Part shown: positions 1-64,000 of the stretch, in pieces | How the letters are laid out: every line of letters starts with the position of its first letter | Numbering within the stretch: the first letter of the stretch is position 1 | DNA from: Syntrophales bacterium | GTDB lineage: Bacteria; Desulfobacterota; Syntrophia; Syntrophales; UBA5619 | Reading direction: 5' to 3' | Assembly (NCBI GenBank): GCA_023229765.1 | Contig: JALNYO010000010.1 | Location: forward strand, 40,003-104,002 | Length of the DNA stretch: 64,000 nucleotides | Notes under the pieces: generated by a model | What the model was told of the DNA's origin: nothing | What the model saw: only the letters and a program-made list of their open reading frames with translations | The model's database searches: none | Made by a program: the position numbers and the translations under genes

Positions 1-1640
1 AGGGCGCCGGCTGCCGTTACCGCCTGCAACAGCCACTGCCAAGATATTGCAATTATTCCAAATAGTTCAAGGTAAAGGGTGGCGTCCGCCAGGAACAGCT
101 CCATTTCGCCTTTTGACCTTATCTCTAACAACGCTGTCGTGATTTCCCTTAGAGTTTCCATCGCCTCGGCTAAGGCTGCGGCGCAACTCTCGCACTCCGG
201 AATGGCCTTTCCTGCCGCGATGGTCTTTTCGAGTTCTCCCAGAAACAAAAGGAACGCCTTGCCGTCTTTCATGACCACCTTGCGTCCCAAAAGGTCTATC
301 CCCTGGATGCCGGTTGTTCCTTCGTGGATCGGGTGGATCCGGACATCGCGGTAGTACTGCTCCAAGGGAAACTCGTCGCAGTAGCCATATCCGCCGAGGC
401 ACTGGAGACCCTGGCTGACCGAGAGAATGCCCATCTCTGCCGGATAGCTCTTGGCGATCGGCGTGAGAAGATCAAGCAGGAGCGAATATCTTTCCCGCTC
501 CTCCCCCGTTGTAACGGACGACAAATCAACATAGCGTGCACATTGGAGAGTCAGGGAAAGCGAACCTTCGACGACCGCGCGCTGAAAGAGAAGCATCCTT
601 TTTACATCGGCATGCTCTATGATCGGAACCTGAGGCGTCAGCGGCTCTTTGGCCATTACTGGGCGGCCCTGAGGTCTCTGTTTTGCGTATTCCCAAGACG
701 CGTAATAGGCTGCGGAGGCGATCGCCGCCGCCCCCATCCCCGCATAGATTCTCTCTTCGTTCATCATCTGGAACATATAACTCAATCCATTGTTGGGTTT
801 ACCGACCAGCCAGCCCCGGCAGTCGTCGTTGTCGCCCAAAGAAAGTTGGGTTATCGGGGCGCCGCGGTAACCGAGCTTATGGTATATCCCTATGCATTCC
901 AGATCGTTGGTAATTATCCCGCCGTTCCCATCTGGTCTCTTTTTAGGGACAACAAAAAGGGATATCCCTTTTACACCGGGAGGCGCTCCCTCAATTCTGG
1001 CCAGCAGTAAATTTACAATGTTCTCCGTTGATTCATATTCGGAACAGGAGATAAATATTTTCTGCCCTTTGATTTTGTAATAGCCTTCAGAGGTAGGATA
1101 GGCCGTAGTAGTGAGGTCGGTAAGCGAAGAGCCGGCCTGAGGCTCTGTCAGGGCCATCGTTCCCTGCCACTCGCCCGCAAACATCTTAGGTACATAAGTT
1201 TTAAGCAGTTCGGGAGAGCCGAAGGAGGTGATAAGATGGGCGGCATCGGCTGTCAGAAAAGGATAAACGGAAGCCGAGTAATTAGCCGCGCAAAAGATCC
1301 CCCAGAAGGATGTCATTATTATATTGGGAATCTGCTGCCCTCCGTGTTCATACGAATCCTGCGCGCCGATCCACCCCCCCTCGCCGCAGGCCTTCATAAC
1401 CTGCGCGGCCAAAGGATGCACAAACACCTTTCCCTCTCTGAACTCAGGAGGTTTCTTGTCCATTTCGTTCAAGTATGGATAAAGCAAGTCTTTTCCCATT
1501 CTCATCGCTGTATCTATAACCATATCGAATGTTTCTTTGCTGTGATCCTCAAAATAGGGATATTTTGTAAGCGCGGTCGCATCGAACATTTCGTGCAATA
1601 AAAATTGAAGATTTCTCAAACTGATAAACTTTTCTGCCAT
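1..1640 (-). CDS. Acyl-CoA dehydrogenase, long (>540 aa) type; C-terminus truncated by window edge
   Basis: Own reverse-strand translation from ATG at 1640-1638 reads MAEKFISLRNLQFLLHEMFD...GEWQGTMALTEPQAGSSLTDL...YRDVRIHPIHEGTTGIQGIDLLGRK and stays open to nt 1. It is absent from the ORF track because it has no stop in the window. A purine-rich RBS (AAGAGGATGAGGGAAAGG) lies upstream. The short ORFs listed in 67-1601 are out of frame or antisense to it. Confidence 0.85.
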   Translation of the reverse strand, partial: MAEKFISLRNLQFLLHEMFDATALTKYPYFEDHSKETFDMVIDTAMRMGKDLLYPYLNEMDKKPPEFREGKVFVHPLAAQVMKACGEGGWIGAQDSYEHGGQQIPNIIMTSFWGIFCAANYSASVYPFLTADAAHLITSFGSPELLKTYVPKMFAGEWQGTMALTEPQAGSSLTDLTTTAYPTSEGYYKIKGQKIFISCSEYESTENIVNLLLARIEGAPPGVKGISLFVVPKKRPDGNGGIITNDLECIGIYHKLGYRGAPITQLSLGDNDDCRGWLVGKPNNGLSYMFQMMNEERIYAGMGAAAIASAAYYASWEYAKQRPQGRPVMAKEPLTPQVPIIEHADVKRMLLFQRAVVEGSLSLTLQCARYVDLSSVTTGEERERYSLLLDLLTPIAKSYPAEMGILSVSQGLQCLGGYGYCDEFPLEQYYRDVRIHPIHEGTTGIQGIDLLGRKVVMKDGKAFLLFLGELEKTIAAGKAIPECESCAAALAEAMETLREITTALLEIRSKGEMELFLADATLYLELFGIIAISWQWLLQAVTAAGA

Positions 1641-1659
1641 TGCCTTTCCCTCATCCTCT

Positions 1660-2031
1660 TTAAAGTTGCAACATTCGGGACAAAAAATCGTTCAAATCCG
1701 TTGAGTCCACCTGCCCCAGGAGACGGCCTTTTTCAATTCCATTCATAAATAGCAGGAAAGTCGGAGTCCCCTTGACAGCAAAACTTTCCCTGAATGTTCT
1801 TAAAGCCTCATCCCCTAACAAATATACCTTCAATCTTCCTGCATAGTTTGTGCAAATATCTTTAATGGAGCCTATTTGTTCTTTGAATTCTGGGTCATGG
1901 CGCATAAATAAAACCAATACCGGGTTGCTGTCTTTAAGAACCTTCTCCTCGAATTCATCCAACCCAAGGGAAGCGATTGTCTTTTCGCTGTCTGAAAATT
2001 CATTTTCATTGGTTTTTTCTACAAGGATCAT
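1660..2031 (-). CDS. Thioredoxin-fold protein lacking the CxxC redox motif
   Basis: 123 aa with a thioredoxin-like pattern (PVLVLFMRHD...GTPTFLLF). The position of the WCGPC motif reads FMRHDPEFK, so no redox cysteines are present. It sits 19 nt upstream of the acyl-CoA dehydrogenase gene on the same strand. Confidence 0.5.
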   Translation of the reverse strand: MILVEKTNENEFSDSEKTIASLGLDEFEEKVLKDSNPVLVLFMRHDPEFKEQIGSIKDICTNYAGRLKVYLLGDEALRTFRESFAVKGTPTFLLFMNGIEKGRLLGQVDSTDLNDFLSRMLQL

Positions 2032-2165
2032 CTAATCTCTCGCCGTTCCTGGCTTGCAGAGGCATGAGCATTCACTCACAGCTTTGACAGGCTATCTTTT
2101 CATGGACATTTTCCCTTCCGGTTCCAGCTCATTTTGTAAATTTACAGCGTTTCATGCCTGGCGTA

Positions 2166-2181
2166 TGCAATCGGAATACCA
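2166..2181 (-). promoter_or_regulatory. Candidate sigma-54 (-24/-12) promoter for the thioredoxin-like/acyl-CoA dehydrogenase operon
   Basis: The minus strand reads TGGTATTCCGATTGCA, against the consensus TGGCAC-N5-TTGCW. GG and GC have the correct 12-nt register. The site is about 135 nt upstream of the ATG at 2031. Confidence 0.45.
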
Positions 2182-2319
2182 AAAGAAAGATATGGAGCGG
2201 TAAGTTTTTTTATCTAATGATTGAACGATATTAAACAAAGAAAATAACGGCGGATTACCACAATTGGGATGGATAATGTCGCATGCAACAATTGTGTATC
2301 ACTACATCTTTGTCGCATA

Positions 2320-4113
2320 CTACACATTCTCGGGTTTTGAGATATGATGCATTTTGATTTTTCTGTACAGGGTGCTTCGATCCATTCTTAAAAGACGGGC
2401 AGCTTTTGCTTTGTTCCAGTCGGTCTTGTGCAGCGCCTCGATAATCGCTCCCGGTCCCTCTTTGGACTCTTTTTTGAGTATCGACATCTTGCCTGTCAAA
2501 TATGCTGTTATTTCGGGTGGGATGTTCTCAATAACTATCAGCGGTCCCCGGCAAATGACAAAAGCGCTTTCCAAACTATGCTCCAGCTCTCGAACGTTTC
2601 CGGGCCAGGGATAGCTCATAAATGCCTTAAACACCCGGTCCGAAACCCCTTCTACATTCTTGTGGAATCTCTTGTTGAACAAATTACAGAAACTGCCAAC
2701 CAGCAGAGGAATGTCGTCGAGCCTTTCCCGGAGCGGCGGCATCGGCACCTCGACTACTTTCAGACGATAATAAAGGTCCTCCCGGAATTCCCCCAACCTG
2801 ATTTTTTCTTTCAGGTTTGCGTTTGTACAGGCAATAACTCGCACGTCAACCTTGATGGGGATAGATTCTCCAACCCTTTCAAATTCCTTTTCTTCAAGGA
2901 TTCTCAAAAGCTTCAACTGTATTCTGGGTGAAACGTCGCCTATTTCGTCTAAAATGATCGTCCCGCCCTGCGCAGACAGGAAGCGACCCTGGGAGTCTTT
3001 TATGGCGCCTGTAAAGGCCCCTTTGACATGGCCAAACAGCTCACTTTCCAGTAATGTTTCCGGCAACGCGGAGCAATTCACCGTTACCACGGGCTTGAGA
3101 ACCCTATTGCCGCTGTAATGGATGGCCTTGGCCGCCAATGATTTCCCCGTTCCGCTCTCTCCCGTAATCAGGACATTGGTTTCTAAATTAGCCAGATCTT
3201 CCAGCAGTTCATAGATGTTTTGCATCTTTTTGCTCTTGCCAATAATATTCTGAAATTGGTGTCTCTCTCTGAGCTCACGCTCCAGGTTGCTGAGGTGGGT
3301 TATATCCCTTATGACAAGAACCGTCCCATTGAATTCACCTTTCCTTCCCAGCAGCGGCAAACTTGTTGCGACGACTATCTGGAGCGGTTTTTTTGCATGT
3401 TCACATTCAATTCTGTATTCTTTGACATTGGCATCCTTCCTGAACGGCTGATTAAATAATTCCAGGCAGGATTTATTGCAGTCTGTCAGGCATTCGCTGA
3501 ATCGCTCCCCAATAATCGTCTTACGCTCTATCCCGCAAATATTATTGGTGGCATCATTTGCCTCAATCGCCACCCCGTCCTTATCTACGGTAATTATCGC
3601 ATCTTTTACGCTTCCAAAAATTGCCTGCATGAGATTGCGGTGTTTTTCCAAATCTTCTTCGGTCCGCTTCCGCTCTGTAATATCCCTCACAACACTTCTG
3701 AACCCAACCGGCCGGCCTTGCGAATCCTTTATCAGAGAGATTGAGTTTTCGATATTTCGGCTGATCCCGTCTTTTCTATTTATTTCGTATGTGAATGACT
3801 TGTTGGGCATTCCCGTCCGGAAGGTTTTATTGTATGCGTCATAAACGACTGTCGCCATACCTTCTTCCATGTACTTGCGAAAATCAAGGCCAAGAAGCTC
3901 CTCCTCCGGATATCCGATAATGTCGCGAAACGAATCATTCCAGAATACCAGTCTGCCCTTAAGATCAACCTCTATGTAACCCTCTTCAATATTCTGAAGG
4001 ACCGCCTGCTGCCTTCCCTCGACGTCTGGCATTGCCGCCTCAAATTTTTCCGCTTCCGGAACAGAGCTATTCGAAGGTGTGGTCATTTTTTTTAAATTAT
4101 AGTCGTATGCCAT
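2320..4113 (-). CDS. Sigma-54-dependent transcriptional activator (PAS-PAS-AAA+-Fis HTH)
   Basis: 597 aa. Two PAS-like segments sit at the N-terminus. The AAA+ domain has Walker A GESGTGKSLAAKAIH and the sigma-54 contact loop KGAFTGA. The C-terminal Fis-type HTH reads AARLLRMDRSTLYRKIK. Confidence 0.9.
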   Translation of the reverse strand: MAYDYNLKKMTTPSNSSVPEAEKFEAAMPDVEGRQQAVLQNIEEGYIEVDLKGRLVFWNDSFRDIIGYPEEELLGLDFRKYMEEGMATVVYDAYNKTFRTGMPNKSFTYEINRKDGISRNIENSISLIKDSQGRPVGFRSVVRDITERKRTEEDLEKHRNLMQAIFGSVKDAIITVDKDGVAIEANDATNNICGIERKTIIGERFSECLTDCNKSCLELFNQPFRKDANVKEYRIECEHAKKPLQIVVATSLPLLGRKGEFNGTVLVIRDITHLSNLERELRERHQFQNIIGKSKKMQNIYELLEDLANLETNVLITGESGTGKSLAAKAIHYSGNRVLKPVVTVNCSALPETLLESELFGHVKGAFTGAIKDSQGRFLSAQGGTIILDEIGDVSPRIQLKLLRILEEKEFERVGESIPIKVDVRVIACTNANLKEKIRLGEFREDLYYRLKVVEVPMPPLRERLDDIPLLVGSFCNLFNKRFHKNVEGVSDRVFKAFMSYPWPGNVRELEHSLESAFVICRGPLIVIENIPPEITAYLTGKMSILKKESKEGPGAIIEALHKTDWNKAKAARLLRMDRSTLYRKIKMHHISKPENV

Positions 4114-4297
4114 AAGGGTTCTGCCTCTGCAGGGAGCATCTGCTCAGCACTACAAAAAAACGGTTTTTGTGAATTAAGAAAATATAAATATCACGGCAGT
4201 TAATTCGTGAAGACCTTACTTTGTTTATGAGTAGTATATCCCCCGCTTCAAATGCAAGCAAAAAGTAAATTTACTTTCGAGGCAATTGCAAAACCAT

Positions 4298-4406
4298 TTG
4301 TCATTCCCGAATGTCTCTATCGGGAAAGCGAAGCTTAATGTTCATAATATGGTTTTTCAAGCAGTTAGAACCAGATTCCCGCTCAGAATCGTTGCGGGCA
4401 TGACAA
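4298..4406. mobile_element. MITE-like element copy B (109 bp) with about 30-nt hairpin-containing terminal inverted repeats
   Basis: The left end is TTGTCATTCCCGAATGTCTCTATCGGGAA and the right end is CCCGCTCAGAATCGTTGCGGGCATGACAA. The left end is near-identical to the copy at 61856-61936. No coding capacity is credible. Confidence 0.5.
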
Positions 4407-4516
4407 GAATGGGGAGTTTTGCAATTACCTCTTTTTTCTGTACAATTGCGGCGGACGGGAATAATATTATGCCCAGATGCGGCGGTTAGCGTACGACCAC
4501 ATTAAAATTATCAAAG

Positions 4517-4553
4517 TGATAGCGTATTATGTATCATGATGATAGCATATCAT
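4517..4553. promoter_or_regulatory. Tandem inverted repeats, candidate enhancer (UAS) for the sigma-54 activator
   Basis: TGATA-N10-TATCA at 4517-4536 and ATGATA-N3-TATCAT at 4539-4553. They lie 90-125 nt upstream of the -24/-12 element at 4641-4656. Confidence 0.35.
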
Positions 4554-4640
4554 ATATTTACGACTTAGTTTTAAGTTTATTCAATGCTTATTATTTCATA
4601 ATTATATGAAATTAAATGCAAAAAAATTATTTTCTCCCAT

Positions 4641-4656
4641 GGGCATGCCTATTGCT
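4641..4656 (+). promoter_or_regulatory. Candidate sigma-54 (-24/-12) promoter for the molybdopterin oxidoreductase gene
   Basis: GGGCATGCCTATTGCT matches TGGCAC-N5-TTGCW at GG, CA, G, TTGC and T with exact spacing. It is about 185 nt upstream of the start at 4840. The activator gene is divergent. Confidence 0.6.
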
Positions 4657-4839
4657 TTAAATATAATGGAATTGTTTTTAGAAAAGGAAGGTTCTTTGCA
4701 GCAGATGGAGAGCGTTAATACGTAAGGCATAAAGGAACCCCTGTCCCAAAGCCTGTTTTGTCTGAGAGGGTGTCGTTTCAGGAGAGATATTTCCCGGCAG
4801 GGTTTCGGAAACCAACAGAGATAGAAAGGAGATAGGAAA

Positions 4840-6888
4840 TTGGCGCAAACAGTTGAAGTGCTCACGGATTGCAGTCTATGTTATCATAGCTGCGGGTGCA
4901 AAGTCACCGTGGAGGATGGGAAGGCAGTAAAGGTTGAGGGTCTGGAGTCGCATCCTCTCAACCATGGTCAGCTCTGCCCGAAGGGATTAGGCACGCTGGA
5001 TAATGTGTACAGCCCGGCACGGATAAAGCACCCATTGAAGAAGGTGGGAGGGGTATTTCAGGAGATTTCGTGGGATCAAGCCCTGGACGAGATTGCGGCT
5101 AAACTTAAGGGTCTCAAGGAGCAGTTTGGCGCCCAGGTTTTGGGTGTTTTCTCCGGTTCGATCGGCGTGGAGAATCTGGAGATGGCAAGCCTGGTGCAGT
5201 TGTTTAAGGCCGCTTTCGGATCGCCCAATTTTTTCTCGGTGGAAAGCGTCTGCTACCGGATGCGCATTCGCACCCGACAGATCACCTTTGGCAAATACCC
5301 TACTGAAGAATTGGATTCCAAGCTTTACATTATCTGGGGACACAACCCCGAGCAATCGGATTTTCCACTCGAGCTTGCCCTTGAGGAGAATTTAGCCAAG
5401 GGCGCCAAACTGGTTGTCATTGATCCCAGGCGCATCAAGCTTGCCGACCGCGCCGACATGTATATGCAGATCAGGCCGGGAACGGATGGCGCCATGGCCC
5501 TGGCAATGATGAATGTAATCATCAATGAGAAGCTTTATGACCAGGATTTCATCGATAAGTACACGATGGGATTCGACAAGCTGGTTCCGCATGTGCAGCA
5601 ATACACCCCGGAATGGGCAGAGAAGATCACATGGGTCAAGGCGGAGGATATCCGGAAGTTAGCCCGAATGTTCGCAGGCACAAAAGGGGCAAGCATCTTT
5701 CAGGGCACCTGCACGCAGGATCAGACGGCCAATGGCACGCAGAACAGTCGCGCCTTTGCGATCCTGCAAATCATTACGGGCAACATCAATGTTCCCGGCG
5801 CCTGGACAATCAGCCCGCGCATTGCCTTTGGCAACGCGGGGATTCGTGTGGATGGAGATCCGATAGGTTCACATAAGTATCCTCTCTTCTTTGAGGTATG
5901 GGGCCGCAAAAGCCCCTATGGGGTGGTGACGCTGGTTCCCGAAAGCATCCCCGACAAGCTGAAGGCATTCATTGTGGTAGGCGGCAATCCCCTTGTCTCC
6001 ATGCCTGATACAAATGCCTTCACGGAAGCTTTCCGGAAGCTGGATCTTTTAGTGGTGCACGACCTGTTCATGACCGATACCGCCCGGGAGGCCCATTATG
6101 TGCTTCCGGCCTGTTCCCATCTCGAAAAATGGGGAGTGGCTTATACCTACAATGTTTGCCACTGCCTGCCTTTTTTGATGTTGCGGAAGAAATGCATTGA
6201 GCCGTATTACGACAGCTGGTCGGAATGGAAGCTTCTTACCGAACTTGCCCGGAGACTGGGCTTGGACGAATTCTTTCCCTGGAAGACGGAAGAAGAGCTT
6301 GTGGCTTTTGAACTTTCCAAGACAGGCCTTTCCTTCGATTACCTGCTTCATGAAAAGCCCGAAGGAGATTACTATCAACAGAAGGAATACGGCTTCAAGA
6401 GCGACCAGTTTTCAACCCCCTCGAAAAAGATAGAAATCTACAGCGAGGCACTGGAGAAGGTCGGGTTCGACCCGCTCCCCACCTATCTGGAGCCGTTGAG
6501 AAGTCCGGTGAACAGTTCCCCGGCATCGCTGAAGAAATATCCGCTGATACTTTCTACCGGGTTAAGAAGTCTCTATTACACCCACAGCCAGCACCGGGGA
6601 ATTTCGGAGCTGCATGAAAAGAATCCGGAGCCCTTCTTTGAAATGGGTCCCCTTACCGCTGCGCAGTATGGGGTTATGGATGGAGATGGAGTGGAGGTTG
6701 AAACGAATCGGGGTAAAGTGACGATGAAAGCCCACGTGGACGAAAGGGTTGCAGAAGGAATGGTGATTGTGCCGCACGGCTGGACCGGTAAGGCCAACGT
6801 CAATCTGCTTACGGATGTTAAATGTCTGGAGCCCATCATGGGCTATCCGGATATGAAATCACTGATGTGTTCAATAAGAAAGATTTAG
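4840..6888 (+). CDS. Cytoplasmic molybdopterin (bis-MGD, DMSO-reductase superfamily) oxidoreductase, substrate unknown
   Basis: 682 aa. The N-terminal motif CSLCYHSCGC...CPKG is a 4Fe-4S motif typical of formate-dehydrogenase/acetylene-hydratase-like enzymes. No Tat or Sec signal is present. TTG start at 4840, 8 nt after AAGGAG. Confidence 0.8.
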   Translation: MAQTVEVLTDCSLCYHSCGCKVTVEDGKAVKVEGLESHPLNHGQLCPKGLGTLDNVYSPARIKHPLKKVGGVFQEISWDQALDEIAAKLKGLKEQFGAQVLGVFSGSIGVENLEMASLVQLFKAAFGSPNFFSVESVCYRMRIRTRQITFGKYPTEELDSKLYIIWGHNPEQSDFPLELALEENLAKGAKLVVIDPRRIKLADRADMYMQIRPGTDGAMALAMMNVIINEKLYDQDFIDKYTMGFDKLVPHVQQYTPEWAEKITWVKAEDIRKLARMFAGTKGASIFQGTCTQDQTANGTQNSRAFAILQIITGNINVPGAWTISPRIAFGNAGIRVDGDPIGSHKYPLFFEVWGRKSPYGVVTLVPESIPDKLKAFIVVGGNPLVSMPDTNAFTEAFRKLDLLVVHDLFMTDTAREAHYVLPACSHLEKWGVAYTYNVCHCLPFLMLRKKCIEPYYDSWSEWKLLTELARRLGLDEFFPWKTEEELVAFELSKTGLSFDYLLHEKPEGDYYQQKEYGFKSDQFSTPSKKIEIYSEALEKVGFDPLPTYLEPLRSPVNSSPASLKKYPLILSTGLRSLYYTHSQHRGISELHEKNPEPFFEMGPLTAAQYGVMDGDGVEVETNRGKVTMKAHVDERVAEGMVIVPHGWTGKANVNLLTDVKCLEPIMGYPDMKSLMCSIRKI

Positions 6889-6971
6889 AAAAGCGGAAGG
6901 CGGATGTCGATCTTCAATGGTCGGCATCCAACCGCTCCTGCCGCCAGGGATTTTTGATAAACCTGATAAAA

Positions 6972-7027
6972 GCGGCGTGAGACAGACACCCTAACCCGGG
7001 TCTTGTCTCACACCGCTTTTAAAAAAA
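6972..7027. terminator. Bidirectional rho-independent terminator between convergent Mo-enzyme gene and bamI
   Basis: The stem is GCGGCGTGAGACA / TGTCTCACACCGC (13 bp, one mismatch). It is followed by TTTTAAAAAAA and preceded by an A-run, which gives a U-tract on both strands. Confidence 0.65.
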
Positions 7028-7045
7028 CTCGATAGAGACTGTTTC

Positions 7046-7660
7046 CTATTTATCCGCAGCCGACGCCTGGGAAATCTGGGGAAACGCAAACGCTTCGGCT
7101 AAGACGAAAGCGGACTGCAAGGCCGATGTAGGACAGAGCGAGAAGCATTCCTTGCAGCTATCACACTCCTTAGAGGCTATCTCCGGCACAAAAACTATCT
7201 CTCTTGTCGTCCCCCTGTCAACAAAAGTAACAGCGTTTTTCTTCTTTATTTCAGCGCAATATCTTACACATAGGCCGCAAAGAATGCAAAAAGAAGGCTC
7301 TTTCCCAAAGCGGTTTTTGTCTGCCCCATACTCCGTTGTCAATGCTTGCAAAACCGGCGCATCAGGGGCATGTGCCAGCATCAGCTCCAGAATGGTTCTG
7401 CGAATATTGATTACATTCTCCGATTTTGTTCTTACCACTAAATTATCTTCTACCGGGCAGGAGCAGGCAGTGTCGAGATTTATTCTACCCTTTTTTTCTA
7501 TTTCCACCGTGCAAATTCTACAGGCAGTATAGGGTTTCAACTTCTCATGATGACAAAGGGTAGGGATGGCGATGCCGGCGCTGAGCGCCGCTTCAAGAAC
7601 GGTCATGCCCTCTTTTGCTTTTACCTCTTTGTCATCAATCTTCAAGGTGACTGCACCCAT
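7046..7660 (-). CDS. bamI: Class II benzoyl-CoA reductase subunit BamI (NuoG-N-terminal-like 2Fe-2S/4Fe-4S protein)
   Basis: 204 aa with plant-type ferredoxin and 4Fe-4S cysteine patterns (TLCHH...CRICTVE...CILCGLCVRYC...CDSCKECFSLCP). It is the last gene of the bamB-I-ordered cluster. Confidence 0.75.
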   Translation of the reverse strand: MGAVTLKIDDKEVKAKEGMTVLEAALSAGIAIPTLCHHEKLKPYTACRICTVEIEKKGRINLDTACSCPVEDNLVVRTKSENVINIRRTILELMLAHAPDAPVLQALTTEYGADKNRFGKEPSFCILCGLCVRYCAEIKKKNAVTFVDRGTTREIVFVPEIASKECDSCKECFSLCPTSALQSAFVLAEAFAFPQISQASAADK

Positions 7661-7680
7661 TTTTTTACCTCACTTGTCTA

Positions 7681-9375
7681 TTATGATGGAGTAGAAGATA
7701 TCAATTCCTTGCATACAAGCGCTGGGCAGCGTTTTTGCTCAATATGAGCCTCATACTCATCCCTGAAATATTTAAGGCTGCTGAGCAGTGGGTTAGCGGC
7801 GCCTTTGCCCAGAGCGCATAATGCCGCCCCTTGCTGAGCCGCAGCTATCATTTCTAAAAGCGCGATGTCGCCTTTTTTCCCCTTGCCCTCGGTAATGTTA
7901 TTCAGAATCTTTATCATCTGCCGGAGGCCTTCCCGACAAGGGGTACACTTCCCACAGGATTCATTCGACAGGAACTTCAGAAAATATTTAACCATATCAA
8001 CGATACAGGTATTTTCGGCCGTGACAATCAAACCAGGCCCCATTGTCAAGCCGACTTTCGTCAATTCCTCAAAATCAACCGGCAAGTCAAGCATGCTCTC
8101 CGGCACGAAACCTCCCAAGGGGCCGCCTACCTGGACTGCCTTGAATTTTTTATCTCCCGGAATGCCGCCGCCGATATCAAAGACAATCTTTCTAAAGGTC
8201 GTTCCCATCGGCACTTCCACCAAGCCGCTGTTGTTAATCATCCCGGCCAGCGAAAAAACCCTTGTTCCCTTGCTGCGGCTGGTTCCTATCTTCCCATACC
8301 AATCAGCGCCCCGATTGATTATAAGCGGAACATTGGCCCATGTCTGTAAATTGTTCAGGTCGGTCGGGCTAGCCCACAGACCCCTTTCCGTCGCGTGATC
8401 ATACTTTGTGATGGGCTCGCCTACCCGGCCCTCCATTGAAGCCATAAGCGCCGTCGATTCTCCGCAGACATAGCCCCCGCCATCGATGCTAATCCGGATA
8501 TTGAGATCAAAACCGCAACCTAAAATATTTTTACCCAGCAGGCCGTACTCCTCTGCTTGCTTAATGGCGGTCTGGGTATTTTCTACAGTCAGGGGAAATT
8601 CATCCCCCACAAAGACATATCCCTCATTCGCCCCGATAGCATAGGCGCCGATTATCATCCCCTCTAAAATACTGTGAGGATTTCCTTCCATCATTCTTCT
8701 ATCGACAAAAGCGCCCGGGTCGCCCTCATGACAGTTGCAGATAATATACTTGGTTTCAGCCTCAGCATTGCGGCACGCTTCCCACTTTATGCCGGCAGGA
8801 AAACCGCCGCCGCTGCGTCCGCGCAGGTTAGACTGCTTGATTTCGGCGATCACCTGTTCCGGCGACATGTTCAGGAGCGCGTTCACCAAAGCGGAATAGC
8901 CGCCTATCGCCAGATAATCATCGATACTTTTAGGATCAATCTTGTTATTGTCGCCGATAAGAAGCGGCAACTGGTTTTTGTAAAAGGGTATTTCCTGCTG
9001 ATGCACTATTTTTTCGCCGGTATGGGGGTCAGTATAGAGCAGCCGGTCAATGACTTTCTTCCCAACTACAGTCTGAGAAATAATCTCCGGGGCATCTTCC
9101 GGAGTTACACCCAGATAGCAGATCCCCTCGGGATAAATAATAACGATAGGTCCTTTTTCCCCAAATTCAGGGCAGCCAGTTTTTTTGACATCAACCTTGT
9201 TTTGTAAATCCTGTTTTTTAATTTCTTTTTCAAGGGCGCTGATAACGCTATCGTTACCGAGGCCGATGCAGCCGGTTCCGTCATATATCGCAAGAAAAGG
9301 CTTATCGGGATTTCTTTTCGATAAGACGCCTTTCCTGATTTCTTCCAATTCGGCAGGTGAATTTATCCTCGGCAT
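7681..9375 (-). CDS. bamH: BamH (NuoF-like FMN/NAD(P)H-binding, 4Fe-4S subunit)
   Basis: 564 aa with NuoF signatures GRSGGGFPAGIKWE and ESCGKCTPCREG. The position matches bamH. Confidence 0.8.
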   Translation of the reverse strand: MPRINSPAELEEIRKGVLSKRNPDKPFLAIYDGTGCIGLGNDSVISALEKEIKKQDLQNKVDVKKTGCPEFGEKGPIVIIYPEGICYLGVTPEDAPEIISQTVVGKKVIDRLLYTDPHTGEKIVHQQEIPFYKNQLPLLIGDNNKIDPKSIDDYLAIGGYSALVNALLNMSPEQVIAEIKQSNLRGRSGGGFPAGIKWEACRNAEAETKYIICNCHEGDPGAFVDRRMMEGNPHSILEGMIIGAYAIGANEGYVFVGDEFPLTVENTQTAIKQAEEYGLLGKNILGCGFDLNIRISIDGGGYVCGESTALMASMEGRVGEPITKYDHATERGLWASPTDLNNLQTWANVPLIINRGADWYGKIGTSRSKGTRVFSLAGMINNSGLVEVPMGTTFRKIVFDIGGGIPGDKKFKAVQVGGPLGGFVPESMLDLPVDFEELTKVGLTMGPGLIVTAENTCIVDMVKYFLKFLSNESCGKCTPCREGLRQMIKILNNITEGKGKKGDIALLEMIAAAQQGAALCALGKGAANPLLSSLKYFRDEYEAHIEQKRCPALVCKELISSTPS

Positions 9376-9384
9376 AATCTTCCT

Positions 9385-9873
9385 CTAATCGTAGTTTTTC
9401 AATATATCTTTTGCCTTGTCGGGGGTCATATTGCTGTAATAATTTCCATCCACTATCATTACCGGACCGGGCGCACCGTAGCCGAGGCAGTTAACTGTCT
9501 CCAGACTGAACTTCAGCTCTGTATCCGTTTCCCCCGGTTTAATGCCAAGCATTTCCTCAACTGCAGCGAGGATGCGCGGCGCACCCTGCACATAACAGGC
9601 AGTGCCCATGCAAATTTGAACTTCATGACGTCCCTTGGGCATTAAACTAAAGGCCTTATAAAAGCTTGCTATATGCTGTAGTTTGCTTAACGGCAAAGGA
9701 GTTTGCAATTCCTTATTGACCTTCTCCAGCACTTCCTTGGAAAGCCAATGATGTTCTTTCTGAATATCCAGTAATATTTGGATCAGTGAGCCGGCATCAC
9801 CCTGATATTTATTAACAATCTGATCGATTTTATCGTCATCCATAACTACTGTTTTCACCTTCTTCCTTCCCAT
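9385..9873 (-). CDS. bamG: BamG (NuoE-like thioredoxin-fold 2Fe-2S subunit)
   Basis: 162 aa with a NuoE/HoxE-like pattern ICMGTACYVQGA...NCLGYGAPGPVMIVDG. Only three cysteines are present in the whole protein (see findings). Confidence 0.75.
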   Translation of the reverse strand: MGRKKVKTVVMDDDKIDQIVNKYQGDAGSLIQILLDIQKEHHWLSKEVLEKVNKELQTPLPLSKLQHIASFYKAFSLMPKGRHEVQICMGTACYVQGAPRILAAVEEMLGIKPGETDTELKFSLETVNCLGYGAPGPVMIVDGNYYSNMTPDKAKDILKNYD

Positions 9874-9892
9874 AATCCCTATGCATACTCCT

Positions 9893-10678
9893 TCACTTTA
9901 AGACGGGAGAAAAGCGCTTCCGGCTTTCATCGAACCGGACTAAGCCCTGTCTTGCCGAAACCTTCAGGTGTCTGGATACGTCAGAGGGGTTTATGCCTAA
10001 AGTACTGGATATTTCTGCTGCGGAAAGGGGACTTTTTCGCAGCAAAAACATAATTTGGGCGATTGCCAATTTCTCTGCAACTAACTCCCGAAACATCATC
10101 TCGACATCGTCGCTGGCGAAATACTCATCATATTCTTCAACTGTTTCAAAATGAACCCTCAGCCGTTCCCTTTCGACCAGCTTGAGTTGGGGAACCAAAT
10201 TTTTCCCTGTTTCCAGTTTGAAATTCAATTCATCCCTGTCCATCCCCTCGCTCGCGCCGATTGGGCCTAACTCCTTGAGTTTATGCGTAAAGTCAGTTAC
10301 TACTTCGGCAAAACGGATCCCCTCAGAGGCAGAGACCCACTCGATCCTTAGCCTTTCAGGGTTAATCCCCAGCAGTTTCAGCAATTTTCTTAGTATATGC
10401 ATCATGCTCAAGGCATGGTAATTCCCCTCCACGCCATAATGGCATTCACCAAGCCAGCAACCGCCGATAAAAACCCCATCTGCCCCGTTGGCGAAGGCCT
10501 GAAGGATAAATTCCGGATCGACTCTGCCGGAGCACATCAGTCTTATCACTCTTATGTTAGATGGATATTGATACCGCGCAACCCCCGCAAGGTCTGCCCC
10601 GGCGTAGCAGCACCAATTGCATAAAAATCCCAAAATATTCGGTTCAAACTTGTGCCCAATAGCCATTCTTAACTCCAT
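9893..10678 (-). CDS. bamF: BamF (MvhD-like 2Fe-2S domain fused to a C-terminal winged-helix domain)
   Basis: 261 aa. The N-terminal MvhD signature reads FLCNWCCYAGADLAG...RLMCSGRVD. The C-terminal ~60 aa resemble an ArsR-type wHTH (LLRKSPLSAAEISSTLGINPSDVSRHLKVSARQGLV). Confidence 0.75.
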   Translation of the reverse strand: MELRMAIGHKFEPNILGFLCNWCCYAGADLAGVARYQYPSNIRVIRLMCSGRVDPEFILQAFANGADGVFIGGCWLGECHYGVEGNYHALSMMHILRKLLKLLGINPERLRIEWVSASEGIRFAEVVTDFTHKLKELGPIGASEGMDRDELNFKLETGKNLVPQLKLVERERLRVHFETVEEYDEYFASDDVEMMFRELVAEKLAIAQIMFLLRKSPLSAAEISSTLGINPSDVSRHLKVSARQGLVRFDESRKRFSPVLK

Positions 10679-10706
10679 TCCTTGGCAGTAATCCCTGTTT
10701 TTCCCA

Positions 10707-13700
10707 TTATTGCACTTCTACAGGAGCTGGGAATGCCACGTTAATCTGGGAAAGTATCTCTTTATTGGTATAGTGTTTCAGGGAGATAGCGCCTACCGGA
10801 CACTTTGAGTTGCAAAGCCCGCATCCTTTGCAGAGGATGGAGTTGACCCGCACCCTGCTGCCCTGCGGCGTCTCATGAAACTCTATAGCGCCGTCCGTAC
10901 AGGCAGAAAGACACGCCCCGCAGGCAATGCACTCGTTCTCATTCACCTCGCAAACAGCGCCCGAGGCGATAAGCGTATCCCGCGCGAGAATAGTTACCGC
11001 CCGGCTGGCAGCCCCATAAGCCTGGCTGATCGTCTCGGATATGTGCTTGGGATAATGGGCCATCCCGCACAGAAAAACGCCGCTCGTAGAAAAATCAACC
11101 GGCCTTAATTTTACATGGGCTTCCTGGAAGAAGCCGTCCTGGTTCAAAGGCACCTTGAAGAATTGTGATATTTCTTCACTCGTCGCCGCCGGAATGACGG
11201 CAGCGGCCAAAGCAAGCAAATCAGCATCAAGAGCCAGCTTCTTTCCCAAAACCGGATCGGTGACGGTAACCCGGAGGATTTTCCGGCCCTCCTCCTCGGC
11301 GGCCTCCACAACCGGTTTGTCATTGGCCTCATAGCGGACGAACTTTATCTCCTGATTGGCCGCTTCCCGGTAATAATCCTCACTGAACCCGTAGGTTCGC
11401 ATATCCCGAAAGAGAATATAGACATCCATCTGGGGGTTTATCTCTTTTAACTTCAGGGCATTCTTGACAGCCTGGCTGCAACAGACCCGGCTGCAGTAAT
11501 TGCGATCTGCCTGTCGGCAACCGACGCACTGAATCATCACCAGGCTCTGAGCGTTCATCAGCCTTTCTTCCTTTTTGACGATTTTCTCCTCTAATTCCAG
11601 CAGGGTCAATACCCTGTCGTCTTTGCCATAGAGGTACTCGGCAGGCTTATATTCTTCGGCGCCTATAGCAATAATGGATACCCCATGATGTAGCTCCTTG
11701 ACGCTTCCCCCGGATTTTACCCTGGTTGTAAAATTCCCCACGAACCCGGAAACTTCCATGATGGCGGCGCCCTTGGATACATGAATGAGGGGGTGCTGAT
11801 AAACCTTGCGGATCGTGTCACGCAAATATTCTTGAACATCCAAACCTTCCAGGGTGTATGCAAGTCTGCGCGCCACCCCTCCCAGTTCCTTGTCTTTTTC
11901 CAGCAGATAAACCTCAAATCCCTGATTGGCCAAGGCGAGCGCACTGGTCATGCCGGCGATGCCCCCTCCGACCACCAAAGCCCTTTTGTCAACCGGCAGC
12001 TCAAATTCCTGGAGCGGCTGCAAAAGCGAAGCCCGCGATACCGACATCCGGATTAAATCCTTTGCCTTTTTGGTGGCAGATTCCTGCTCGCGGGAGTGCA
12101 CCCAGGCGCAATGCTCCCGAATATTGGCAAATTCAAAGAAATAGGGATTAATCCCCCCTTCACGAACCGTATCCCGGAAGAGCGGCTCATGGGTGCGGGG
12201 GGTGCAGGCGGCGACAACCACGCGATTGAGTCCTTTTTCCCGGATTGTATCCGAGATCTGCCGGGCATTGTCAGTAGAGCACGCAAAGAGGCTTTCCTGA
12301 GCATGAACAACGTTTTTCAGGGTCGAAGCATATTCCGCCACAGAGGGAACATCCACAACTCTTCCGATATTGGTCCCGCAGCGGCACACAAAGACGCCTA
12401 CCCGCGCCTCCTCATCCGAGACATCCTTTTCCACGGGATACATTCTTGCTCTGGCCAGGTCCCCCCGCTGAAAGGCAAGAATTTGACCGCAAAGGGACGC
12501 AGCCCCGCTGGCCCCCATAACCGATTCGGGGATATCCATCGGCCCCTGAAAGGCGCCGCTTACAAAAATCCCCGGACGAGTGGTCTCCATCGGGTTAACA
12601 GGGTTGGTTTTACAGAATCCCTGGGCATTAAGCTCTATGCCGAATTTATTTGCAAATTCCACGGCGCCGGCAGGAGGCGTTAATCCTACGGATAATACCA
12701 CCAGATCGAATTCCTCCTCCTTTACCCCATCTTCGAGAGTCGAGTACCGGATCGTTACATTCTTGCTGTCCGGGATTTCTTTTCCTATCGATACATAGCT
12801 TCTGATAAATCGCACCCCGGGAAGCCCTTCCGCCCGTTGGTAAAATCGCTCGAAATCCTTGCCATAGGCCCTGATGTCGTTATGAAATACCGTACACTCG
12901 ACTGCCGGGTCATGGTCTTTTGTTAAAATTACCTGTTTCTGGGTATATGTGCAGCAGACAGCGGAACAATAGCTGTGTCCGCCCGGGACAACCTGTCGGG
13001 AGCCGACACACTGAATCCAGGCCAGCTTGTGGGGATACTTCCTGTCCGAAGGACGCAGAACCTCGCCTGCGAACGGCCCGGTGGAAGACAGCAGCCTCTC
13101 AAAATCAAGGCTGGTTATTACATTCTGCATCTGACCGTAGCCGTAGTCGCCCCGTGGCTTGGGATCAAATATCTCATAACCCGGCGCCAGAACTATTGCC
13201 CCAACGCTTATTTCCAGCTCCTCCGGCTTTTGTGTAAAATCTATGGCGCCGTTCTTACATATTCCCAGGCAAATGCTGCATTTTTCGTCGTTCAGGTAAA
13301 GGCAGGCTTCCGGGTCAATGTAAGAGATAAGCGGCACTGCCTGAGAAAAATGGATGTGGATTGCTTTGCTCAACGATAATTTTTGGTTATATGGATCAGG
13401 GACCTTCACCGGACAGTACTCTGAACAGGCCGTGCAGCCCGTGCATTTGTCCACATCAACGTACCGGGGCTTTTTAATCAGGGTGGCCTTGAAGTCCCCT
13501 GCTACGCCTTTGACTTTGTCAACTTCCGTGTAGGTCAGGATCTCTATATTGGGATGTCTGTCGCATTCGATAAACTTTGGCGATTCAATGCACATGGAAC
13601 AGTCATTCGTGGGGAACGTCTTATCAAACTGGGACATCTTGCCGCCAATTGTCGTTGATTTCTCAACCAGATAAACCTTGAACCCCATATCCGCAAGGTC

Positions 13701-13808
13701 GAGGGCAGCCTGAATGCCGCTGATCCCTGCGCCGACGACCATCACATCGCCCCAATTGCTTTCTGTGAGACTTTTGCAAGGCTGTCCCGCCACTGCTTCT
13801 TTTCCCAT
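10707..13808 (-). CDS. bamE: BamE (double HdrA-like FAD/FeS protein with ferredoxin inserts)
   Basis: 1033 aa. Two FAD-binding Rossmann starts are present (VMVVGAGISGIQAALDLA and ALVVGGGIAGMTSALALA), along with several CxxCxxCxxxCP ferredoxin motifs. Size and position match bamE. Confidence 0.8.
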   Translation of the reverse strand: MGKEAVAGQPCKSLTESNWGDVMVVGAGISGIQAALDLADMGFKVYLVEKSTTIGGKMSQFDKTFPTNDCSMCIESPKFIECDRHPNIEILTYTEVDKVKGVAGDFKATLIKKPRYVDVDKCTGCTACSEYCPVKVPDPYNQKLSLSKAIHIHFSQAVPLISYIDPEACLYLNDEKCSICLGICKNGAIDFTQKPEELEISVGAIVLAPGYEIFDPKPRGDYGYGQMQNVITSLDFERLLSSTGPFAGEVLRPSDRKYPHKLAWIQCVGSRQVVPGGHSYCSAVCCTYTQKQVILTKDHDPAVECTVFHNDIRAYGKDFERFYQRAEGLPGVRFIRSYVSIGKEIPDSKNVTIRYSTLEDGVKEEEFDLVVLSVGLTPPAGAVEFANKFGIELNAQGFCKTNPVNPMETTRPGIFVSGAFQGPMDIPESVMGASGAASLCGQILAFQRGDLARARMYPVEKDVSDEEARVGVFVCRCGTNIGRVVDVPSVAEYASTLKNVVHAQESLFACSTDNARQISDTIREKGLNRVVVAACTPRTHEPLFRDTVREGGINPYFFEFANIREHCAWVHSREQESATKKAKDLIRMSVSRASLLQPLQEFELPVDKRALVVGGGIAGMTSALALANQGFEVYLLEKDKELGGVARRLAYTLEGLDVQEYLRDTIRKVYQHPLIHVSKGAAIMEVSGFVGNFTTRVKSGGSVKELHHGVSIIAIGAEEYKPAEYLYGKDDRVLTLLELEEKIVKKEERLMNAQSLVMIQCVGCRQADRNYCSRVCCSQAVKNALKLKEINPQMDVYILFRDMRTYGFSEDYYREAANQEIKFVRYEANDKPVVEAAEEEGRKILRVTVTDPVLGKKLALDADLLALAAAVIPAATSEEISQFFKVPLNQDGFFQEAHVKLRPVDFSTSGVFLCGMAHYPKHISETISQAYGAASRAVTILARDTLIASGAVCEVNENECIACGACLSACTDGAIEFHETPQGSRVRVNSILCKGCGLCNSKCPVGAISLKHYTNKEILSQINVAFPAPVEVQ

Positions 13809-13841
13809 TTTTATCTGTCCTTATCAGGTTGCTTCGGTTAC

Positions 13842-14993
13842 CTAAATCAGCTCCTGGATGATTTCCGTAATATCTTTAATCGCCAGCGCTTCGCTATCCT
13901 GCATGTTCAAGCGGCTGTCCTCGAAATTGGTGATGCAGTAAGGACAGGCCGTTACCAGCTCCTCGGCCCCTGCCTCCACCGCCTGCGCCAACCGCAGATC
14001 GGAGAACCGCTCGCTCTTGGGCGTCTCCATCCAGATCCGCCCTCCGCCCCCGCCGCAGCACAGACTGTCCTGCCGGTAATCGGCCATCTCCAAAAGCTCC
14101 AGTCCGTCTATCTTCTTCAAAACCTCCCGCGGCTCGTCGTATATCCCGTTGTGCCGTCCCAGGTAACAGGGATCATGCCAGGCAACCTTCTTTTCGTAAC
14201 CCTTCGCAAGCTTCAGCCGGCCTGAATTGATCAGCTCAAACAGGTACTGGGTGCTGTGAACCAGCTCAAAGTGCACCATGAATTCGGGATATTCGTTCTT
14301 GAAGGTGTGGTAGCAGTGAGGCGAGGAAACCAGAATCTTCTTCACCCCGTTTTCGATAAAAGTCTTGATGTTGGCCCGGGCCAGACGTTTGAATAACTCC
14401 TCATCCCCCGCCTTGCGGATGCTCTCCCCGCAGCAGCCTGCCTGCGCACCCAGAATCCCGAAATCAACCCCTGCCTTGTTGAGGATATTAACCGTCGCGA
14501 CCGCAACCTTTTTCATCCGGGGGTCATAGCTGGGATAGCAGCCGGGAAAATAAAGCAGCTCCATCCCCTCGGCAAACGTCTTTACAGACAGACCTTTTGC
14601 CCAGTCCCCCCGCTTCTCCCGCTTTTCATTCAACGGATTGCCCTCGGCCATCAGGCTGGAGCTGATGCCGCGGAGCGGGCGGACGGAAGTGGGGAACACC
14701 CCGTATTCCGTGGCAACCCGGCGCAGGGAAACCCCCAGCTCGATGATCTTGACGCCGCGGGGACAACGCTGCGGGCAGCGGCCGCAGGTGGTGCAGCGCC
14801 ACATATCGTCGCTTTCGATCTCCGTCAAACCGAAGGTGGCCTGGCGGATGAGCTTGCGCATGCTGAACTTGATCACCCGGTTCCACGGACAGACAGAGTC
14901 GCACATCCCGCATTGATAGCAGAACTTGAAAACCTCTCCGCCGTTTTCCTTGATGACGTCTATTATCTCCCTGTAAGGAGCTACTGTCTCCAT
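13842..14993 (-). CDS. bamD: BamD (HdrD-like FeS protein with CCG domains)
   Basis: 383 aa with two 4Fe-4S motifs (CYQCGMCDSVCP, CTTCGRCPQRCP) and two CCG motifs (AGCCGES, SLCCGGGGG). Confidence 0.8.
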   Translation of the reverse strand: METVAPYREIIDVIKENGGEVFKFCYQCGMCDSVCPWNRVIKFSMRKLIRQATFGLTEIESDDMWRCTTCGRCPQRCPRGVKIIELGVSLRRVATEYGVFPTSVRPLRGISSSLMAEGNPLNEKREKRGDWAKGLSVKTFAEGMELLYFPGCYPSYDPRMKKVAVATVNILNKAGVDFGILGAQAGCCGESIRKAGDEELFKRLARANIKTFIENGVKKILVSSPHCYHTFKNEYPEFMVHFELVHSTQYLFELINSGRLKLAKGYEKKVAWHDPCYLGRHNGIYDEPREVLKKIDGLELLEMADYRQDSLCCGGGGGRIWMETPKSERFSDLRLAQAVEAGAEELVTACPYCITNFEDSRLNMQDSEALAIKDITEIIQELI

Positions 14994-15029
14994 TGCGTTC
15001 CTCTATGCTCTTGTTTCGCCTTAATAATT

Positions 15030-15602
15030 TCAGCCCTTCTGGGACATGGACATCCGGGCAACGGCATCGGTTACCTTCTGCGAGCCATATTTGTTTACCA
15101 AGGACTCCAAGCCTATTTTCAAATCTTCCGGCTTTGCCTCTTTTTCCTTCCCCTCTTCCTCAAACGTTTCTTCATAAGTCAGGGCGCCGAAAGTGCAAGC
15201 CTGCACGCACATCGGCTCCGACAGGGGCGGTTCGTCTTCACACATATCGCATTTTAGAGGAAGACCTGAATCGGGTTCCTTAAAGTGATCCCTGGAGGGG
15301 CAGGAAGCGCCGCAGAAGCTGCACTGGCTGTATTCTTTTTTATCGATAATATAAGATTGTCTGCCGCTGCATTCGGCTGGCGTATAATTAGTGGCGCGCA
15401 CCGGAACGTACAAATCAGTCCGTTCATAAATGAAAACCCGAATCCGGGCCCTCGCCGGATTAATGCTGCTATATCTTGGCGAAGCGTGGAATGCGGCGCA
15501 GGAAAGCTCACAAGCCCGGCAGCCAGTGCACTTATCAACATTAACTTTTATTTCTTTAACTGTTTTCTTTTTTACCCCACCATTCACGGTTAGCACCCCC
15601 AT
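15030..15602 (-). CDS. bamC: BamC (poly-ferredoxin electron-transfer subunit)
   Basis: 190 aa with CTGCRACELSC, CSFCGASCP and CDMCEDE...CVQAC cluster motifs. It lies directly downstream of bamB. Confidence 0.8.
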   Translation of the reverse strand: MGVLTVNGGVKKKTVKEIKVNVDKCTGCRACELSCAAFHASPRYSSINPARARIRVFIYERTDLYVPVRATNYTPAECSGRQSYIIDKKEYSQCSFCGASCPSRDHFKEPDSGLPLKCDMCEDEPPLSEPMCVQACTFGALTYEETFEEEGKEKEAKPEDLKIGLESLVNKYGSQKVTDAVARMSMSQKG

Positions 15603-15625
15603 AGACTTTATTGATGAACATGAAG

Positions 15626-17575
15626 CTACGCTTTTTTCTCTTTTCCGGCCGAAGCAGCTTCGTTATCCTTCAGGATTCCCTTCTGGAGGAAGTCTTCGCT
15701 GACGTAGTCCAAGCCCAGTTTGTCCAACGTCTCTTTGGTAGGAATACCGTCTTTATTCCATCCCTTGAATTCATAATAATCGTCAAGCAGCTTTTGCTCA
15801 TAATCATGGTCTCTGATTGCCCAATGGTCTTCAGGAGGCTTTTCATCAATTCTTCTCATGCCCCTTCGGACATTTAGGGCTCTGACCAGGGTCCGGTTCC
15901 TTTGAAACACTTCCCACAGCAGGGTTTCATCCATCTTTATCCCTGTCGCAAACGATATTAAAGGCGGCATATTATGGATATGGTAAGCCGACCTTCCGCC
16001 AAACTGACCGCCTCGGAATGATGAAAGAAATCCGCAGATCCCGGTGGCATCATCCAGGTAATGCATCGCCTCGTTCCAATCGCAAATGGCGCAAGACGCC
16101 TCATTGGAGATGGTGTCGCGCTTTTCCCATTCCATAAAATATTTTTTAAACTTTTCATCAGGCACCGAAACCCACCCATTTACAAACTCTTTTCTCTGCT
16201 CTATGGTGGGAAGGGGATCCTGGGGGAAGGAGCCTTCAATCTGGGTAATCGCCATCTTCTCACCCGTGGCCAACATGAGAAAATAAACGGGATTCAGCCT
16301 TCCCAGCTTGATAGGCAACTGCTCAAATCTTTTGATGGTGTTATGATCATACGCCTCGGCGCCGTTGCCGATCTGACGCGCCGCCAAAGAAACGCCATTG
16401 GCTAAGATATCCCCGATCCCTTCCCGGTGAACAATTTTTTCCAGCAGATAGAAGAATCGTTCCCTGACGTTTACCGGCATTCCCGGAAAATCATGGTCTT
16501 TCAAAATGCCGGCTTCGTACAGCTCAAGGGCAAAGGCGATAACCTGCGGCGTTGAGTATGAGTCCAAACCGTACTCCTGAGAAATGCCGAGTATCTCATA
16601 ACTGAAGTCCAACTCTTGAAAGGCCGCCATATGATAGGTGTCTTTCCCGTAGCATTTATAGGAGAATGTTGGTTTTCCCGGAAAGGAGATCACATTGTGG
16701 CAGACCTTGGGGCAGTTATAGCAGCTTGTCTGCCGGTTCATATACTTATATTTGAGATTGCGCCATCTCTCTTCGAGTTCCTTGCTCCAGAAATCCCTTC
16801 TTCGCACCCGCGCATTGCCCCAGGAAAAATTGTTGTGGTGAAAACTGTCATCCTCATCAGTCGCCATCCAGTCTCCGACATACGGGTTTTCAGCAATTGA
16901 CTTCCTTAGGTTTTGGCACATCTCAAAAAGCTCTGTCGGCCTTGCGATATTCAGGTCCTTCGTCCCGCGAATCGCTATCGCCTTCAGCCGTTTATCGCCC
17001 ATGATCGAGCCTACGCCGCGGGCCGCGCTGGAGTGGCTGTGATCGATGGAAGCCATATTGACCCTGTTTTCGCCGGCCGGGCCGATAGCCGCCACCTGAA
17101 TTTTTTCGCTCTTCAAATCTCTTTTAATTTGTTCGGCAGTTTCCTGGCAGCCCATACCCCGCAGATGACTGGCATCGCGTATTTCCACCTTGTCATTGTT
17201 TATCCACAAATAAACCAGCTCGGATGATCTGCCACTGATGACTATTTTGTCATAACCGGCATGCTTGAGTTCCGCTCCAAAATATCCCCCCAATAATGAA
17301 TGGGCATGCAAGTTGGTCTGGGAGGAAAAGGTATTAACAATGGTGCGGTTGGCGCCGGGAACAGGGGTTCCTACTAAAAGACCTGAGCTGAAAATTAATA
17401 CATTTTCGGGGGAGAAGGGTTCAACTTCCGCAGGAACCCTGTCCCACAGTATCTTGTCGGCAGTGCCCTGACCACCCAGAAAAAGCTCGGTTAATTTCGG
17501 GTCAGTTTCGACCCTGTCAATGCTTCCCTGGGATAGATCAATCTCTAAATTAAAACCTGTCTCTCCGTACCTCAT
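15626..17575 (-). CDS. bamB: BamB, tungsten-containing aldehyde:ferredoxin-oxidoreductase-family catalytic subunit of class II benzoyl-CoA reductase
   Basis: 649 aa. The N-terminus MRYGETGFNLEIDLSQGSIDRVETDP...ILWDRVPAEVEPFSPEN...VYLWINNDKVEIRDASHLRG is near-colinear with my recollection of Geobacter metallireducens BamB. The gene order B-C-D-E-F-G-H-I is retained. Confidence 0.9.
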   Translation of the reverse strand: MRYGETGFNLEIDLSQGSIDRVETDPKLTELFLGGQGTADKILWDRVPAEVEPFSPENVLIFSSGLLVGTPVPGANRTIVNTFSSQTNLHAHSLLGGYFGAELKHAGYDKIVISGRSSELVYLWINNDKVEIRDASHLRGMGCQETAEQIKRDLKSEKIQVAAIGPAGENRVNMASIDHSHSSAARGVGSIMGDKRLKAIAIRGTKDLNIARPTELFEMCQNLRKSIAENPYVGDWMATDEDDSFHHNNFSWGNARVRRRDFWSKELEERWRNLKYKYMNRQTSCYNCPKVCHNVISFPGKPTFSYKCYGKDTYHMAAFQELDFSYEILGISQEYGLDSYSTPQVIAFALELYEAGILKDHDFPGMPVNVRERFFYLLEKIVHREGIGDILANGVSLAARQIGNGAEAYDHNTIKRFEQLPIKLGRLNPVYFLMLATGEKMAITQIEGSFPQDPLPTIEQRKEFVNGWVSVPDEKFKKYFMEWEKRDTISNEASCAICDWNEAMHYLDDATGICGFLSSFRGGQFGGRSAYHIHNMPPLISFATGIKMDETLLWEVFQRNRTLVRALNVRRGMRRIDEKPPEDHWAIRDHDYEQKLLDDYYEFKGWNKDGIPTKETLDKLGLDYVSEDFLQKGILKDNEAASAGKEKKA

Positions 17576-17931
17576 TTTTTCCCCCTTCTTGATTGCCTGA
17601 ACCCGTTGTAGATTAAATACTTATCTAACTGGATCATGCATTTCATGCAAAACGGCCTGCGCCTGCACAAGGCCAAGACTTAAATACTGGTTAAATTTAT
17701 AAAGCTTTGCTACATTAATATTTATGCCATGGTTTCAGTAACGAATACAACTCTGGCGGCCCCTTTGAAAAGCGACCCAAGGAAAAACCTGATTTATGAC
17801 ATAAGAACCATTCCAACACTCCAAACTCGGTCGGGACTTACAAACAGATTTAAAAAATAATGTCAAGTTTTTTGTATGCAGTATCAAAGCCCGGAGGAAA
17901 ATTTTTCATTAGCGCCGTGCGGCATCGATAT

Positions 17932-18963
17932 TTACACATTAAACCGGAAATTGATGATCTCGCCGTCCTGAACAATATACTCCTTGCCCTCGAGACGGAG
18001 TTTCCCCTGGCTTCTGACCCCGACGTAGCTGCCGCCGCAGGCGATGAACTCCTCGTAGCCAATAACCTCGGCCTTGATGAACCCCCGTTCGAAATCGTTA
18101 TGGATGACCCCGGCGGCTTTCGGGGCCTTTGTTCCGGCGGGGATTACCCAGGCCTTGACCTCGTCCTCGCCGACGGTGAAGTAGGAAATCTGGCCGAGGA
18201 GGGAGAAAGCGGCTTTAATCACCCGTCCAAAGGCGGCCTCGGCGATGCCAAGCGACTGGAGAAATTCATTGCGTTCTCCAACGGGCAGGGCGATCAGTTC
18301 CGCCTCGATTTCACAGCAGATGCCGATGCCGGGAACATCCGTTCCCAATGCCTGCAAAAAGGCAACGGCGACCGATGGATCGTCCTCCGGGGTATTGACG
18401 ACCACAAGTTCCGGGCGAATTGTCCAGAAGGAAAAGCTCCTCAGGCCGTGCTTCTCTTCATCGGAAAGCGGCAATCCCCGGAGCGGCTTGCCGCCCTCAA
18501 GCTGTTCCAGAAGCCTCGGCAGGACCGCGGCGTGCAGGGCATCCTGCGGGGTCATCGGTTTTTTTGCCGTTTTGGCGAGCCGTTCCAGGCGGTTTTCCAC
18601 GATCAGCAGGTCGGAAAGAATCAGCTCGTCTTCAAGCTTGCGGTAGCGGCCAAGCGCCTCCGCTAGATCAAGCGCGGTGAAGGCGTCAACGATATGGACA
18701 AGCCCATCGGCACCGGAGAGGCTCTGACGGACGGCATTCCATGCCTTCTCACCTGCGGCGTTAACATCGCTGAAGGGGATTCTGGCGGGTGAAACCTTGA
18801 CCGGCGCGAAGATTTCGACCAGCCTCTCGAAGCGTGGGTCGGGCACGGCAGCGAGCCCTCGCACGCAGGTCTCACCGTGCAGATCGCGGCTCTTGACGCC
18901 GGTCATGATCTCAAACAGGGTGCTTTTCCCGCTTTGCGGCAGGCCGATAATTCCAATTTCCAT
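17932..18963 (-). CDS. ychF: Ribosome-associated ATPase/GTPase YchF
   Basis: 343 aa with P-loop GIIGLPQSGKSTLF and the typical C-terminal TGS-like end GKEYIVQDGEIINFRFNV. Confidence 0.85.
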   Translation of the reverse strand: MEIGIIGLPQSGKSTLFEIMTGVKSRDLHGETCVRGLAAVPDPRFERLVEIFAPVKVSPARIPFSDVNAAGEKAWNAVRQSLSGADGLVHIVDAFTALDLAEALGRYRKLEDELILSDLLIVENRLERLAKTAKKPMTPQDALHAAVLPRLLEQLEGGKPLRGLPLSDEEKHGLRSFSFWTIRPELVVVNTPEDDPSVAVAFLQALGTDVPGIGICCEIEAELIALPVGERNEFLQSLGIAEAAFGRVIKAAFSLLGQISYFTVGEDEVKAWVIPAGTKAPKAAGVIHNDFERGFIKAEVIGYEEFIACGGSYVGVRSQGKLRLEGKEYIVQDGEIINFRFNV

Positions 18964-18998
18964 TTATTGTTTCCTCAGGCAAAGGCCTTTTATGAACA

Positions 18999-20168
18999 TT
19001 AAGCTACGCTCTCAATACGGGCCATCGCCTCTTCCAGCCGTTTATCCGGTACAGTCAGCGAGATGCGGACAAATCCTTCGCCGTACTGCCCATAGGCGGT
19101 GCCGGAGGCCACGACAACGGCCGCCTTCTCGAACAGGTGGTTGGTGAATTCAAGAGAACTCATCCCTTGCGGGGTCGGAATCCACAGGTAGAAGGTACCC
19201 TTTGGCGGATTGAAGTCTATCCCGATCTTGGCGAGCGTCTGTAAAACCCGTTTGCGTCGGGCAGCGTAGATCTGGAGCATGCGGTCTATGTTTCCGCCTT
19301 CGCTTCGCAGCGCTTGAATCCCCGCGAACTGGATCGGGTTGAAGATGCCGGAGTCGGTGTTTTCCTTGACTTTGCTCATCGCGGCAATCAGCTCCCTGTT
19401 GCCGATGGCCATGCCGATCCGCCAGCCGGCCATGTTGTAAGGTTTGGAAAGGGAGTTCAGCTCAACGCCCACCTCCTTCGCCCCCGCGGCGGACATGAAG
19501 CTCAATCGCTCCTGGCCTGCGAAGACAACCTCGCTGTACGGGTTGTCGTAGCAAACGGCGATGTTGTTTTTCTTCGCGAAGATGACCAGTTTATCAAAAA
19601 AGTCACGGGTCGCGCAGGCCCCTGTCGGGTTATTCGGATAGTTCAAAAACATCCCCCGGGCCTTTTGCAGCACATCTCCGGGTATTTCCTCAAAGACGGG
19701 CAGATATCCATTTTCCGGCCGGATAGGAACACTCCAGGGAATGCCGCCTCCCAGCAGGATGCTTGCCCGGTAAGCCGGGTATCCGGGATCGGTCATCAGC
19801 ACAATGTCCCCGGGGTTTATGCAGGCCATGATAAAATGGTGACAACCCTCCTTGGAACCGATGAGACCAAGTATCTCAGTCGCCGGGTCAAGGCTGACAT
19901 CATATCGCTTCTTGTACCAGGAGGCGACCTCCTGGCGAAAGGCGAACATCCCCTTCTCCTCGTCCGTCGGATAGCGGTGGTTCTCCGGGTCGCGAGCCTG
20001 AAGGCAGAGCTCCGCGATGATCGCCTCTGGGGTCGGCTCGACCGGATCCCCGATCGCGAGGCTGATCACGTCAACGCCGGCCGCCTTGGCGGCGGCGATC
20101 TTTTTCCTCAATTCCATAAACAGATAAGGCGGTATTTTTGTCAAACGCTCGGCAATCTGCACGCTCAT
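18999..20168 (-). CDS. dapL: LL-diaminopimelate aminotransferase-type class I aminotransferase
   Basis: The sequence reads IPPYLFMELRKKI...NNPTG...SLSKPYNMAGWRIG (PLP lysine motif). It lies directly downstream of dapF with an ATGA start/stop overlap. I prefer the ATG at 20168 (preceded by GGAGGAAGGGGGA) over the track start at 20183. Confidence 0.65.
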   Translation of the reverse strand: MSVQIAERLTKIPPYLFMELRKKIAAAKAAGVDVISLAIGDPVEPTPEAIIAELCLQARDPENHRYPTDEEKGMFAFRQEVASWYKKRYDVSLDPATEILGLIGSKEGCHHFIMACINPGDIVLMTDPGYPAYRASILLGGGIPWSVPIRPENGYLPVFEEIPGDVLQKARGMFLNYPNNPTGACATRDFFDKLVIFAKKNNIAVCYDNPYSEVVFAGQERLSFMSAAGAKEVGVELNSLSKPYNMAGWRIGMAIGNRELIAAMSKVKENTDSGIFNPIQFAGIQALRSEGGNIDRMLQIYAARRKRVLQTLAKIGIDFNPPKGTFYLWIPTPQGMSSLEFTNHLFEKAAVVVASGTAYGQYGEGFVRISLTVPDKRLEEAMARIESVA

Positions 20169-20992
20169 TCCCCCTTCCTCCATGCTTCATCCCACAGTTT
20201 TCCCTGATATACGACAGTGACCTTTCCCTCTAAATAAACATCCGTAAAGCCGTCGTTTGTCTTTTTAAAGTATATTGTCAGTATTTCGCCGCTCTTGACA
20301 TGGACCGCAACCGGCGACTGGACGAACCCCTTGCGGGCGGCGATCAGGGCCGAGGCTACGGAGCCGGTTCCACAGGCGAGGGTTTCATTCTCGACGCCCC
20401 GCTCATAAGTCCGCACCCGGAGCGTGTGGTCGTCAACAATCAGGACAAAATTGGCGTTAGTCCCGGCTGGCTGGTAATGGGCATGCCGGCGTATTTCCCG
20501 TCCGACATGAAAGACGTCGAACTGATCAATATCTTCTATAAAATGAATCGCATGGGGGACTCCGGTATCCACGCTGTGGATGGCAATGTCGCTTCCTCCC
20601 ACCTTGATCTGGTCATCCATCGCCAGGCTGTGCGGGGCGGTCAGGTGAATCTTGGCGACATCATTTTTTACCTCGGCATCAATGACGCCTGCAATCGTTT
20701 CAAAGGACATCCGCGCTCCGGCGATTCCCTTGAGGAAGGCAAAGCGCGCGGCGCAGCGCCCTCCGTTGCCGCACATCGCCGCTTCCGAACCATCGGCGTT
20801 GAAAAAACGCCAACGGAAATCGACCTTGTCGGAAGGTTCGATCACAATAAGGCCGTCCGCTCCAACGGAAACCTGCCGCGCACAGACGGTTTTTGCAAAG
20901 GAAGCCAGCTCTCCGACCTGAAGATTTCTGTCCATATTGTCGATAAATATGAAATCATTGCCGCTGCCGCTTAGCTTATAAAATTCAATCAT
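20165..20992 (-). CDS. dapF: Diaminopimelate epimerase
   Basis: 275 aa. The N-terminal FYKLSGSGNDFIFID and the two catalytic Cys contexts (MCGNGGRC, ACGTGS) are typical of DapF. Confidence 0.9.
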   Translation of the reverse strand: MIEFYKLSGSGNDFIFIDNMDRNLQVGELASFAKTVCARQVSVGADGLIVIEPSDKVDFRWRFFNADGSEAAMCGNGGRCAARFAFLKGIAGARMSFETIAGVIDAEVKNDVAKIHLTAPHSLAMDDQIKVGGSDIAIHSVDTGVPHAIHFIEDIDQFDVFHVGREIRRHAHYQPAGTNANFVLIVDDHTLRVRTYERGVENETLACGTGSVASALIAARKGFVQSPVAVHVKSGEILTIYFKKTNDGFTDVYLEGKVTVVYQGKLWDEAWRKGE

Positions 20993-21004
20993 CAGAACCT
21001 TTCT

Positions 21005-21032
21005 GTACGAGCGGTTCGCGAACCGCCCCTAC
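21005..21032 (-). repeat. REP-like element (GTAG + palindrome), copy 1
   Basis: The minus strand reads GTAGGGGCGGTTCGCGAACCGCTCGTAC. The 16-nt perfect palindrome GCGGTTCGCGAACCGC lies in the dapF/PBP1A intergenic gap. Confidence 0.45.
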
Positions 21033-21040
21033 CCAAACGA

Positions 21041-23098
21041 TCAATCCGACTCCTCTTCCGCTCTCGGGATTGCTGTGGGCAGGTTTTCCGGGAGGATCGT
21101 CTCGACGCCATCGGGGGTTGTCCCTTCGAGGAAACACTCATAGATCACATCCTTGCCCGATCCTTGAGCCGGCAAACCGGTTTTTTGCCTGACCTTGACG
21201 AAAACGATTCCCTCCGGGGCGGGAAATTGCTCGGCAGGCGATTCTTCCAGAGCCTTTTGTGCAAAATAGAGCCAGATCGGCGCCGCCGCCCGGCCACCCA
21301 CCTCCTGTCGCGCCATCGATCTTTCCTGATCGAATCCCACCCATGCCCCTGCAACCAGCGACGGGGTGAAGCCAAGGAACCAGGCGTCGCGGGTATCGTC
21401 GGTTGTTCCGGTTTTTCCGGCAACCGGTCTTCCGAGCTTCTTTATCATCTGCGCCGTACCACTTTCAACAACATCCTGCATGACCCATGTCGTCATGAAC
21501 GCGATCCGCGGGTCCATCACCTGTTCAGACTTTGGCTGGGTCTCTTCAAAGACATGTCCGGTGCGATCGACGATCTTTTTGATGAAGAAGGGCTGAACCC
21601 GCTGCCCCCCGTTGGCAAGCACGCCGTAAGCCTGGACAAGTTCCTGCAGGGTAACGCCGGCGGTGCCGAGGGCCAGTGAGAGGTTGCGTGCCAGGGGCGA
21701 GGTTATTCCCATGTTTTTAGCATAGGCAATCGCATAATCCACCCCTATTTCTTCCAGAATCTTGATCGAGATGATGTTCCGGGAATGGATCAAGCCATTG
21801 TGCAAAGTCGTCGGTCCGAGAAATTTCCGGTCAAAATTTTGAGGCGTCCACACCCCATCCGGCTGCTGGGGATCGGGATAGACGATCGGGGAATCAACGA
21901 TAACCGTGGAGGGCGTCATTCCCTTGTCGAAGGCGGCGGTGTAGATCAGCGGTTTAAAAGCCGAACCCGGCTGGCGCCTGGACTGAGTCGCCCGGTTGAA
22001 CTCGCTGTGTTGGAAATTACGTCCTCCCACCATCGCCAGCACGGCGCCTGTTTTCGGATTCATCGCGTACAGGGAACCCTGAAGCTCCCCTTTTTTGTAG
22101 CCTTCCCGCTCTTCTACTTCACTTACACCGCGTTCAACGGCATCTCGCGCCGCCATCTGCATCTTGATGTCGAGCGTTGTGTAAACCTCCAGACCTTCCT
22201 TGTAAAGGACGTCTCCGCCGTATTTTTCCAGGATGTAGCGGCGAATGTTTTCGATGAAATAAGCGGCGATCTTGTCTTTTGGCTTTATCGAGCGCAACCG
22301 CACCTTTGTCGCCAGCGCCCGGTCCCGCTCTTTGGCCGTTATGTATCCATCCTCCAGCATCCTGTCGAGGACGTAGGCCTGCCGCTGGTAAGATTTATCA
22401 GGGTGCAGGTAGGGGGAATAAGCACTGGGCGCCTTTGGAAGTCCGGCCAGGATCGCGACTTCGGCAAGCGTCAGCTCTTTTGCGCTTTTCCCGAAATATC
22501 CCTGGGAGGCCGCCTCTATCCCGTAGGTCCCGTGGCCGAGATAGATATGGTTCAAATAGAGGGTGATAATCTCCTCTTTGGTCAGATATTTTTCAATCTT
22601 GAGGGCGAGGAGCGCCTCCCTGATCTTGCGCGTGTAGCTCTTCTCCGGGGAGAGGTAAAGCAGTTTTGCCACCTGCTGGGTAATAGTGCTTCCCCCTTGG
22701 ACGATGTGTCCCGCCCGGACATTCTTGAAAAAAGCCCGAAACAGGCTCTGCGTGTCGAAGCCGCCATGCTGGAAAAAACGCGAGTCTTCGGCGGCGATAA
22801 AGGCCTGGATAGCTATCTTCGGGATATCCTCGTACTTGACAACCTTGCGGTCCTCGAGAAAAAACTCGTCGATCAGTTCGTTGTTGTCCGCATAGACCCT
22901 GGTCGTGATGCTCGGGCGGTAATCCTTCAGGGCTGCAATACTGGGCAGCTCCTGCAGCAGCGCGAAATATACCAGACTGCTTCCCGCGAGGGCGGCGCCT
23001 ACGAAAAGCACTATAAAAGCAATAACGGCGATCCCCAGAAGGGAGCGGCGCGAGGCTGAGCGCTTCTTCTTTGGCAGGGTGGAATGTCTAATCGTCAT
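21041..23098 (-). CDS. mrcA: Penicillin-binding protein 1A (bifunctional glycosyltransferase/transpeptidase)
   Basis: 685 aa with an N-terminal membrane anchor. GT51 motifs are EDSRFFQHGG and GGSTITQQVAK. The transpeptidase motifs are SAFKP and KTGTT. Confidence 0.85.
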   Translation of the reverse strand: MTIRHSTLPKKKRSASRRSLLGIAVIAFIVLFVGAALAGSSLVYFALLQELPSIAALKDYRPSITTRVYADNNELIDEFFLEDRKVVKYEDIPKIAIQAFIAAEDSRFFQHGGFDTQSLFRAFFKNVRAGHIVQGGSTITQQVAKLLYLSPEKSYTRKIREALLALKIEKYLTKEEIITLYLNHIYLGHGTYGIEAASQGYFGKSAKELTLAEVAILAGLPKAPSAYSPYLHPDKSYQRQAYVLDRMLEDGYITAKERDRALATKVRLRSIKPKDKIAAYFIENIRRYILEKYGGDVLYKEGLEVYTTLDIKMQMAARDAVERGVSEVEEREGYKKGELQGSLYAMNPKTGAVLAMVGGRNFQHSEFNRATQSRRQPGSAFKPLIYTAAFDKGMTPSTVIVDSPIVYPDPQQPDGVWTPQNFDRKFLGPTTLHNGLIHSRNIISIKILEEIGVDYAIAYAKNMGITSPLARNLSLALGTAGVTLQELVQAYGVLANGGQRVQPFFIKKIVDRTGHVFEETQPKSEQVMDPRIAFMTTWVMQDVVESGTAQMIKKLGRPVAGKTGTTDDTRDAWFLGFTPSLVAGAWVGFDQERSMARQEVGGRAAAPIWLYFAQKALEESPAEQFPAPEGIVFVKVRQKTGLPAQGSGKDVIYECFLEGTTPDGVETILPENLPTAIPRAEEESD

Positions 23099-23874
23099 GA
23101 TTGGTCGGCTTCCTCGTTTTCGGCTTCTTCGGGGGATGATTTTTTCTTGCCGGCGAATTTTGTCAGAACAATGCTGACCTCGTAGAGAATCAGGAGCGGA
23201 CCTGCCATTAGAATCTGACTGATTGCGTCCGGAGAAGGTGTGAGAACGGCGGCGGCAATAAAAATAATCAGAATGGCATAGCGCCGCTGCTTTGCCAGCA
23301 TTTTTGAGTTGACGATCCCGATCTTGGCAAGAAAAAACAGGAATACCGGCATCTCGAAACTGAGACCGAAGGCAAGCAGAAATTTAAGCGTCAAACTCAG
23401 ATATTCACGGAACGAGATCATCGGCTTTAAAAAGTCTGTCGAAAAGCTGACAAAAAAACGAAAGGCCGGCGGCAGGGCAATAAAATAACCGAACAGCACC
23501 CCGCCGGCGAAAAGCAGTGAGGAGAAGAAGACAAACGGAACGACCGCCCGTTTCTCTTTTTTGTAAAGCCCGGGAGAGATGAAGCGCCAGATCTCGAACA
23601 GGGTATAGGGGGCAGTCAGCAGCAGAGAGGCAAAAAGGGCGATCTTCATGTGGATGAAGAATGCCTCTGGAAGTCCCGTGAAGATCATCGAACTTTGCGC
23701 CGGCATCGCCTCGACCAGCGGCTTGGTGATTACCTTGAAAGACCAGTCCTTAAACAGATAGCAGACCCCGAAGCCGATGGCGACAACGATCAGCACCCGG
23801 ATCAGGCGCGCCTTCAGCTCTTCGAGATGCGAGGTCAGGGGCAGTTTTTCTTCTTCTGAATTTTCCGTTTCCAT
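23095..23874 (-). CDS. tatC: Twin-arginine translocase subunit TatC
   Basis: 259 aa polytopic protein with an N-terminal LTSHLEELKARLIRV motif typical of TatC. It overlaps the PBP gene start by 4 nt. Confidence 0.9.
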   Translation of the reverse strand: METENSEEEKLPLTSHLEELKARLIRVLIVVAIGFGVCYLFKDWSFKVITKPLVEAMPAQSSMIFTGLPEAFFIHMKIALFASLLLTAPYTLFEIWRFISPGLYKKEKRAVVPFVFFSSLLFAGGVLFGYFIALPPAFRFFVSFSTDFLKPMISFREYLSLTLKFLLAFGLSFEMPVFLFFLAKIGIVNSKMLAKQRRYAILIIFIAAAVLTPSPDAISQILMAGPLLILYEVSIVLTKFAGKKKSSPEEAENEEADQS

Positions 23875-23916
23875 AGATTTATCGGTAAAAAAATGTTTAG
23901 AGGCGCCGTCGGAAGG

Positions 23917-24246
23917 CTATACATGAGGTTTGCGTTCGTCGCCTTTGGGGGAATTCTTTTTATCCTCGGCCGCGGTAGAATCGGGAGCGGCGTTTTTTGT
24001 CTCTTCCTTGCCACCATGTTCCTTGCCACCATGAAGCAGGGCATCTTTTATGCCGTCCATGTCCTTTTTCAGCTCGTCGGTTTTCAGCGTCTCCTTGATC
24101 GTTTCCGTTGCGCCGTCGGCCGCCCTGCGAAATTCGGAAAGCCCTTTTCCCAATGCTTTGGCAATATCCGGCAGCTTCTTGGGACCAACCACAAGCAGGG
24201 CGACTACCGCGATTACCAACAACTCCGGCATACCAATACCAAACAT
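23917..24246 (-). CDS. tatA: Twin-arginine translocase TatA/TatB-family protein
   Basis: 109 aa. The sequence MFGIGMPELLVIAVVALLVVGPKKLPDIAKALGKG is the TatA/E/B TM helix plus amphipathic helix signature. Confidence 0.85.
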   Translation of the reverse strand: MFGIGMPELLVIAVVALLVVGPKKLPDIAKALGKGLSEFRRAADGATETIKETLKTDELKKDMDGIKDALLHGGKEHGGKEETKNAAPDSTAAEDKKNSPKGDERKPHV

Positions 24247-24615
24247 GACCGCACCTCTAACGAATCTAACATCCCTTTATTGCGGGACCATGAAAATTCC
24301 CAAACGCATTTTCCCGAGGCGCTTATAACCGCAGCAGGAAAATTTTGTCAATATCTTTTCCGGGGTTGTAATTTTATAGAGTTGCCGCTTCGTCCCGGAT
24401 ATTTATCGGCGAAAAGAGTTTGACAGCGGGCAGCCTCCTATATTACTAATGGCCGCGTTTCTTCCGGGAGCGGTAATGTTCAGGAATGAGCCAGAAACCT
24501 TTTCTGACGTTCTCCCTGTCGTTCGTGTTTTAACCCCGACATATGTTCCGGCGGTTGTACATGAGCTTTTCCCCGGAAGCGGCCTGAAAAACTTGACCGG
24601 CAGCAAAGGAGCCAG

Positions 24616-25677
24616 ATGGCAAAAAATACCGGAATCGTCAAGAATGCGCAATATGTGCGGCACGGCGGCGTCTTTAGCCAGCCCGAGTCTCCCGAGCGGC
24701 TGAGCGCCATCTACGATATGCTCGAAAATCCAGATATGTCATGGAAATTCAACAACATCGATGCGCGATACGCCACGCGCAGAGAACTGGAGATGGTGCA
24801 TCTCCCCTCGTATATCGATGCTATCGCCGCTACGGCCGGGAAAAACCTGACAATGCTCGATCCCGACACCGCCGCAACCGCCGACACGTTTGATGCGGCA
24901 AGACTGGCCGCAGGCGGGTTTATCGCCGCCATTGACAGCGTTGTTTCTGGAGAGACGGACAACGCCTTCGCTATGGTGCGACCGCCCGGTCATCATGCGG
25001 CAGCAAATGCGGCGGCTGGTTTTTGCATCTTCAATAACATTGCCATCGGGGCCAGATACGCCCTGGATCGGCTGGGGATGAAACGGGTATTGATCGTGGA
25101 CTGGGATCTCCATCACGGCAATGGCACCCAGCAGGCCTTCTACGAAGATGACAATGTGTTGTATTTTTCGACGCATCAGTCTCCTGCCTATCCGTGGACG
25201 GGCCGCCCGGAGGAAACCGGAAAGGGGGAGGGCGCCGGCTATACGATCAACGTTCCTCTGCGGCCCGGTGCGGGTGATGCCATGTACATACGCGTCTTTC
25301 AAGATATTCTTCTGCCGGTAGCCCATAAATTCCGCCCGGAGATTATCCTGGTTTCGGCAGGGTTCGACCCCTATGAAGGCGATCCGCTCGGAGAGATGAA
25401 GGTGACGCCGGCGGGATTTGCCGGCCTTGCCCGGATTCTGCTCGATCTGGCGGAAGAGGTTTGCGGCGGCCGCGTTGTGGCGGCGCTGGAGGGCGGGTAT
25501 AACGTCTTGGGGTTGGTAAAGTGCGTCCGGGCGGTTTTACTGGAGTTTCTGGGAGAAACCCGGGCCACGCAAGAAGCGGTGGCGCGTCTTGCGAGCAAGG
25601 CCGATTTGGATAACGAACCGGCAATAGAAAACGTGCGGAAGCTGCAAGCGGCATATTGGCCGATTTTGAATGGATAA
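24616..25677 (+). CDS. Histone-deacetylase-family (AcuC/Aph-like) deacetylase
   Basis: 353 aa with motifs RPPGHHA, DWDLHHGNGTQ and EGGY, which are characteristic of zinc-dependent class I/II deacetylases. Confidence 0.85.
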   Translation: MAKNTGIVKNAQYVRHGGVFSQPESPERLSAIYDMLENPDMSWKFNNIDARYATRRELEMVHLPSYIDAIAATAGKNLTMLDPDTAATADTFDAARLAAGGFIAAIDSVVSGETDNAFAMVRPPGHHAAANAAAGFCIFNNIAIGARYALDRLGMKRVLIVDWDLHHGNGTQQAFYEDDNVLYFSTHQSPAYPWTGRPEETGKGEGAGYTINVPLRPGAGDAMYIRVFQDILLPVAHKFRPEIILVSAGFDPYEGDPLGEMKVTPAGFAGLARILLDLAEEVCGGRVVAALEGGYNVLGLVKCVRAVLLEFLGETRATQEAVARLASKADLDNEPAIENVRKLQAAYWPILNG

Positions 25678-25785
25678 CGCCATCAATGTCTTATCCCGGC
25701 AATCCGCGTTGCCATAGCGCAAGGTCAGGAGATTGGGAAGCCTTCGGCAGCGGCGCCGCAATCGCTTGATCAGTTTGTCGTATCG

Positions 25786-25805
25786 CCAATAAATTTGCCT
25801 TGACA
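25786..25805 (+). promoter_or_regulatory. Half-site AAATTTGCC overlapping a TTGACA -35 box upstream of the ArsR-type gene
   Basis: CCAATAAATTTGCCTTGACA shares AAATTTGCC with the perfect palindrome at 26196-26211. Confidence 0.35.
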
Positions 25806-25861
25806 AAAGATTGGTTGGAAGGCATATCGACGGCGGCTTAGCGATTTGAAGGAGCAAGTAT

Positions 25862-26179
25862 TTGATAACATTTTCCGAAGCGGAATTGAGGGCTAAGGTT
25901 GTTAAGGCGATGGGCCATCCCGTGCGGATGATGGTCATCGGATTTATCCTGGATGGTGAACGCTCCTTTTCCGAAATATTCAAATTATTCAATTTGGATA
26001 AATCCACTATTTCCAAACATCTGCTTGTTCTGAAAGAATCAGGCATCATTTCTTCACGGAAAGTCGGCAGGGAAATGATCTATAGACTCGAAGAGACATG
26101 TGTGGCGAATTTCTTTTCATGTGCGACGGCCGTTGTTCAGAACAAGGTGGAGAAGCAATTGGAGGGGCTGAAGAGATAA
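25862..26179 (+). CDS. ArsR/SmtB-family transcriptional regulator
   Basis: 105 aa with wHTH GHPVRMMVIGFILDGERSFSEIFKLFNLDKSTISKHLLVLKESGII. It has no alpha-3 CxC metal site but does have a C-terminal CVANFFSC (C-X7-C) pair. TTG start after AGGAG. Confidence 0.8.
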   Translation: MITFSEAELRAKVVKAMGHPVRMMVIGFILDGERSFSEIFKLFNLDKSTISKHLLVLKESGIISSRKVGREMIYRLEETCVANFFSCATAVVQNKVEKQLEGLKR

Positions 26180-26195
26180 TTTTTTTTACGTTATG

Positions 26196-26211
26196 TTGGC
26201 AAATTTGCCAA
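26196..26211. promoter_or_regulatory. Perfect 16-nt palindrome TTGGCAAATTTGCCAA, candidate ArsR-type operator upstream of the extH-like operon
   Basis: It lies between the ArsR-family gene stop (26179) and the extH-like start (26332). The dyad symmetry is typical of ArsR/SmtB operators. Confidence 0.45.
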
Positions 26212-26331
26212 TCAACCTTTTGCGGGTAAGCGTCTATAGAACTGAAAAGACAGTCCAAGAGAAGAAGGGGGGTGAAGGCGGGCACTTTGTAACGTCAGGA
26301 GGAAAATCCATCAATGATATGAGGAGGAGGT

Positions 26332-27774
26332 ATGTATAAAGACATGTTGAAAAATGGCAAAATGCGTTTGGTTTCATTGTTAGGTGCGATAGCAATAGTT
26401 TTTTTTGTTCTCTGGGGCTGCGGCGGTGGGACATCAAGTTATGATGCTGTCAATTACGACCCGGTGTTGACAAAAACCGCCAATGCGTTAGTCGATGCCA
26501 CAACATTGAAGGGCTGGATGGATCAGGGGCTTGTACAGGGAGTGTCTTCTCCATTCGTTGCAGGTGAAAAAGTCGTTATCCTTGATTACAAGGATGCAAC
26601 GGCCTATGCCAGTGGTCACATTCCGGGTGCCGTCAGGGTGGACGGCGGCGAACTGCTGCTTACCCGTCTCGAAGGCGTTGCGGAAATGGGGTCGCTTGTC
26701 ACTGACGGTCCGCATATGGATGCAATTATACAAAGGGCCGGCATCGATGCAAATACAACAATTGTTTTCACAAGCTCCAGTGTTTCCAACGCAACCAGAG
26801 CATATGCCACATTCCGCTATTGGGGATTCCCTAAGAGCCGGTTGAAAGTGCTCGATGGGGTCGATACCGTCTGGAAGGCTGCAAATCCAATGAGTCTGGC
26901 CACCCCGACTATAAAGCCCTCCAGTTATTGCGTTACGCCGAACGGCGTCAATCGCGTCCAGACGCAGCTTCGCGCTTCGCTGGGCGAAATGATGCATGCA
27001 GTTCAGAATTATGATGGGACGAAACACGCCATCATCGACGATCTGAGCAATCCGGCGAACGGCCTGGCAGTGCCGGTGACTTCGACTTCCACCTGGTCGG
27101 GGAATATTTACAAGGGGATTCCCGGATCGACATCGGGGTTACTTCCCTATGCAGTCAGCGCCACGACGGAATATGTGGTTTTTGAAGGACATATGAAAAA
27201 TGCCGTAAATTTGTACGCTACGAACATGTATGCTGGCAACGTATTCTTCCCCGCAGACGATGGCACTCCCGCCAGCCTCAAAAGCAAGTTCAACGCCGTC
27301 GGGATGGACGAGACAAAAACCGCTTATATCTACTGCCGCGCTGGCAACTTCGCGACGATTGAATTCTTTGCCCTGGATGGCATCTTGAACTGGAACGTCG
27401 TATGGTATGACGGTTCCTGGGGACAGTGGGCGCTCATGGCGGACAAGAAGGGCGGCAAACTAAAAGCGGGATCGATCTGGTCAACATACCCGCTCAGCGT
27501 TTCCGATCCCGTGCCGAACACTACCGATACGCTTCTGCCGAAATATGTAAGGGATGCGGTTGACGGAGTCACCTACAACACGGACAACACACCGGTCGGA
27601 AGTGCCGTAAAATATCCGATACAGCCTTTGCCCTATTACATTAATCTGGATGTCTTTACCTCGGTCACCGATCCGGCGGCAAACCAGATAGAAGCGACGG
27701 ACAAGGCTTACAAAAGCCCGCTTAGCTCACCCTCGGGCGGTTCTTCCGGCGGTTCCTCCGGCGGCGGCTGCTAA
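26332..27774 (+). CDS. extH: Tandem-rhodanese lipoprotein (ExtH-like) with Gly/Ser tail ending in Cys
   Basis: 480 aa. The lipobox is VLWGC. The first rhodanese domain is inactive and the second carries the catalytic loop YCRAGNFAT. The C-terminus reads SSPSGGSSGGSSGGGC-stop. The rhodanese-porin-small protein-pentaheme order matches my recollection of Geobacter ExtHIJK. Confidence 0.7.
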   Translation: MYKDMLKNGKMRLVSLLGAIAIVFFVLWGCGGGTSSYDAVNYDPVLTKTANALVDATTLKGWMDQGLVQGVSSPFVAGEKVVILDYKDATAYASGHIPGAVRVDGGELLLTRLEGVAEMGSLVTDGPHMDAIIQRAGIDANTTIVFTSSSVSNATRAYATFRYWGFPKSRLKVLDGVDTVWKAANPMSLATPTIKPSSYCVTPNGVNRVQTQLRASLGEMMHAVQNYDGTKHAIIDDLSNPANGLAVPVTSTSTWSGNIYKGIPGSTSGLLPYAVSATTEYVVFEGHMKNAVNLYATNMYAGNVFFPADDGTPASLKSKFNAVGMDETKTAYIYCRAGNFATIEFFALDGILNWNVVWYDGSWGQWALMADKKGGKLKAGSIWSTYPLSVSDPVPNTTDTLLPKYVRDAVDGVTYNTDNTPVGSAVKYPIQPLPYYINLDVFTSVTDPAANQIEATDKAYKSPLSSPSGGSSGGSSGGGC

Positions 27775-27844
27775 AAGGAAGGCTATGGATTGAGTCTGCT
27801 CGTGAAAAGAAAAAATTAAAACAACCTAATAAAAGGAGAACCCT

Positions 27845-29053
27845 ATGCCAAAAAACAGAATAACAGCAAAACTCGCAGCAGTTGTCCTTGGTGTGGCGCT
27901 GCTCGCCGGGACCGCCTATGCCGGTCCGCAAGTGAAGTTCGGGCCGAAAGATGAAGGTCTGCTGCAACTCGACTACAAGGGGCAATTGCAGATGACCATG
28001 CGCGACAATGGTTCCGGGACCAACAAGGAATCTGCCACCTATGATTTCAACTTTCGCCGCAACCGCCTGGCTCTCATGGGCAAATATGGCGAGCTGATAA
28101 GCATTTATGTGCAGACGGAGTACACCGAGCATCAGGATCTTGGCACGCTCACTGTAAGCGATACCGACAGCGGTTACGAGTTTCAGATGCTCGACGCGGT
28201 AGTGCGGTTCAACTTCGCTGATGCGTTCAAGGTGAACGCCGGCAAGTTCAAATACAACCTTTCGCGTGAAAACCTGGAAGCATGTGAAATGCCTCTTACC
28301 CTCGATCGGTCTCTCTTCATCCGCGCCCCCTATGTGACCACCCGTGACAAGGGTATCGCGATCTGGGGGAACCTGTTTGATGACATGTTCCAGTATCGGG
28401 CCGATGTCATGGAGGGGAGAAATGCCACTACCGCGGCCGCTCCCCAGCCGGAATCGAGTTTCCGGTATTCGGTGCGCGGCCATGTGACGCTTCTGGATCC
28501 GGAAAACGACTATGGCTATAAAGGGACCTATCTGGGGAATAAACAGGTTCTGACCATCGGCGCCGCCTATCAGTTTGAACCAGACGTCGCTTATGCGGAT
28601 ACCGTTGCCAAAACCGACGCGAAGGATTACAAGGCGTGGACGGCCGACATCTTTTTTGAATACCCCATAGAGAATTTTGGCACGGTTACCGCTTCCGCCG
28701 CCTATGAGGATATCGATCTCGGCAACGCATACAAGGGTTTTAATCCCGATCCAGATACGATTGGATTAAAGGGGGAGAAGAACGGTTTTTACGTAAAGGC
28801 CGGCTACATGCTGCCGAATACCCCGCTGCAGTTCTTTGCCAGATATGAAAAGTGGGCGTTTGCAAACCTGAATGGCATTGTCGACCAGGAGGTGGAATGG
28901 TACGGTGGAGGCTTCAATTACTACATCCGGGGCCAGAACCTGAAGATCACGCTTGAAGCGAGCAATACAAGTTTTGACAAGGGGACCGGGACCAGCGCCG
29001 ACAGTACCGAAAGTTTTATGACTTTCGTCGCGCAGCTTCAGGTTATCTTCTAA
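27845..29053 (+). CDS. extI: Outer-membrane beta-barrel porin (ExtI-like)
   Basis: 402 aa. The signal peptide ends in AGTAYA-GP. Alternating beta-strand periodicity is visible, and the C-terminal FVAQLQVIF has the terminal Phe typical of OMPs. Confidence 0.75.
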   Translation: MPKNRITAKLAAVVLGVALLAGTAYAGPQVKFGPKDEGLLQLDYKGQLQMTMRDNGSGTNKESATYDFNFRRNRLALMGKYGELISIYVQTEYTEHQDLGTLTVSDTDSGYEFQMLDAVVRFNFADAFKVNAGKFKYNLSRENLEACEMPLTLDRSLFIRAPYVTTRDKGIAIWGNLFDDMFQYRADVMEGRNATTAAAPQPESSFRYSVRGHVTLLDPENDYGYKGTYLGNKQVLTIGAAYQFEPDVAYADTVAKTDAKDYKAWTADIFFEYPIENFGTVTASAAYEDIDLGNAYKGFNPDPDTIGLKGEKNGFYVKAGYMLPNTPLQFFARYEKWAFANLNGIVDQEVEWYGGGFNYYIRGQNLKITLEASNTSFDKGTGTSADSTESFMTFVAQLQVIF

Positions 29054-29071
29054 GAAAAAAAGATCATATCC

Positions 29072-29114
29072 ATACGCCAGGCCGCATAATTTCGAATACG
29101 GCGGCTTGGCGTAT
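29072..29114 (+). other. Strong intercistronic stem-loop between porin and small-protein genes
   Basis: ATACGCCAGGCCGC pairs with GCGGCTTGGCGTAT (14 bp including one G-U) around a 15-nt loop. No U-tract follows. Confidence 0.5.
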
Positions 29115-29142
29115 CAAAACACTAAATGAAAAGGAGGATAAG

Positions 29143-29463
29143 ATGTCCGGAAGAATCAGGATCGGGATTATGGCGTTTTTGCTGGTTGTTTTAATGTCGG
29201 CATCGGCGATTGCGGCGGAGAAAATTAACTGCAAGGTTGCGAAGGTATCCGGGGACAAGGTTACCGTGGCAATCGAGGGAGCGGTTCCCCCGTGGGTGAA
29301 GAGCGGGGCTACGGTTATCGGCGGCGGCGGCGCCCCGAAGATTGTTTCAATGAAGGGCAATGAAGTTGTTCTGCGCTTCAGCAGAGCCAAGGCTGCCAAA
29401 ATCAAGGTTGACTCAACGATTTCCCTGGAAGAGTCGTCTGGGGATGAGCTTCAGGGCTGCTGA
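29143..29463 (+). CDS. extJ: Small secreted protein (ExtJ-like) ending in Cys
   Basis: 106 aa. The signal peptide reads MAFLLVVLMSASAIA-AEK and the mature protein is about 80 aa. The C-terminus is SSGDELQGC-stop. RBS AAAGGAGG lies upstream. Confidence 0.6.
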   Translation: MSGRIRIGIMAFLLVVLMSASAIAAEKINCKVAKVSGDKVTVAIEGAVPPWVKSGATVIGGGGAPKIVSMKGNEVVLRFSRAKAAKIKVDSTISLEESSGDELQGC

Positions 29464-29552
29464 TTCTAAAGAGGGGGGCGACCGCACTTTCGCGTGTAAG
29501 GAGCTTTCAACATGCGGTTGTCTTCCCTAAAACAGGTTAGAGAGAGGTGGGT

Positions 29553-30905
29553 ATGATAAAAATACCAATGAAAGGTCTGCTGTTGGCGGTTATAGGGATC
29601 ATCGCCTTCGCTTCTCTTTCGTTTGCGGAAAAGGCCGGGATCGGTTGGAAAGAAACCATCGTCGCCAAATCCGGAAAGGCAAAGAGCGTTGCAGAGCTGG
29701 CAAAGATGTATGATTCGAGCTCGTGCGTTGAATGTCACAAGGAGCAGCATGACGAGGCTCAGAAGTCTATTCATTCGCGCTCGATTTTCGGCACGGCGCG
29801 TACAGCGATGACGATCATGAGCTCTATTGAAAATGGCTGGATGGAACAGCCTTATTCGGGGGTGAAGAGTCCGAAAGATGTGAAGGTGGAGCATCTGATG
29901 GGATGTGCGAAGTGCCATCTGCCGCAGCTTGCGGACGCCGAGGACTCGGTTGCCCAGGAGATTGTTACGTCTCTTTACCGCTGGAAAGACGCTCTGAAGA
30001 GGAAGGACAAGGAGACGGCGCAGAAGGAAGAAGCCAAACTGAAGAGCGTTTCCATTAACTGTCTTGTCTGCCATAACCGTAACGCCATCACCCATAAATG
30101 GCAGGATGGCTATCCGAAGGCGGGCGTTGTTTACGGCTCGAAGGATGGGGATCATCCCTCGGATGCTTTTCCGAAGATGGCAGTCAGTCCCATTATGAAA
30201 GAGGCGATTCAGTGCGGCCAGTGCCACGGGCTCGGCCCGAATTTCGAGCTGGACGAACCGACCCAGTGCTGCACTTCTTACGGCAGCTATCTTTGGTCGT
30301 ACAAATCCGAGGTGGGACAAGAGTCCTGTCAGGGTTGCCACATGGAAAAGAGCAAGCTCGGTCATAATATCCAGGGATATAGGGACCCGGCGATGATTAA
30401 GGATGCGGTCGACTTCAAGGTCGAGGCATTCGGATACTACTGGCGCGACATAACCGACCTTGTTCCGAAGGTTGTGGTGAAGGTGGAGATGATCAACCGG
30501 TCGGGACACTCCATCCCCGATGGGTGACCGACCCCCAACCGACTGGTTCTGTCGGTAATTGCAACAACGAAGGATGGCGAAGAGGTTTTCAATCAGGAAA
30601 AGGTTTACATGCCGGTGCCGCAGCAATTGGCCCGGGGGGACCGGATGGGACGAGGCCCTTATGAAAAGAGCGGGATAATCGAGGATACTGGTCTCCCTCC
30701 CGGCAAGGCTGTTCATGAGCGTTTCGATATTCTTTATCCGTTCGGCGATGTAAAGGAGAACGGGAAGACGGTCAATAAACAGCTGGCGCACGATCTGAAT
30801 GTCGAAGTGAAGCTCTGGTACCTTCCGTTCGGGTCGATGAATTCGAATGCGTTTCTCTGGCGTGAATTCAAAAAGACCGTCAGCGTCAGCACGAAAGGGA
30901 AATAG
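29553..30905 (+). CDS. extK: Periplasmic pentaheme c-type cytochrome (ExtK-like), probable selenoprotein with UGA at 30525-30527 read as Sec
   Basis: Signal peptide plus five CxxCH motifs (CVECH, CAKCH, CLVCH, CGQCH, CQGCH). Track ORFs 29547-30527 and 30609-30905 share one frame. The 81 nt between them contain no stop. The UGA falls inside a contiguous beta-rich domain (VKVEMINRSGHSIPDG-U-PTPNRLVLSVIATTKDGEEV). A SECIS-like hairpin follows (see feature 30525-30556). Confidence 0.65.
30525..30556 (+). other. In-frame UGA plus SECIS-like hairpin
   Basis: The UGA is at 30525-30527. The stem ACCGAC (30538-30543) pairs with GTCGGT (30551-30556) around the 7-nt loop UGGUUCU, which contains GGUU. 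The first loop G is 20 nt from the U of UGA. Confidence 0.55.
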
Positions 30906-30959
30906 CAGACACGGGGACAGTTAAGTCCGGTGTCGGACAACAGCAAGCAGTTGAAAGCG

Positions 30960-30992
30960 ACCGACGGGGGGAAATCCCGTCGGTTCTTTTTT
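30960..30992 (+). terminator. Rho-independent terminator ending the extHIJK-like operon
   Basis: ACCGACGGG-GGGAAAT-CCCGTCGGT (9-bp GC-rich stem) is followed by TCTTTTTT, 55 nt after the stop at 30905. Confidence 0.75.
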
Positions 30993-31092
30993 GAGAATTC
31001 GTGCAAACAGCTTGACTGAGCGATGAGTTGATTATAGAAGCATTCCGTAAAGACGATCAGCGCAACTGCTGACATAACCGTGATCGACGCCA

Positions 31093-32931
31093 ATGGTTTA
31101 TAACCGGCTTTTTCCGTCATTTTTGATTCTGCTGTCTCTTCTCGGCTGTAACCAGCCGGATATGCGGACATCGACCTGCGAATCCTGCCACAGGGGCATC
31201 GAGATACTCTCTCCTGCTCACCATTCCTGTGTTTCCTGCCATCGCGGAGACGACCGGACGCTCGATGCCAAAAAAAGTCATCAGAACATGCTGGGACCGA
31301 AGAATCCATCCGCTCCCGATACCTGGGAAAAGGGCTGCGGAGAGTGTCACTACCACCAGCTAAGCCGCATGCGTTCCAATCTGATGTACACGACGACTGG
31401 CATGATCAAGAATATCCAGTTGACCTGGGAAGGTGAAAACGGGCGTCTTTACGCGGGCAAGGCCGACCGGGTGTTCGACGCCCGGGGGCATGAGCTGCTG
31501 CTCAACGGTGTCGCCGATCTCGATCATCTCTCCGGCGAATTGTACCGCAAGTTCTGTTCCCAGTGCCATGTGGGGATCGATACCACCAACGTTTACACGG
31601 CGAGCCACGCGGCTGGCTGCGCGGCCTGCCATTTCCCATACAACGACCGGGCGACTTACGAAGGGAAGGAGCCGTCGCTCAAAGGTAAATCACCCTATTC
31701 CGCAAGCCACCAGATGGAAAAACTTCCAGACAACAAGGTTTGCGTTCGCTGTCACAACCGCAGCGGCCGGATCGCCCTTTACTACGAGGGATTCAATGAT
31801 GGCAGCAACTCTCTCGTGCCGACCAGAAACGGATCTCCCGGACCGGTCATGTTGAGCGGCAACCGCAATGCCACCCACATCGCCCCGGACGTTCATTTTG
31901 TCGCGGGCATGGACTGCATAGACTGTCATACTTCGCGGGACGTCATGGGGGACGGTTACGCGTATGAAAACATGTATCTCCAGACGGAGATCAGTTGCGA
32001 GGATTGCCATGGCGGGGGAGATTCCCGGCCCCGGTACCGCGAAATAACGAGGGAAAGCGATGAGGCGCTGCGCGAGTCTCAGCAGTACAAGATCAAGATG
32101 CGTCCGGGGATGAAGATGATGCTTACCGCCAAAGGGCGGATGTATTCCAATGTTTTTTACCAGGATGGGATTGTCTATGTTCTCGGCAAAAGGAGCGGGA
32201 AACTGTTCAAAAGCAAGGTTATTTCCGGAACTCCGGAGCATGCCGTCTTCGGGCATGACCGTCTGGAATGCTATGCCTGCCATTCGCGCACGGTGGCCCA
32301 GTGTTATGGATGCCACACCAACTATGACAAAACAAAGCCGGGGATAGATTATATCAAGCAAATGGTCACCCCCGGCCGCTTCAGCGAGACCGAGGATTAC
32401 CGGGCGCTCTATCCGTTTCCACTGGCGCTGAATCAGCGGGGCAAGATTTCCCCTGTCACGCCCGGTTGTCAGACTTTTGTCACCGTCATCGAGGCGGATG
32501 GAACTGTTTCCAAAAACGAATACGTGGCAAAGTTCAAAGGAAAGAGTCAGTTGCGTTTTGCCCCGTTTTATTCGCATAATACCGGAACGAAGGCGATCGG
32601 GTGCAATGAATGCCACGCCAATCCATCATTTCTCGGTTTCGGCCAGCATGTGGTCGAGGGAAACAGCATAAACGCCACGATGATCTGCGAAAAATCGGAG
32701 AGCAAGCCGCTGGACGGCTATATCACCATGGAACAGGGAAAGGTGCGGTCCTTCTCCGCCATCACCCGTGAAAATTCCCGCCCTTTGAACGGAAAAGAGG
32801 TGCGGCGCACGCTCGCCGCCAATCTCTGCATCGTTTGTCATGACAAGGCAAAAGACCCGATTTACCGAAAGGAACTTGATTATAATGCGCTTGATGATAA
32901 GCTGCATCGCCGCCTGCTTGCTGTTCATTAA
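31093..32931 (+). CDS. Dodecaheme c-type cytochrome lipoprotein
   Basis: 612 aa. The lipobox is LSLLGC. I counted 12 CxxCH motifs: CESCH, CVSCH, CGECH, CSQCH, CAACH, CVRCH, CIDCH, CEDCH, CYACH, CYGCH, CNECH, CIVCH. Confidence 0.85.
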   Translation: MVYNRLFPSFLILLSLLGCNQPDMRTSTCESCHRGIEILSPAHHSCVSCHRGDDRTLDAKKSHQNMLGPKNPSAPDTWEKGCGECHYHQLSRMRSNLMYTTTGMIKNIQLTWEGENGRLYAGKADRVFDARGHELLLNGVADLDHLSGELYRKFCSQCHVGIDTTNVYTASHAAGCAACHFPYNDRATYEGKEPSLKGKSPYSASHQMEKLPDNKVCVRCHNRSGRIALYYEGFNDGSNSLVPTRNGSPGPVMLSGNRNATHIAPDVHFVAGMDCIDCHTSRDVMGDGYAYENMYLQTEISCEDCHGGGDSRPRYREITRESDEALRESQQYKIKMRPGMKMMLTAKGRMYSNVFYQDGIVYVLGKRSGKLFKSKVISGTPEHAVFGHDRLECYACHSRTVAQCYGCHTNYDKTKPGIDYIKQMVTPGRFSETEDYRALYPFPLALNQRGKISPVTPGCQTFVTVIEADGTVSKNEYVAKFKGKSQLRFAPFYSHNTGTKAIGCNECHANPSFLGFGQHVVEGNSINATMICEKSESKPLDGYITMEQGKVRSFSAITRENSRPLNGKEVRRTLAANLCIVCHDKAKDPIYRKELDYNALDDKLHRRLLAVH

Positions 32932-34135
32932 CCCGGCGGGCGGCGCTGCCGGTAAAAACTGCACATCCTGTCATCAGGTTGTATTGAAAGGCATCCATGC
33001 GGCGCTTTCGTGCGCATCCTGCCACCGCGAAAAGCCGGACGTCATCGCCGATCCGGCATCCGGAAAGCATCATGCCGCCGGCTGCGTCGGCTGCCATCAG
33101 GGTTACGGCGCCCTGTTCGATCATGCCATGGCGACCAGAAGCAGGGAGAAGCTCTTTGTTCAGCGAACTATCGGCAACAGCGACTCCGGTTTTTTCGGAA
33201 AAAACTGCGGCTCCTGCCACCTGAAGAGTTGCACCGACTGCCACGGGGGGAAGGGGCACAACATCGTCAAGGCAGCGGACAAAAGCTGCATGGCCTGTCA
33301 CAAGGGGTATTACGTCGGGATGGAGTACTACGGGATGGCGCCCCGGGAAGACAGCAGCCGTTACCAGAGAGGCAAGGCAGCTTTTGGCGAAAAATCCCTG
33401 AAAATGCTCCCGGACGTTCACGCGGAGGCGGGCATGACCTGCGGGGCCTGTCACTCCATGAAAAGCCTCGTTACGGGGGCGAAGTCTTCCCGGAAATGCG
33501 TCGATTGCCATCAGGCGCAGAAAACCGTCGTCGAGCACCGCATAAAGGCTCACATGGAAAAGCTGGAATGTTATGCCTGCCATTCCGCCTGGGCGGCGCA
33601 GGAGTACGGAACCTTCTATCTCCGTTTTATAAACAGCCCAGTGCAGAGGGAGTTTGAGGCAGTCAAAAACAGAGGGGAATATGTGAAAAGTTCCTATCTC
33701 AAGAAACAGGATGCCCCGCCTTTGGGGGTCAATGCCGCAGGCAGAGTCAGTCCAATCCGGCCCGAGTTTATTTTCTACGGAACGACCGTCAAAAACAACC
33801 GGCCGGAAGGAAAGGAAAGCCGGCTGCTTGCCGCCGAATGGAAGGCCTTTTTCCCGCATACGATAAGGCGGGGGACTCTCATGTGCGATGGCTGCCATGA
33901 AAATTCCCGGCGTTTTATTATGGAAAAAAAAGAGGACAGGATTTATAACCTTCCTGCCGACGGGATGACGCTCCCCTCTTTCTGGGAGCGAACTGGCCAG
34001 AAGGTTGTCAATGGAGATTTTCTGCCCCGTGAACGCTATCTGCGGATGTCGAAAAAAACGCCGGCTTATTGGAGAGGATACCTGGAAAAATGGCAAAAAC
34101 TGGTCAATCGCGTCGACGGTTCCTCGTCGCATTAG
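32885..34135 (+). CDS. Decaheme c-type cytochrome
   Basis: I counted 10 CxxCH motifs: CTSCH, CASCH, CVGCH, CGSCH, CTDCH, CMACH, CGACH, CVDCH, CYACH, CDGCH. I prefer the start at ATG 32885 (MRLMISCIAACLLF..., a short signal or possible lipobox IAAC), which overlaps the upstream gene end. Confidence 0.8.
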   Translation: MRLMISCIAACLLFINPAGGAAGKNCTSCHQVVLKGIHAALSCASCHREKPDVIADPASGKHHAAGCVGCHQGYGALFDHAMATRSREKLFVQRTIGNSDSGFFGKNCGSCHLKSCTDCHGGKGHNIVKAADKSCMACHKGYYVGMEYYGMAPREDSSRYQRGKAAFGEKSLKMLPDVHAEAGMTCGACHSMKSLVTGAKSSRKCVDCHQAQKTVVEHRIKAHMEKLECYACHSAWAAQEYGTFYLRFINSPVQREFEAVKNRGEYVKSSYLKKQDAPPLGVNAAGRVSPIRPEFIFYGTTVKNNRPEGKESRLLAAEWKAFFPHTIRRGTLMCDGCHENSRRFIMEKKEDRIYNLPADGMTLPSFWERTGQKVVNGDFLPRERYLRMSKKTPAYWRGYLEKWQKLVNRVDGSSSH

Positions 34136-34482
34136 CGTTTCTGGCAACAGGGCTTCTCTCGCTGACGAGGTTTTTGAAACCGGCCGCCAAGAGCAAAAAG
34201 ACGTTGCTCGCCGTGGCCGAGAAAGACATTCCGAGTAACGGCGCCCTCGTGTATAAGGAGGCGCGAGTCGCCATCATCAGGGAGTCGGGTAAAATATCTG
34301 CCGTCAGTCTGGTTTGCACCCATCTGGGCTGCACCGTTTCCGCGACGACCGATGAGCTTGTCTGTCCGTGCCACGGAAGCAGTTTTGACTGGAAGGGAAT
34401 CGTCATCAAGGGACCGGCGGACCGGCCTTTGCCGCAGTACAAGGTGGAAGAACGCGACGGACGGATTGTGGTACTGCTGTAA
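34090..34482 (+). CDS. Rieske 2Fe-2S protein with Tat signal and membrane anchor
   Basis: The twin-arginine motif SRRRFLVALAFLATG is present. Rieske boxes are CTHLGC and CPCHGS (bc1/b6f type). I prefer ATG 34090 over the TTG at 34069. Confidence 0.85.
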   Translation: MAKTGQSRRRFLVALAFLATGLLSLTRFLKPAAKSKKTLLAVAEKDIPSNGALVYKEARVAIIRESGKISAVSLVCTHLGCTVSATTDELVCPCHGSSFDWKGIVIKGPADRPLPQYKVEERDGRIVVLL

Positions 34483-34515
34483 TTATGGATTGACAGAGAC
34501 AAGAAGCGGAAACAT

Positions 34516-35178
34516 TTGCCAATTTTGACGGCAATCCCTCAGCGAGGAGAAGATTTTTTGTTCAAGGATTTTTTTAAACACATATTTCCCCGGATTGTAC
34601 TGCTGGGCAATCTGCGGATAACCTATACCTTCTGCCTGGGCGGGCTGGCCTTTACCACGTTTTTACTGCTTATCGCCTCCGGGCTGCTGCTCCTTTTTTA
34701 TTACCAGCCTGCGCCGGAACGGGCGTTTCAATCCATCCTGTTTCTGGAAGAATCGGTCTGGGGGGGGCGGTATCTGCGGAGCCTGCACCGGCTTTCTTCC
34801 CACTTTTTTCTCGTCCTCATTTTTCTCCACACCCTGCGGGTCATACTTACCGGGGCCTACCGCAAGCCGCGTGAGTTCAACTGGGCGATCGGGTTTTCAC
34901 TCCTCTGCATTACGATTTTCGATGCGTACACCGGCTATCTGCTGCCAATGGACCAGCTCAGCCTGTGGGCGACCCAGACGGGGATGGAGCTGGTCGGGAC
35001 AACGTTTCCGGGACCGCAGGTACGGGGGATCCTTGTGCCCGACGGAGTCGGCCAGCCGATGTCGCTGCTGCGTTTTTATATACTGCACATCGTGCTGCTG
35101 CCACTGTCGGTACTTTCTCTTTCCGTTCTCCATTTCTACCGCATCCGGAAAGACCGGGGACTTTTGCCGTATCTGTGA
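34516..35178 (+). CDS. Cytochrome b (b6-like N-terminal half, four-helix heme-b domain)
   Basis: The sequence carries RSLHRLSSHFFLVLIFLHTLRVILTGAY and RFYILHIVLLPLSVLSLSVLHFYRIRK, the conserved His pairs of helices B and D. The start is uncertain: TTG 34516, or TTG 34558 preceded by GAGGAG. Confidence 0.85.
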   Translation: MPILTAIPQRGEDFLFKDFFKHIFPRIVLLGNLRITYTFCLGGLAFTTFLLLIASGLLLLFYYQPAPERAFQSILFLEESVWGGRYLRSLHRLSSHFFLVLIFLHTLRVILTGAYRKPREFNWAIGFSLLCITIFDAYTGYLLPMDQLSLWATQTGMELVGTTFPGPQVRGILVPDGVGQPMSLLRFYILHIVLLPLSVLSLSVLHFYRIRKDRGLLPYL

Positions 35179-35211
35179 GTCTTTTTTCATCTTAGTCGCT
35201 GAGGTGCGATT

Positions 35212-35628
35212 GTGAAAGATTACATAAAGAGTTCGCCGCATTTTTTTCGCCTGATAAAACTGGCGGCAGCGCTTTTCTGCGGGGCGGTTTTCGTGCTGGC
35301 GTTCTTTATCACGGCGCCGCTTCAGGCGCCGGCAGACATCCGCCATGTTCCCAATCCGGTCAAGTCGGCATGGTTTCTGCTCTGGATTCAGGAACTTGTC
35401 AGCTATTCCCGCTATCTTTCGTATCTGGTCGCCGCGATCGGAGCTTTTTTTCTGCTCATCCCCTGGCTGCCGATCAGCCCCCCGGCCACCCGGGCCAGAT
35501 GGTTTGCCGGCGGCCAGTTCCCGGTGACAGTCATCACGGTTGTCACGTTTACGGCCATTTTAGCGTTGACGATTATAGCCATGTTCTTCAGGGGTGAAAA
35601 TTGGTCTTTTATCGCGCCTGTCTGGTAG
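35212..35628 (+). CDS. Cytochrome b C-terminal-half / subunit-IV-like membrane protein
   Basis: 138 aa with 3 predicted TM helices. PNPVKSAWFLLWIQELVSY occupies the position of the PEWYF-type motif of PetD/cytochrome b C-terminal domains. GTG start after GAGGTG. Confidence 0.6.
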   Translation: MKDYIKSSPHFFRLIKLAAALFCGAVFVLAFFITAPLQAPADIRHVPNPVKSAWFLLWIQELVSYSRYLSYLVAAIGAFFLLIPWLPISPPATRARWFAGGQFPVTVITVVTFTAILALTIIAMFFRGENWSFIAPVW

Positions 35629-36422
35629 CAATATTACTTGCGGTCTCTCTCGCGGATTACGCCTTTCCCGCCCGGCAGAGCGTCTGTATCACCTGCCACC
35701 AGCCTCACTATTCCGGCAAGGGGAGCTGTGTGAGCTGTCACAGGGGTGACGACCGTACCGGGCGTAAGGAAATCGCCCATTATGATCTTGTTGCCGGCAG
35801 ATTTGCCCACTATAAAATCGAGGGGAGTCCGGTGGCGGAGCGGGGGAAAAAACTTCTGGAGCGATTCTCCTGCCGGCGCTGTCATCGTTACGCGGAAAAG
35901 GGGAACCATCTGGCGGGGAGTCTCGATGTGACGGGAGCGACTGGAAAGGTCCGTGATATCTACGAGTCAATCAGGGTGCCGGTGCTCTTCATGCCGAACT
36001 TCCATGCGAACGACGCCCAGATTGCCGATCTGGTGAACGCCATCCTGGCGCGTGCAAAATTTCAAAAGCCGCCGGTGGGAGAAACCGCCCTTATAGTTCA
36101 TTTTCAGGACGTGAAAAATATCCGGAAGAACGTATTTGCCGGAAAATGCGGCAAGTGCCACAAAATCCTCAGCGAACAATCGGGCGGGCTGGGGAGCGGC
36201 TATATTGGTCCGAACCTGTCCGGGCTTTTTTCCGAATTTTATCCCAGGACGTATCGCGACGCGGAATCATGGAATCCCGACAAGCTCAAGAAATGGCTGG
36301 AAAATCCACGTGATATCAGGATAAACGCCATGATGCCGCCGGTGCGGCTTGCACCCGAGGAGTTTGAGCAGCTGCGGGGAATCATCCAGCTCGATAAATC
36401 CTTGCCCGATGCACCCAGGTAG
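35601..36422 (+). CDS. Tetraheme c-type cytochrome (last domain class-I-like with Met ligand region)
   Basis: 273 aa with a signal/anchor ACLVAILLAVSLA. Four CxxCH motifs are present (CITCH, CVSCH, CRRCH, CGKCH). The C-terminal GPNLSG...WLENP...MMPP is typical of class I cytochrome c. Confidence 0.8.
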   Translation: MVFYRACLVAILLAVSLADYAFPARQSVCITCHQPHYSGKGSCVSCHRGDDRTGRKEIAHYDLVAGRFAHYKIEGSPVAERGKKLLERFSCRRCHRYAEKGNHLAGSLDVTGATGKVRDIYESIRVPVLFMPNFHANDAQIADLVNAILARAKFQKPPVGETALIVHFQDVKNIRKNVFAGKCGKCHKILSEQSGGLGSGYIGPNLSGLFSEFYPRTYRDAESWNPDKLKKWLENPRDIRINAMMPPVRLAPEEFEQLRGIIQLDKSLPDAPR

Positions 36423-36665
36423 TTTTTAAGCGTTGAATATTCGGTTGATTGAAGTGAGCTCCCCCCTTCTCTTACATGTTGTAAGTACAGCGATTCCTTT
36501 TTGATGGCATTATCAGAAAATAAGAACCCTTTGGGCCTGCCCTTTGCTCTATAGCCAATTGCATTGTCTTCAGAAATGTGTATATATACATCTACACATG
36601 AAGTGTATGGTCTGCTTTTTATGATTGTTAAACCTCTATAAGAGAAAGGGCTGAAGGAACAAATC

Positions 36666-36938
36666 ATGAAAAATGTTAACGCGTTGAAGATAAGAAATCA
36701 GTTAGGCGCAATCTTGGAGGAACTCAGCGAAACCGGAGAGCCGGTTCTTATCAGCAAGGGACGAAAGGTTCGGGCCGTGTTGGTTACACCCGAACAGTTT
36801 GAAAGACGGTTTCTCGATTTTCAGACGGAAGAAAAAAAGCGGGAGCTTCTTGAGAAGATAGAATCCCTTCGGGCCGGGCGAATCGGGGGAAAAAGCAGCA
36901 CGGATGTGCTACGAGAGTTAAGAGGGTATGAAGTATGA
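36666..36938 (+). CDS. Type II antitoxin, Phd/YefM family
   Basis: 90 aa. The N-terminus VNALKIRNQLGAILEELSETGEPVLISKGRKVRAVLV is the Phd/YefM fold signature. It overlaps the downstream PIN gene by 4 nt (ATGA). Confidence 0.8.
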   Translation: MKNVNALKIRNQLGAILEELSETGEPVLISKGRKVRAVLVTPEQFERRFLDFQTEEKKRELLEKIESLRAGRIGGKSSTDVLRELRGYEV

Positions 36939-37363
36939 TCTGGATCGTTGATGCCTCCGTTACCGTGAAGTGGTTCCTTGCAGAAGAGCGCAATTCCCCT
37001 GCCGATGCCGTGTTGAAGCGCTGGATCGATCAGCCGGAATTTTTTGCGATTCCGGAGCTGTTCTGTTTTGAGGTGTTTTCCGTTCTCTGTCGCATTCATC
37101 CCCGCGGGCGTGAAGTTTTCGTCGAGGGCGTTCTGCCGCTGATTCAGGGTGGAGTTCTCCGGCAGCCAATGACCGAGCAACTGGCCAGCGATGCGGCAAA
37201 CTTAGTGGCGGACGGGCTCACCGGTTACGACGCGTGTTACGCGGCGCTTGCCCGCCAGTTGGGAGGCATGTGGCTCACCTTCGATGCGCGTGCTCATCGC
37301 CTGATCGCCTCCGAGGCCATTTCCCACAATCTGGCCGAAGGCCTGCCGGCGGGGTGGCTTTAA
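36935..37363 (+). CDS. vapC: PIN-domain toxin VapC
   Basis: 142 aa. The sequence MIWIVDASVTVKWFLAEE carries the first acidic PIN residue, and further conserved D/E positions are present (E in ELFCFEV, D in YDACY). Confidence 0.8.
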   Translation: MIWIVDASVTVKWFLAEERNSPADAVLKRWIDQPEFFAIPELFCFEVFSVLCRIHPRGREVFVEGVLPLIQGGVLRQPMTEQLASDAANLVADGLTGYDACYAALARQLGGMWLTFDARAHRLIASEAISHNLAEGLPAGWL

Positions 37364-37597
37364 TTGCTTAAATATCTCTAACAGAAAATGAAAAACTTGA
37401 CGCTGCCGTGTGCATCTTTGCCGCCGAGGTATTGATGTAGCTCGCCCGAATAAAAATTATCTTAAAACCCGTTTGGACACCATTCGGTAAAAACGGCTTG
37501 ATTTTCACGGCTGAAAGAAATATTACTCCCGAACATTATAAGGGTAAGTTGGCAGCGCGTTTTCGCCGTTGGATAATTGAAAAACGAGGTGATTTAA

Positions 37598-37894
37598 TTG
37601 GATAATATCAAGATCAGCAAGGATGAAGTCGCCTATGTGGCCCATCTGGCACGTCTCGAATTCAAGGAAGAGGAAACGGAAAAATTCACCGCCCAGATGA
37701 ACGATATCCTCAGTTATATGGATAAGCTCTCCGAGGTGGATACGGCAGGGGTGACGCCGCTGGCCAACGCGACCCTGCGCAAGAACGCCTTCCGGACGGA
37801 CGTCGTCGGAGAGTCCCTTCCCCCGGAGCAGTCGCTCGCCAATGCGCCGGAGACACGCGGCGGGTTTTTCCAGGTGCCGAAGATAATCGAATAA
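37598..37894 (+). CDS. gatC: Asp/Glu-tRNA(Asn/Gln) amidotransferase subunit C
   Basis: 98 aa. The sequence ISKDEVAYVAHLARLEFKEEETEKFTAQMNDILSYMDKLSEVDT is canonical GatC. TTG start. Confidence 0.9.
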   Translation: MDNIKISKDEVAYVAHLARLEFKEEETEKFTAQMNDILSYMDKLSEVDTAGVTPLANATLRKNAFRTDVVGESLPPEQSLANAPETRGGFFQVPKIIE

Positions 37895-37991
37895 CGAGGA
37901 GAAATCGTAACAAATCGTCACGCCGGTGCAAACCGGGGGTCACGAAAGATCAGTGGCTGTCCCCAATTAAGAGAAGAAAGAGAAATGCTTT

Positions 37992-39449
37992 ATGGAATTG
38001 AATCAACTGACAATTCACGAACTTAAAGAAAAACTCCGTTCCGGCGCGACCACCGCCGAGGAGATAACGGCCTCATCCTTTGCCCGAATTGAGGCGGTGG
38101 AAAAGGATGTCCATGCGTATATCACGCTGATGAAAGAGACGGCTTTTGCCGAGGCGAAACGGGCTGACGAGGCGATTAAAAAAGGCGAAGGCGGGCTGCT
38201 GGCCGGCATCCCGATCGCGCTGAAGGACATCGCCTGCACAAAGGGAACCCTTACGACCTGCGGCTCCCGGATGCTTTCCAATTTCGTGCCGCCGTACGAC
38301 GCGGCCGTCATTGAGAAACTGCGCGAGGCGGGGGCGGTATTCACCGGTAAGACCAACATGGATGAATTTGCAATGGGCTCCTCCACCGAGACATCGTTTT
38401 ATGGCACATCCAGAAACCCGTGGGATTTAGAGAGAATTCCCGGCGGCTCCAGCGGCGGTTCGGCGGCGGCTGTAGCGGCAGACGAGTGCATCGCCGCGAT
38501 CGGCTCTGACACGGGCGGCTCAATTCGCCAGCCGGCGGCTCTTTGCGGCATCGTCGGAATGAAGCCTACCTACGGCCGGGTTTCCCGGTATGGGCTCATT
38601 GCCTTTGCCTCCTCTCTCGACCAGATCGGCCCGTTCACAAAGGATGTGGAGGACTGCGCGCTCATGATGAATGTCCTTTCCGGCTACGACAGACGCGATT
38701 CGACGTCGGCTGATCAGGAAGTACCCGATTACCGGCAGTTTCTCGGCAAGGGAATCGCTGGCTGGAAAGTTGGCATTCCGAAGGAGTATTTTGTAGGCGG
38801 GCTCGACCCCGAGGTTGAGGAGGCGGTCCGCGGGGCAATCAAAACCATCGAGGAAGCCGGCGCCCAATGCGTGGAGGTTTCGCTTCCCCATACGGAATAC
38901 TGCCTCGCCGTTTACTATATCGTGGCGCCGGCGGAGGCCTCCTCGAATCTCGCCCGTTACGACGGCGTTAAATATGGCTTCCGTTTTCCGGAGGGGCGCG
39001 ACCTTTTAGACATGTATAAAAAAACCCGTTCGGCAGGGTTTGGAAACGAGGTAAAAAGGCGCATTATGATAGGTACTTATGCGCTTTCATCGGGGTATTA
39101 TGACGCCTATTATAAGAAGGCCTCTCAGGTGCGCTCGCTGATCAAGCGGGATTTCGACGAGGCGTTCAAGACCTGCGACGCGCTTCTGACGCCGACGACG
39201 CCGACCCCAGCCTTCCGCATCGGCGAAAAAACGGACGACCCGATGCAGATGTATCTTTCCGATCTTTTTACCATTTCGACAAATCTGGCGGGAATTCCCG
39301 GGATATCCGTACCCTGCGGCTACAGCGCCTCCGGTCTGCCGATTGGGGTACAGTTTCTGGCGGGGCACTTCCAAGAGGGCCGTCTGCTCCAGATCGCCTC
39401 GGAGTACGAAAAACACGCCCAAATCGAGAAAAGGAGACCTAATCTCTAA
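37992..39449 (+). CDS. gatA: Amidotransferase subunit A
   Basis: 485 aa with the amidase signature [13 protein letters not shown]...[13 protein letters not shown]. Confidence 0.95.
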
Positions 39450-40882
39450 TGAATTTTGAACCTGTAATCGGGCTGGAGGTGCACGCCCAGCTTTTGACTG
39501 ATACCAAGATCTTCTGCGACTGCTCCACCAAATTCGGCGCGGAGCCGAACAGCCATACCTGCCCGGTCTGCCTCGGGATGCCCGGGGTGCTGCCGGTGCT
39601 GAACAAAAAGGTCGTCGATTTTCTGCTGAAAATGGCGATGGCAACCAATTGCAAGATCAACCGGGAATCGAGTTTCGCCCGAAAAAACTATTTTTATCCA
39701 GATCTTCCGAAGGGCTACCAGATATCCCAATACGCCGAGCCGCCCGTTGAACATGGCTGGATCGATATCGAAACCGAGGGCGGCAAAAAGCGGATCGGGA
39801 TAACCCGCATCCACATGGAGGAGGATGCGGGCAAGCTGATTCACGACGAAAACAGTCCGGCGAGCTATGTCGATCTGAACCGCACCGGGGTGCCCCTGAT
39901 CGAGATCGTGGGCGATCCGGACCTTCGCAGCGCTGAGGAAGCGGCGGCTTATCTCCGGCGGATTCACGAAATCCTTGTCTATCTGGAGATCTGCGACGGC
40001 AACATGGAGGAGGGGAGCTTCCGCTGCGACGCGAATATCTCCCTGCGTCCGGTCGGACAGAAGGAATTCGGCACCAGGACCGAGCTCAAGAACATGAATT
40101 CCTTCCGGAATGTTCAGCGCGCCCTCGAATACGAGATCAAACGTCAGCAATACCTGCTCGAAAGCGGCGGCGTGGTGGTGCAGGAAACCCGCCTGTGGGA
40201 CGACGCTGCGGGGGTGACCAAATCGATGCGGAGCAAGGAGGAGGCCCACGACTACCGCTATTTCCCCGAACCTGATCTTGTTCCCATAGTGGTTGACGAC
40301 GAGTGGCAAGACGAAATCCGCCGCGCCATGCCGGAGTTGCCCCTGGAAAAGCGGGAGCGTTTTTCCAGCGAATACCAGCTTTCCGCCTATGACGCCGGGG
40401 TGCTTACCCAAAGCCGGGCGCTTGCCGACTATTTCGAAGAGGTCGCCCGCCTTTCCGGACAGCCGAAGGCGGCCGCGAACTGGGTAATGGGCGATATCCT
40501 GCGGTTTTTGAACGACGAGAAGAAAACCGTCGGGGAGTGCCCGGTTTCCCCAGCCAACCTCGCCGCGATGATCAGGCTGATTCAGGAGGGGACGATCAGC
40601 GGCAAGATGGCCAAGGATATCAGCGAGGCGATGTACAAAACCGGCGGAACGCCGGAAGAGATCATCAAGGAAAAGGGTCTCGTCCAGATCACCGACGGGG
40701 ATGCCCTCGCGGCAACACTTTCCGCAATCCTGGCAAAAAACCCCGGGCAGGTCGCCCAGTATCAGTCCGGAAAGGAAAAGCTCTTCGGTTTCTTTGTCGG
40801 TCAGGCGATGAAGGCGACCGGAGGCAAGGCCAATCCCCAGATGCTTAACGACCTGCTGAAAAAAATGCTGGCAAAACATTAA
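39449..40882 (+). CDS. gatB: Amidotransferase subunit B
   Basis: 477 aa. The sequence [15 protein letters not shown]...KIFC...[13 protein letters not shown] is canonical GatB. Its start overlaps the gatA stop by 1 nt. Confidence 0.95.
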
Positions 40883-42024
40883 TGGATCCCCTGAAGGACC
40901 CGATCCAGACGCTTTTCTGGAAAGACAACGCCGTCATCCTGCTTGATCAGCGGGCCCTGCCGATCGAGGAGAATTATCTGACCTGCACCGATTACCGGCA
41001 GATTGTCGCTGCGATCAAAAACCTGACGGTCCGCGGCGCTCCGGCCATCGGCGTCGCGGCGGCAATGGGAATCGCCCTCGGCGCCCTTTCCCTCTCCGGC
41101 GAGTCACCCCTCCAGATAGAGCATAATTTTGACGAAATATGCAGTCAATTCTCGGCCTCCCGCCCGACCGCCCGGAACCTGTTCTGGGGGATAGAGCGAA
41201 TGCGCGGCCGTTTTAACGAATCCCTGAAGCAGTTGTCAAAAAACGGTCAAAGTTTGGAAAATCACAATTATTTATCCCCAGCCAGTTCTCCCCAGTCAAT
41301 CAGTGCAACGGATATCGCGGTTATTCAAAATATCCTGATCGCCGAGGCCATTCAGATATGCGAGGAGGATATCGCGATCAACATCCGCCTCGGCCAAAAC
41401 GGCAGCGATTTAATACCCGACGGCGCCCGGATCCTTACCCACTGCAACGCCGGGGCGCTCGCCACCGCCGGCTATGGAACGGCCCTCGGCGTCGTTCGGG
41501 CGGCCTGGGAAAAAGGCAAAAAACTCCACGTTTACGCCGACGAAACACGCCCGGTTCTCCAGGGGGCAAGGCTTACCGCATGGGAACTGACCCGCGAAGG
41601 CATCCCCTGCACACTGATTACCGACAATATGGCGGCTTTTCTGATGAAACAAAAGAAGGTCGATCTGGTGATCGTTGGGGCCGACCGCATCGCCGCGAAC
41701 GGCGATACTGCAAACAAGATCGGTACTTATGGACTCGCAGTCCTTGCCCGCGCCCACGGACTCCCCCTCTATGTCGCCGCCCCCCTCTCGACAATCGATA
41801 CCTCCCTCGCCGATGGCAGCCAGATCCCCATCGAGGAGCGGGATCACGCCGAGGTAACTCACTGCGGCGGCGCCCAGACCGCCCCGGCAGGCGTCTGCGT
41901 CTGGAATCCCGCCTTCGACGTCACCCCGGCAGACCTCATAACCGCGATCATCACCGAAAAGGGCGTCATCCGTCCGCCCTTTGACGCCGGCATCAAATCT
42001 CTTCATCAGCCGTCCGCAAAATAA
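40882..42024 (+). CDS. mtnA: S-methyl-5-thioribose-1-phosphate isomerase (eIF-2B alpha/beta/delta family)
   Basis: 380 aa with the sequences LDQRALP...VRGAPAIGVAAAMG...THCNAGALAT...VGADRIAANGDTANKIGTY. It is translationally coupled to gatB (TAATG). Confidence 0.85.
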   Translation: MDPLKDPIQTLFWKDNAVILLDQRALPIEENYLTCTDYRQIVAAIKNLTVRGAPAIGVAAAMGIALGALSLSGESPLQIEHNFDEICSQFSASRPTARNLFWGIERMRGRFNESLKQLSKNGQSLENHNYLSPASSPQSISATDIAVIQNILIAEAIQICEEDIAINIRLGQNGSDLIPDGARILTHCNAGALATAGYGTALGVVRAAWEKGKKLHVYADETRPVLQGARLTAWELTREGIPCTLITDNMAAFLMKQKKVDLVIVGADRIAANGDTANKIGTYGLAVLARAHGLPLYVAAPLSTIDTSLADGSQIPIEERDHAEVTHCGGAQTAPAGVCVWNPAFDVTPADLITAIITEKGVIRPPFDAGIKSLHQPSAK

Positions 42025-42086
42025 TTCGACCGGGGTTTTTGCTGTGGCGCCGACCCTGCGGTCCGGGAAGCCTGAGCCGATTTCTC

Positions 42087-42115
42087 TTGACACATCCCTG
42101 CCTTATTTCTATAAC
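42087..42115 (+). promoter_or_regulatory. Candidate sigma-70 promoter for kup
   Basis: TTGACA (42087-42092) - 17 nt - TATAAC (42110-42115), about 47 nt upstream of the kup start. Confidence 0.45.
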
Positions 42116-42161
42116 TGCCCGGCCGGAAAAAGATTAGACATGAAGAAAGGTTGTTATTGAA

Positions 42162-44225
42162 TTGAATTCTTCTCCCGCAGCAACAGACGTTGAGGGCGGC
42201 GTTTCCAAAAAGACAAGCTTGCTGGTGCTGGGCATTTCCGCGCTGGGGGTGGTGTACGGCGATATCGGGACGAGCCCCCTATATGCGATAAAACAGACCT
42301 TCTTCGGGGCGCATCCGCTGGCGCGGAATCTGGAAAATGTTCTGGGCGTTCTGTCACTGGTTTTCTGGACTTTGCTGCTTATCGTGTGCCTCAAGTATGT
42401 TCTTTTGGTGCTGCGCGCCGACTTTCACGGCGAAGGGGGCATCTTCGCCCTCCTCGGGATCATCAGGGAACAGCATGCCAAAGACGTAAAGCCCAAAAGG
42501 TTTATGTGGGTAGTTACTACTGCCGTCATGATCGGCGCGGCCACTCTTTACGGCGATGGCGTCATCACTCCGGCGATCTCGGTGCTTTCGGCCTATGAGG
42601 GGCTCGAGGTGATAACGTCGGCCTTCAAACCTGCCATCATCTGGCTGACCGCGGTTACGCTGCTGCTGCTTTTTCTGTTCCAGAGTCGCGGCACGGCGCG
42701 CGTCGGCGGCACCTTCGGACCGATCATGGTCGTCTGGTTCATCACCATCGGCGTGGCTGGGCTCGTCTGGATCATCGCTCATCCCGTTGTGCTTAAGGCG
42801 GTCAATCCGCTGTATGCCCTCCAATTTCTCCATGCCCACGGCATCCGGGTGGTCTTCGTGCTGGGGGCGATTGTGCTCGCCATCACCGGCGTTGAGGCCC
42901 TTTATGCCGACATGGGCCATTTCGGTCGCCGGGCAGTCCAGTTTTCCTGGTACTCGTTCGTTTTTCCCTGCCTGCTTTTAAACTATTTTGGTCAGGGGGC
43001 GCGGCTGCTCGACAGTGCGCCCGTTCCCAACAACAATCTCTTCTATGCCCTCTTTCCGCAGTACGATCCGATCATCTATCTGGTCGTCGCGTTGGCGACT
43101 ATGGCCACGGTGATCGCCTCGCAGGCGCTGATTTCGGGCGCCTTCAGCATGACCAGGCAGGGAATTGTCCTGGGGTTTTTCCCCCGCATCAACATTGTCT
43201 TCACGTCGGCCGAAATCGAAGGGCAGATTTACATCCCCGCGGTGAACTGGCTTCTCCTGGCCGGCTGCCTGCTTCTGGTGATAGGCTTCAGAACGTCGAG
43301 TTCGCTGGCTGCGGCTTATGGCATCGCGGTTACGGCAACAATGGCCATCACAACGTTCATCTTTTATTTGGTAGCGCGGGGCTGGAGATGGAAGCGGCAG
43401 TTGATCGGTCCGGCCTGCCTTTTGTTCCTCCTGATCGAGCTTGCCTACTTTTCCGCCAACACCCTGAAGTTCCTTGACGGCGGTTTCGTTCCGATCGTGA
43501 TCGCCCTGTTCCTTTTTTATCTGATGAAGACCTGGCAGTGGGGGAGGGCGCAATTGGCCTTCGCCTTTTCCGAGTTTCTGAATGTTCCCCTCCAGCGTTA
43601 CCTGGAGTTGAAGCAGCAAATGACCGAAAGCCCGCACCTGCGCACCCAGTTTGGCATGCGCAGCATAGCCCAGGTCGAACGGGCCATTGTTTTTATGACC
43701 TCCAGACCCATCCTGTCGCCCGCAGACCCCTGCCCAATCGGCCTGAGAATCTATATCCGGCGCAACGGCGCAATGCCCAAACACATTATCCTGCTGAACG
43801 TCGCCCAGTTAAGCAGGCCGGTCGTTCCCGACGCGGAGCGCTTTGACGTGATTTCACTCGGCGTGAATACCGTAGCTGTCAACGCCCGCTATGGCTACAC
43901 GCAGAAACCCGATGTTCCTGTTCTGCTGCGGACGCTCAAGAGGAAAGGGCTCTTACGGATAAATGAGAGGCGCTGGACCATTCAAGTCGGCGAGGAGGAG
44001 ATATTGCTCGACTCCTCTTTACGGCTTTTCCGACGGCTGATGTTGAGATTTTTCCTGACGATCATGCGCTTTACCAATTCCGCCGATCGCTATTTTGGTC
44101 TGCGCGAGTTTGCCGGGCGCAACAAAACGATCATCCCGGTTGTCATCGGGCGCAAATTCGCCCACGTGATCGTCCTCGACGACGATCCCGCCGAGCTGAA
44201 ATCAGGCATGGATTTAAAGAAATAA
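42162..44225 (+). CDS. kup: KUP-family potassium transporter
   Basis: 687 aa with the hallmark LGVVYGDIGTSPLYA followed by about 12 TM segments and a cytoplasmic C-terminal domain. TTG start. Confidence 0.9.
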   Translation: MNSSPAATDVEGGVSKKTSLLVLGISALGVVYGDIGTSPLYAIKQTFFGAHPLARNLENVLGVLSLVFWTLLLIVCLKYVLLVLRADFHGEGGIFALLGIIREQHAKDVKPKRFMWVVTTAVMIGAATLYGDGVITPAISVLSAYEGLEVITSAFKPAIIWLTAVTLLLLFLFQSRGTARVGGTFGPIMVVWFITIGVAGLVWIIAHPVVLKAVNPLYALQFLHAHGIRVVFVLGAIVLAITGVEALYADMGHFGRRAVQFSWYSFVFPCLLLNYFGQGARLLDSAPVPNNNLFYALFPQYDPIIYLVVALATMATVIASQALISGAFSMTRQGIVLGFFPRINIVFTSAEIEGQIYIPAVNWLLLAGCLLLVIGFRTSSSLAAAYGIAVTATMAITTFIFYLVARGWRWKRQLIGPACLLFLLIELAYFSANTLKFLDGGFVPIVIALFLFYLMKTWQWGRAQLAFAFSEFLNVPLQRYLELKQQMTESPHLRTQFGMRSIAQVERAIVFMTSRPILSPADPCPIGLRIYIRRNGAMPKHIILLNVAQLSRPVVPDAERFDVISLGVNTVAVNARYGYTQKPDVPVLLRTLKRKGLLRINERRWTIQVGEEEILLDSSLRLFRRLMLRFFLTIMRFTNSADRYFGLREFAGRNKTIIPVVIGRKFAHVIVLDDDPAELKSGMDLKK

Positions 44226-44361
44226 GCGACTTTTAAATATCTTTTTTTATAGACTGAAATTCCTCAAAACCATGCTGTCTCCTCAAGCCAACATCTTGTT
44301 TTCGCCATGTCCGCCCAGAGCATTGCGAAATTACATCAAAAGAAATGCAGGGTCCCGAAGT

Positions 44362-45960
44362 TCAAGTCCTTTTTTTATATTCCGCATCCAACGCCTCTTT
44401 TGCCGGTTTTACATAAAAATCCCGTAGTTTGGGTTTTTCAATCTTACCGGAGGGGTTACGGGGAACAGGGGCAAAAATGATCTTTTCCGGCCATTTGTAT
44501 TTCGCAAAATCACTCTTTTTGCAGAAATCAAGGATCTCGCCTTCGGTTAGCGTTTCGCCTTCTTTGGCCTCGATTACGGCAAAGACAATTTCCACGAGCC
44601 GGACATGGGGGAAGCCCATAACGGCGACGTCCCGCACCTTCGGATGCCTTCTTAGGAAATCCTCGATCTCGACGGGAAAGATGTTTTCTCCCCCCCGGAT
44701 GATGAGATCCTTGGCCCGGTCGGCAAAGAAAATGAACCCCTCCTCATCCTTGTAGGCAAGATCGCCGGTATGGAGCCAGCCGTCAACAATGGTCTTAGCC
44801 GTCATCTCGGGGTTGAAGGCGTATTCCTTCATCAGTCGGGGCCCCTTGAGGAGCAGCTCGCCGATTACTCCCGGCGGAACCTCCTTGTCGTTGCTGTCAA
44901 CAATTCTGATCTCCATAAAGGCGGTAGCCTTGCCGATAGAGCCCGGCTTCTCCAAAAGATGCTCGTCCTGGCAGAGTGCGGTGAACCCTCCCCCCCCTTC
45001 GGTGATTCCATAGGTAATGCCAAACTTGATCTTGGGGAATATTCGCTTGGAATCTTCCAGAAGCACGTGGGGCACCGGCTGGGCGCCCAGCTCTATATGT
45101 TTCAAGGCCGAAAGATCATAGTCTTTAAGGTCAATCTTTCCCGCCTTGATGGCATTAATCAGGTCAGACCAGGTGGGAACGGTATTGAATCCCCCCGTGC
45201 ATTTTTCTTCTGCCAGGGATCTTATGTAATACTCCGGTTTAAACTCCATCGGCATCAGTATTTTGCCGGCGGCGATGTAAGAGGGGAATGAATGGAAGAG
45301 CGAACCGCTGTGATAGAAAGGATGAGGTGTAAGATAAACGCTGTAATAGCCGTCGTTTAAGGAAAGGCCGTTGCCTATCCCTGTAAAGAAAAGGCTTTTA
45401 TGGGTATGGGAGACCGGCTTCGGCGCCCCGGTGGTGCCGGAGGTAAACATCAGCTCCGCCATGTCGTCGTCGGCCGTTTCCACGCAAATCTCTGTGCTGT
45501 CGCCCTTTTCCGCTATCTCCCGATAGGAGATCATCCCCTCCGGGACGTTGTCGCCGAGGCAGATGAAATATTTGCAGTAGTCCATTTCCTTCATGAGGGG
45601 CTGAATTTTCGGCAGGAAAACCTCATCGAAGATGAAGACCCTGCATTTGGCGACGTCGGCGGCATACTTGATATCGCCGCTCGCGAAGCGGAAGTTCAAA
45701 GGGGTCACCGTCGTTCCTGTCTTTAATACCCCGATGTAGCTTGCGTGCCATTCTATCGAGTTCATCATCAGGTGCAGGACGATGTCGCCTTTTTTAATGC
45801 CGCAGTTTTTCAGCAGGTAATTGGCAATCCGGTTGGCCTGCTCGTTGTACTGCCGCCAGGTGAAGCTTCTCCGGAAATTCCGGGAAGGATAACTCTCGAT
45901 AATGAATTCTCTTTCCGGAAATTTACTCGCGTTCAATCCTGAAAATGTTGCAAGATTCAA
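44362..45960 (-). CDS. AMP-forming acyl/aryl-CoA ligase
   Basis: 532 aa with adenylate-forming motifs FTSGTTGAPKPVSHTH, YGITEGGG, GWLHTGDL and the C-terminal PRNPSGKIEK. The context suggests an aromatic acid substrate. Confidence 0.85.
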   Translation of the reverse strand: MNLATFSGLNASKFPEREFIIESYPSRNFRRSFTWRQYNEQANRIANYLLKNCGIKKGDIVLHLMMNSIEWHASYIGVLKTGTTVTPLNFRFASGDIKYAADVAKCRVFIFDEVFLPKIQPLMKEMDYCKYFICLGDNVPEGMISYREIAEKGDSTEICVETADDDMAELMFTSGTTGAPKPVSHTHKSLFFTGIGNGLSLNDGYYSVYLTPHPFYHSGSLFHSFPSYIAAGKILMPMEFKPEYYIRSLAEEKCTGGFNTVPTWSDLINAIKAGKIDLKDYDLSALKHIELGAQPVPHVLLEDSKRIFPKIKFGITYGITEGGGGFTALCQDEHLLEKPGSIGKATAFMEIRIVDSNDKEVPPGVIGELLLKGPRLMKEYAFNPEMTAKTIVDGWLHTGDLAYKDEEGFIFFADRAKDLIIRGGENIFPVEIEDFLRRHPKVRDVAVMGFPHVRLVEIVFAVIEAKEGETLTEGEILDFCKKSDFAKYKWPEKIIFAPVPRNPSGKIEKPKLRDFYVKPAKEALDAEYKKRT

Positions 45961-45982
45961 TGTCGTTCCTCCCTTATCAGCC

Positions 45983-46008
45983 GAGGCGGGTGTGAAACCC
46001 GCCCCTAC
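45983..46008 (-). repeat. REP-like element (GTAG + palindrome), copy 2
   Basis: The minus strand reads GTAGGGGCGGGTTTCACACCCGCCTC, with stem GGCGGG/CCCGCC. It lies in the iorB/CoA-ligase intergenic gap. Confidence 0.45.
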
Positions 46009-46024
46009 ATTTTATAATATGTCG

Positions 46025-46624
46025 TTAATGAATAGCGCCGGAGCTTACGGCATAGCCCAGATCAAAGGCCTTGAGGTTCATTTCCAGAAAGGCCTTCTTT
46101 GTTTTTTCGCTGATCGTCTGTTTCAGCATGTCCGCCGAGACGGGTATCAGCCCGGTTCCGGCCAGAGCGCCCAGCATCACCATGTTAAGACTCAATAAAG
46201 TTCCCGCTTGGCGAGCCAGACTCGAGGCGTCGAAGGCGATGTTTTTCCTAACCTGCGCGCCGATCAGGTTCATCGTTTCCTCAACCGGCGGATAGACGCC
46301 CATGCCGATTGCCACGGTGAAGGGGGGCAAAGGCGCGGTGTTGGAAAGGACTATAGAGTCTTTATTGCATTTTCCAATGGCTCTTAGGGTTTCCAGCGGT
46401 TCAAAACTAACCAGGATATCCGCTTCGCCTGGGGAGATTATATTGCTTTGCGCTTTGCCCAGCAGGATGGAGGATTCTACAACCCCGCCCCTTTGCGCCA
46501 TCCCGTGAATTTCGCTGATCTGCACAGGCACCTCATGCGCCAGGGCCGCTTCTCCCAACAGGTGGGAGGCAAGGAGGTTCCCCTGGCCGCCCACGGCAAC
46601 AATGACAATTCTTATCATATCCAT
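46025..46624 (-). CDS. iorB: Indolepyruvate:ferredoxin oxidoreductase beta subunit-type 2-oxoacid oxidoreductase
   Basis: 199 aa. The sequence IVIVAVGGQGNLLASHLLGEAA...MAQRGG is an IorB/PorC-gamma-like signature. It lies 2 nt after iorA. Confidence 0.8.
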   Translation of the reverse strand: MDMIRIVIVAVGGQGNLLASHLLGEAALAHEVPVQISEIHGMAQRGGVVESSILLGKAQSNIISPGEADILVSFEPLETLRAIGKCNKDSIVLSNTAPLPPFTVAIGMGVYPPVEETMNLIGAQVRKNIAFDASSLARQAGTLLSLNMVMLGALAGTGLIPVSADMLKQTISEKTKKAFLEMNLKAFDLGYAVSSGAIH

Positions 46625-46626
46625 TA

Positions 46627-48477
46627 TTATTCTCCTATCTTATTGAGTCTTATGGCATTTTCCGGGCAGACCTGAACGCAGAGCGTACAGCCGATGCAGC
46701 TTGCTTCATCAATTTCCACCTGCTCCCCTTCCAGATAGAACGCCGGGCAGGCCAGCGTATTGAGGCAAACCCGATGATTCTTGCACTTGCTGTGGTCAAC
46801 AAAGTATGACCGTTTTTCCTGTTTTTTGAAGGTCTTTTCATACATGGGGCATATTTCGCGGGAAATGATTACGGAAAGCCCCGGGAAGGCGATGGCCTCC
46901 TTGATTTGCTCCACCGTCTTTTTGAACTTGAACGGTTTGACGACGGTCACATGCTTGACCCCGATGCCGTTCACCAGGGCTTCGATCGAGACGCTCAGGT
47001 TGTTGAAGCCCATATTTTCCATGGCTGTGCCGGGATCAGGCTGAAAGCCGGTCATCGAGGTTGTCCCGTTGTCCATGATGACGACCGTCTGGTTGTGGCC
47101 GTTATGCAAGGCGTTTATCAGCCCCGGGATTCCCGAATGAAAGAAGGTGGAGTCGCCGATGAAGGAGACAACCTTTCTGCCCGTTGCCGTGCCTATGCCG
47201 GAGCCCATGCCGATGCTGGCCCCCATGCAGATGGACAAATCCGACATGCTTAAGGGGGGAAGCACCCCCAGCGTGTAACAGCCGATATCGTTTGTGTAAA
47301 TCGGTTCGTCTCCGCAGGCCTGACGCATGGCGGCATAGGTTGCCCGATGGGGACAGCCGGCGCACAGGTTGGGGGGGCGCTGAGGAATATTGGGGATGTC
47401 GATGTTTACCGCCTCCTTCGTCGGGCACGCTACCCCAAAGTAGGAAGCGATAACCTTGCGCACCATGCTGGGGCTGAATTCATAGGCCCGGGAAAAAAGC
47501 CCGTAGCCCTTCCCCTTGATCGGGATGACGCTGCCGATTTCCTGGGCTTTAACCTTCACCCCCTCTTCCAGATAGGGTTCCAGCTCTTCAACGACCAGAA
47601 TTTTCTCACATTTGGCGATAAAATCCTTGATCAGCCTGTCCGGCAGCGGATGGGAAAAACCGATGCGCAGGACGCTTACCCGGGATGTCAGCGCGAGATC
47701 CTGCAGGGCGTCGCTCACGTAATTGAAGCTTACGCCGCTGGTGATTATCCCCAACTTGCCCTCGCCGGAAACAAAATTGTACGGGGATTGGTCGGATTCC
47801 CCGGCGGCCTTTTCATAATTGGCAAGCAGGACCTTGTGCAATTTCGTCGAAACGCTCGGAATAAGGGTATTTCTCAAGGGTTCCTTCGGAAAAGAGCCTT
47901 TGGAATTTTTCCCGGCGATCGGTCCCAGCGAAATAACCCCGGTGGAATGGTTAATGCGCGTGGTGGTTCTCAGGATAACCGGTTCCTGCAGCATTTCGGA
48001 AAGGTCAAAGGCATAGCGGGCCATCTCTTTGGCTTCGGCAATGGAGGACGGCTCCAGAACCGGCAGGCCGGAGAACTTGCCGTACATGCGGTTATCCTGT
48101 TCGTTTTGGCTGGAAAACATGGAGGGGTCGTCCGCCGAGACAAGGACAAAGCCGCCCTTCACCCCCTCGTAGGCAAGCGACATCAGGAAATCAGCGGCAA
48201 CATTCACGCCGACATGCTTCATGCTGCACATCGCCCGTACCCCTGCAATGGCCGCCGCAGCGGCAACCTCCATGGCGACCATTTCGTTGATGGCGTATTC
48301 GAAATAAACGCCGCTTTCCTTTTGGATTTTGAAAAAGGTGTCCCCGATCTCCGAAGAGGGGGTTCCGGGGTAGCAGGTTGCAACCGCCACGCCCGCCTCG
48401 ATTGCGCCCCGGACAATGGCTTCATTGCCGAGCATCAGCATTTTTTTCTCTGGACTATCCAGCAATAACTCGTTCAT
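46627..48477 (-). CDS. iorA: Indolepyruvate:ferredoxin oxidoreductase alpha subunit-type (TPP, 2x4Fe-4S)
   Basis: 616 aa. The N-terminal LMLGNEAIVRGAIEAGV, the TPP motif GDSTFFHSG and the C-terminal CxxCxxCxxxCP pair (CIGCTLCVQVCP) are all present. Confidence 0.85.
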   Translation of the reverse strand: MNELLLDSPEKKMLMLGNEAIVRGAIEAGVAVATCYPGTPSSEIGDTFFKIQKESGVYFEYAINEMVAMEVAAAAAIAGVRAMCSMKHVGVNVAADFLMSLAYEGVKGGFVLVSADDPSMFSSQNEQDNRMYGKFSGLPVLEPSSIAEAKEMARYAFDLSEMLQEPVILRTTTRINHSTGVISLGPIAGKNSKGSFPKEPLRNTLIPSVSTKLHKVLLANYEKAAGESDQSPYNFVSGEGKLGIITSGVSFNYVSDALQDLALTSRVSVLRIGFSHPLPDRLIKDFIAKCEKILVVEELEPYLEEGVKVKAQEIGSVIPIKGKGYGLFSRAYEFSPSMVRKVIASYFGVACPTKEAVNIDIPNIPQRPPNLCAGCPHRATYAAMRQACGDEPIYTNDIGCYTLGVLPPLSMSDLSICMGASIGMGSGIGTATGRKVVSFIGDSTFFHSGIPGLINALHNGHNQTVVIMDNGTTSMTGFQPDPGTAMENMGFNNLSVSIEALVNGIGVKHVTVVKPFKFKKTVEQIKEAIAFPGLSVIISREICPMYEKTFKKQEKRSYFVDHSKCKNHRVCLNTLACPAFYLEGEQVEIDEASCIGCTLCVQVCPENAIRLNKIGE

Positions 48478-48502
48478 GTTAGCTTTCTCCTTTTTTTATA
48501 TT

Positions 48503-49279
48503 TTAAGCAACGTTCTCTTCGGCTATGATGGCCGCTCCATAAGCCGCCATGATTTGAGGTTCGAGGGGGACGATAAATTCATGCCCCGCTATCTCCTGTA
48601 TGGCCTTGATTAGACCCATATCTTTAGCCCCGCCCCCGATCAATGCGCAATCCTGCTCGATGCCGATCCGTTCCGCAAGGGTATAGAGCTGCGCCGCCAG
48701 GGCCAGATGGATGCCGGCCAGCAGGTCTTCTTTGGCCAGGCCCTCGGCAATTCTCGAGACAGCTTCTGTTTCTGCAAAGACGGCGCACTGCGTATTAAAT
48801 CTGACGGGGTTTTGCGAGGTAAGCGACAAAGGGCCTATTTCCTCAATCTTTACCTGTAAAACCCGCGCAATCACCTGCAGAATTCGGGCGCTTCCCCCCG
48901 CGCATTTGCCGCTCAACAAAAAAGCGACTGTTTTTCCGCTTTGGTCAATCCGGGAGACCTTGCTGGAAAGGTCTCCCACGTCAACAATCGTTCGCACCGA
49001 CGGATGAAAACGGGAAACCGCCCGTCCCTGGCATAAAATATCAGACGAAGTCTTGTCTGCGCAAGCTACATTGACTGCCCCGCCGCCCGTGGCGACTATG
49101 CAGGCGATATCGCCGCGGGAGAGCTCCGCCTTTTTCAGCGCGGCGTCAAGAACAACTTCTGCCGCCATTTTGTAGTTTCCACCCGAGGGGATTATGTGCC
49201 GGGAAAGCAGCTTGCCGTTGGCAACTATAACCGCCTTTGAAGAACCTGCCCCGATATCAATGCCGGCTACGTGCTGCAT
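48503..49279 (-). CDS. BcrA/BcrD/HgdC-family ATPase subunit (BzdQ-like) of an ATP-dependent aryl-CoA reductase
   Basis: 258 aa acetate/sugar-kinase-fold ATPase (GIDIGAGSSKAVIV...GGGAKD). It is the fourth gene in an N-O-P-Q-like order. Confidence 0.75.
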   Translation of the reverse strand: MQHVAGIDIGAGSSKAVIVANGKLLSRHIIPSGGNYKMAAEVVLDAALKKAELSRGDIACIVATGGGAVNVACADKTSSDILCQGRAVSRFHPSVRTIVDVGDLSSKVSRIDQSGKTVAFLLSGKCAGGSARILQVIARVLQVKIEEIGPLSLTSQNPVRFNTQCAVFAETEAVSRIAEGLAKEDLLAGIHLALAAQLYTLAERIGIEQDCALIGGGAKDMGLIKAIQEIAGHEFIVPLEPQIMAAYGAAIIAEENVA

Positions 49280-49303
49280 CCGTCCGGTTTTCCTTCCCCA
49301 ATG

Positions 49304-50164
49304 CTAATTAAAAAACGTTACTTCACCCCAATTGCGGGGTCTTTTCGGCAGTTCCCCGGCAGGCGTCGCCTGGAATTTATCCTTTCCCAGCAGCGCCGCG
49401 CCGATGGCCCCGGTTACCAGCGGCTCCGGGGGAACCAGAACCGCATATCCCAACCTTTCCGCGAGCACCTTCACCAGATGCCCGTTTTTGGCGCCGCCGC
49501 CGGTAACAACAACCTCTTTTTCCACAGCAAGCCGGCTGACTGTACGGAGAATGCGCTCGGCGACCGATTGGTGGATGCCGGCGACCAGATCGCCCAAGAG
49601 CGCTCCTTCGGATAAGCGGGACGCCACCTCCTGGGCGGCAAAAACGGTGCATAAGCTGCTTATCCGTGCCGGGTTTTTGCTTTCCTCGGCAGTTTTGCTC
49701 AGCGCGACCAGCTCTATCCCCAGCGTTCCGGCAATAACCTCCAGAAATCTGCCGGTGCCGGCCGCGCACTTGTCATTCATCACAAAATCGACTGGTTTGC
49801 CCTTGGCGTCTATCTTGATCCCCTTGACATCCTGCCCGCCGATATCGATTATCGTTCTTGCCTGCGGAAAGATACTGTTTACGCCCCGGGCGTGGCAGGA
49901 GATTTCCGTTATCTGCTTGTCCGCGAAAGGCACGTTGATTCTGCCATAGCCGGTAGCGACCAGATAGCTTATTTCCTCAAAGGAAAGGCCGGCCTTCTTC
50001 AAGGCTTCCTGCATTACTTTACCCGCCAGTTTCCTTTGTTCCGGGCCGGTTGGGCCGATCACGGAACATACTATTCCCCCATTAACTATTACTGCCTTGG
50101 TCATGGTAGAGCCGATATCAATGCCGGCGAAATATTTTGAAGATGAAGCCTTGCTTTCTGTCAC
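49304..50164 (-). CDS. Second BcrA/BcrD-family ATPase subunit (BzdP-like)
   Basis: 286 aa paralog of the previous gene (GIDIGSTMTKAVIV...DKCAAGTGRFLE...TGGGAKN). Having two distinct ATPase genes argues for a heterodimeric benzoyl-CoA-reductase-type module rather than a single dehydratase activator. Confidence 0.75.
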   Translation of the reverse strand: MTESKASSSKYFAGIDIGSTMTKAVIVNGGIVCSVIGPTGPEQRKLAGKVMQEALKKAGLSFEEISYLVATGYGRINVPFADKQITEISCHARGVNSIFPQARTIIDIGGQDVKGIKIDAKGKPVDFVMNDKCAAGTGRFLEVIAGTLGIELVALSKTAEESKNPARISSLCTVFAAQEVASRLSEGALLGDLVAGIHQSVAERILRTVSRLAVEKEVVVTGGGAKNGHLVKVLAERLGYAVLVPPEPLVTGAIGAALLGKDKFQATPAGELPKRPRNWGEVTFFN

Positions 50165-51540
50165 GACGCCTCTTTATGGGCCTTCAGCGATTCCAGCGTT
50201 TCGATGAAGGCGTCTATCTTGCTCCTGGTTTCCACCTCGGAGTAGGAGCTCATATCGACGATGTCGCTTTCCAGGATGAGCGAGGGGTTTTCCCTGTTCA
50301 CCGTCTTACCGAGGCTCAAAACCGGGATCGGCCGGTAAATCTTTTTCAATTGGTTCAACTGCCAGATCAGCCCCAGATGCCAGGTTCGGCAGGAAAAAGC
50401 CTCGTGCATGACAATGCCGTCAATCTGATAATCTTCAATATACTGGATTAAACGTTCTACATCCGGCTCCGATCCGGGCCGTTTTTTTGCCTTGTCATAC
50501 CAGTACGTCCAGTAGCGGAGCCATCGCCAGGCGAGTCGCTCAACGGGGTCGCTGGTTCTGGGGATGTTCAGCCGGTCGATGGGCTCAATCATGCGGTATG
50601 TCGTCTCTGCCGGGAAGACCGCCCCTTTGCTGTTGAAATAATTAAAATCGGTAAGCGCAAACCAGGAGGGGAGCCCTCCGCCCCAGAGCAGCCGGTATTT
50701 TTCATCCTCGATGACGCCCTCTTTACGGGCAATTCTTTCCTCCAGCTCCCGGTGCAGATCCAAATAAAAATCATACGCCTCCTGGGTTCCCATCATGAAC
50801 ACCATGGGGACCATCGTGTTCATTGCGTCGCCCGTGTCCATCGGGGTCGGCACAGCCCTTCTTAATTCATAGGTCTCCCAGATCAAATCCCAGGTGCGTT
50901 CGCTCAAGGCAACAATTTCAGCGAGCCGGTCATAGTCCATCTTCCGGCCGGTCTGCTTCTCCAGAAAACTGATCAGTCCGTGCAGTTCCTCCATAATATG
51001 CTTTATATAATAATCGGCGACATCGGCCACTTCGACATTATCCTCGTACAGCGGCCACGGCAGGTCAACATTATAAACGGGGACGTCCGGCATAAACTGC
51101 TGTGCGGCCTGGTACCATTTGTTTCTCGGGTCGCACAGGATCTGGCCGCTCGAAAGCATCATGTCGGGTCTTGTCTGTCCGCCCCAGGGGGCATTGGGAG
51201 GCATGCCGCCGAGCTCTTCGCGCATATGGTCAAAGCCGAGCCCGCACAGCGCATACGTGCATAAAGAGCGGGAAAGTCCCAAAGACTCCGCCCTTTCCAG
51301 GAACCTGTTGACGTCGCGCTTTACGCCGCAGATGCCGGCATAATTCTCCGTCCAGACGGGGACTATGTCCATTGCCCGGATTATCTCATCGTAACTGGAA
51401 CTTATAAAGGTGTAGGCAGACTTTTTTCCTTCCTGCCGGGCCTTCAGGGCGCCGCCGATGGTCGCCTTTACCATGCCGCCGATTCTGCCGGCGGCCGCGG
51501 TTGCTGTCCTTCTTTTCTTTTTCTCCGCTACTTCAGCCAT
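50161..51540 (-). CDS. Benzoyl-CoA reductase/2-hydroxyacyl-CoA dehydratase family large subunit (BzdO/BcrB-like)
   Basis: 459 aa with family-typical segments (DIVPVWTENYAG, SRSLCTYA, ESDIVDMSSYSE...IDAFIETL). Confidence 0.75.
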   Translation of the reverse strand: MAEVAEKKKRRTATAAAGRIGGMVKATIGGALKARQEGKKSAYTFISSSYDEIIRAMDIVPVWTENYAGICGVKRDVNRFLERAESLGLSRSLCTYALCGLGFDHMREELGGMPPNAPWGGQTRPDMMLSSGQILCDPRNKWYQAAQQFMPDVPVYNVDLPWPLYEDNVEVADVADYYIKHIMEELHGLISFLEKQTGRKMDYDRLAEIVALSERTWDLIWETYELRRAVPTPMDTGDAMNTMVPMVFMMGTQEAYDFYLDLHRELEERIARKEGVIEDEKYRLLWGGGLPSWFALTDFNYFNSKGAVFPAETTYRMIEPIDRLNIPRTSDPVERLAWRWLRYWTYWYDKAKKRPGSEPDVERLIQYIEDYQIDGIVMHEAFSCRTWHLGLIWQLNQLKKIYRPIPVLSLGKTVNRENPSLILESDIVDMSSYSEVETRSKIDAFIETLESLKAHKEAS

Positions 51541-51570
51541 TTGTCAGCGCCTCCCCAAAGTGAATCGGCA

Positions 51571-52740
51571 TTACTCAATTACCTCGAGAAACGCCTGAAT
51601 CCTTGTTCTCAGGCTGCCGATGGTACCTGCGGAATACTCATCTTCAATATAGAGAACCGGCACATTCAGCGATTCAAGGTAGGCCTTTCTTGCCGGAATC
51701 TCAAACCCGAAGGGATCGCAGTATTTGTAGATGTAGAGGATTACCCCGTCCACGGCGTAATCCCGGATCAAGGCGCCCATATCGCCGAATCTCGACTCCA
51801 GATCGTCGGCAAAGGTCTCTCCCTCTTTTCGCTCTTTGCAGGTCCGCGGGCAATTTATCCTTTTCAGATAACGATCAGCAATGCCGTCCAGAGGATCAGC
51901 CGTGATCGGCGTTTGCGGCCAGAATTCCCTTGTCCCGATGCAGAGATTGTCCACAACGACATTGGCCCCGCTCTCTTCTATGAGACTCATGAAGGCGGGA
52001 TTGTCTATCGTACTGCCGAAGACCATTATCCGGGGCAGCTTTTTGATGCCGTTTTCCTTTCTCCCGCTGATTTCCTCATGCACTTCAATAAGCAATTGAT
52101 TCGCTTCCTGAACCGGCAAGCTCAAACATGCCAGCAGAATCTTAATCATTTCCGAGCCGGCAAGCAGGGGCGGATCCTGCCTTCTCAACTCGTACAGGGC
52201 CCTTACCTTTCGTCTGTTCTCGTTGTACAGCTCAACATAATGGGCCAGGTCAGAGTCGGATATTTTTTTATTCGCAAATTGTTCCAGGCTTTTGCGGAAA
52301 TTTTCGATATCCGCCCTGAAAAAATCCAGAGAGGAGCCATTGGCGGTATGGGGGACATTAACAAAATGGGAGTAGGGGAAGTCGAGCACATACCGCCAGA
52401 CGCTGTAGGTTCTGGCGATGCTGTCGCAACTGTGGGGGATTGCCAAACCGTCGCAAAAGCTGTACCGGCCCTTCACGGAAACGTCAAAGCAGCTTCTTGC
52501 GTAGGGGCAGGCGATTGTCTCCAGGTTAACGTCGCCTTTGGTAATCGGCTCATTGACGTCGCCCCTTATCCGGAGCGGGATGAAGCCCGCGGCCGCGATG
52601 ATCTCCAAGGGAACGAGGGCGCAGACGTAGGCAATAACCTTTTGCCCCTGCTCCTTCAGCTCTTTTACCCTGACACCATAGTTCCAGTATAATCCCTCCG
52701 CTTTGGATAAGCCATAGCCGGCGATCTTCTCTTCTGACAT
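51571..52740 (-). CDS. Benzoyl-CoA reductase/2-hydroxyacyl-CoA dehydratase family subunit (BzdN/BcrC-like)
   Basis: 389 aa with the sequences VIAYVCALVPLEIIAAAGFIPLRIRG...CPYARSCFD...HSCDSI. It is the first gene of the four-gene operon. Confidence 0.75.
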   Translation of the reverse strand: MSEEKIAGYGLSKAEGLYWNYGVRVKELKEQGQKVIAYVCALVPLEIIAAAGFIPLRIRGDVNEPITKGDVNLETIACPYARSCFDVSVKGRYSFCDGLAIPHSCDSIARTYSVWRYVLDFPYSHFVNVPHTANGSSLDFFRADIENFRKSLEQFANKKISDSDLAHYVELYNENRRKVRALYELRRQDPPLLAGSEMIKILLACLSLPVQEANQLLIEVHEEISGRKENGIKKLPRIMVFGSTIDNPAFMSLIEESGANVVVDNLCIGTREFWPQTPITADPLDGIADRYLKRINCPRTCKERKEGETFADDLESRFGDMGALIRDYAVDGVILYIYKYCDPFGFEIPARKAYLESLNVPVLYIEDEYSAGTIGSLRTRIQAFLEVIE

Positions 52741-52766
52741 AGGTTACCTTTTCCAGTCGCTTCGCT

Positions 52767-52775
52767 TTATGGATA
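52767..52775 (+). promoter_or_regulatory. TTATGGATA motif, site 1 (27-35 nt upstream of the Bzd-like operon start codon)
   Basis: Exact 9-mer shared with sites at 52976, 53131 and 60136. Confidence 0.4.
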
Positions 52776-52956
52776 TGAAGCTTCGCTTGATTACTAATAA
52801 CATTCTCAATATTGGACAACGAATGATGAGAACATGCATAATTCAGTAAACAATTTCACGTAAATTCCGAGTAAGTGGAGAGGCGTGTTCTCAGACGAAA
52901 TCGCTAATGCTTTCTCCCGGGCAGGTGCTGAATGCATGATCATTTTATAGCCATAG

Positions 52957-52984
52957 ATAAGTTTAATGCTGGGACTTATGGATA
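52957..52984 (+). promoter_or_regulatory. ATAAGT-N11-ACTTATGGATA, motif site 2 with dyad symmetry
   Basis: A perfect 6-bp inverted repeat is separated by 11 nt and carries the shared CTTATGGATA. Confidence 0.4.
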
Positions 52985-53119
52985 AATTTTCCTTCCTTGT
53001 CAAGAGCTTTTTTCTTTCAGGATGTTGACTCCACTGACCCCAATGACAGGAATTTGAACGCGCATCATCAGCGCATCTGTTACGGCCTGCCGGACGTCCA
53101 GTTCGGGTGCGCATATTTC

Positions 53120-53139
53120 ATAAGTTTATCTTATGGATA
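53120..53139 (+). promoter_or_regulatory. ATAA-N7-TTATGGATA (LysR T-N11-A type box), motif site 3
   Basis: ATAAGTTTATCTTATGGATA has the same architecture and spacing as the site at 60125-60144. It lies just upstream of a TTGACA box (53157). Confidence 0.45.
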
Positions 53140-53460
53140 TTATAAAAATAATAGCGTTGACAAGGGGATTTTCTCTATAATATAAGGCCAGCCATAGAGG
53201 GATATCCTCAAATCTCAAGAACTGCCACTTTACAACAACAGAATATGATTTTCCGCGTATGCTTTTTACGGGCTATAAAGCATGCGCGGCCTTTTCACAA
53301 TGGAGGATGTTGATAAGTATTTCAGCATGCTGATGATTGGAAATTACAATTATCTGACCATTAGTCGAGGAAGGAGGGGGCAGACAGGTCAATTATGCTG
53401 GCCGCGTAGCGTGGAATTCAGGAGACCGGAACAATTTTTTATAAAAAGGGGGGTTTTATT

Positions 53461-55305
53461 ATGGCAGAAGAAAAAAAGTTTCCTTATGCAGAAGAAGTAA
53501 AGTTCCCGCCGGCAATGGCAGGCTGGGAGGAGATGTACCCGCCGCATCGTTTATTCAGCAGTGATAGAGATGATTGGGAAAAGAGGCATTTCTGGTATCA
53601 GGATAAGATCCATGATCCGGAAGCGCTGTATCCGCTCGATGATATCTTCAATGAGGCATGGCAGATATCTCTTTCCCAATATACCACGAGGGTTTTCTGT
53701 ATCCCTCCTGCCCAGGGGGTGCAGCAGAGGATGTTAGGCTGCTATATGTATATATCGGCTGTTGAACCGCCGCCGCCAGAGGTTATCGGAGAAAAGGCGG
53801 AAGTTTTTGGGAAAAGGCTGCCCTACATCCTGCAGAATTACGATATGCTATGGGAGAAATGGCTTGAGAAGTTCAAGGCTCTCGGAAGGGATATGCAAAA
53901 TGTAAAGGTGCCGGAAGAACTTCCAAAGTATGTGCCGGATGAGGATATTTTCCCTGTGACAAAAGGCTATACCCCGGCGTATGAAGTGATAGCGGCGTTC
54001 AATACATTAGTAAACCAGATATTTTTAGGATGGCAGTACCACTTTGAGTATCTGAACCTCGCTTACCTTGCCTATCTGATGTTTGTGGATACAGCCAAAA
54101 AATTATTCCCGGGTATAAAAGAGGGCGCGGTTATGAAAATGGTTGCTGGCATTGATGCAGCCATGTTCCGCCCTGATGAAGAGTTGTGCAGATTAAGCAG
54201 ATTGGCTGTGGCGCAGCGGCCTGTTGGCGACATTCTTAAAAAGAATATATCGGCTGACGAGAAGATGAAAGAATTGCAGAGCACACACGAGGGCCGGGCA
54301 TGGCTGGAGGAGCTTGAGAAGATAAAGGATCCATGGTTCTTTGTATCCTGTGCAAGCGGCTGGTTTCACTATGAAGGTAGTTGGATAACCAAACTGGACG
54401 TGCCTTTCAGCTATATGCAGAGCTACGTGGAAAGGCTTGAGAAAGGGGAAAAGATCGAGCGGTCGTTCGCGGCCATCGAAAAAGAGAGGGAAGGCATTGT
54501 TGAAGAGTACAAAAAGCTCATAATGGCTGAGGATGATAGAAAGTCTTTTGAAGATGCCTATAATGCGGTCAGAACAATATATCAGTTCACCGAAAACCAC
54601 ATCTTCTGGGTAGAGAACTGGTTCCATACGATATGGTTCGATAAGGTAAGGAAGTTTGGAAATCTGCTGGTAAAGTATAATGTATTGAAGAAGACGGACG
54701 ATATCTTTCTCTTCAATAGATTTGAAGTGCCAATGCTGCTGGAGGATATGGTGACCGCCTGGGCATTGGGCGTGGGCGCCCCTACGAGAAGTAAATACTG
54801 GATGGAGAAGGTAGAGAAGAGAGAAAAGATACTTGCGGCTGCAAGAGAATGGGAGCCTGTCCCCGGACTGGGAATGCCGCCTGAAGAGGTGTCAGAGCCA
54901 TTTACCGTGATGCTTTGGGGTATAACCAGCGACAAGGTTGAAGAGTGGCTGAAGGGCGCCGATTTATCTGCAAACGAAATAAAAGGATTTGCATCATCGT
55001 CAGGGGTTGTTGAAGGACCGGCAAGGGTAATCAAACTTGCCCAAAATATTGTTGAACTCAAAGCCGGCGAGATTCTGGTTTGTCCATCCACCAACCCATC
55101 ATGGGCGCCGGTCTTTACAAAGATAAAGGCTGCCGTGACCGACATTGGCGGACTTACATGTCACGCTTCCATAGTCGCGCGCGAGTATGGCTTGCCCTCT
55201 GTAACGGGCACTGGAGTTGCAACCTCAATCATTAAGACAGGCGACATATTAAGGGTTGATGGCGGTAATGGGATTGTCACAATAGTGAAAAGGGCAGGAG
55301 CTTAA
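53461..55305 (+). CDS. Phenylphosphate-synthase alpha-subunit-like protein (PEP-utilizing phosphohistidine swivel domain at C-terminus)
   Basis: 614 aa. The segments GWEEMYPPHRLF...FWYQDKIHDPEALYPLDDIFNEAWQISLSQYTTRVFCIPPAQG...CWQYHFEYLNL are colinear with my recollection of Thauera aromatica PpsA. The C-terminal GGLTCHASIVAREYGLPSVTG carries the phospho-His. Confidence 0.8.
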   Translation: MAEEKKFPYAEEVKFPPAMAGWEEMYPPHRLFSSDRDDWEKRHFWYQDKIHDPEALYPLDDIFNEAWQISLSQYTTRVFCIPPAQGVQQRMLGCYMYISAVEPPPPEVIGEKAEVFGKRLPYILQNYDMLWEKWLEKFKALGRDMQNVKVPEELPKYVPDEDIFPVTKGYTPAYEVIAAFNTLVNQIFLGWQYHFEYLNLAYLAYLMFVDTAKKLFPGIKEGAVMKMVAGIDAAMFRPDEELCRLSRLAVAQRPVGDILKKNISADEKMKELQSTHEGRAWLEELEKIKDPWFFVSCASGWFHYEGSWITKLDVPFSYMQSYVERLEKGEKIERSFAAIEKEREGIVEEYKKLIMAEDDRKSFEDAYNAVRTIYQFTENHIFWVENWFHTIWFDKVRKFGNLLVKYNVLKKTDDIFLFNRFEVPMLLEDMVTAWALGVGAPTRSKYWMEKVEKREKILAAAREWEPVPGLGMPPEEVSEPFTVMLWGITSDKVEEWLKGADLSANEIKGFASSSGVVEGPARVIKLAQNIVELKAGEILVCPSTNPSWAPVFTKIKAAVTDIGGLTCHASIVAREYGLPSVTGTGVATSIIKTGDILRVDGGNGIVTIVKRAGA

Positions 55306-55306
55306 A

Positions 55307-55353
55307 GATGCACTTGTTGTCTGGGGGTACAAGAACAGTACCCCCAGTGCATC
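55307..55353 (+). other. Extended 16-bp hairpin immediately after the PpsA-like stop codon
   Basis: GATGCAC/GTGCATC (7 bp) and TGGGGGTAC/GTACCCCCA (9 bp) pair around the loop AAGAACA, with an 8-nt left bulge. No clear U-tract follows. Confidence 0.5.
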
Positions 55354-55478
55354 ATCAGAGGGTTTTGTTAATAGTGCCGGAAGGAAGGGATATTATTAAT
55401 CAGGAAGAATTATTGTCACTTATTGCGTGGTATTGCAGCAGAAAGTTCCAGCAAAAATAAAAAATAGGGGGGTGCATT

Positions 55479-56582
55479 ATGAATCAAAAAGGAGAAATTA
55501 CGCAGCCTTTATTGGGTATTTTGGGAACAGCGGTTGTATTTTTCATCGCCTTTGGCATTATCACCTGGTTTAAGCCAGAGACATTTATCCCCTGGGCAGG
55601 GGAGCTGGCCATGTGCCTCATCCCATTTTCCATCATCATAGGAATGGTCTGGAAAGCCGACTACCCGGCGCCCGCGGCAAAATTAGAGCAACCCTTGAAA
55701 GGGCTGTATCTTTTATTGTTAAACATGATCGTCGGGTCTGTTGTCGCTGCATGGTCGATCAAGACCGTGGGAGGCTTCGTGACGCCACCCACGCCGCCTC
55801 TTATATTCTTCACGATTATGACAGTTATTATGACATTTTGGTGCGTCGTTGTATGGGGCTGCTGGCCGGCATCCGGCATCAAGGGCGACCACCCCGCCTT
55901 CGTGGGTTTTGGCACGCTTATAGTTGCTTACGCATTATCCTGGATACTCTTCAAGACATTATTCAATTTTGATTTCATGAATGGCGCCCCTTTCTACGCA
56001 GCGGTTATGCCCCCAAGCGGAGCGTTTAATGCCTTTTCGAGCTTAGCCTTCTTTCTTACGGCCCTGGCCGTCATTCTGGCCTGGGTGGAACTCGACTTCT
56101 GGCCATTAAGCCTTATTCCGCCGAAGGCCCCTGCCTTTGGCAAACAACCCATCTGGGGAATTGTGGTCAGTATCGTGGCAATCATCAGCGCGTATATAAT
56201 CAAGGTGATTTTTGTAGATAACATGGGAATGGACGTGTTTGCATTCACTGTGAGAGTTCCGATCAGCATAATCTTTGGAGAGTTCATTATGCTTCTTTTG
56301 CTGCAGACTTCTCCGGTGCAGACTATGAAACAACCAGGAAAAGGGATAATCCTGATCATCCTCAATATCATTCTCGCAGTCGTCATGTACTATCTCTATC
56401 GCTGGTTCAGCTTGCTCATCGCCGGTCCTCTGCCAAGTGGAAGCGCCGCTGGTTATGTGCAGGAACTCTGGATCGCCACCGCACTTTTGGGCTTTACCTT
56501 TCCTGTTATTGCCGCTTACACGGGGTTTTTCAATTTCTGGCCGCTGACTGAGCCAAAACCGCCAGCGCCGCCAAAGGCGTAA
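55479..56582 (+). CDS. Polytopic membrane protein of unknown family (about 9-10 TM helices), Pro-rich C-terminal tail
   Basis: 367 aa, strongly hydrophobic throughout, ending in EPKPPAPPKA. RBS GGGGGG lies before the ATG. I recognise no family motif. Confidence 0.7.
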   Translation: MNQKGEITQPLLGILGTAVVFFIAFGIITWFKPETFIPWAGELAMCLIPFSIIIGMVWKADYPAPAAKLEQPLKGLYLLLLNMIVGSVVAAWSIKTVGGFVTPPTPPLIFFTIMTVIMTFWCVVVWGCWPASGIKGDHPAFVGFGTLIVAYALSWILFKTLFNFDFMNGAPFYAAVMPPSGAFNAFSSLAFFLTALAVILAWVELDFWPLSLIPPKAPAFGKQPIWGIVVSIVAIISAYIIKVIFVDNMGMDVFAFTVRVPISIIFGEFIMLLLLQTSPVQTMKQPGKGIILIILNIILAVVMYYLYRWFSLLIAGPLPSGSAAGYVQELWIATALLGFTFPVIAAYTGFFNFWPLTEPKPPAPPKA

Positions 56583-56640
56583 AGGGTAAGGAAGCTTGCG
56601 GATAATTAAAGGGGCTTGCGCCCTGAAGTCAAAGCAACCC

Positions 56641-56675
56641 GGAAGCGCGGTCGCCGTGCGACCGTGCTTCCCTAC
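56641..56675 (-). repeat. REP-like element (GTAG + palindrome), copy 3
   Basis: The minus strand reads GTAGGGAAGCACGGTCGCACGGCGACCGCGCTTCC, a 14-bp stem (one G-U) with a 3-nt loop. It lies between the membrane gene and the PpsB-like gene. Confidence 0.45.
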
Positions 56676-56698
56676 TGTATTCACCGACATAAGGGGGT

Positions 56699-57778
56699 AT
56701 GAAGATGGCGGAAAAATGGATATACTGGCTAAAAGATGTTTGTCAGGAACACAACAATATTATTGGTAAAAAATGCGCCAACCTTGGAGAGTTGACGAAG
56801 GCGGGGTTTAACGTCCCCCCTGGTTATGCCCTTGGCGTGGACGCCTACAGCAGATTTATGAACGAGACAGAAGCCACAAAACTTATATTGAAGTATTTAG
56901 AGGACTTTAAGGCTGATCCCAACGATTTGGCGGAGACCCTGAAATACGAAAAGGCGGCCCAGGATATAAGGGAAATTGTGGAAAGGATAAAAATGCCTCC
57001 TGATATGGAGGAGACCGTAAAAAGCCACTACGGGGAATTGTGCAAAATTGCGGGATGTGAAAATATATATGTAGCTACCCGTTCCGCAGGGCCTGCAAGC
57101 CATCCCGGGCAGTATGAGACATATTTGAATGTAAGCGGGGCAGATGATGTTGTTGCCAATGTGGTGCGCGTCTGGGGGAGCACGTTCAATGCCCGCTCTA
57201 TAATAGCAAGGGCAAGGCTCAATTTGCCGCTGCATTATGACCCGATAGGAGTGGCTGTATTGACAATGGTTGATGCAAAGGCGGCCGGGGTTATGTTTAC
57301 CATAAACCCTGTTAATGGCGATGTATTAAAGGTAGCGATAGAAGGGAGCTTCGGTTTTGGTGAAGCTGTGGTTTCCGGGAATGTAACGCCTGACAGGTAT
57401 CTGGTTGATAAAGTTAGTTTGACGATTGAAGAAAAGATAATTTCCGATAAGGGAAGTGAATTTGTCTATAACCCGGAGACCAAAGAGATGGAATATACAG
57501 AGCTGCCTCCGGAGCAAAGGAAGGCTCAGTGTCTGGAAGATAGAGAAGTTATCGAGCTTACGAGGATTGCGAAAAGGGTTGAAGCGCATTTCGGCTGCCC
57601 CCAGGATACAGAGTGGTCTATCTCGAGAAGCCTTCCCTTTCCGGATAATATCTTTCTGGTGCAGGCTCGTCCGGAGAGCGTGTGGGGCAAGAAAAAGAGG
57701 GGTTCTGTGCTTGGTAAAAAGACTGGGTTGGAGTTGCTGCTTGAAAAGGCTGTCACCCCAACTAAAGTTAGAATTTAG
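56699..57778 (+). CDS. Phenylphosphate-synthase beta-subunit-like protein (PEP synthase/PPDK N-terminal ATP-grasp domain)
   Basis: 359 aa. The sequence IGKKCANLGELTKAGFNVPPGYALGVDAY...DTEWSI is the PPDK_N nucleotide-binding domain. Its size matches the roughly 40-kDa PpsB type. Confidence 0.8.
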   Translation: MKMAEKWIYWLKDVCQEHNNIIGKKCANLGELTKAGFNVPPGYALGVDAYSRFMNETEATKLILKYLEDFKADPNDLAETLKYEKAAQDIREIVERIKMPPDMEETVKSHYGELCKIAGCENIYVATRSAGPASHPGQYETYLNVSGADDVVANVVRVWGSTFNARSIIARARLNLPLHYDPIGVAVLTMVDAKAAGVMFTINPVNGDVLKVAIEGSFGFGEAVVSGNVTPDRYLVDKVSLTIEEKIISDKGSEFVYNPETKEMEYTELPPEQRKAQCLEDREVIELTRIAKRVEAHFGCPQDTEWSISRSLPFPDNIFLVQARPESVWGKKKRGSVLGKKTGLELLLEKAVTPTKVRI

Positions 57779-57813
57779 ATTTGGAGCGTAGGAACAGAAG
57801 CGCAGGAGCGGCG

Positions 57814-59034
57814 ATGGAAGAGGATAGGGCAATTGCAGTAATAGGAACATTTGATTCGAAGGCGGAAGAACATCTGTTTCTGAGGGACGTCATTCAAGAG
57901 CGGGGTTTTAAAACAGCAATGGTTCACCTGGGGACAAAGGGGCCGTCCCCCTTTAAGGCCGACTATGACCTGTATGCGGACGTTATCGCCCCGAATCCGC
58001 GAAAAAATCTCAGCAGGGATGAGGCAATTGAACTGGTCATTGACCATGCCGGGCCATTAATCAGAAAACTGCACTCGCAGGGGCGCATTTGCGGCCTGAT
58101 ATCGGCCGGCGGAGGAACCGGAACGTATATCAGCACTGCCCTGATGCGTCAGCTCCCCATAGGAGTCCCCAAGGTGATGGTTTCTACCGTGGCGTCTCGC
58201 GATATGGCGAAAACTGTCGGCACCAAGGACATCACGATGATTCATAGCGTGGTGGATATTTTGGGCGTCAACAGCATTTCGGGCAGGATTCTGGATATGG
58301 CTGCCGGCGCCGTCTGCGGCATGGCCGCAAGGAAGTGGAGCCCCGCTTGCGAAAAGCCTCGAATTGCCATGTCTTTTTTTGGATTTGTCACACGTGCCGC
58401 AGAGAATATCAGGGGTCATCTGGAGTCGCAGGGATATGAGGTTATTCCGTTTCATGCCAATGGCACAGGTGGAACGGCAATGGAAGAGCTGGCCGCCGAG
58501 GGTTACTTTGCGGGTATCCTGGATCTCGCCACGCACGAGCTGGCCGATGAGCTGATGGGCGGATACTGCAAAGGGATCAAACCGAACAGACTGATGTCAA
58601 ACAATGGGAAGAGCATCCCGCGCCTGGTGATTCCCGGGGGGTTGGATTGCGCGGTCTTCGAGTTTACCCGCGAGACGATCCCCGCTGAATTTGCCGAGCG
58701 GAAGCTGTTTTTTTACGATTTTCGTTCCGCAATTCGCTTGGACTATCAGGAGACCGGGCAGATAGCTGCCCAACTGATCGAAAAACTGAATGCCGGCACG
58801 GCTTTGGTCAAGGTGCTTATTCCCAGTCGGGGCTGGTCCGAAGCTGATGGGGAAGCCTGCCCCTTATGGGATCCCGAGGTCAGTCAATCCTTTGTGGGCG
58901 CAATCAGGCAGGGGCTGCGTTCCGATATCAGCGTGATTGAGTCTGACAGCCATATTAACGATCCCTCCTTTGGCAGGCAGGCGGCGGAAGTAATGCACGG
59001 CATGGTTCAGCAGTCCGCATCTGAGCTTCTGTGA
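57814..59034 (+). CDS. UPF0261 (Tm-1-like N-terminal ATP-binding domain) family protein, copy 1
   Basis: The sequence reads MEEDRAIAVIGTFDSKAEEHLFLRDVIQERG...GGGTGTYI...VPKVMVSTVAS...HANGTGG. I prefer ATG 57814 (AGGAG 5 nt upstream) over the track TTG at 57781. Confidence 0.7.
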   Translation: MEEDRAIAVIGTFDSKAEEHLFLRDVIQERGFKTAMVHLGTKGPSPFKADYDLYADVIAPNPRKNLSRDEAIELVIDHAGPLIRKLHSQGRICGLISAGGGTGTYISTALMRQLPIGVPKVMVSTVASRDMAKTVGTKDITMIHSVVDILGVNSISGRILDMAAGAVCGMAARKWSPACEKPRIAMSFFGFVTRAAENIRGHLESQGYEVIPFHANGTGGTAMEELAAEGYFAGILDLATHELADELMGGYCKGIKPNRLMSNNGKSIPRLVIPGGLDCAVFEFTRETIPAEFAERKLFFYDFRSAIRLDYQETGQIAAQLIEKLNAGTALVKVLIPSRGWSEADGEACPLWDPEVSQSFVGAIRQGLRSDISVIESDSHINDPSFGRQAAEVMHGMVQQSASELL

Positions 59035-59035
59035 T

Positions 59036-60004
59036 TTAATCCCTGGTTGTTGGATAATATCCTGGCTGCACGCGTAGTCTGCTTATAATATCGGTGATAT
59101 CAGCGGATGCCATGTTCGCGGGGGTCATGTCAACCAGCATGTCTATGAACGCCTGAGCCGCCTTGGAAAGGGATTGGCCTCGGAGATAGGCAATGCTGAT
59201 ATTCATCCAAAGTTTGATATCGCCTATCGGGGCTGTAAGAATTTGGCCATTCTCAAGTTCCGCGGTCAACAGCGGTTTTACCAAAAAAGAAATCCCTTCG
59301 CCCCTTTTCACCATCTCGATTATTAGCCCATCATTGCTTGTCTCCATAAGAATATTGGGACTGAATTGATATTCAGCAAAAAACCTGTCGAGCACGCGGC
59401 GCGTGCCGGAACCGCCATGCTTCATGATTATTGGTTCCTGGCTGATGTCGTTCAGGGTTATGGATTCCTTTCCCGCCAGACGGTGGTCGGGGGCCATGAT
59501 GAGCATTATTTCTTCACGGGCAAAGGGGATAAATGTCAGATCAGTTCTGTTTTCAGGCGTGGCAATGAAGCCCACTTCGATCTGCAGGTCGTGCAGGCTC
59601 TGGGTAAGATCGGTTGAATTCCCTTCGTTTACATTTATCTTGACCAGGGGGTGCAGCAGATGAAAGGCATGGATAAGAAAGGGCATGATATATAGAGTGT
59701 ATGCCTTTGACGCCCCCACCCTCAGAACGCCTCTCTTTAATTGTCGCATGTCCTGGATGACATTTTCAATCTCCTTTTCATACTCAAACACCCGGAGGGC
59801 ATAAGCATAAAGGGTTTTTCCTTCATCGGTCAGGCACAGCCCCCGGCCTTTTCTCTTGAATAATTTTATATCGCAGCAGTCTTCAAGGGATTTTACCTGG
59901 GCAGTCACGGCCGGCTGAGTAATAAAAAGTTCTTTGGCCGCGAGGGTAAAACTCAAAGTTCTGGCAGCGTGATAGAATACCCGGAGCTGATTAAAATTAA
60001 GCAT
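59036..60004 (-). CDS. LysR-type transcriptional regulator
   Basis: 322 aa. The N-terminal HTH reads MLNFNQLRVFYHAARTLSFTLAAKELFITQPAVTAQVKSLE, followed by a C-terminal substrate-binding domain. It is transcribed divergently from the UbiD-like gene. Confidence 0.9.
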   Translation of the reverse strand: MLNFNQLRVFYHAARTLSFTLAAKELFITQPAVTAQVKSLEDCCDIKLFKRKGRGLCLTDEGKTLYAYALRVFEYEKEIENVIQDMRQLKRGVLRVGASKAYTLYIMPFLIHAFHLLHPLVKINVNEGNSTDLTQSLHDLQIEVGFIATPENRTDLTFIPFAREEIMLIMAPDHRLAGKESITLNDISQEPIIMKHGGSGTRRVLDRFFAEYQFSPNILMETSNDGLIIEMVKRGEGISFLVKPLLTAELENGQILTAPIGDIKLWMNISIAYLRGQSLSKAAQAFIDMLVDMTPANMASADITDIISRLRVQPGYYPTTRD

Positions 60005-60040
60005 AACCGATCAGTCCTCTTTAATATAACAATCAACCGG

Positions 60041-60062
60041 CTGATAATACTCTGATTATCAG
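60041..60062. promoter_or_regulatory. Perfect inverted repeat CTGATAAT-N6-ATTATCAG upstream of the LysR gene
   Basis: It lies 37-58 nt upstream of the LysR start codon (60004, minus strand). It is a candidate autoregulatory operator. Confidence 0.35.
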
Positions 60063-60124
60063 AGCGCTCAGCAAAACGGCAGAGTGCCTGTATTGATAAC
60101 TATGGAGATTTTCTATCGCTATTT

Positions 60125-60144
60125 ATAATTTATACTTATGGATA
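60125..60144 (+). promoter_or_regulatory. ATAA-N7-TTATGGATA (LysR T-N11-A type box), motif site 4 in the LysR/UbiD divergent region
   Basis: ATAATTTATACTTATGGATA has the same spacing as site 3. It is embedded in GCTAT-N19-ATAGC dyad symmetry. Confidence 0.45.
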
Positions 60145-60353
60145 GCATAAAAAAATTGAAATTGACAATTTTTTTTAAATCGGTAATCTAACAGTCACAT
60201 GGAAAAAACTGAATAAGCGGCAAACGTCAGCACCAATGTATGCTTCCCTGTAACGATTATTTGCAGCCCAAATTAATGATGTCGGTCCCGGCGACAAAAG
60301 GTTTTGTTCGCATATTGGCAGATTGAACCCATTTAAAGGAGGTATTGATTGCG

Positions 60354-61757
60354 ATGAAAGACATGAGAGATTTTATAGCGTTATGCGAAAAAGAAGGAAT
60401 TTTGAAGCGGATTACAGCCGAGGTTGATTGGAATCTGGAGCTTTCGACCATCGCGAAGGTCAACGAAGAGAAGGGTGGCCCGGCGCTCCTTTTTGAAAAT
60501 GTTAAAGGTTACAATACCCCGGTTCTGATGAGCGCCTTTGGCACGACCGAACGTTTGTCCCTGGTCATGGGCATGCCTATCGGCTCGACTCTGGTCGATC
60601 TGATGCGGAAATGGGTGGAAAAAGGGGGAATTAAGATTCCCCCCAAGTGGGTGGATAAGGCGCCCTGTAAAGAGAATATCCTCAAGGGCGATGATATTGA
60701 TCTGTTCAAGTTCCCGGTTCCCAAGTTTTATCCGCTGGATGGCGGTCGCTATTTCGGCACAGCCCACTATATTGTTTCGAAAGACCCGGATACGGGGTGG
60801 GTCAACCTCGGGACATACAGGGCGCAGCTTCTCAACAAGAATCACCTGGGCGTCCAGTTTATCAAAGGCAAGCATGCGGACATTATGCTGAAAAAGTATG
60901 CGGCGAGAAAACAATCCATGCCGGTTGCCTCGATCGTGGGGAGCGATCCGCTGCTCTTTCTGATGGGTGGGGCCCGTTTGTCGGCATTTGATTCCGAATA
61001 TGATTTTGCCGGCGCCTTGCGAGAGGAGCCGGTGGAGGTCATCAAGGGAGAAACGGTTGATTTGCCTATCCCTGCGCATGCGGAAATCGTTGTCGAGGGC
61101 GAGGTGGATCCCGAGGCCTTTATGGACGAAGGGCCTTTCGGCGAATATACCGGCTATTACTCCGGGGTGGGAACAGACCCACGTAATTTTATCAAGGTCA
61201 ACTGCATTACCCACCGGAACAATCCCATTTTCTGGGGAACTACCGTCGGCAAGGCTGTAACCGATACCCATATGACCCTGGCCTTGACATACGGGGCCAC
61301 TCTGTGGCAGCAGCTCGTTGCCATGAGGATTCCCGGCCTCAAGGCCGTTTACTGCCCTCCTGAAGCCGCGGGGAGATTCATAGCTATAATCTCCGTCAAA
61401 CAGATGTACCCCGGACATGCCGATCAGGTTGCCACGGCGGCCATCTCTACGGAAATGGGCGCCTATGGTCTCAAGACCGTCATTGTTGTCGATGACGATA
61501 TTGATCCTTGGGACATCCCCAGGGTCCTTTATGCGTTAGCTTTCCGCTTCCAGCCCAACCGATCGCAGGTCATCAAGCGTGGCCGCTCGACGCCGCTTGA
61601 CCCCTCGCTGCCGATTGACGCCCGGTGGATCACGGGGCGCTTGCTCATTGACGCGACTATCCCGTATGAATGGAAGGAGAAGCCGATCCCGGTCGAGCTT
61701 GATCCCGACGTCCTAAAAAGGGTAAAGGAGAGATGGTCGGAGTTGGGTTTGGCGTAG
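60354..61757 (+). CDS. UbiD-family prenylated-FMN-dependent (de)carboxylase
   Basis: The sequence reads MKDMRDFIALCEKEGILKRITAEVDWNLELSTIAKV...GGPALLFENVKGY...GPFGEYTGYY. I prefer ATG 60354 (AGGAGG 11 nt upstream) over TTG 60345. Confidence 0.85.
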   Translation: MKDMRDFIALCEKEGILKRITAEVDWNLELSTIAKVNEEKGGPALLFENVKGYNTPVLMSAFGTTERLSLVMGMPIGSTLVDLMRKWVEKGGIKIPPKWVDKAPCKENILKGDDIDLFKFPVPKFYPLDGGRYFGTAHYIVSKDPDTGWVNLGTYRAQLLNKNHLGVQFIKGKHADIMLKKYAARKQSMPVASIVGSDPLLFLMGGARLSAFDSEYDFAGALREEPVEVIKGETVDLPIPAHAEIVVEGEVDPEAFMDEGPFGEYTGYYSGVGTDPRNFIKVNCITHRNNPIFWGTTVGKAVTDTHMTLALTYGATLWQQLVAMRIPGLKAVYCPPEAAGRFIAIISVKQMYPGHADQVATAAISTEMGAYGLKTVIVVDDDIDPWDIPRVLYALAFRFQPNRSQVIKRGRSTPLDPSLPIDARWITGRLLIDATIPYEWKEKPIPVELDPDVLKRVKERWSELGLA

Positions 61758-61830
61758 TTCATGGCGTTAAGTTAAACGCATGCCCCCTCCCGTGGGAAGA
61801 AGTAATATCCCCCGGCGAGGGGCCTGATTT

Positions 61831-61962
61831 GTAACTATTCAGCACTTAAAAAAGATTGTCATCCCCGAGTGTCTCTATCGGGGATACGGGTTTAAAACCG
61901 GTACCATATTCCCGATTACACCCTCGGGAATGACAGATTTTATTATCATGCTGAATAGTTAC
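61831..61962. repeat. 14-nt perfect inverted repeat flanking MITE-like copy A
   Basis: GTAACTATTCAGCA (61831-61844) and TGCTGAATAGTTAC (61949-61962) bracket the element. Copy B is bracketed by a different 11-nt inverted repeat, AATTGCAAAAC (4284-4294) / GTTTTGCAATT (4416-4426). Confidence 0.5.
61856..61936. mobile_element. MITE-like element copy A (81 bp)
   Basis: The left end is TTGTCATCCCCGAGTGTCTCTATCGGGGATAC. The reverse complement of the right end is CTGTCATTCCCGAGGGTGTAATCGGGAATATGG. Each end contains a CCCGA...TCGGG hairpin. The left 30 nt are near-identical to the copy at 4298. Confidence 0.5.
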
Positions 61963-62027
61963 CATGATTTTTGATATCCGGCCTCCATTTCCTATCACGG
62001 CCGGACGACTTGGAGCGGAGGCAGAAG

Positions 62028-63299
62028 ATGACCATTGCAGTAATCGGCATGCTGGATGAAAGAGAAGCGGGCCTGGCCCTGATCAAGAAAACCATTGAAA
62101 AAAGAGGCCACAAAATTGCGCTGATTGATATCAGCATCGGCACCGGGGCCATTAAATCCGCCCTGAAAGCCGACATCACCAATGAAGAGCTGGCCCGAAG
62201 CGGTGGGACAACGGTTGGGGCAATCGCCGGCATGCTGGCTAAGGAGCGGGATAAAGCCACTTCCACGGTTGCGGCGGCGCTGGGGGAAAAACTCACAGAG
62301 ATGCTGGCGTCGGGAAATCTCCAGGGCGTTATTGCCGTGGGCGGCATGACGGGTACATTTATTAGTCTTTCGGCGATGAAAATGCTGCCGTTTGGCCTCC
62401 CTAAACTGCTCATTTCGAGTGTGGCGGCCATGCCTGCTTACGCCAAAAAACTTGCCGAGTTTTTCGGCGTTCGCGACATTACTGTCATGCACAGCGTGGT
62501 TGATACGGTCGGCCTCAACCCGCTGGTGCGAAACCTGATGATCAACGGCGCCGGCGCGATCTGCGGCATGGTGGAATCCTATGAACCTCGCCTGAAGGAA
62601 GGAAGGCCGGCGATTGCCATCACCGAATTTGGCTTTGCCGATAAGGGCGCCCACTATGTACGTGAATTACTTGAGGATCGTTTCGATATAATCTCCTTCC
62701 ACGCAACCGGGATGGGAGAAAAGGCGGCAGGCGACCTTGTCGGCCAGGGGCTTTTCGAGGCCTTTATCGATATAGTGCCGGGCGGGTTCAGCGAATATCT
62801 GCTGGGCGGAAACAGGGCGGCGGGGCCGGATCGCTTAGATGCGGGCTGCCGTCAGGGGAAGCCCTACATCCTCTCTCCGTGCGGTTTTGACATGATCAGT
62901 TGCGGCCCCCTTCAAAGAAGGGATGAAAAAGATCAGCTCTGGGTCTCCAGGAAGTTGGCGGAAAGAAAGCTGCTGCTTCAGGATTCCATCCGGGTGCAAG
63001 CCCGAACAAACCCGGAAGAAATGAAGATGATTGCCGAAGCTGTTGCCGAAAAGCTCAACCGGTGCCCCAACCCGAAACTCGTAAAATTTGTGATTCCGAA
63101 GAGGGGATTTTCATCCCTGAGCGTCGAAGGAGGCGCGTTATTCGACCCCGCATCCGACCAGACATTCATTGACGAGCTGAAAAAGAATCTCTCTTCCCAG
63201 ATAGAGGTGATTGAGGTAGATACCCATCTCAATACGCCTGAGTTTGCCCGGGCAGTTGTTGCCGCCCTGGATCAGGCCATCCGGGATATGCAGGCATAA
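62028..63299 (+). CDS. UPF0261 (Tm-1-like ATP-binding domain) family protein, copy 2
   Basis: The sequence reads MTIAVIGMLDEREAGLALIKKTIEKRG...GGMTGTFI...LPKLLISSVAA...HATGMGE, a paralog of 57814-59034. I prefer ATG 62028 (GGAGG upstream) over the track start at 61971. Confidence 0.7.
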   Translation: MTIAVIGMLDEREAGLALIKKTIEKRGHKIALIDISIGTGAIKSALKADITNEELARSGGTTVGAIAGMLAKERDKATSTVAAALGEKLTEMLASGNLQGVIAVGGMTGTFISLSAMKMLPFGLPKLLISSVAAMPAYAKKLAEFFGVRDITVMHSVVDTVGLNPLVRNLMINGAGAICGMVESYEPRLKEGRPAIAITEFGFADKGAHYVRELLEDRFDIISFHATGMGEKAAGDLVGQGLFEAFIDIVPGGFSEYLLGGNRAAGPDRLDAGCRQGKPYILSPCGFDMISCGPLQRRDEKDQLWVSRKLAERKLLLQDSIRVQARTNPEEMKMIAEAVAEKLNRCPNPKLVKFVIPKRGFSSLSVEGGALFDPASDQTFIDELKKNLSSQIEVIEVDTHLNTPEFARAVVAALDQAIRDMQA

Positions 63300-63310
63300 T
63301 AGGCAGTAAT

Positions 63311-63688
63311 ATGGATAGTTTTGATATTTCAGAAAAACATGGCGCCCTTGAGGTTTCTGCACGCACGATGTTTGTGGGTGCGGACGTGCTGGTTGTCCTC
63401 ACGGGCGGCCGCGCCCATATCGGCGCCGTGGCGATTGCCCAGCCGCGGCCGGGCATCAGCGACCCCAACAGGATAGGCTCAACCAGTTCGGTTTTTACCC
63501 TTGTGGGCCATAAGGAAGATGTGATTGCCAAGTCCATGTCGGAAGAGCTTTCCCGAAAGCTCAACCGGGTGGTGTCGGTTGTCGCAGGGATTCACTGGGA
63601 CAGCTTGACGCAAGCAGACATTGTCGTTGTGGTTGAGATGTGCGCGGCGATTGGGAAAAGGATTATTGGGGAGGCGGCCAAACGGTGA
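63311..63688 (+). CDS. LpdD-like small subunit / prenylated-flavin chaperone of UbiD-type decarboxylases
   Basis: 125 aa. The segments VLVVLTGGRAHIGAVAIA and VVAGIHWDSLTQADI resemble my recollection of Lactobacillus plantarum LpdD (VVTGGTNPHIGDV, AGIHVNQIT). It overlaps the ubiX start (GTGA). Confidence 0.6.
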   Translation: MDSFDISEKHGALEVSARTMFVGADVLVVLTGGRAHIGAVAIAQPRPGISDPNRIGSTSSVFTLVGHKEDVIAKSMSEELSRKLNRVVSVVAGIHWDSLTQADIVVVVEMCAAIGKRIIGEAAKR

Positions 63689-64000
63689 AACGGATTATAG
63701 TAGGAATTACCGGCGCGTCCGGGGTGATTTACGGGATACGGCTCCTGCAGGTTCTCAAGGATGCGCAGGTTGAAACGCATGCGGTTATTTCCGAGGCGGC
63801 GAAAAAGAATATCCTGATCGAAACGGATTTTTCCGTCGAGGATGTGGAGAAGCTGGCTTATAAGGTTCATGATGAAAAAAACATGGCCGCCTCGATCTCC
63901 AGCGGCTCTTTCAAGACAGACGGGATGGTCGTCGTTCCCTGCACCATCAAGACGCTGTCCGGCATCGCCAATTCCTTTAACGACAATTTGGTGATCCGCG
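63685..64000 (+). CDS. ubiX: Flavin prenyltransferase UbiX (N-terminal 105 aa; truncated by window edge)
   Basis: Own translation from GTG 63685 reads VKRIIVGITGASGVIYGIRLLQVLKD...ISSGSFKTDGMVVVPCTIKTLSGIANSFNDNLVIR, canonical UbiX/Pad1. It is absent from the ORF track because no stop lies in the window. Confidence 0.9.
   Translation, partial: MKRIIVGITGASGVIYGIRLLQVLKDAQVETHAVISEAAKKNILIETDFSVEDVEKLAYKVHDEKNMAASISSGSFKTDGMVVVPCTIKTLSGIANSFNDNLVIR

Follow-up and report, generated by a model that had tools for sequence, protein, structure and literature searches.

Six tightly packed genes, all on the + strand, lie at positions 31093-36422 of the window, the 64,000 nt of DNA analysed here, which shows 93% nucleotide identity to Syntrophus-like MAGs. 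All six open reading frames listed in an initial annotation of this DNA were found. The features of the cluster and of the module directly upstream are:

26332-29463, + strand: extH (rhodanese-like lipoprotein), extI (porin) and extJ, forming the upstream module (NCBIfam)
29547-30905, + strand: extKL, pentaheme selenoprotein with an in-frame TGA, orthologue of MccSep (NCBIfam)
30959-30985, + strand: terminator-like hairpin between extKL and extM (consensus match only)
31093-32931, + strand: extM, 12-heme c-type cytochrome lipoprotein, 612 aa
32840-34135, + strand: extN, 10-heme c-type cytochrome (open reading frame; probable start ATG 32885), 431 aa
34069-34482, + strand: extO, membrane-anchored, Tat-exported Rieske [2Fe-2S] protein (open reading frame from TTG 34069; likely start ATG 34090), 137 aa
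34516-35178, + strand: extP, four-helix b6-type cytochrome b, 220 aa (start uncertain by a few codons)
35212-35628, + strand: extQ, three-helix membrane subunit at the subunit IV position, 138 aa
35601-36422, + strand: extS, tetraheme cytochrome c, 273 aa

From extM to extS, the intergenic gaps measure -92, -67, +33, +33 and -28 nt. The products contain, in the same order, 12, 10, 0, 0, 0 and 4 CXXCH motifs, giving the 26 c-type hemes counted previously. The hairpin upstream of extM, whose 11-bp stem includes 7 G-C pairs, precedes CTTTTTTG; no other terminator-like site in 25600-37000 forms a stem with as many pairs. Judged from its sequence, the hairpin points to two transcription units or to attenuation. 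Genes for an NADH-linked formate dehydrogenase or hydrogenase are found near the locus in this Syntrophales host.

Comparison with NCBIfam equivalogs named five of the six products: ExtM, ExtN, ExtP, ExtQ and ExtS of a "selenite/tellurite reduction operon". The curated cut-offs were passed by ExtM (1074.6 bits versus 800), ExtN (654 versus 200, with an alignment that begins at residue 16 of the long open reading frame), ExtQ (188.5 versus 150) and ExtS (326 versus 100). For ExtP, the ExtP model was the best match (220.5 bits) but below its cut-off of 290; the b6 model gave 156.6 bits (cut-off 325). Upstream, ExtH (356 bits), ExtI (680 bits) and ExtJ (60 bits) each exceeded their cut-offs, and ExtKL, a single reading frame with 5 CXXCH motifs and one in-frame TGA (30525-30527), matched the model 'multiheme c-type cytochrome (seleno)protein ExtKL' with 427.7 bits in its N-terminal and 83.6 bits in its C-terminal part. 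The extHIJKL/extM order is that of Geobacter. The proposed link of the cluster to an Ext-like module was correct. Moreover, the NCBI pipeline has already assigned the ExtQ label to Syntrophales proteins with 96% identity to the present ExtQ. We are therefore nearly certain that the six genes are the Syntrophales orthologue of Geobacter extMNOPQS / Cbc6 (cbcMNOPQR, GSU2935-2930).

The cluster is thus an already named system and not a new one. A 2010 publication presented GSU2935-2930 of Geobacter sulfurreducens as a conserved "bc complex" that includes 12-, 10- and 5-heme cytochromes (PMC2825233), and the published inventory for this species comprises 12-, 10- and 4-heme cytochromes, a Rieske protein, a cytochrome b and a membrane protein. 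In 2012, the split cytochrome b of Geobacter, which has the heme-ci cysteine and a total of seven helices, was placed in the 'green clade' (PMC3509893). The cluster has been named extMNOPQS (PMC5877670), and as Cbc6/cbcMNOPQR it has been entered among putative inner-membrane quinone oxidoreductases. Since the present genes correspond to this described, phylogenetically placed and twice named cluster, the suggestion that the arrangement was apparently undescribed fails. The initial annotation had allowed that it might prove to be a known characterised complex under another name; this holds for description and naming, but not for biochemical characterisation. The literature yielded no study in which ExtMNOPQS/Cbc6 was deleted or examined biochemically, and a 2026 review gives no established physiological role for Cbc6.

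ExtO, ExtP and ExtQ make up the quinol core. ExtO had been taken for a Tat-dependent Rieske protein, and indeed SRRRFLV is followed by a hydrophobic helix and then by the boxes CTHLGC and CPCHGS (Pfam Rieske, E = 5.9e-14). Its best NCBIfam matches, none of which reaches its cut-off, are to the Rieske subunits of b6f and bc1. The twin arginines and both boxes are invariant in 69 of 69 homologues, 68 of which have a phenylalanine two positions past the Rieske box. ExtP matches Pfam Cytochrome_B (E = 1.5e-32), and its nearest solved proteins are cytochrome b6 chains (E = 9e-35). In agreement with its earlier assignment as a b6-like cytochrome b, both His pairs (H91/H105 and H191/H206) have b6-type spacing and are invariant in 81 of 81 sequences, as is C40-L-G-G, the heme ci/cn site of b6. 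The description of ExtQ as 'subunit-IV-like' holds for gene position and three-helix topology only (predicted helices 9-32, 49-85 and 103-126, at low confidence): no similarity to PetD was detectable by Pfam, PDB, HMMER or profile-profile (hhalign) comparison. The motif PNPxKSAWFxxWxQE is invariant in ExtQ homologues, with SAWF replacing the canonical PEWY quinol-site motif and no acidic residue at this position. Judged from sequence, the core is a 'green-clade' Rieske/cytochrome b complex of the heme-ci type.

The assignment of ExtS as a tetraheme cytochrome c with a class-I-like last domain was borne out and can be extended to the third heme domain. Two closely spaced N-terminal hemes precede two class I His/Met domains (Pfam Cytochrome_CBB3, 79-145, and Cytochrom_C, 176-258), the last of which aligns to mitochondrial cytochrome c. 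All four CXXCH motifs are kept in 74 of 74 homologues and Met131 and Met245 are invariant; the two remaining hemes are probably bis-His ligated. Here and in most homologues, ExtS has an ordinary signal peptide, not a lipobox. With ExtS in place of a cytochrome f or c1, the operon is, as stated before, neither a canonical bc1 nor a b6f operon.

The two large cytochromes also agree with their first description. ExtM combines 12 CXXCH motifs with a canonical lipobox (LLSLLG-C19), and 53 of 54 homologues keep 12/12 hemes; a sequence search found no solved homologue. ExtN contains 10 CXXCH motifs, shares a region of about 130 aa with ExtM and varies between 7 and 10 hemes across its homologues. Because the conserved potential distal ligands (in ExtM, nine His and three Met) equal the conserved hemes in number, the sequences suggest that the ExtM and ExtN hemes serve electron relay rather than catalysis.

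Gene order was compared across 80 related loci. P-Q-S was found in 79 of them and M-N-O upstream in 58. Immediately 5' of ExtM, 25 of these 58 loci encode ExtKL and 18 a Psr/Phs-type molybdoenzyme; none encodes both. Where the upstream sequence is long enough, about one locus in five has no reductase beside ExtM. Genes for a rhodanese, the ExtI porin and TauE recur beside the ExtM-S module. Four Geopsychrobacteraceae loci have the order ExtH-ExtI-chaperone-PsrA-PsrB-ExtM, and no quinol-oxidising NrfD/PsrC anchor lies within 20 kb of them. Their PsrAB must thus be connected to the quinone pool by some other route. At the present locus, ExtKL is the probable redox partner of the operon. A 2025 preprint reports ExtKL (MccSep) to be a periplasmic, selenocysteine-containing polysulfide reductase essential for S0 respiration; the earlier proposal that the upstream module handles sulfur or selenium is correct. 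The preprint implies that the electron chain may end in the periplasm. Since an outer-membrane placement of ExtM is also unsupported, the proposed conduit ending at an outer-membrane 12-heme cytochrome is weakened.

Of the earlier interpretation as a whole, the inventory, heme counts, non-canonical operon and Ext link stand, novelty does not, and the outer-membrane conduit has lost ground. The best explanation, which we hold with moderate confidence, is an ExtMNOPQS/Cbc6 orthologue whose Rieske/cytochrome b complex links the menaquinone pool to periplasmic reductases of sulfur compounds by electron exchange; such an exchange is the most likely function. In the reductive direction, menaquinol would be oxidised at the ExtP/ExtQ/ExtO site, the first electron passing from the Rieske cluster to the class I hemes of ExtS and onward along the heme chains of ExtS, ExtN and ExtM to ExtKL (MccSep), where polysulfide would be reduced in the periplasm. 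Polysulfide may enter via the ExtI porin and be handled by the ExtH rhodanese, and the second electron would be recycled via hemes bL, bH and ci. In other genomes, a Psr/Phs-type molybdoenzyme would replace ExtKL as the client of the module.

Several points count against sulfur reduction. By established values, electrons would have to run uphill from menaquinol (about -74 mV) to polysulfide/sulfide (about -260 mV), and a high-potential Q-cycle branch of Rieske cluster and His/Met hemes is an odd donor to polysulfide. The extKL/extM hairpin, the reductase-less loci, SAWF in place of PEWY and the undetectable ExtQ-PetD homology also speak against it, and the ext cluster of G. sulfurreducens responds to Fe(III) as well, with extHIJKL contributing to metal-oxide reduction. 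The thermodynamic objection would be removed if electrons ran from periplasmic cytochromes to menaquinone, as in the pmf-driven 'uphill' bc1 of iron oxidisers, since by established values sulfide to menaquinone is downhill. Sulfide/polysulfide oxidation, sulfur disproportionation and interspecies or cathodic uptake are conceivable electron sources; MccSep homologues occur in sulfur disproportionators and Desulfurivibrio, and cable bacteria have homologues of ExtM, ExtN and ExtKL. We nevertheless consider such reverse flow unlikely: no sequence feature sets electron direction, quinol oxidation is the normal role of Rieske/cytochrome b complexes, and in the one organism tested ExtKL/MccSep acts reductively and is required for S0 respiration.

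An alternative, in line with the initial proposal, is a quinol oxidase that serves extracellular electron transfer (EET) in general, with a periplasm-spanning ExtN-ExtM heme wire leading from the Rieske/cytochrome b complex to an outer-membrane ExtHIJKL and on to Fe(III), Mn(IV) or electrodes. A strain keeping only extHIJKL still reduces about 50% of Fe(III) oxide and 75% of Mn(IV) oxide, the literature groups Cbc6 with other putative EET quinone oxidoreductases, and ExtM is a lipoprotein that was contained in outer-membrane fractions (PMC5877670). But ExtHIJKL lacks an outer-surface cytochrome, ExtKL is the reported periplasmic enzyme, and where the module has other neighbours, these are Psr/Phs-type reductases, rhodaneses and TauE rather than porin-cytochrome genes. 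Together with the Syntrophales host and its nearby NADH-linked formate dehydrogenase or hydrogenase genes, this makes an EET role quite improbable; metal reduction could arise indirectly via sulfide or polysulfide cycling. The Psr/Phs-type neighbours also argue against a dedicated selenite/tellurite respiratory chain, which the NCBIfam family names ('selenite/tellurite reduction operon ...') would imply and which we regard as very improbable. Deletion of extI impairs selenite and tellurite reduction, but these genetics covered extI and no ExtM-S gene (PMC5877670). Likewise, Fig. 5a of the MccSep preprint depicts a selenite reaction mechanism, but this later study sees the physiological role of ExtKL in polysulfide reduction and S0 respiration.

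Among known systems, ExtMNOPQS of G. sulfurreducens (GSU2935-GSU2930) is closest: the same six proteins occur in the same order and adjoin the rhodanese, porin, ExtJ and selenoprotein ExtKL (ExtHIJKL, GSU2940-2936). The present proteins are 42-70% identical to their Geomonas and Citrifermentans orthologues. Unlike the G. sulfurreducens cluster, the one described here resides in Syntrophales and not Geobacterales, its ExtP stays below the NCBIfam cut-off (220.5 versus 290), and its ExtS has an ordinary signal peptide without a lipobox. With b6f and 'green-clade' complexes (Bacillus b6c, heliobacterial bc), it shares a split cytochrome b of 4 + 3 helices that shows b6-type His spacing and has a CxGG cysteine as the covalent heme ci/cn ligand. 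Also common to them are a Tat-type Rieske protein containing the disulfide cysteines and a quinol-site cd-loop of the form P-x-D-Q-x3-W. It differs from these complexes in having SAWF and not PEWY or PDWY, in lacking cytochrome f and the small Pet subunits, in its tetraheme c-type partner and in two additional proteins that carry 22 more hemes.

The anammox complexes of Kuenenia also have a split cytochrome b with the heme-ci cysteine and fall in the same part of the tree (PMC3509893). According to PMC12954380, and in line with general knowledge, multiheme cytochromes likewise replace the single c1/f subunit of anammox operons, and unusual energetics have been proposed for their Rieske/cytochrome b complexes. 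By description, they are set apart by accessory subunits that are HAO-like octaheme and NAD(P)-linked proteins, where ExtM, ExtN and ExtS are found here, and by a different metabolism without sulfur context. PsrABC of Wolinella succinogenes and Thermus thermophilus is a functional analogue that connects the quinol pool to periplasmic polysulfide reduction. In Psr, the NrfD-type PsrC oxidises quinol, with neither hemes nor a Rieske protein; here, a Rieske/cytochrome b complex and c-type hemes would replace PsrC, serving ExtKL or an anchorless PsrAB.

Positions 31093-36422 hold six open reading frames on one strand (612, 431, 137, 220, 138 and 273 amino acids in order), which are spaced by -92 to +33 nt and contain 12, 10, 0, 0, 0 and 4 CXXCH motifs, 26 in sum. 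Using Pfam, c3/c7-type multiheme domains were found in the first two proteins (ExtM and ExtN), a Rieske domain in the third (ExtO, E = 5.9e-14), a Cytochrome_B domain in the fourth (ExtP, E = 1.5e-32) and two class I cytochrome c domains in the last (ExtS); no Pfam domain was found in the fifth protein (ExtQ). The 12-heme ExtM carries a canonical lipobox. For two of the genes we assigned a probable true start:

extN: 32885-34135, + strand, decaheme cytochrome, probable true start at 32885
extO: 34090-34482, + strand, Rieske protein, probable true start at 34090

For family assignment we employed the NCBIfam equivalog models of the 'selenite/tellurite reduction operon'. ExtM scored 1074.6 bits against NF040943 (cut-off 800; model positions 3-599 of 599), ExtN 654.1 bits against NF040967 (cut-off 200), ExtQ 188.5 bits against the ExtQ model (cut-off 150) and ExtS 326.2 bits against the ExtS model (cut-off 100). 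ExtP stayed below the cut-off of NF040969 (220.5 versus 290 bits), but this was still its top-scoring family, ahead of the NCBIfam cytochrome b6 model (156.6 bits), and the protein is syntenic in 80 loci with identities of 60-95%. Syntenic counterparts of the ExtO Rieske protein were detected in 68 related loci (39-91% identity). The model NF040968 ('FeS_ExtO ... iron-sulfur cluster-binding subunit', 416 positions) did not match the 137-aa Rieske protein, but covered the decaheme ExtN end to end with 660 bits. It appears to have been built on the wrong protein, so annotation pipelines may call ExtN ExtO and give the Rieske protein no name. ExtH, ExtI, ExtJ and ExtKL are encoded at 26332-30905 on the same strand as extM, with a gap of 187 nt between extKL and extM. 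The six genes are the extMNOPQS/Cbc6 cluster, a known and named but uncharacterised system that is found here in a Syntrophales genome.

The initial annotation had described the genes accurately. However, it took the arrangement to be apparently undescribed, which is wrong: publications on Geobacter have covered the cluster since 2010, and the NCBI pipeline names it. Butler et al. (2010) described a putative bc complex of the inner membrane that is conserved in 6 of 6 Geobacter genomes. It comprises cytochromes with 12, 10 and 5 hemes together with a Rieske protein and a cytochrome b, and the authors called the multiple cytochromes novel (PMC2825233). Jahan et al. (2018), whose list of subunits is the same, introduced the name extHIJKLMNOPQS (PMC5877670); in Geobacter sulfurreducens the cluster corresponds to GSU2940-2930. 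In the CbcBA study, GSU2930-2935 appears under the name Cbc6/cbcMNOPQR as one of the putative inner-membrane quinone oxidoreductases, and a 2026 review considers the physiological role of Cbc6 still to be established (PMC13591261). NCBI already annotates as ExtQ of Syntrophales a database protein that shares 96% identity with ExtQ. The initial annotation had itself allowed for a known, characterised complex under another name. Given the literature on GSU2940-2930, description and naming are in place; biochemical characterisation is not.

The Geobacter version of the core has been placed before. Baymann et al. (2012) assigned the Geobacter split cytochrome b, with seven helices in total and a heme-ci cysteine, to the 'green clade' of Rieske/cytochrome b complexes and argued for its lateral acquisition (PMC3509893). 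We analysed the family anatomy with homologues taken from the 80 related loci. The two His pairs of ExtP (H91/H105 and H191/H206) were invariant in 81 of 81 sequences and aligned with the heme ligands of cytochrome b6. Equally invariant (81/81) was C40 within C-L-G-G. In the alignment this motif corresponds to yCLGG in solved cytochrome b6, whose cysteine binds heme cn/ci; C40 is a predicted covalent heme cn/ci site. The P-x-D-Q-x3-W of the cd-loop of the quinol site is also invariant. His22 (34579-34581), outside the four b-heme ligands, is a further residue conserved in 81 of 81 sequences.

In ExtO, SRRRFLV precedes a hydrophobic helix, after which come CTHLGC and CPCHGS. No homologue departs from the twin arginines or from either cluster box, disulfide cysteines included. 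High-potential Rieske proteins possess a Tyr that hydrogen-bonds the cluster. At this position 68 of the 69 ExtO sequences have Phe, which, judged by published mutant work, fits a lower-potential, menaquinol-type centre.

ExtQ had been called subunit-IV-like, but homology to subunit IV was not demonstrable by Pfam, HMMER or hhalign. Searches with Pfam, with phmmer against the PDB and with a 26-sequence profile against the PDB were all empty, hhalign against PetD (three sequences) gave a probability of 0.1% (E = 0.49), and we rejected the assignment. An AlphaFold model of ExtQ with 34 database homologues was weak (mean pLDDT 60, pTM 0.37). The protein has an invariant PNPxKSAWFxxWxQE motif, the Trp of which (W54) comes to lie opposite the Trp of PEWY by eye and in the sole, non-significant hhalign alignment. 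A PEWY-type quinol motif is absent: the only alignable stretch is the invariant K-S-A-W-F, which has no Glu/Asp at position 2. Since Qo-motif variants without the acidic residue exist in other lineages and Glu61, seven residues further along, is invariant, SAWF may nevertheless form a working quinol site. The sequences show every cofactor-binding residue of a b6-type, heme-ci-capable Rieske/cytochrome b core, along with 26 c-heme sites.

ExtS contains four hemes in every homologue. Met131 and Met245, one per class I domain, are invariant, His36 and His60 are conserved and presumably ligate the first two hemes, and the last domain aligns with mitochondrial cytochrome c. We infer that ExtS, standing in for cytochrome c1/f, is the natural acceptor for the Rieske cluster. 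The 12 hemes of ExtM are retained in 53 of 54 homologues along with nine conserved His and three conserved Met, and the seven-heme core of ExtN has four conserved His and three conserved Met. With ligand counts equal to heme counts, both proteins would fit a pure electron relay; catalytic hemes (His/Cys-ligated or five-coordinate) were considered and dropped on the same grounds. No solved relative of ExtM or ExtN was detectable by sequence. Outside the heme motifs of ExtM, Cys459 and Cys532 (32467-32469 and 32686-32688) are invariant and could serve in a disulfide or in heme ligation. In published fractionation experiments ExtM was located in both membranes and the periplasm (PMC5877670).

We then compared the neighbourhoods of the related loci (L numbers denote such loci in other genomes). 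P-Q-S was present in 79 of 80 loci, with M-N-O upstream in 58.

Genes directly upstream of ExtM in the 58 loci
ExtKL: 25 of 58
Molybdopterin oxidoreductase: 18 of 58
ExtI and/or ExtH only: 4 of 58
None of ExtKL, molybdoenzyme, ExtI and ExtH: 11 of 58
ExtKL and molybdoenzyme together: 0 of 58

Among the 11 loci without an upstream partner, three have a TauE-family gene and three a short upstream sequence. The top NCBIfam match of the upstream molybdoenzyme was thiosulfate reductase PhsA (417-500 bits, under the cut-off), and the enzyme mostly occurs with an NrfD-type subunit and a 4Fe-4S subunit. Loci with a Psr/Phs-like molybdoenzyme in the place of ExtKL are L025, L028, L035 and L054 (at about 900-6700) as well as L020, L023, L024, L030, L033, L034, L040, L042, L046, L050, L064, L074 and L075. 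Some of the Psr/Phs-type enzymes next to ExtM lack a quinol-oxidising subunit of their own. Four Geopsychrobacteraceae genomes have the order ExtH-ExtI-chaperone-PsrA-PsrB-ExtMNOPQS, and the 20 kb of each of these loci contain no NrfD/PsrC membrane subunit. Rhodaneses are recurrent neighbours of extMNOPQS. This answers the synteny check proposed in the initial annotation: ExtKL is co-conserved with ExtMNOPQS in about half of the loci, and a functionally analogous sulfur reductase takes its place in another third. The pattern speaks for MNOPQS as a redox module complete in itself and serving periplasmic sulfur-compound reductases. The proposed tie between a Rieske/cytochrome b complex and a sulfur- or selenium-handling module was reasonable and agrees with the field's own proposals.

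Some genomes have extO and extP 2.5-3.2 kb apart, with other genes in between (coding for 561-aa and 98-aa proteins, or on the opposite strand), and in others extMNO is absent within 7-10 kb upstream of extP. In the examined P-Q-S loci without nearby M-N-O, the genes upstream of extP, or those separating it from extO, are unrelated and partly on the opposite strand. The cluster can thus be split, and we read these loci (L010, L045, L058-L060 and L080; L007, L008 and L051) as split or interrupted clusters rather than as a separate architecture.

In the genome analysed here the upstream neighbour is ExtKL. The gene (29547-30905) is a single frame with one in-frame TGA at 30525-30527 and encodes an orthologue of MccSep, as ExtKL was renamed in a 2025 preprint. 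MccSep is described there as a periplasmic, homotetrameric, pentaheme selenocysteine enzyme with polysulfide as its substrate, which G. sulfurreducens requires for S0 respiration. A predicted SECIS-like hairpin that starts 2 nt past the TGA of extKL did not exceed shuffled sequence in stability (z = 0.01) and was therefore set aside as SECIS evidence. A strong terminator-like hairpin (30959-30985; 11-bp stem, 7 G-C pairs, T-run) lies inside the extKL-extM gap, suggesting that extHIJKL and extMNOPQS may be transcribed separately in this organism. A promoter scan was uninformative, with 11 sites versus 7.7 expected and none in the gap.

A candidate regulator of the ext cluster, of the ArsR/SmtB family, is encoded just upstream of extH and on its strand (25862-26179). 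It is 93% conserved in the Syntrophales locus L002, and the sulfite-sensing BigR family is among its weaker, sub-cut-off matches. Between extS and gatC, two overlapping small genes (36666-37363; 90 and 142 amino acids) are absent from the otherwise collinear L002 and are probably an inserted toxin-antitoxin pair; the 90-aa protein shows weak similarity to the YefM antitoxin (E = 0.0097). A molybdoenzyme gene at 4840-6888 (+) was considered as a Psr and rejected: the product is FdhA-like, its alignment does not include the Tat leader region, and NuoF/HoxU-like genes are nearby. The segment 4840-9375, with this cytoplasmic FdhA-like enzyme and NuoF-like and HoxU/NuoG-like genes on the opposite strand, resembles the NADH-linked formate dehydrogenase/hydrogenase modules of syntrophs, consistent with Syntrophales.

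Among species-representative genomes, the nearest loci belong to Syntrophus/Syntrophales MAGs. Proteins from ExtI to ExtQ share 94-99% identity with them (ExtJ 85%), ExtS 89% and ExtH only 64%; Otero et al. noted that ExtH is often replaced. At the nucleotide level, 27617-36409 (the 3' end of extH up to and including extS) shares 93% identity with the MAG loci L002 and L005, whereas the syntenic flanks 24595-27505 and 37441-40883 (including gatC/A/B) reach only 81% and 84%. This difference points to recent exchange or recombination of the ext block among Syntrophales lineages; unusually strong constraint is a possible alternative.

As the function of ExtMNOPQS we propose, as slightly more likely than not, electron exchange between the menaquinone pool and periplasmic sulfur-compound reductases. 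In the reductive direction, menaquinol would be oxidised at the ExtP/ExtQ/ExtO site, and the Rieske cluster would hand one electron to the His/Met hemes of ExtS, from where it would pass via ExtN and the hemes of ExtM to ExtKL for polysulfide reduction. The second electron would be recycled through hemes bL, bH and ci. ExtI would admit the polysulfide and ExtH would handle it. The difficulty is energetic: at standard potentials the step from menaquinol to polysulfide runs uphill, and a Q cycle offers, in its high-potential branch, an unsuitable donor for it. Potentials in situ might be more favourable, or proton motive force might be consumed or electrons bifurcated. In a bolder reading, which we hold to be possible but well short of probable, ExtMNOPQS would be the 'complex III' of sulfur respiration: a heme-ci Rieske/cytochrome b complex with the non-acidic quinol-site motif SAWF, connecting the menaquinone pool with interchangeable periplasmic polysulfide reductases, either the selenocysteine multiheme ExtKL/MccSep or anchorless Psr/Phs-type molybdoenzymes. 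Given the uphill step, this 'complex III' might be pmf-consuming or bifurcating, unlike a canonical Q cycle.

The flow may also be reversed, with periplasmic cytochromes giving electrons to menaquinone. Such a direction has already been suggested in the literature for a Cbc6 homologue in ANME-partner bacteria, and we regard it as unlikely for the present cluster. That the complex is instead a quinol oxidase for extracellular electron transfer to metals and electrodes is indirectly suggested by its Fe(III)-responsive abundance in Geobacter and by a Geobacter strain with extHIJKL alone that keeps partial metal reduction. But neither the Psr and rhodanese neighbourhoods nor the periplasmic ExtKL fit well with this role, which seems to us quite unlikely. 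A dedicated selenite/tellurite chain is what the family names state; the evidence behind them is confined to an extI deletion (PMC5877670), and we consider this function highly improbable.

As a discovery, the cluster is minor; the gain is a sharper, testable hypothesis on the function of Cbc6. Since ExtKL is a reported polysulfide reductase and the 58 loci hold either ExtKL or a Psr/Phs-type enzyme but never both, the 'electron-supply module for sulfur respiration' can be tested directly. If this idea is right, it would bear on a long-standing question, the route of electrons from menaquinol to low-potential sulfur in the Desulfuromonas/Geobacter group, and it would add a working example of a non-photosynthetic heme-ci complex. 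Under the 'complex III' reading, finding the cluster in Syntrophales, within an apparently recently exchanged block, would imply that sulfur respiration is a mode to which some syntrophs can switch.

Compared with cytochrome b6f, one difference lies in the c subunit: b6f uses cytochrome f, whereas extMNOPQS has the tetraheme ExtS instead, and no cytochrome f (PetA) homologue was found in the cluster with Pfam or NCBIfam. A PetD-type subunit IV, likewise a feature of b6f, is not detectable in ExtQ. What cytochrome b6 and ExtP have in common is the CxGG cysteine for heme cn/ci.

What the first reader, a model, noticed from the sequence alone, without database searches (positions are those of the whole stretch)
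44362..52740. Bzd-type (class I-like, ATP-dependent) aryl-CoA reductase with IorAB and a CoA ligase, in a genome that also encodes class II Bam
Four genes follow the order and sizes of bzdNOPQ: 389, 459, 286 and 258 aa. They comprise two large dehydratase/reductase-family subunits and two different BcrA/D-type ATPases. The two ATPases argue for a benzoyl-CoA-reductase-like heterotetramer rather than a 2-hydroxyacyl-CoA dehydratase with a single activator.

Downstream on the same strand are a two-subunit 2-oxoacid:ferredoxin oxidoreductase (IorAB type) and an AMP-forming ligase. The oxidoreductase is a plausible generator of the low-potential ferredoxin donor, analogous to KGOR in Thauera.

Obligate anaerobes normally rely on the ATP-independent Bam enzyme present at 7-17.6 kb, so a second, ATP-consuming reductase suggests a substrate that Bam cannot handle. 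No HcrABC-type 4-hydroxybenzoyl-CoA reductase is visible next to the carboxylation genes. One hypothesis is therefore reductive removal of a para substituent (OH or NH2), or dearomatisation of a substituted benzoyl-CoA.
Basis: partly seen in the sequence, partly recalled or inferred. Interest (0 to 1): 0.6.

Follow-up and report, generated by a model that had tools for sequence, protein, structure and literature searches.

The report
Uncharacterised ATP-driven BCR/HAD-type radical enzyme operon
A Syntrophus-like anaerobe that already has the ATP-independent benzoyl-CoA reductase also carries a seven-gene operon for an ATP-driven iron-sulfur radical enzyme that is built like a Bzd-type reductase but belongs to a separate, widespread and untested clade, so neither its substrate nor the usual 'class I benzoyl-CoA reductase' label is established.

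Summary
Seven co-directional genes lie on the minus strand at 44362-52740: two HGD-D large subunits (389 and 459 aa), two BcrAD-type ATPases (286 and 258 aa), IorA, IorB and an AMP-forming ligase. BamB-I lies at 7.0-17.6 kb. Phenylphosphate-synthase-like and carboxylase-like genes start divergently at 53461.

The 'Bzd-type' label is only partly right. The 389-aa subunit keeps the six cysteines that bind the double-cubane [8Fe-9S] cluster in BzdN and DCCP. The catalytic 459-aa subunit is equally distant (24-27% identity) from BzdO, MbdO and HadB. It replaces BzdO His131 and Gln274 and misses every curated BCR or HAD cut-off.

The four genes form a conserved unit found only in metagenome-assembled genomes (MAGs) of Syntrophus, Desulfobacteraceae, Desulfatiglandales, Dehalococcoidia and Bathyarchaeia. 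One ATPase is canonical and one is degenerate. In other lineages the unit sits beside 2-hydroxyacid dehydrogenases, CoA-transferases or ligases, and IorAB. No recurrent dch/had/oah-type family turned up among its neighbours.

In this window a 9-mer is shared between the operon's upstream region and the pps/ubiD promoter regions. This suggests one regulon.

Best reading (about 0.4): an ATP-driven aryl-CoA reductase acting on a phenol-derived hydroxyaryl-CoA. Main rival (about 0.3): an aryllactyl-CoA-type dehydratase.

The parts
51571..52740 (-). N-like large subunit (389 aa), predicted carrier of a double-cubane [8Fe-9S] cluster
   Evidence: HGD-D match, E 2.6e-83. The best solved-structure hit is BzdN 8s02_B, 9.7e-50. 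Six Cys (C40, C78, C105, C267, C297, C341) are conserved in 81-82 of 82 family members and align with the Cys of BzdN and DCCP. Identity is 31% to BzdN and 29% to DCCP.
50161..51540 (-). O-like catalytic subunit (459 aa), with a predicted 3-Cys [4Fe-4S] cluster and an acyl-CoA site
   Evidence: HGD-D match, E 5.1e-52. C94, C136 and C384 align with BzdO C95, C128 and C380. E65, Y96 and Y315 align with BzdO E65, Y97 and Y298. R139, L290, R385 and W387 replace BzdO H131, Q274, E381 and L383. Identity is 27% to BzdO, 24% to MbdO and 27% to HadB.
49304..50164 (-). Q-type ATPase (286 aa) with canonical motifs
   Evidence: BcrAD_BadFG match, E 9.8e-62. Identity is 49% to HadI and 45% to MbdQ. The motifs DIGST, TGYGR, DIGGQD and MNDKCAAGTGRF and both cluster Cys are present.
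48503..49279 (-). P-type ATPase (258 aa) with degenerate nucleotide motifs; it keeps both cluster cysteines
   Evidence: BcrAD_BadFG match, E 4.8e-43. Identity to Q is 40%. GGQD is replaced by GDLS and MNDK by LSGK. The degeneracy is conserved in 51 P-type orthologues.
46627..48477 (-). IorA, indolepyruvate:ferredoxin oxidoreductase alpha subunit, with a C-terminal 4Fe-4S ferredoxin-type (Fer4) domain
   Evidence: TIGR03336: 756.7 bits against a cut-off of 650.9. Pfam POR_N, TPP_enzyme_C and Fer4.
46025..46624 (-). IorB
   Evidence: Pfam POR, E 1.9e-36. IOR_beta models score 189-201 bits, just under their cut-offs of 206-238.
44362..45960 (-). AMP-forming acyl-CoA ligase of the FadD/4-coumarate-ligase type (532 aa)
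   Evidence: AMP-binding plus AMP-binding_C. The best solved structures are FadD13, FadD5, 4-coumarate-CoA ligase and feruloyl-CoA synthetase. No benzoate-CoA ligase is among the best 60.
52741..53460 (.). Divergent control region between the N-like gene and the ppsA-like gene. It holds three copies of TTATGGATA (52767, 52976, 53131) and a LysR-type box, ATAAGTTTATCTTAT (53120-53134).
   Evidence: The 9-mer occurs 5 times in the window against 0.28 expected. The box is unique in the window. The architecture is conserved upstream of N in L012, L010 and L013.
53461..59034 (+). Four genes: ppsA-like (614 aa), an unknown 367-aa ORF, ppsB-like (359 aa) and UPF0261 (417 aa)
   Evidence: Pfam PEP-utilizers, PPDK_N and UPF0261. 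NCBIfam NF006153 scores 824.6 against a cut-off of 578. The 367-aa ORF has no hit.
59036..60004 (-). LysR-type regulator, candidate binder of the shared operator
   Evidence: HTH_1 plus LysR_substrate. An operator-like site at 60124-60144 lies in its divergent region with ubiD.
60345..63299 (+). UbiD-family carboxylase (470 aa) and a second UPF0261 gene (442 aa)
   Evidence: TIGR02724 phenylphosphate carboxylase beta: 512.6 bits against a cut-off of 468.95.
7046..17575 (-). Context only: a class II benzoyl-CoA reductase gene set (BamB-I-like)
   Evidence: Domain series AFOR, Fer4, CCG, HdrA-like, FlpD, 2Fe-2S thioredoxin-like, Nuo51, Fer2.

Best explanation
The operon encodes an ATP-driven iron-sulfur radical enzyme of the benzoyl-CoA-reductase / 2-hydroxyacyl-CoA-dehydratase superfamily. 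Its architecture is that of a Bzd-type reductase, but it belongs to a separate, uncharacterised clade.

Proposed mechanism:
1. The Q/P heterodimer has one canonical and one degenerate ATPase, which share a bridging [4Fe-4S] cluster. It takes an electron from reduced ferredoxin, or directly from the ferredoxin-type domain of the co-encoded IorA. ATP hydrolysis then lowers the electron's potential.
2. Electrons accumulate on the double-cubane cluster of the N subunit.
3. They pass to the three-cysteine [4Fe-4S] cluster of the O subunit.
4. There an aromatic acyl-CoA, made by the co-encoded ligase, is reduced through a ketyl-type radical.

The operon's upstream region shares a cis-element with the phenylphosphate synthase and carboxylase promoters. 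The substrate in this organism is therefore most likely a hydroxy-aryl-CoA derived from a phenolic compound. The reaction would be either removal of the hydroxyl group or ring reduction, and the product would enter the Bam pathway.

Shown: the genes, the cluster-ligand signatures, the conserved thioester-binding tyrosines, the ATPase asymmetry and the shared cis-element. Inferred: the electron path, the role of IorAB, the two-electron stoichiometry and the substrate.
For: - Six conserved (81-82 of 82) Cys in N align with the [8Fe-9S] ligands of BzdN and DCCP. HadC and MbdN lack two or three of them. In BzdN this cluster is proposed to store two or more electrons (PMC11971306).
- O keeps the three cluster Cys, the catalytic Glu and both Tyr that hydrogen-bond the thioester in BzdO.
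- Two orthologous ATPase types are conserved across phyla, 60 Q-type and 51 P-type. At least 24 of 42 loci with enough flank carry both. This is a trait of known class I reductases, not of known dehydratases.
- BzdN and BzdO are the best solved-structure matches.
- The 9-mer TTATGGATA occurs three times upstream of the operon and once in the LysR|ubiD region, against 0.28 expected per window.
- Near-identical operator-plus-TTGACA architecture stands before ppsA and ubiD. A conserved copy overlies the predicted N promoter in L012 and L010.
- Synteny with pps/ubiD/LysR is conserved in the 74-99% subclade. In L010 the neighbours are UbiX and LpdD.
- Precedent: an ATP-dependent tetrahydronaphthoyl-CoA reductase in the strict anaerobes N47 and NaphS2.
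Against: - The catalytic subunit is no closer to BzdO than to HadB (NCBIfam 95.1 against 94.8 bits).
- BzdO His131 and Gln274 are not conserved.
- There is no ferredoxin gene in the operon. Gaps are at most 64 nt, and the 102-aa upstream ORF is not ferredoxin-like.
- No recurrent dch/had/oah-type family appeared among the neighbour families.
- Only a few, mostly conservative substitutions separate this subclade from relatives that lack pps/ubiD neighbours. A single family-wide function is therefore likely.
- Elsewhere that function is linked to 2-hydroxyacid dehydrogenases, CoA-transferases and IorAB.
- The ligase resembles fatty-acyl and phenylpropanoid ligases, not benzoate ligases.
- Stoichiometric ATP use is costly for an energy-limited anaerobe that already pays for phenol phosphorylation and CoA ligation.
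- The 9-mer over the -10 region of the N promoter could mean repression rather than co-induction.
Confidence: 0.4

Rival explanations
1. The enzyme is a dehydratase-type member working on a 2-oxoacid-derived CoA ester.

An aromatic 2-oxo acid or 2-hydroxy acid (arylpyruvate or aryllactate) is the node.
- IorAB interconverts arylpyruvate and arylacetyl-CoA.
- The ligase, or a CoA-transferase in other phyla, makes (R)-aryllactyl-CoA.
- N/O removes water from it by the ketyl-radical route, giving arylacrylyl-CoA.
- ATP is needed only to prime one recycled electron.
- Beta-oxidation of the product would give benzoyl-CoA for Bam.

On this reading the enzyme feeds Bam rather than duplicating it.
For: - In 12 loci, mostly Dehalococcoidia, the operon is CoA-transferase III, N, O, Q, P, GlcD-like, FeS-CCG protein. 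IorBA follows in 6 of them.
- The GlcD-like protein scores 500.8 bits on the glcD model. Its partner resembles LdhH, GlpC and GlcF.
- IorA there passes TIGR03336 (784.7 bits).
- Five Desulfobacteraceae or Desulfatiglandales loci carry a fused GlcD-FeS protein (a weak, far sub-threshold match to the YdiJ model), a thiolase and a ligase.
- L037 has ligase, N, O, Q, P and an NAD-dependent D-2-hydroxyacid dehydrogenase.
- Together these are three different dehydrogenase architectures in four gene arrangements.
- The ligase is of the FadD/4CL type.
- There is no ferredoxin gene.
- Catalytic ATP use fits energy-limited anaerobes.
- Among the 110 nearest 50%-identity clusters, the HadB model gives the best score (1.2e-92, against 2.3e-66 for BzdO).
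Against: - No 2-hydroxyacid dehydrogenase or CoA-transferase is encoded in this window or in its 74-99% relatives.
- Known dehydratases have a single homodimeric activator and no double cubane. Here both BCR-like traits are conserved.
- GlcD-type enzymes normally work oxidatively. They could simply be a peripheral aryllactate-to-arylpyruvate step upstream of a true reductase, as proposed for Desulfococcus multivorans (PMC5109826).
- The shared cis-element ties the operon to the phenol genes.
Confidence: 0.3
2. It is an ordinary ATP-dependent benzoyl-CoA reductase, a deep-branching class I enzyme, kept alongside Bam. This matches how metagenome studies annotate these genes in Dehalococcoidia, Bathyarchaeota and Deltaproteobacteria. 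The neighbouring genes would be peripheral routes from phenol, phenyllactate or phenylpyruvate that converge on benzoyl-CoA.
For: - The architecture evidence is as for the best explanation.
- High conservation of O across phyla, 64-81% identity, is typical of a central enzyme.
- The literature reports bcr-type genes in such MAGs together with dch, had and oah, although whether those genes belong to this clade was not checked (PMC6472368).
- Desulfotomaculum gibsoniae also has both classes (PMC4148979).
Against: - This genome has a full Bam set 35 kb away, so a second, costlier enzyme for the same substrate has no evident use.
- All BCR equivalog cut-offs are missed.
- His131 and Gln274 of BzdO are not kept.
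- There is no ferredoxin gene, and no recurrent lower-pathway gene family was seen next to any of the 80 loci.
Confidence: 0.12
3. It catalyses a reaction not yet described for the superfamily. One example is ATP-driven two-electron reductive dehydroxylation of a 2-hydroxyacyl-CoA straight to the saturated acyl-CoA. Another is reduction of a non-CoA small molecule, as DCCP does.
For: - Reductase-type architecture (double cubane, two ATPases) is combined with dehydratase-type neighbours.
- No acyl-CoA dehydrogenase or Etf family recurs among the neighbour families.
- O has family-specific invariant residues not seen in BzdO, MbdO or HadB: C71, C99, D137, R139 and H388.
- The DCCP model is the best NCBIfam hit of N, at 211 bits.
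Against: - There is no direct evidence.
- The ATP cost has no obvious benefit.
- O keeps the thioester-binding tyrosines, and a ligase or CoA-transferase usually lies nearby. Both argue for a CoA ester and against a DCCP-like role.
- O lacks two of the three distal-cluster Cys.
Confidence: 0.08

Closest known systems
BzdNOPQ, Bzd-type class I benzoyl-CoA reductase of Aromatoleum sp. CIB (PDB 8S02; PMC11971306)
   Same: - The gene order N-O followed by two ATPase genes, with similar large-subunit sizes.
- The six-Cys [8Fe-9S] signature in N.
- The three Cys, Glu65, Tyr97 and Tyr298 in O.
- It is the best solved-structure hit for both large subunits.
   Different: - Identity is only 31% for N and 27% for O.
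- His131 is replaced by Arg, Gln274 by Leu, Glu381 by Arg, Leu383 by Trp and Trp46 by Ser or Cys.
- Both ATPases resemble the Q/HadI type, and one is degenerate.
- There are no ferredoxin or dch/had/oah genes.
- The hosts are strict anaerobes.
- The true Bzd clade is at least 85% identical within itself.
MbdONQP, 3-methylbenzoyl-CoA reductase (PDB 9G87/9GAI)
   Same: It has four subunits with two different ATPases. The S-C-R-T motif after the third cluster Cys of O is shared. The Q subunit is 45% identical to MbdQ.
   Different: MbdN lacks three of the six Cys, so it has a single cluster. O is 24% identical.
HadBC plus HadI, (R)-2-hydroxyisocaproyl-CoA dehydratase and its activator (PDB 3O3M, 4EHT)
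   Same: - O is 27% identical to HadB, as close as to BzdO, and shares the E-N motif.
- Q is 49% identical to HadI, its best solved hit.
- Relatives have dehydratase-pathway neighbours.
   Different: - HadC lacks the distal-cluster Cys.
- HadI is a single homodimeric activator.
- No 2-hydroxyacid dehydrogenase or CoA-transferase is present in this window.
DCCP, double-cubane cluster protein, and its reductase (PDB 6ENO, 7YYL)
   Same: N shares all six Cys, and its best NCBIfam hit is the double_cubane model (211 bits).
   Different: DCCP is a homodimer with a double cubane in each subunit and a homodimeric ATPase. Here O has only the three-Cys site. The score is below the cut-off of 350.
[quoted passage not shown]
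   Same: It is a bzdNOPQ-like enzyme in strict anaerobes, used for a substituted benzoyl-CoA analogue. NaphS2 at least also has a class II BamB homologue (NPH7171; PMC5109826).
   Different: The thn operon carries a ferredoxin gene and beta-oxidation genes. Its sequences could not be retrieved here, so the relationship is untested. No named Thn protein appeared among hits of 60% identity or more.
HcrABC/PcmRST, molybdenum 4-hydroxybenzoyl-CoA reductase (functional analogue only)
   Same: It would catalyse the step that the phenol-carboxylation context calls for. Hcr-like proteins do this job in Desulfatiglans anilini (PMC7500099).
   Different: It is an unrelated protein family that uses no ATP. 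It is not seen in this window, and its presence elsewhere in the genome is unknown.

Membership tests
Class I benzoyl-CoA reductase, Bzd type (BzdNOPQ) | N subunit with six Cys ligands for a double-cubane [8Fe-9S] cluster | tested here: met
   C40, C78, C105, C267, C297 and C341 are conserved in 81-82 of 82 family members and align with the Cys of BzdN and DCCP.
Class I benzoyl-CoA reductase, Bzd type (BzdNOPQ) | O subunit with three Cys cluster ligands, the catalytic Glu65 and the thioester-binding Tyr97 and Tyr298 | tested here: met
   C94, C136, C384, E65, Y96 and Y315 are invariant in 75 sequences.
Class I benzoyl-CoA reductase, Bzd type (BzdNOPQ) | O subunit His131 next to the Fe-bound water, Gln274 at the thioester and Trp46 at the ring | tested here: not met
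   His131 is an invariant Arg139 and Gln274 an invariant Leu290. Trp46 is Ser here and Cys in 65 of 75 sequences. His131 is also absent from MbdO, so it is not universal in class I.
Class I benzoyl-CoA reductase, Bzd type (BzdNOPQ) | Scores above the curated equivalog cut-offs (TIGR03190 bzdN, TIGR03191 bzdO, TIGR03192 bzdQ) | tested here: not met
   180.8 against 453.8, 95.1 against 448.6, and 189.2 and 137.8 against 380.2 bits.
Class I benzoyl-CoA reductase, Bzd type (BzdNOPQ) | Two different ATPase subunits encoded with the catalytic pair | tested here: met
   Q and P types are 40% identical to each other and both are conserved across the family.
Class I benzoyl-CoA reductase, Bzd type (BzdNOPQ) | Dedicated ferredoxin and lower-pathway genes (dch, had, oah) in the cluster | tested here: not met
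   Ferredoxin:
- Operon gaps are at most 64 nt.
- The upstream 102-aa ORF is not ferredoxin-like.

Lower pathway:
- The window genes flanking the operon carry other domains.
- No recurrent gene family of this kind appeared among the neighbours in 80 loci.
- A single occurrence would not have shown in the top-25 summary.
Class I benzoyl-CoA reductase, Bzd type (BzdNOPQ) | MgATP-dependent two-electron reduction of benzoyl-CoA to the 1,5-dienoyl-CoA | not testable with these tools
   This needs an enzyme assay.
2-Hydroxyacyl-CoA dehydratase with activator (HadBC/HadI, HgdAB/HgdC) | Alpha subunit with a three-Cys [4Fe-4S] cluster and a conserved Glu | tested here: met
   The feature is shared with BCRs, so it does not discriminate.
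2-Hydroxyacyl-CoA dehydratase with activator (HadBC/HadI, HgdAB/HgdC) | Beta subunit with a single [4Fe-4S]/[4Fe-5S] cluster (no distal-cluster Cys) | tested here: not met
   The window N subunit has all six Cys. HadC lacks those at columns 40 and 267.
2-Hydroxyacyl-CoA dehydratase with activator (HadBC/HadI, HgdAB/HgdC) | One homodimeric activator ATPase | tested here: not met
   There are two different ATPase genes here and in at least 24 of 42 loci. About 11-12 loci of the 61-67% clade show only the Q type.
2-Hydroxyacyl-CoA dehydratase with activator (HadBC/HadI, HgdAB/HgdC) | Encoded with an (R)-2-hydroxyacid dehydrogenase and a CoA-transferase | tested here: inconclusive
   Absent from this window and from its 74-99% relatives. 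Present in Dehalococcoidia, Desulfobacteraceae and L037 relatives.
2-Hydroxyacyl-CoA dehydratase with activator (HadBC/HadI, HgdAB/HgdC) | Scores above the HadB and HadC equivalog cut-offs | tested here: not met
   94.8 against 750 and 146.8 against 700 bits.
Double-cubane cluster protein (DCCP) | Homodimer with a six-Cys double cubane in each subunit; NF040772 cut-off of 350 | tested here: not met
   N scores 211 bits. O lacks two of the three distal Cys positions.
Indolepyruvate:ferredoxin oxidoreductase (IorAB) | Alpha and beta subunits above the curated cut-offs | tested here: met
   IorA scores 756.7 against 650.9. IorB scores 189-201 against 206-238, slightly under. Substrate specificity was not tested.
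Phenylphosphate synthase/carboxylase system (context) | UbiD-family subunit above the TIGR02724 cut-off, with PpsA-like and PpsB-like genes | tested here: met
   512.6 against 468.95 bits, with PEP-utilizers and PPDK_N proteins adjacent. No PpsC, gamma or delta subunits were recognised.

The most novel reading that the evidence does not exclude
Two novel readings remain open. The probability given covers either of them being true.

(a) The enzyme is an iron-sulfur-only, ATP-driven reductive dehydroxylase of a hydroxy-aryl-CoA such as 4-hydroxybenzoyl-CoA. It would replace the molybdenum enzyme HcrABC. Mechanistically it would be a hybrid of the two known branches of the superfamily: ketyl-assisted loss of OH as in the dehydratases, and two-electron input as in the reductases.

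(b) The whole clade, routinely annotated as class I benzoyl-CoA reductase in Dehalococcoidia, Bathyarchaeia and sulfate-reducer MAGs, does not dearomatise benzoyl-CoA at all. Instead it works in aryl-2-oxo acid and 2-hydroxy acid metabolism. That would undercut many metagenomic claims of aromatic-ring degradation in sediments.
Probability: 0.3. Interest if true: 0.8.

Novelty: new variant of a known kind. Interest (0 to 1): 0.55.

Why it matters
Genes like these are the basis for many metagenomic claims that sediment Dehalococcoidia, Bathyarchaeia and Deltaproteobacteria degrade aromatic rings with an ATP-consuming class I reductase. One such study calls the finding surprising for energy-limited anaerobes (PMC6472368).

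This analysis shows that at least this large clade is not orthologous to any characterised enzyme. It has its own invariant active-site residues and an asymmetric ATPase pair. Its neighbours in several phyla point to 2-oxo acid and 2-hydroxy acid chemistry rather than to the benzoyl-CoA lower pathway.

Settling its substrate would have one of two outcomes. It could reveal a new reaction in the superfamily, for instance a molybdenum-free route from phenolics to benzoyl-CoA. Or it could correct a widespread annotation.

In this organism the substrate would also explain why a Bam-containing anaerobe keeps a second, costlier radical enzyme beside its phenol-carboxylation genes.

Tried and rejected
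- **Cultured carriers.** I looked for a cultured organism carrying the clade, so as to link it to physiology. The 120 best protein hits carried no name from a cultured organism.
- **Reference sequences.** ThnBCDE, BcrBC, BadDE, HgdAB, FldBC and LcdAB sequences could not be obtained.
- **4-Aminobenzoyl-CoA deamination.** Desulfatiglans anilini induces Hcr-like molybdenum enzymes for this step, not a BCR-like enzyme.
- **Missing phenylacetate enzyme.** I considered that the enzyme is the missing step of phenylacetate catabolism in sulfate reducers. Desulfococcus multivorans degrades phenylacetate and has no bcr homologues.
- **GlcD-like neighbours.** They could have been p-cresol-methylhydroxylase or vanillyl-alcohol-oxidase-type enzymes. 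This was rejected: they score 500.8 bits on the glcD model and their partner is LdhH/GlpC/GlcF-like.
- **Second sub-cluster in O.** Rejected. Only one of the three distal positions is Cys, and not in this window.
- **The 102-aa ORF at 52806-53114.** It is not a ferredoxin.
- **Subclade-specific active-site changes.** These would show specialisation to the phenol pathway. Only six substitutions in O and three in N were found, mostly conservative.
- **Operator patterns.** Longer patterns for the operator were mis-specified and found nothing useful. Direct inspection replaced them.
- **Literature.** A search for the MbdONQP structure paper found nothing.
- **Pooled Pfam scan.** A scan of 119 neighbour families showed no dominant family and mainly housekeeping diversity.
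- **Structure prediction.** Not run. It would not separate the hypotheses without coordinates or docking.

Full report
**1. The observation**

| Coordinates | Length | Start codon |
|---|---|---|
| 51571-52740 | 389 aa | ATG |
| 50161-51540 | 459 aa | ATG |
| 49304-50164 | 286 aa | GTG (overlaps the previous stop by 4 nt) |
| 48503-49279 | 258 aa | ATG |
| 46627-48477 | 616 aa | ATG |
| 46025-46624 | 199 aa | ATG |
| 44362-45960 | 532 aa | TTG |

- Gaps are at most 64 nt.
- A 99%-identical public contig from a Syntrophales MAG (GCA_054635285.1) carries the same seven called genes.
- Pfam gives HGD-D for the two large proteins and BcrAD_BadFG for the next two. It gives POR_N/TPP_enzyme_C/Fer4 and POR for the IorAB pair, and AMP-binding for the last.
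- IorA passes the NCBIfam equivalog cut-off.

The surrounding claims also hold.
- A BamB-I-like set occupies 7046-17575.
- On the other side of a 720-bp divergent region lie a PpsA-like gene, an unknown 367-aa ORF, a PpsB-like gene, UPF0261, a LysR regulator, a UbiD and a second UPF0261. The UbiD is above the cut-off for phenylphosphate carboxylase beta.

**2. What kind of enzyme it is**

None of the curated models for BCR subunits, HadBC or DCCP reaches its cut-off.
- For the 389-aa protein the scores are DCCP 211, bzdN 181, bcrC 153 and HadC 147 bits.
- For the 459-aa protein they are HadB 94.8, bzdO 95.1 and bcrB 89.6 bits.
- Against solved structures the best hits are BzdN (9.7e-50) and BzdO (5.9e-21). 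They are followed by DCCP and HadC for N, and MbdO and HadB for O.

I used the BzdNO structure paper (PMC11971306) as the reference. I aligned 82 N-type and 75 O-type family members with the solved proteins.

*N subunit.* Six Cys (C40, C78, C105, C267, C297, C341) are conserved in 81-82 of 82 sequences. They fall in the same columns as the Cys of BzdN and DCCP. HadC and MbdN lack two or three of them. N therefore has the double-cubane signature.

*O subunit.*
- It keeps the three cluster Cys, Glu65 and the two tyrosines that hold the thioester oxygen in BzdO.
- BzdO His131 is an invariant Arg. Gln274 is an invariant Leu. Glu381 is Arg, as in MbdO. Leu383 is Trp. Trp46 is Ser here and Cys in most relatives.
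- C71, C99, D137 and H388 are additional family invariants.

*Identities.* O is 27% identical to BzdO, 24% to MbdO and 27% to HadB. N is 31% identical to BzdN, 29% to DCCP, 24% to HadC and 25% to MbdN.

*The true BzdO clade* is tight, at 85% identity or more.

The enzyme therefore has Bzd-like architecture but is not a Bzd orthologue. It is a separate deep branch.

An exhaustive search of 1.84 billion cluster representatives found 161 hits at E <= 1e-30 and 634 at E <= 1e-10.
- The best 150 score 128-496 bits, far better than the 58-78 bits this subunit scores against its best solved-structure hits (BzdO, MbdO, HadB).
- They share the E-N, C71, C-D-x-R and S-C-R motifs.
- None of 110 full-length neighbours reaches any equivalog cut-off.

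**3. The ATPases**

- The 286-aa protein is canonical. It has DIGST, TGYGR, DIGGQD and MNDKCAAGTGRF. It is 49% identical to HadI and 45% to MbdQ.
- The 258-aa protein keeps both cysteines for the bridging cluster. Its nucleotide motifs are degenerate: GGQD becomes GDLS and MNDK becomes LSGK.
- The split into a canonical Q type (60 sequences) and a degenerate P type (51 sequences) is conserved over the whole family.
- At least 24 of 42 loci with enough flanking sequence carry both types. A clade at 61-67% identity shows only Q.

**4. Distribution and neighbours**

*Distribution.*
- The N protein has more than 100 hits at 60% identity or above in metagenomes.
- The genome scan gave 80 loci, all MAGs. 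They come from Syntrophus, Desulfobacteraceae, Desulfatiglandales, other Thermodesulfobacteriota, Dehalococcoidia and one Bathyarchaeia.
- O is 64-81% identical across these phyla.

*Contexts.*
- (a) The window type appears only in the Syntrophus subclade at 74-99% identity: IorAB and ligase in the operon, with pps/ubiD/LysR/UPF0261 divergent (L001, L003, L007, L012). L010 has UbiX and LpdD instead.
- (b) 12 loci, mostly Dehalococcoidia, show CoA-transferase III, N, O, Q, P, a GlcD-like FAD enzyme and a CCG iron-sulfur protein.
  - IorBA lies on the opposite strand in six of them. TRAP or MFS transporters and thiolases lie nearby.
  - The GlcD-like protein scores 500.8 bits on glcD. IorA passes its cut-off.
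- (c) Five Desulfobacteraceae or Desulfatiglandales loci have a fused GlcD-FeS protein, a thiolase and a ligase.
- (d) L037 has ligase, N, O, Q, P, an NAD-dependent D-2-hydroxyacid dehydrogenase and a glycyl-radical enzyme.
- (e) Many loci have unrelated housekeeping neighbours.

No recurrent enoyl-CoA hydratase, acyl-CoA dehydrogenase or ferredoxin family appears among the neighbours. Only a few, mostly conservative substitutions distinguish the Syntrophus subclade from the rest. This suggests one function for the whole family.

**5. The link to the phenol genes in this window**

- The 9-mer TTATGGATA occurs five times in 64 kb, against 0.28 expected. Three copies lie in the N|ppsA region and one in the LysR|ubiD region.
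- The copies at 53131 and 60136 sit in nearly identical stretches of about 45 nt.
  - Each has a LysR-type T-N11-A palindrome. ATAAGTTTATCTTAT is unique in the window.
  - Each is followed by an A-rich spacer and TTGACA, pointing at ppsA and ubiD.
- The copy at 52976 is followed by TTGACA on the minus strand, so it overlies the -10 region of a predicted N-operon promoter. It is conserved upstream of N in L012 and L010.
- This is evidence for a common regulator. The sign of regulation at the N promoter is unknown.

**6. Weighing the readings**

*For a two-electron reductase:*
- the double cubane, proposed as an electron store in BzdN;
- the conserved heterodimeric ATPase;
- the best structural hits;
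- the shared cis-element and the synteny with the phenol genes;
- the N47/NaphS2 precedent.

*For a dehydratase-type role on a 2-oxoacid-derived CoA ester:*
- three different 2-hydroxyacid dehydrogenase architectures in four gene arrangements next to relatives;
- CoA-transferases and bona fide IorAB in two phyla;
- a FadD/4CL-type ligase rather than a benzoate ligase;
- no ferredoxin gene;
- the energy budget of such organisms.

The dehydrogenase and IorAB neighbours can also be read another way. They could be an oxidative peripheral route, aryllactate to arylpyruvate to arylacetyl-CoA, as proposed for Desulfococcus multivorans. That weakens them as proof of dehydratase function.

A dedicated Fd-generating 2-oxoacid oxidoreductase seems unnecessary in strict anaerobes. 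This inference from general knowledge favours a metabolic role for IorAB rather than a purely electron-donating one.

My estimates:

| Reading | Probability |
|---|---|
| ATP-driven aryl-CoA reductase tied to the phenol route | about 0.40 |
| Dehydratase-type enzyme | about 0.30 |
| Plain benzoyl-CoA reductase | about 0.12 |
| Another, new reaction | about 0.08 |

**7. Comparison with the literature, and novelty**

- Class-I-like genes in strict anaerobes have been reported before. Examples are Desulfotomaculum gibsoniae, N47 and NaphS2, and Dehalococcoidia and Bathyarchaeota MAGs. The bare observation is therefore not new.
- What is new here:
  - the clade is not orthologous to any characterised enzyme;
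  - it has its own invariant active-site set and an asymmetric ATPase pair;
  - its neighbours are at odds with the standard benzoyl-CoA annotation;
  - in Syntrophus-like genomes it forms an operon with IorAB and a ligase and shares a cis-element with the phenylphosphate genes.
- I class it as a new variant of a known kind. It is of moderate to good interest because its substrate is directly testable and the answer bears on many metagenomic inferences.

Noticed in passing
window 52767-52775, 52976-52984, 53120-53139, 60124-60144: The 9-mer TTATGGATA is over-represented, with 5 copies against 0.28 expected. Four copies lie in the two divergent promoter regions. Two of these sit in near-identical LysR-box-plus-TTGACA architectures before ppsA and ubiD. 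One overlies the predicted -10 region of the N-operon promoter and is conserved in L012 and L010.
   Followed up: partly
window 48503-49279 (-), and 51 orthologues in the loci: The second ATPase has degenerate nucleotide-binding motifs (GGQD becomes GDLS, MNDK becomes LSGK) but keeps both cluster cysteines. This asymmetry is conserved across phyla. It may mean one catalytic ATP site per heterodimer.
   Followed up: partly
window 55479-56582 (+): A 367-aa ORF lies between the ppsA-like and ppsB-like genes. It has no Pfam or NCBIfam match but is called as a gene on the public contig. PpsC of Thauera is much smaller (from my own knowledge, not checked here).
   Followed up: partly
window 57781-59034 and 61971-63299 (+); also L003, L007, L012: Two UPF0261 genes are conserved within the pps/ubiD cluster of the Syntrophus subclade. 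L003 and L007 also have an LMWPc phosphatase-like gene. Their role in aryl phosphate carboxylation is unknown.
   Followed up: no
L004-L006, L009, L015-L030 (relatives at 61-67% identity): A large clade carries only N-O-Q (or N-O alone) in a conserved housekeeping neighbourhood: SLT_2, DeoC, BacA, RtcB, archease. No catabolic genes lie nearby, which is hard to reconcile with a peripheral catabolic role.
   Followed up: partly
L037 8101-18302: A Desulfobacteraceae MAG has ligase, N, O, Q, P, a D-2-hydroxyacid dehydrogenase and a glycyl-radical enzyme. The glycyl-radical enzyme is nearest to the dehydratase/eliminase types. Probable activase genes and a second glycyl-radical enzyme lie nearby.
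   Followed up: partly
window 29547-36422 (+): A cluster of multihaem c-type cytochromes (MtrC/MtrF-like, c7, c3) with a cytochrome b and di-haem c proteins. It suggests respiratory or extracellular electron transfer, which would ease the ATP budget of this organism.
   Followed up: no
window 2320-6888: A sigma-54 activator with PAS domains (2320-4113, -) and a molybdopterin oxidoreductase (4840-6888, +) lie directly beside the bam genes.
   Followed up: no
window 51541-52692 (+), 47347-48468 (+), 39446-40879 (-): Long antisense ORFs of 373-477 aa mirror real genes on the opposite strand. The public contig's gene calls include neither of the first two, and the third lies opposite the gatB gene, so all three look like shadow ORFs. 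The same effect caused a few missed ATPase calls in my simple ORF caller for L043, L044 and L047.
   Followed up: yes
proteins P0241-P0390: The O subunit belongs to a very large radiation of HGD-D proteins. That radiation shares the E-N, C71, C-D-x-R and S-C-R motifs. None of 110 clusters reaches any curated equivalog cut-off, so most of this part of the superfamily is functionally unassigned.
   Followed up: partly
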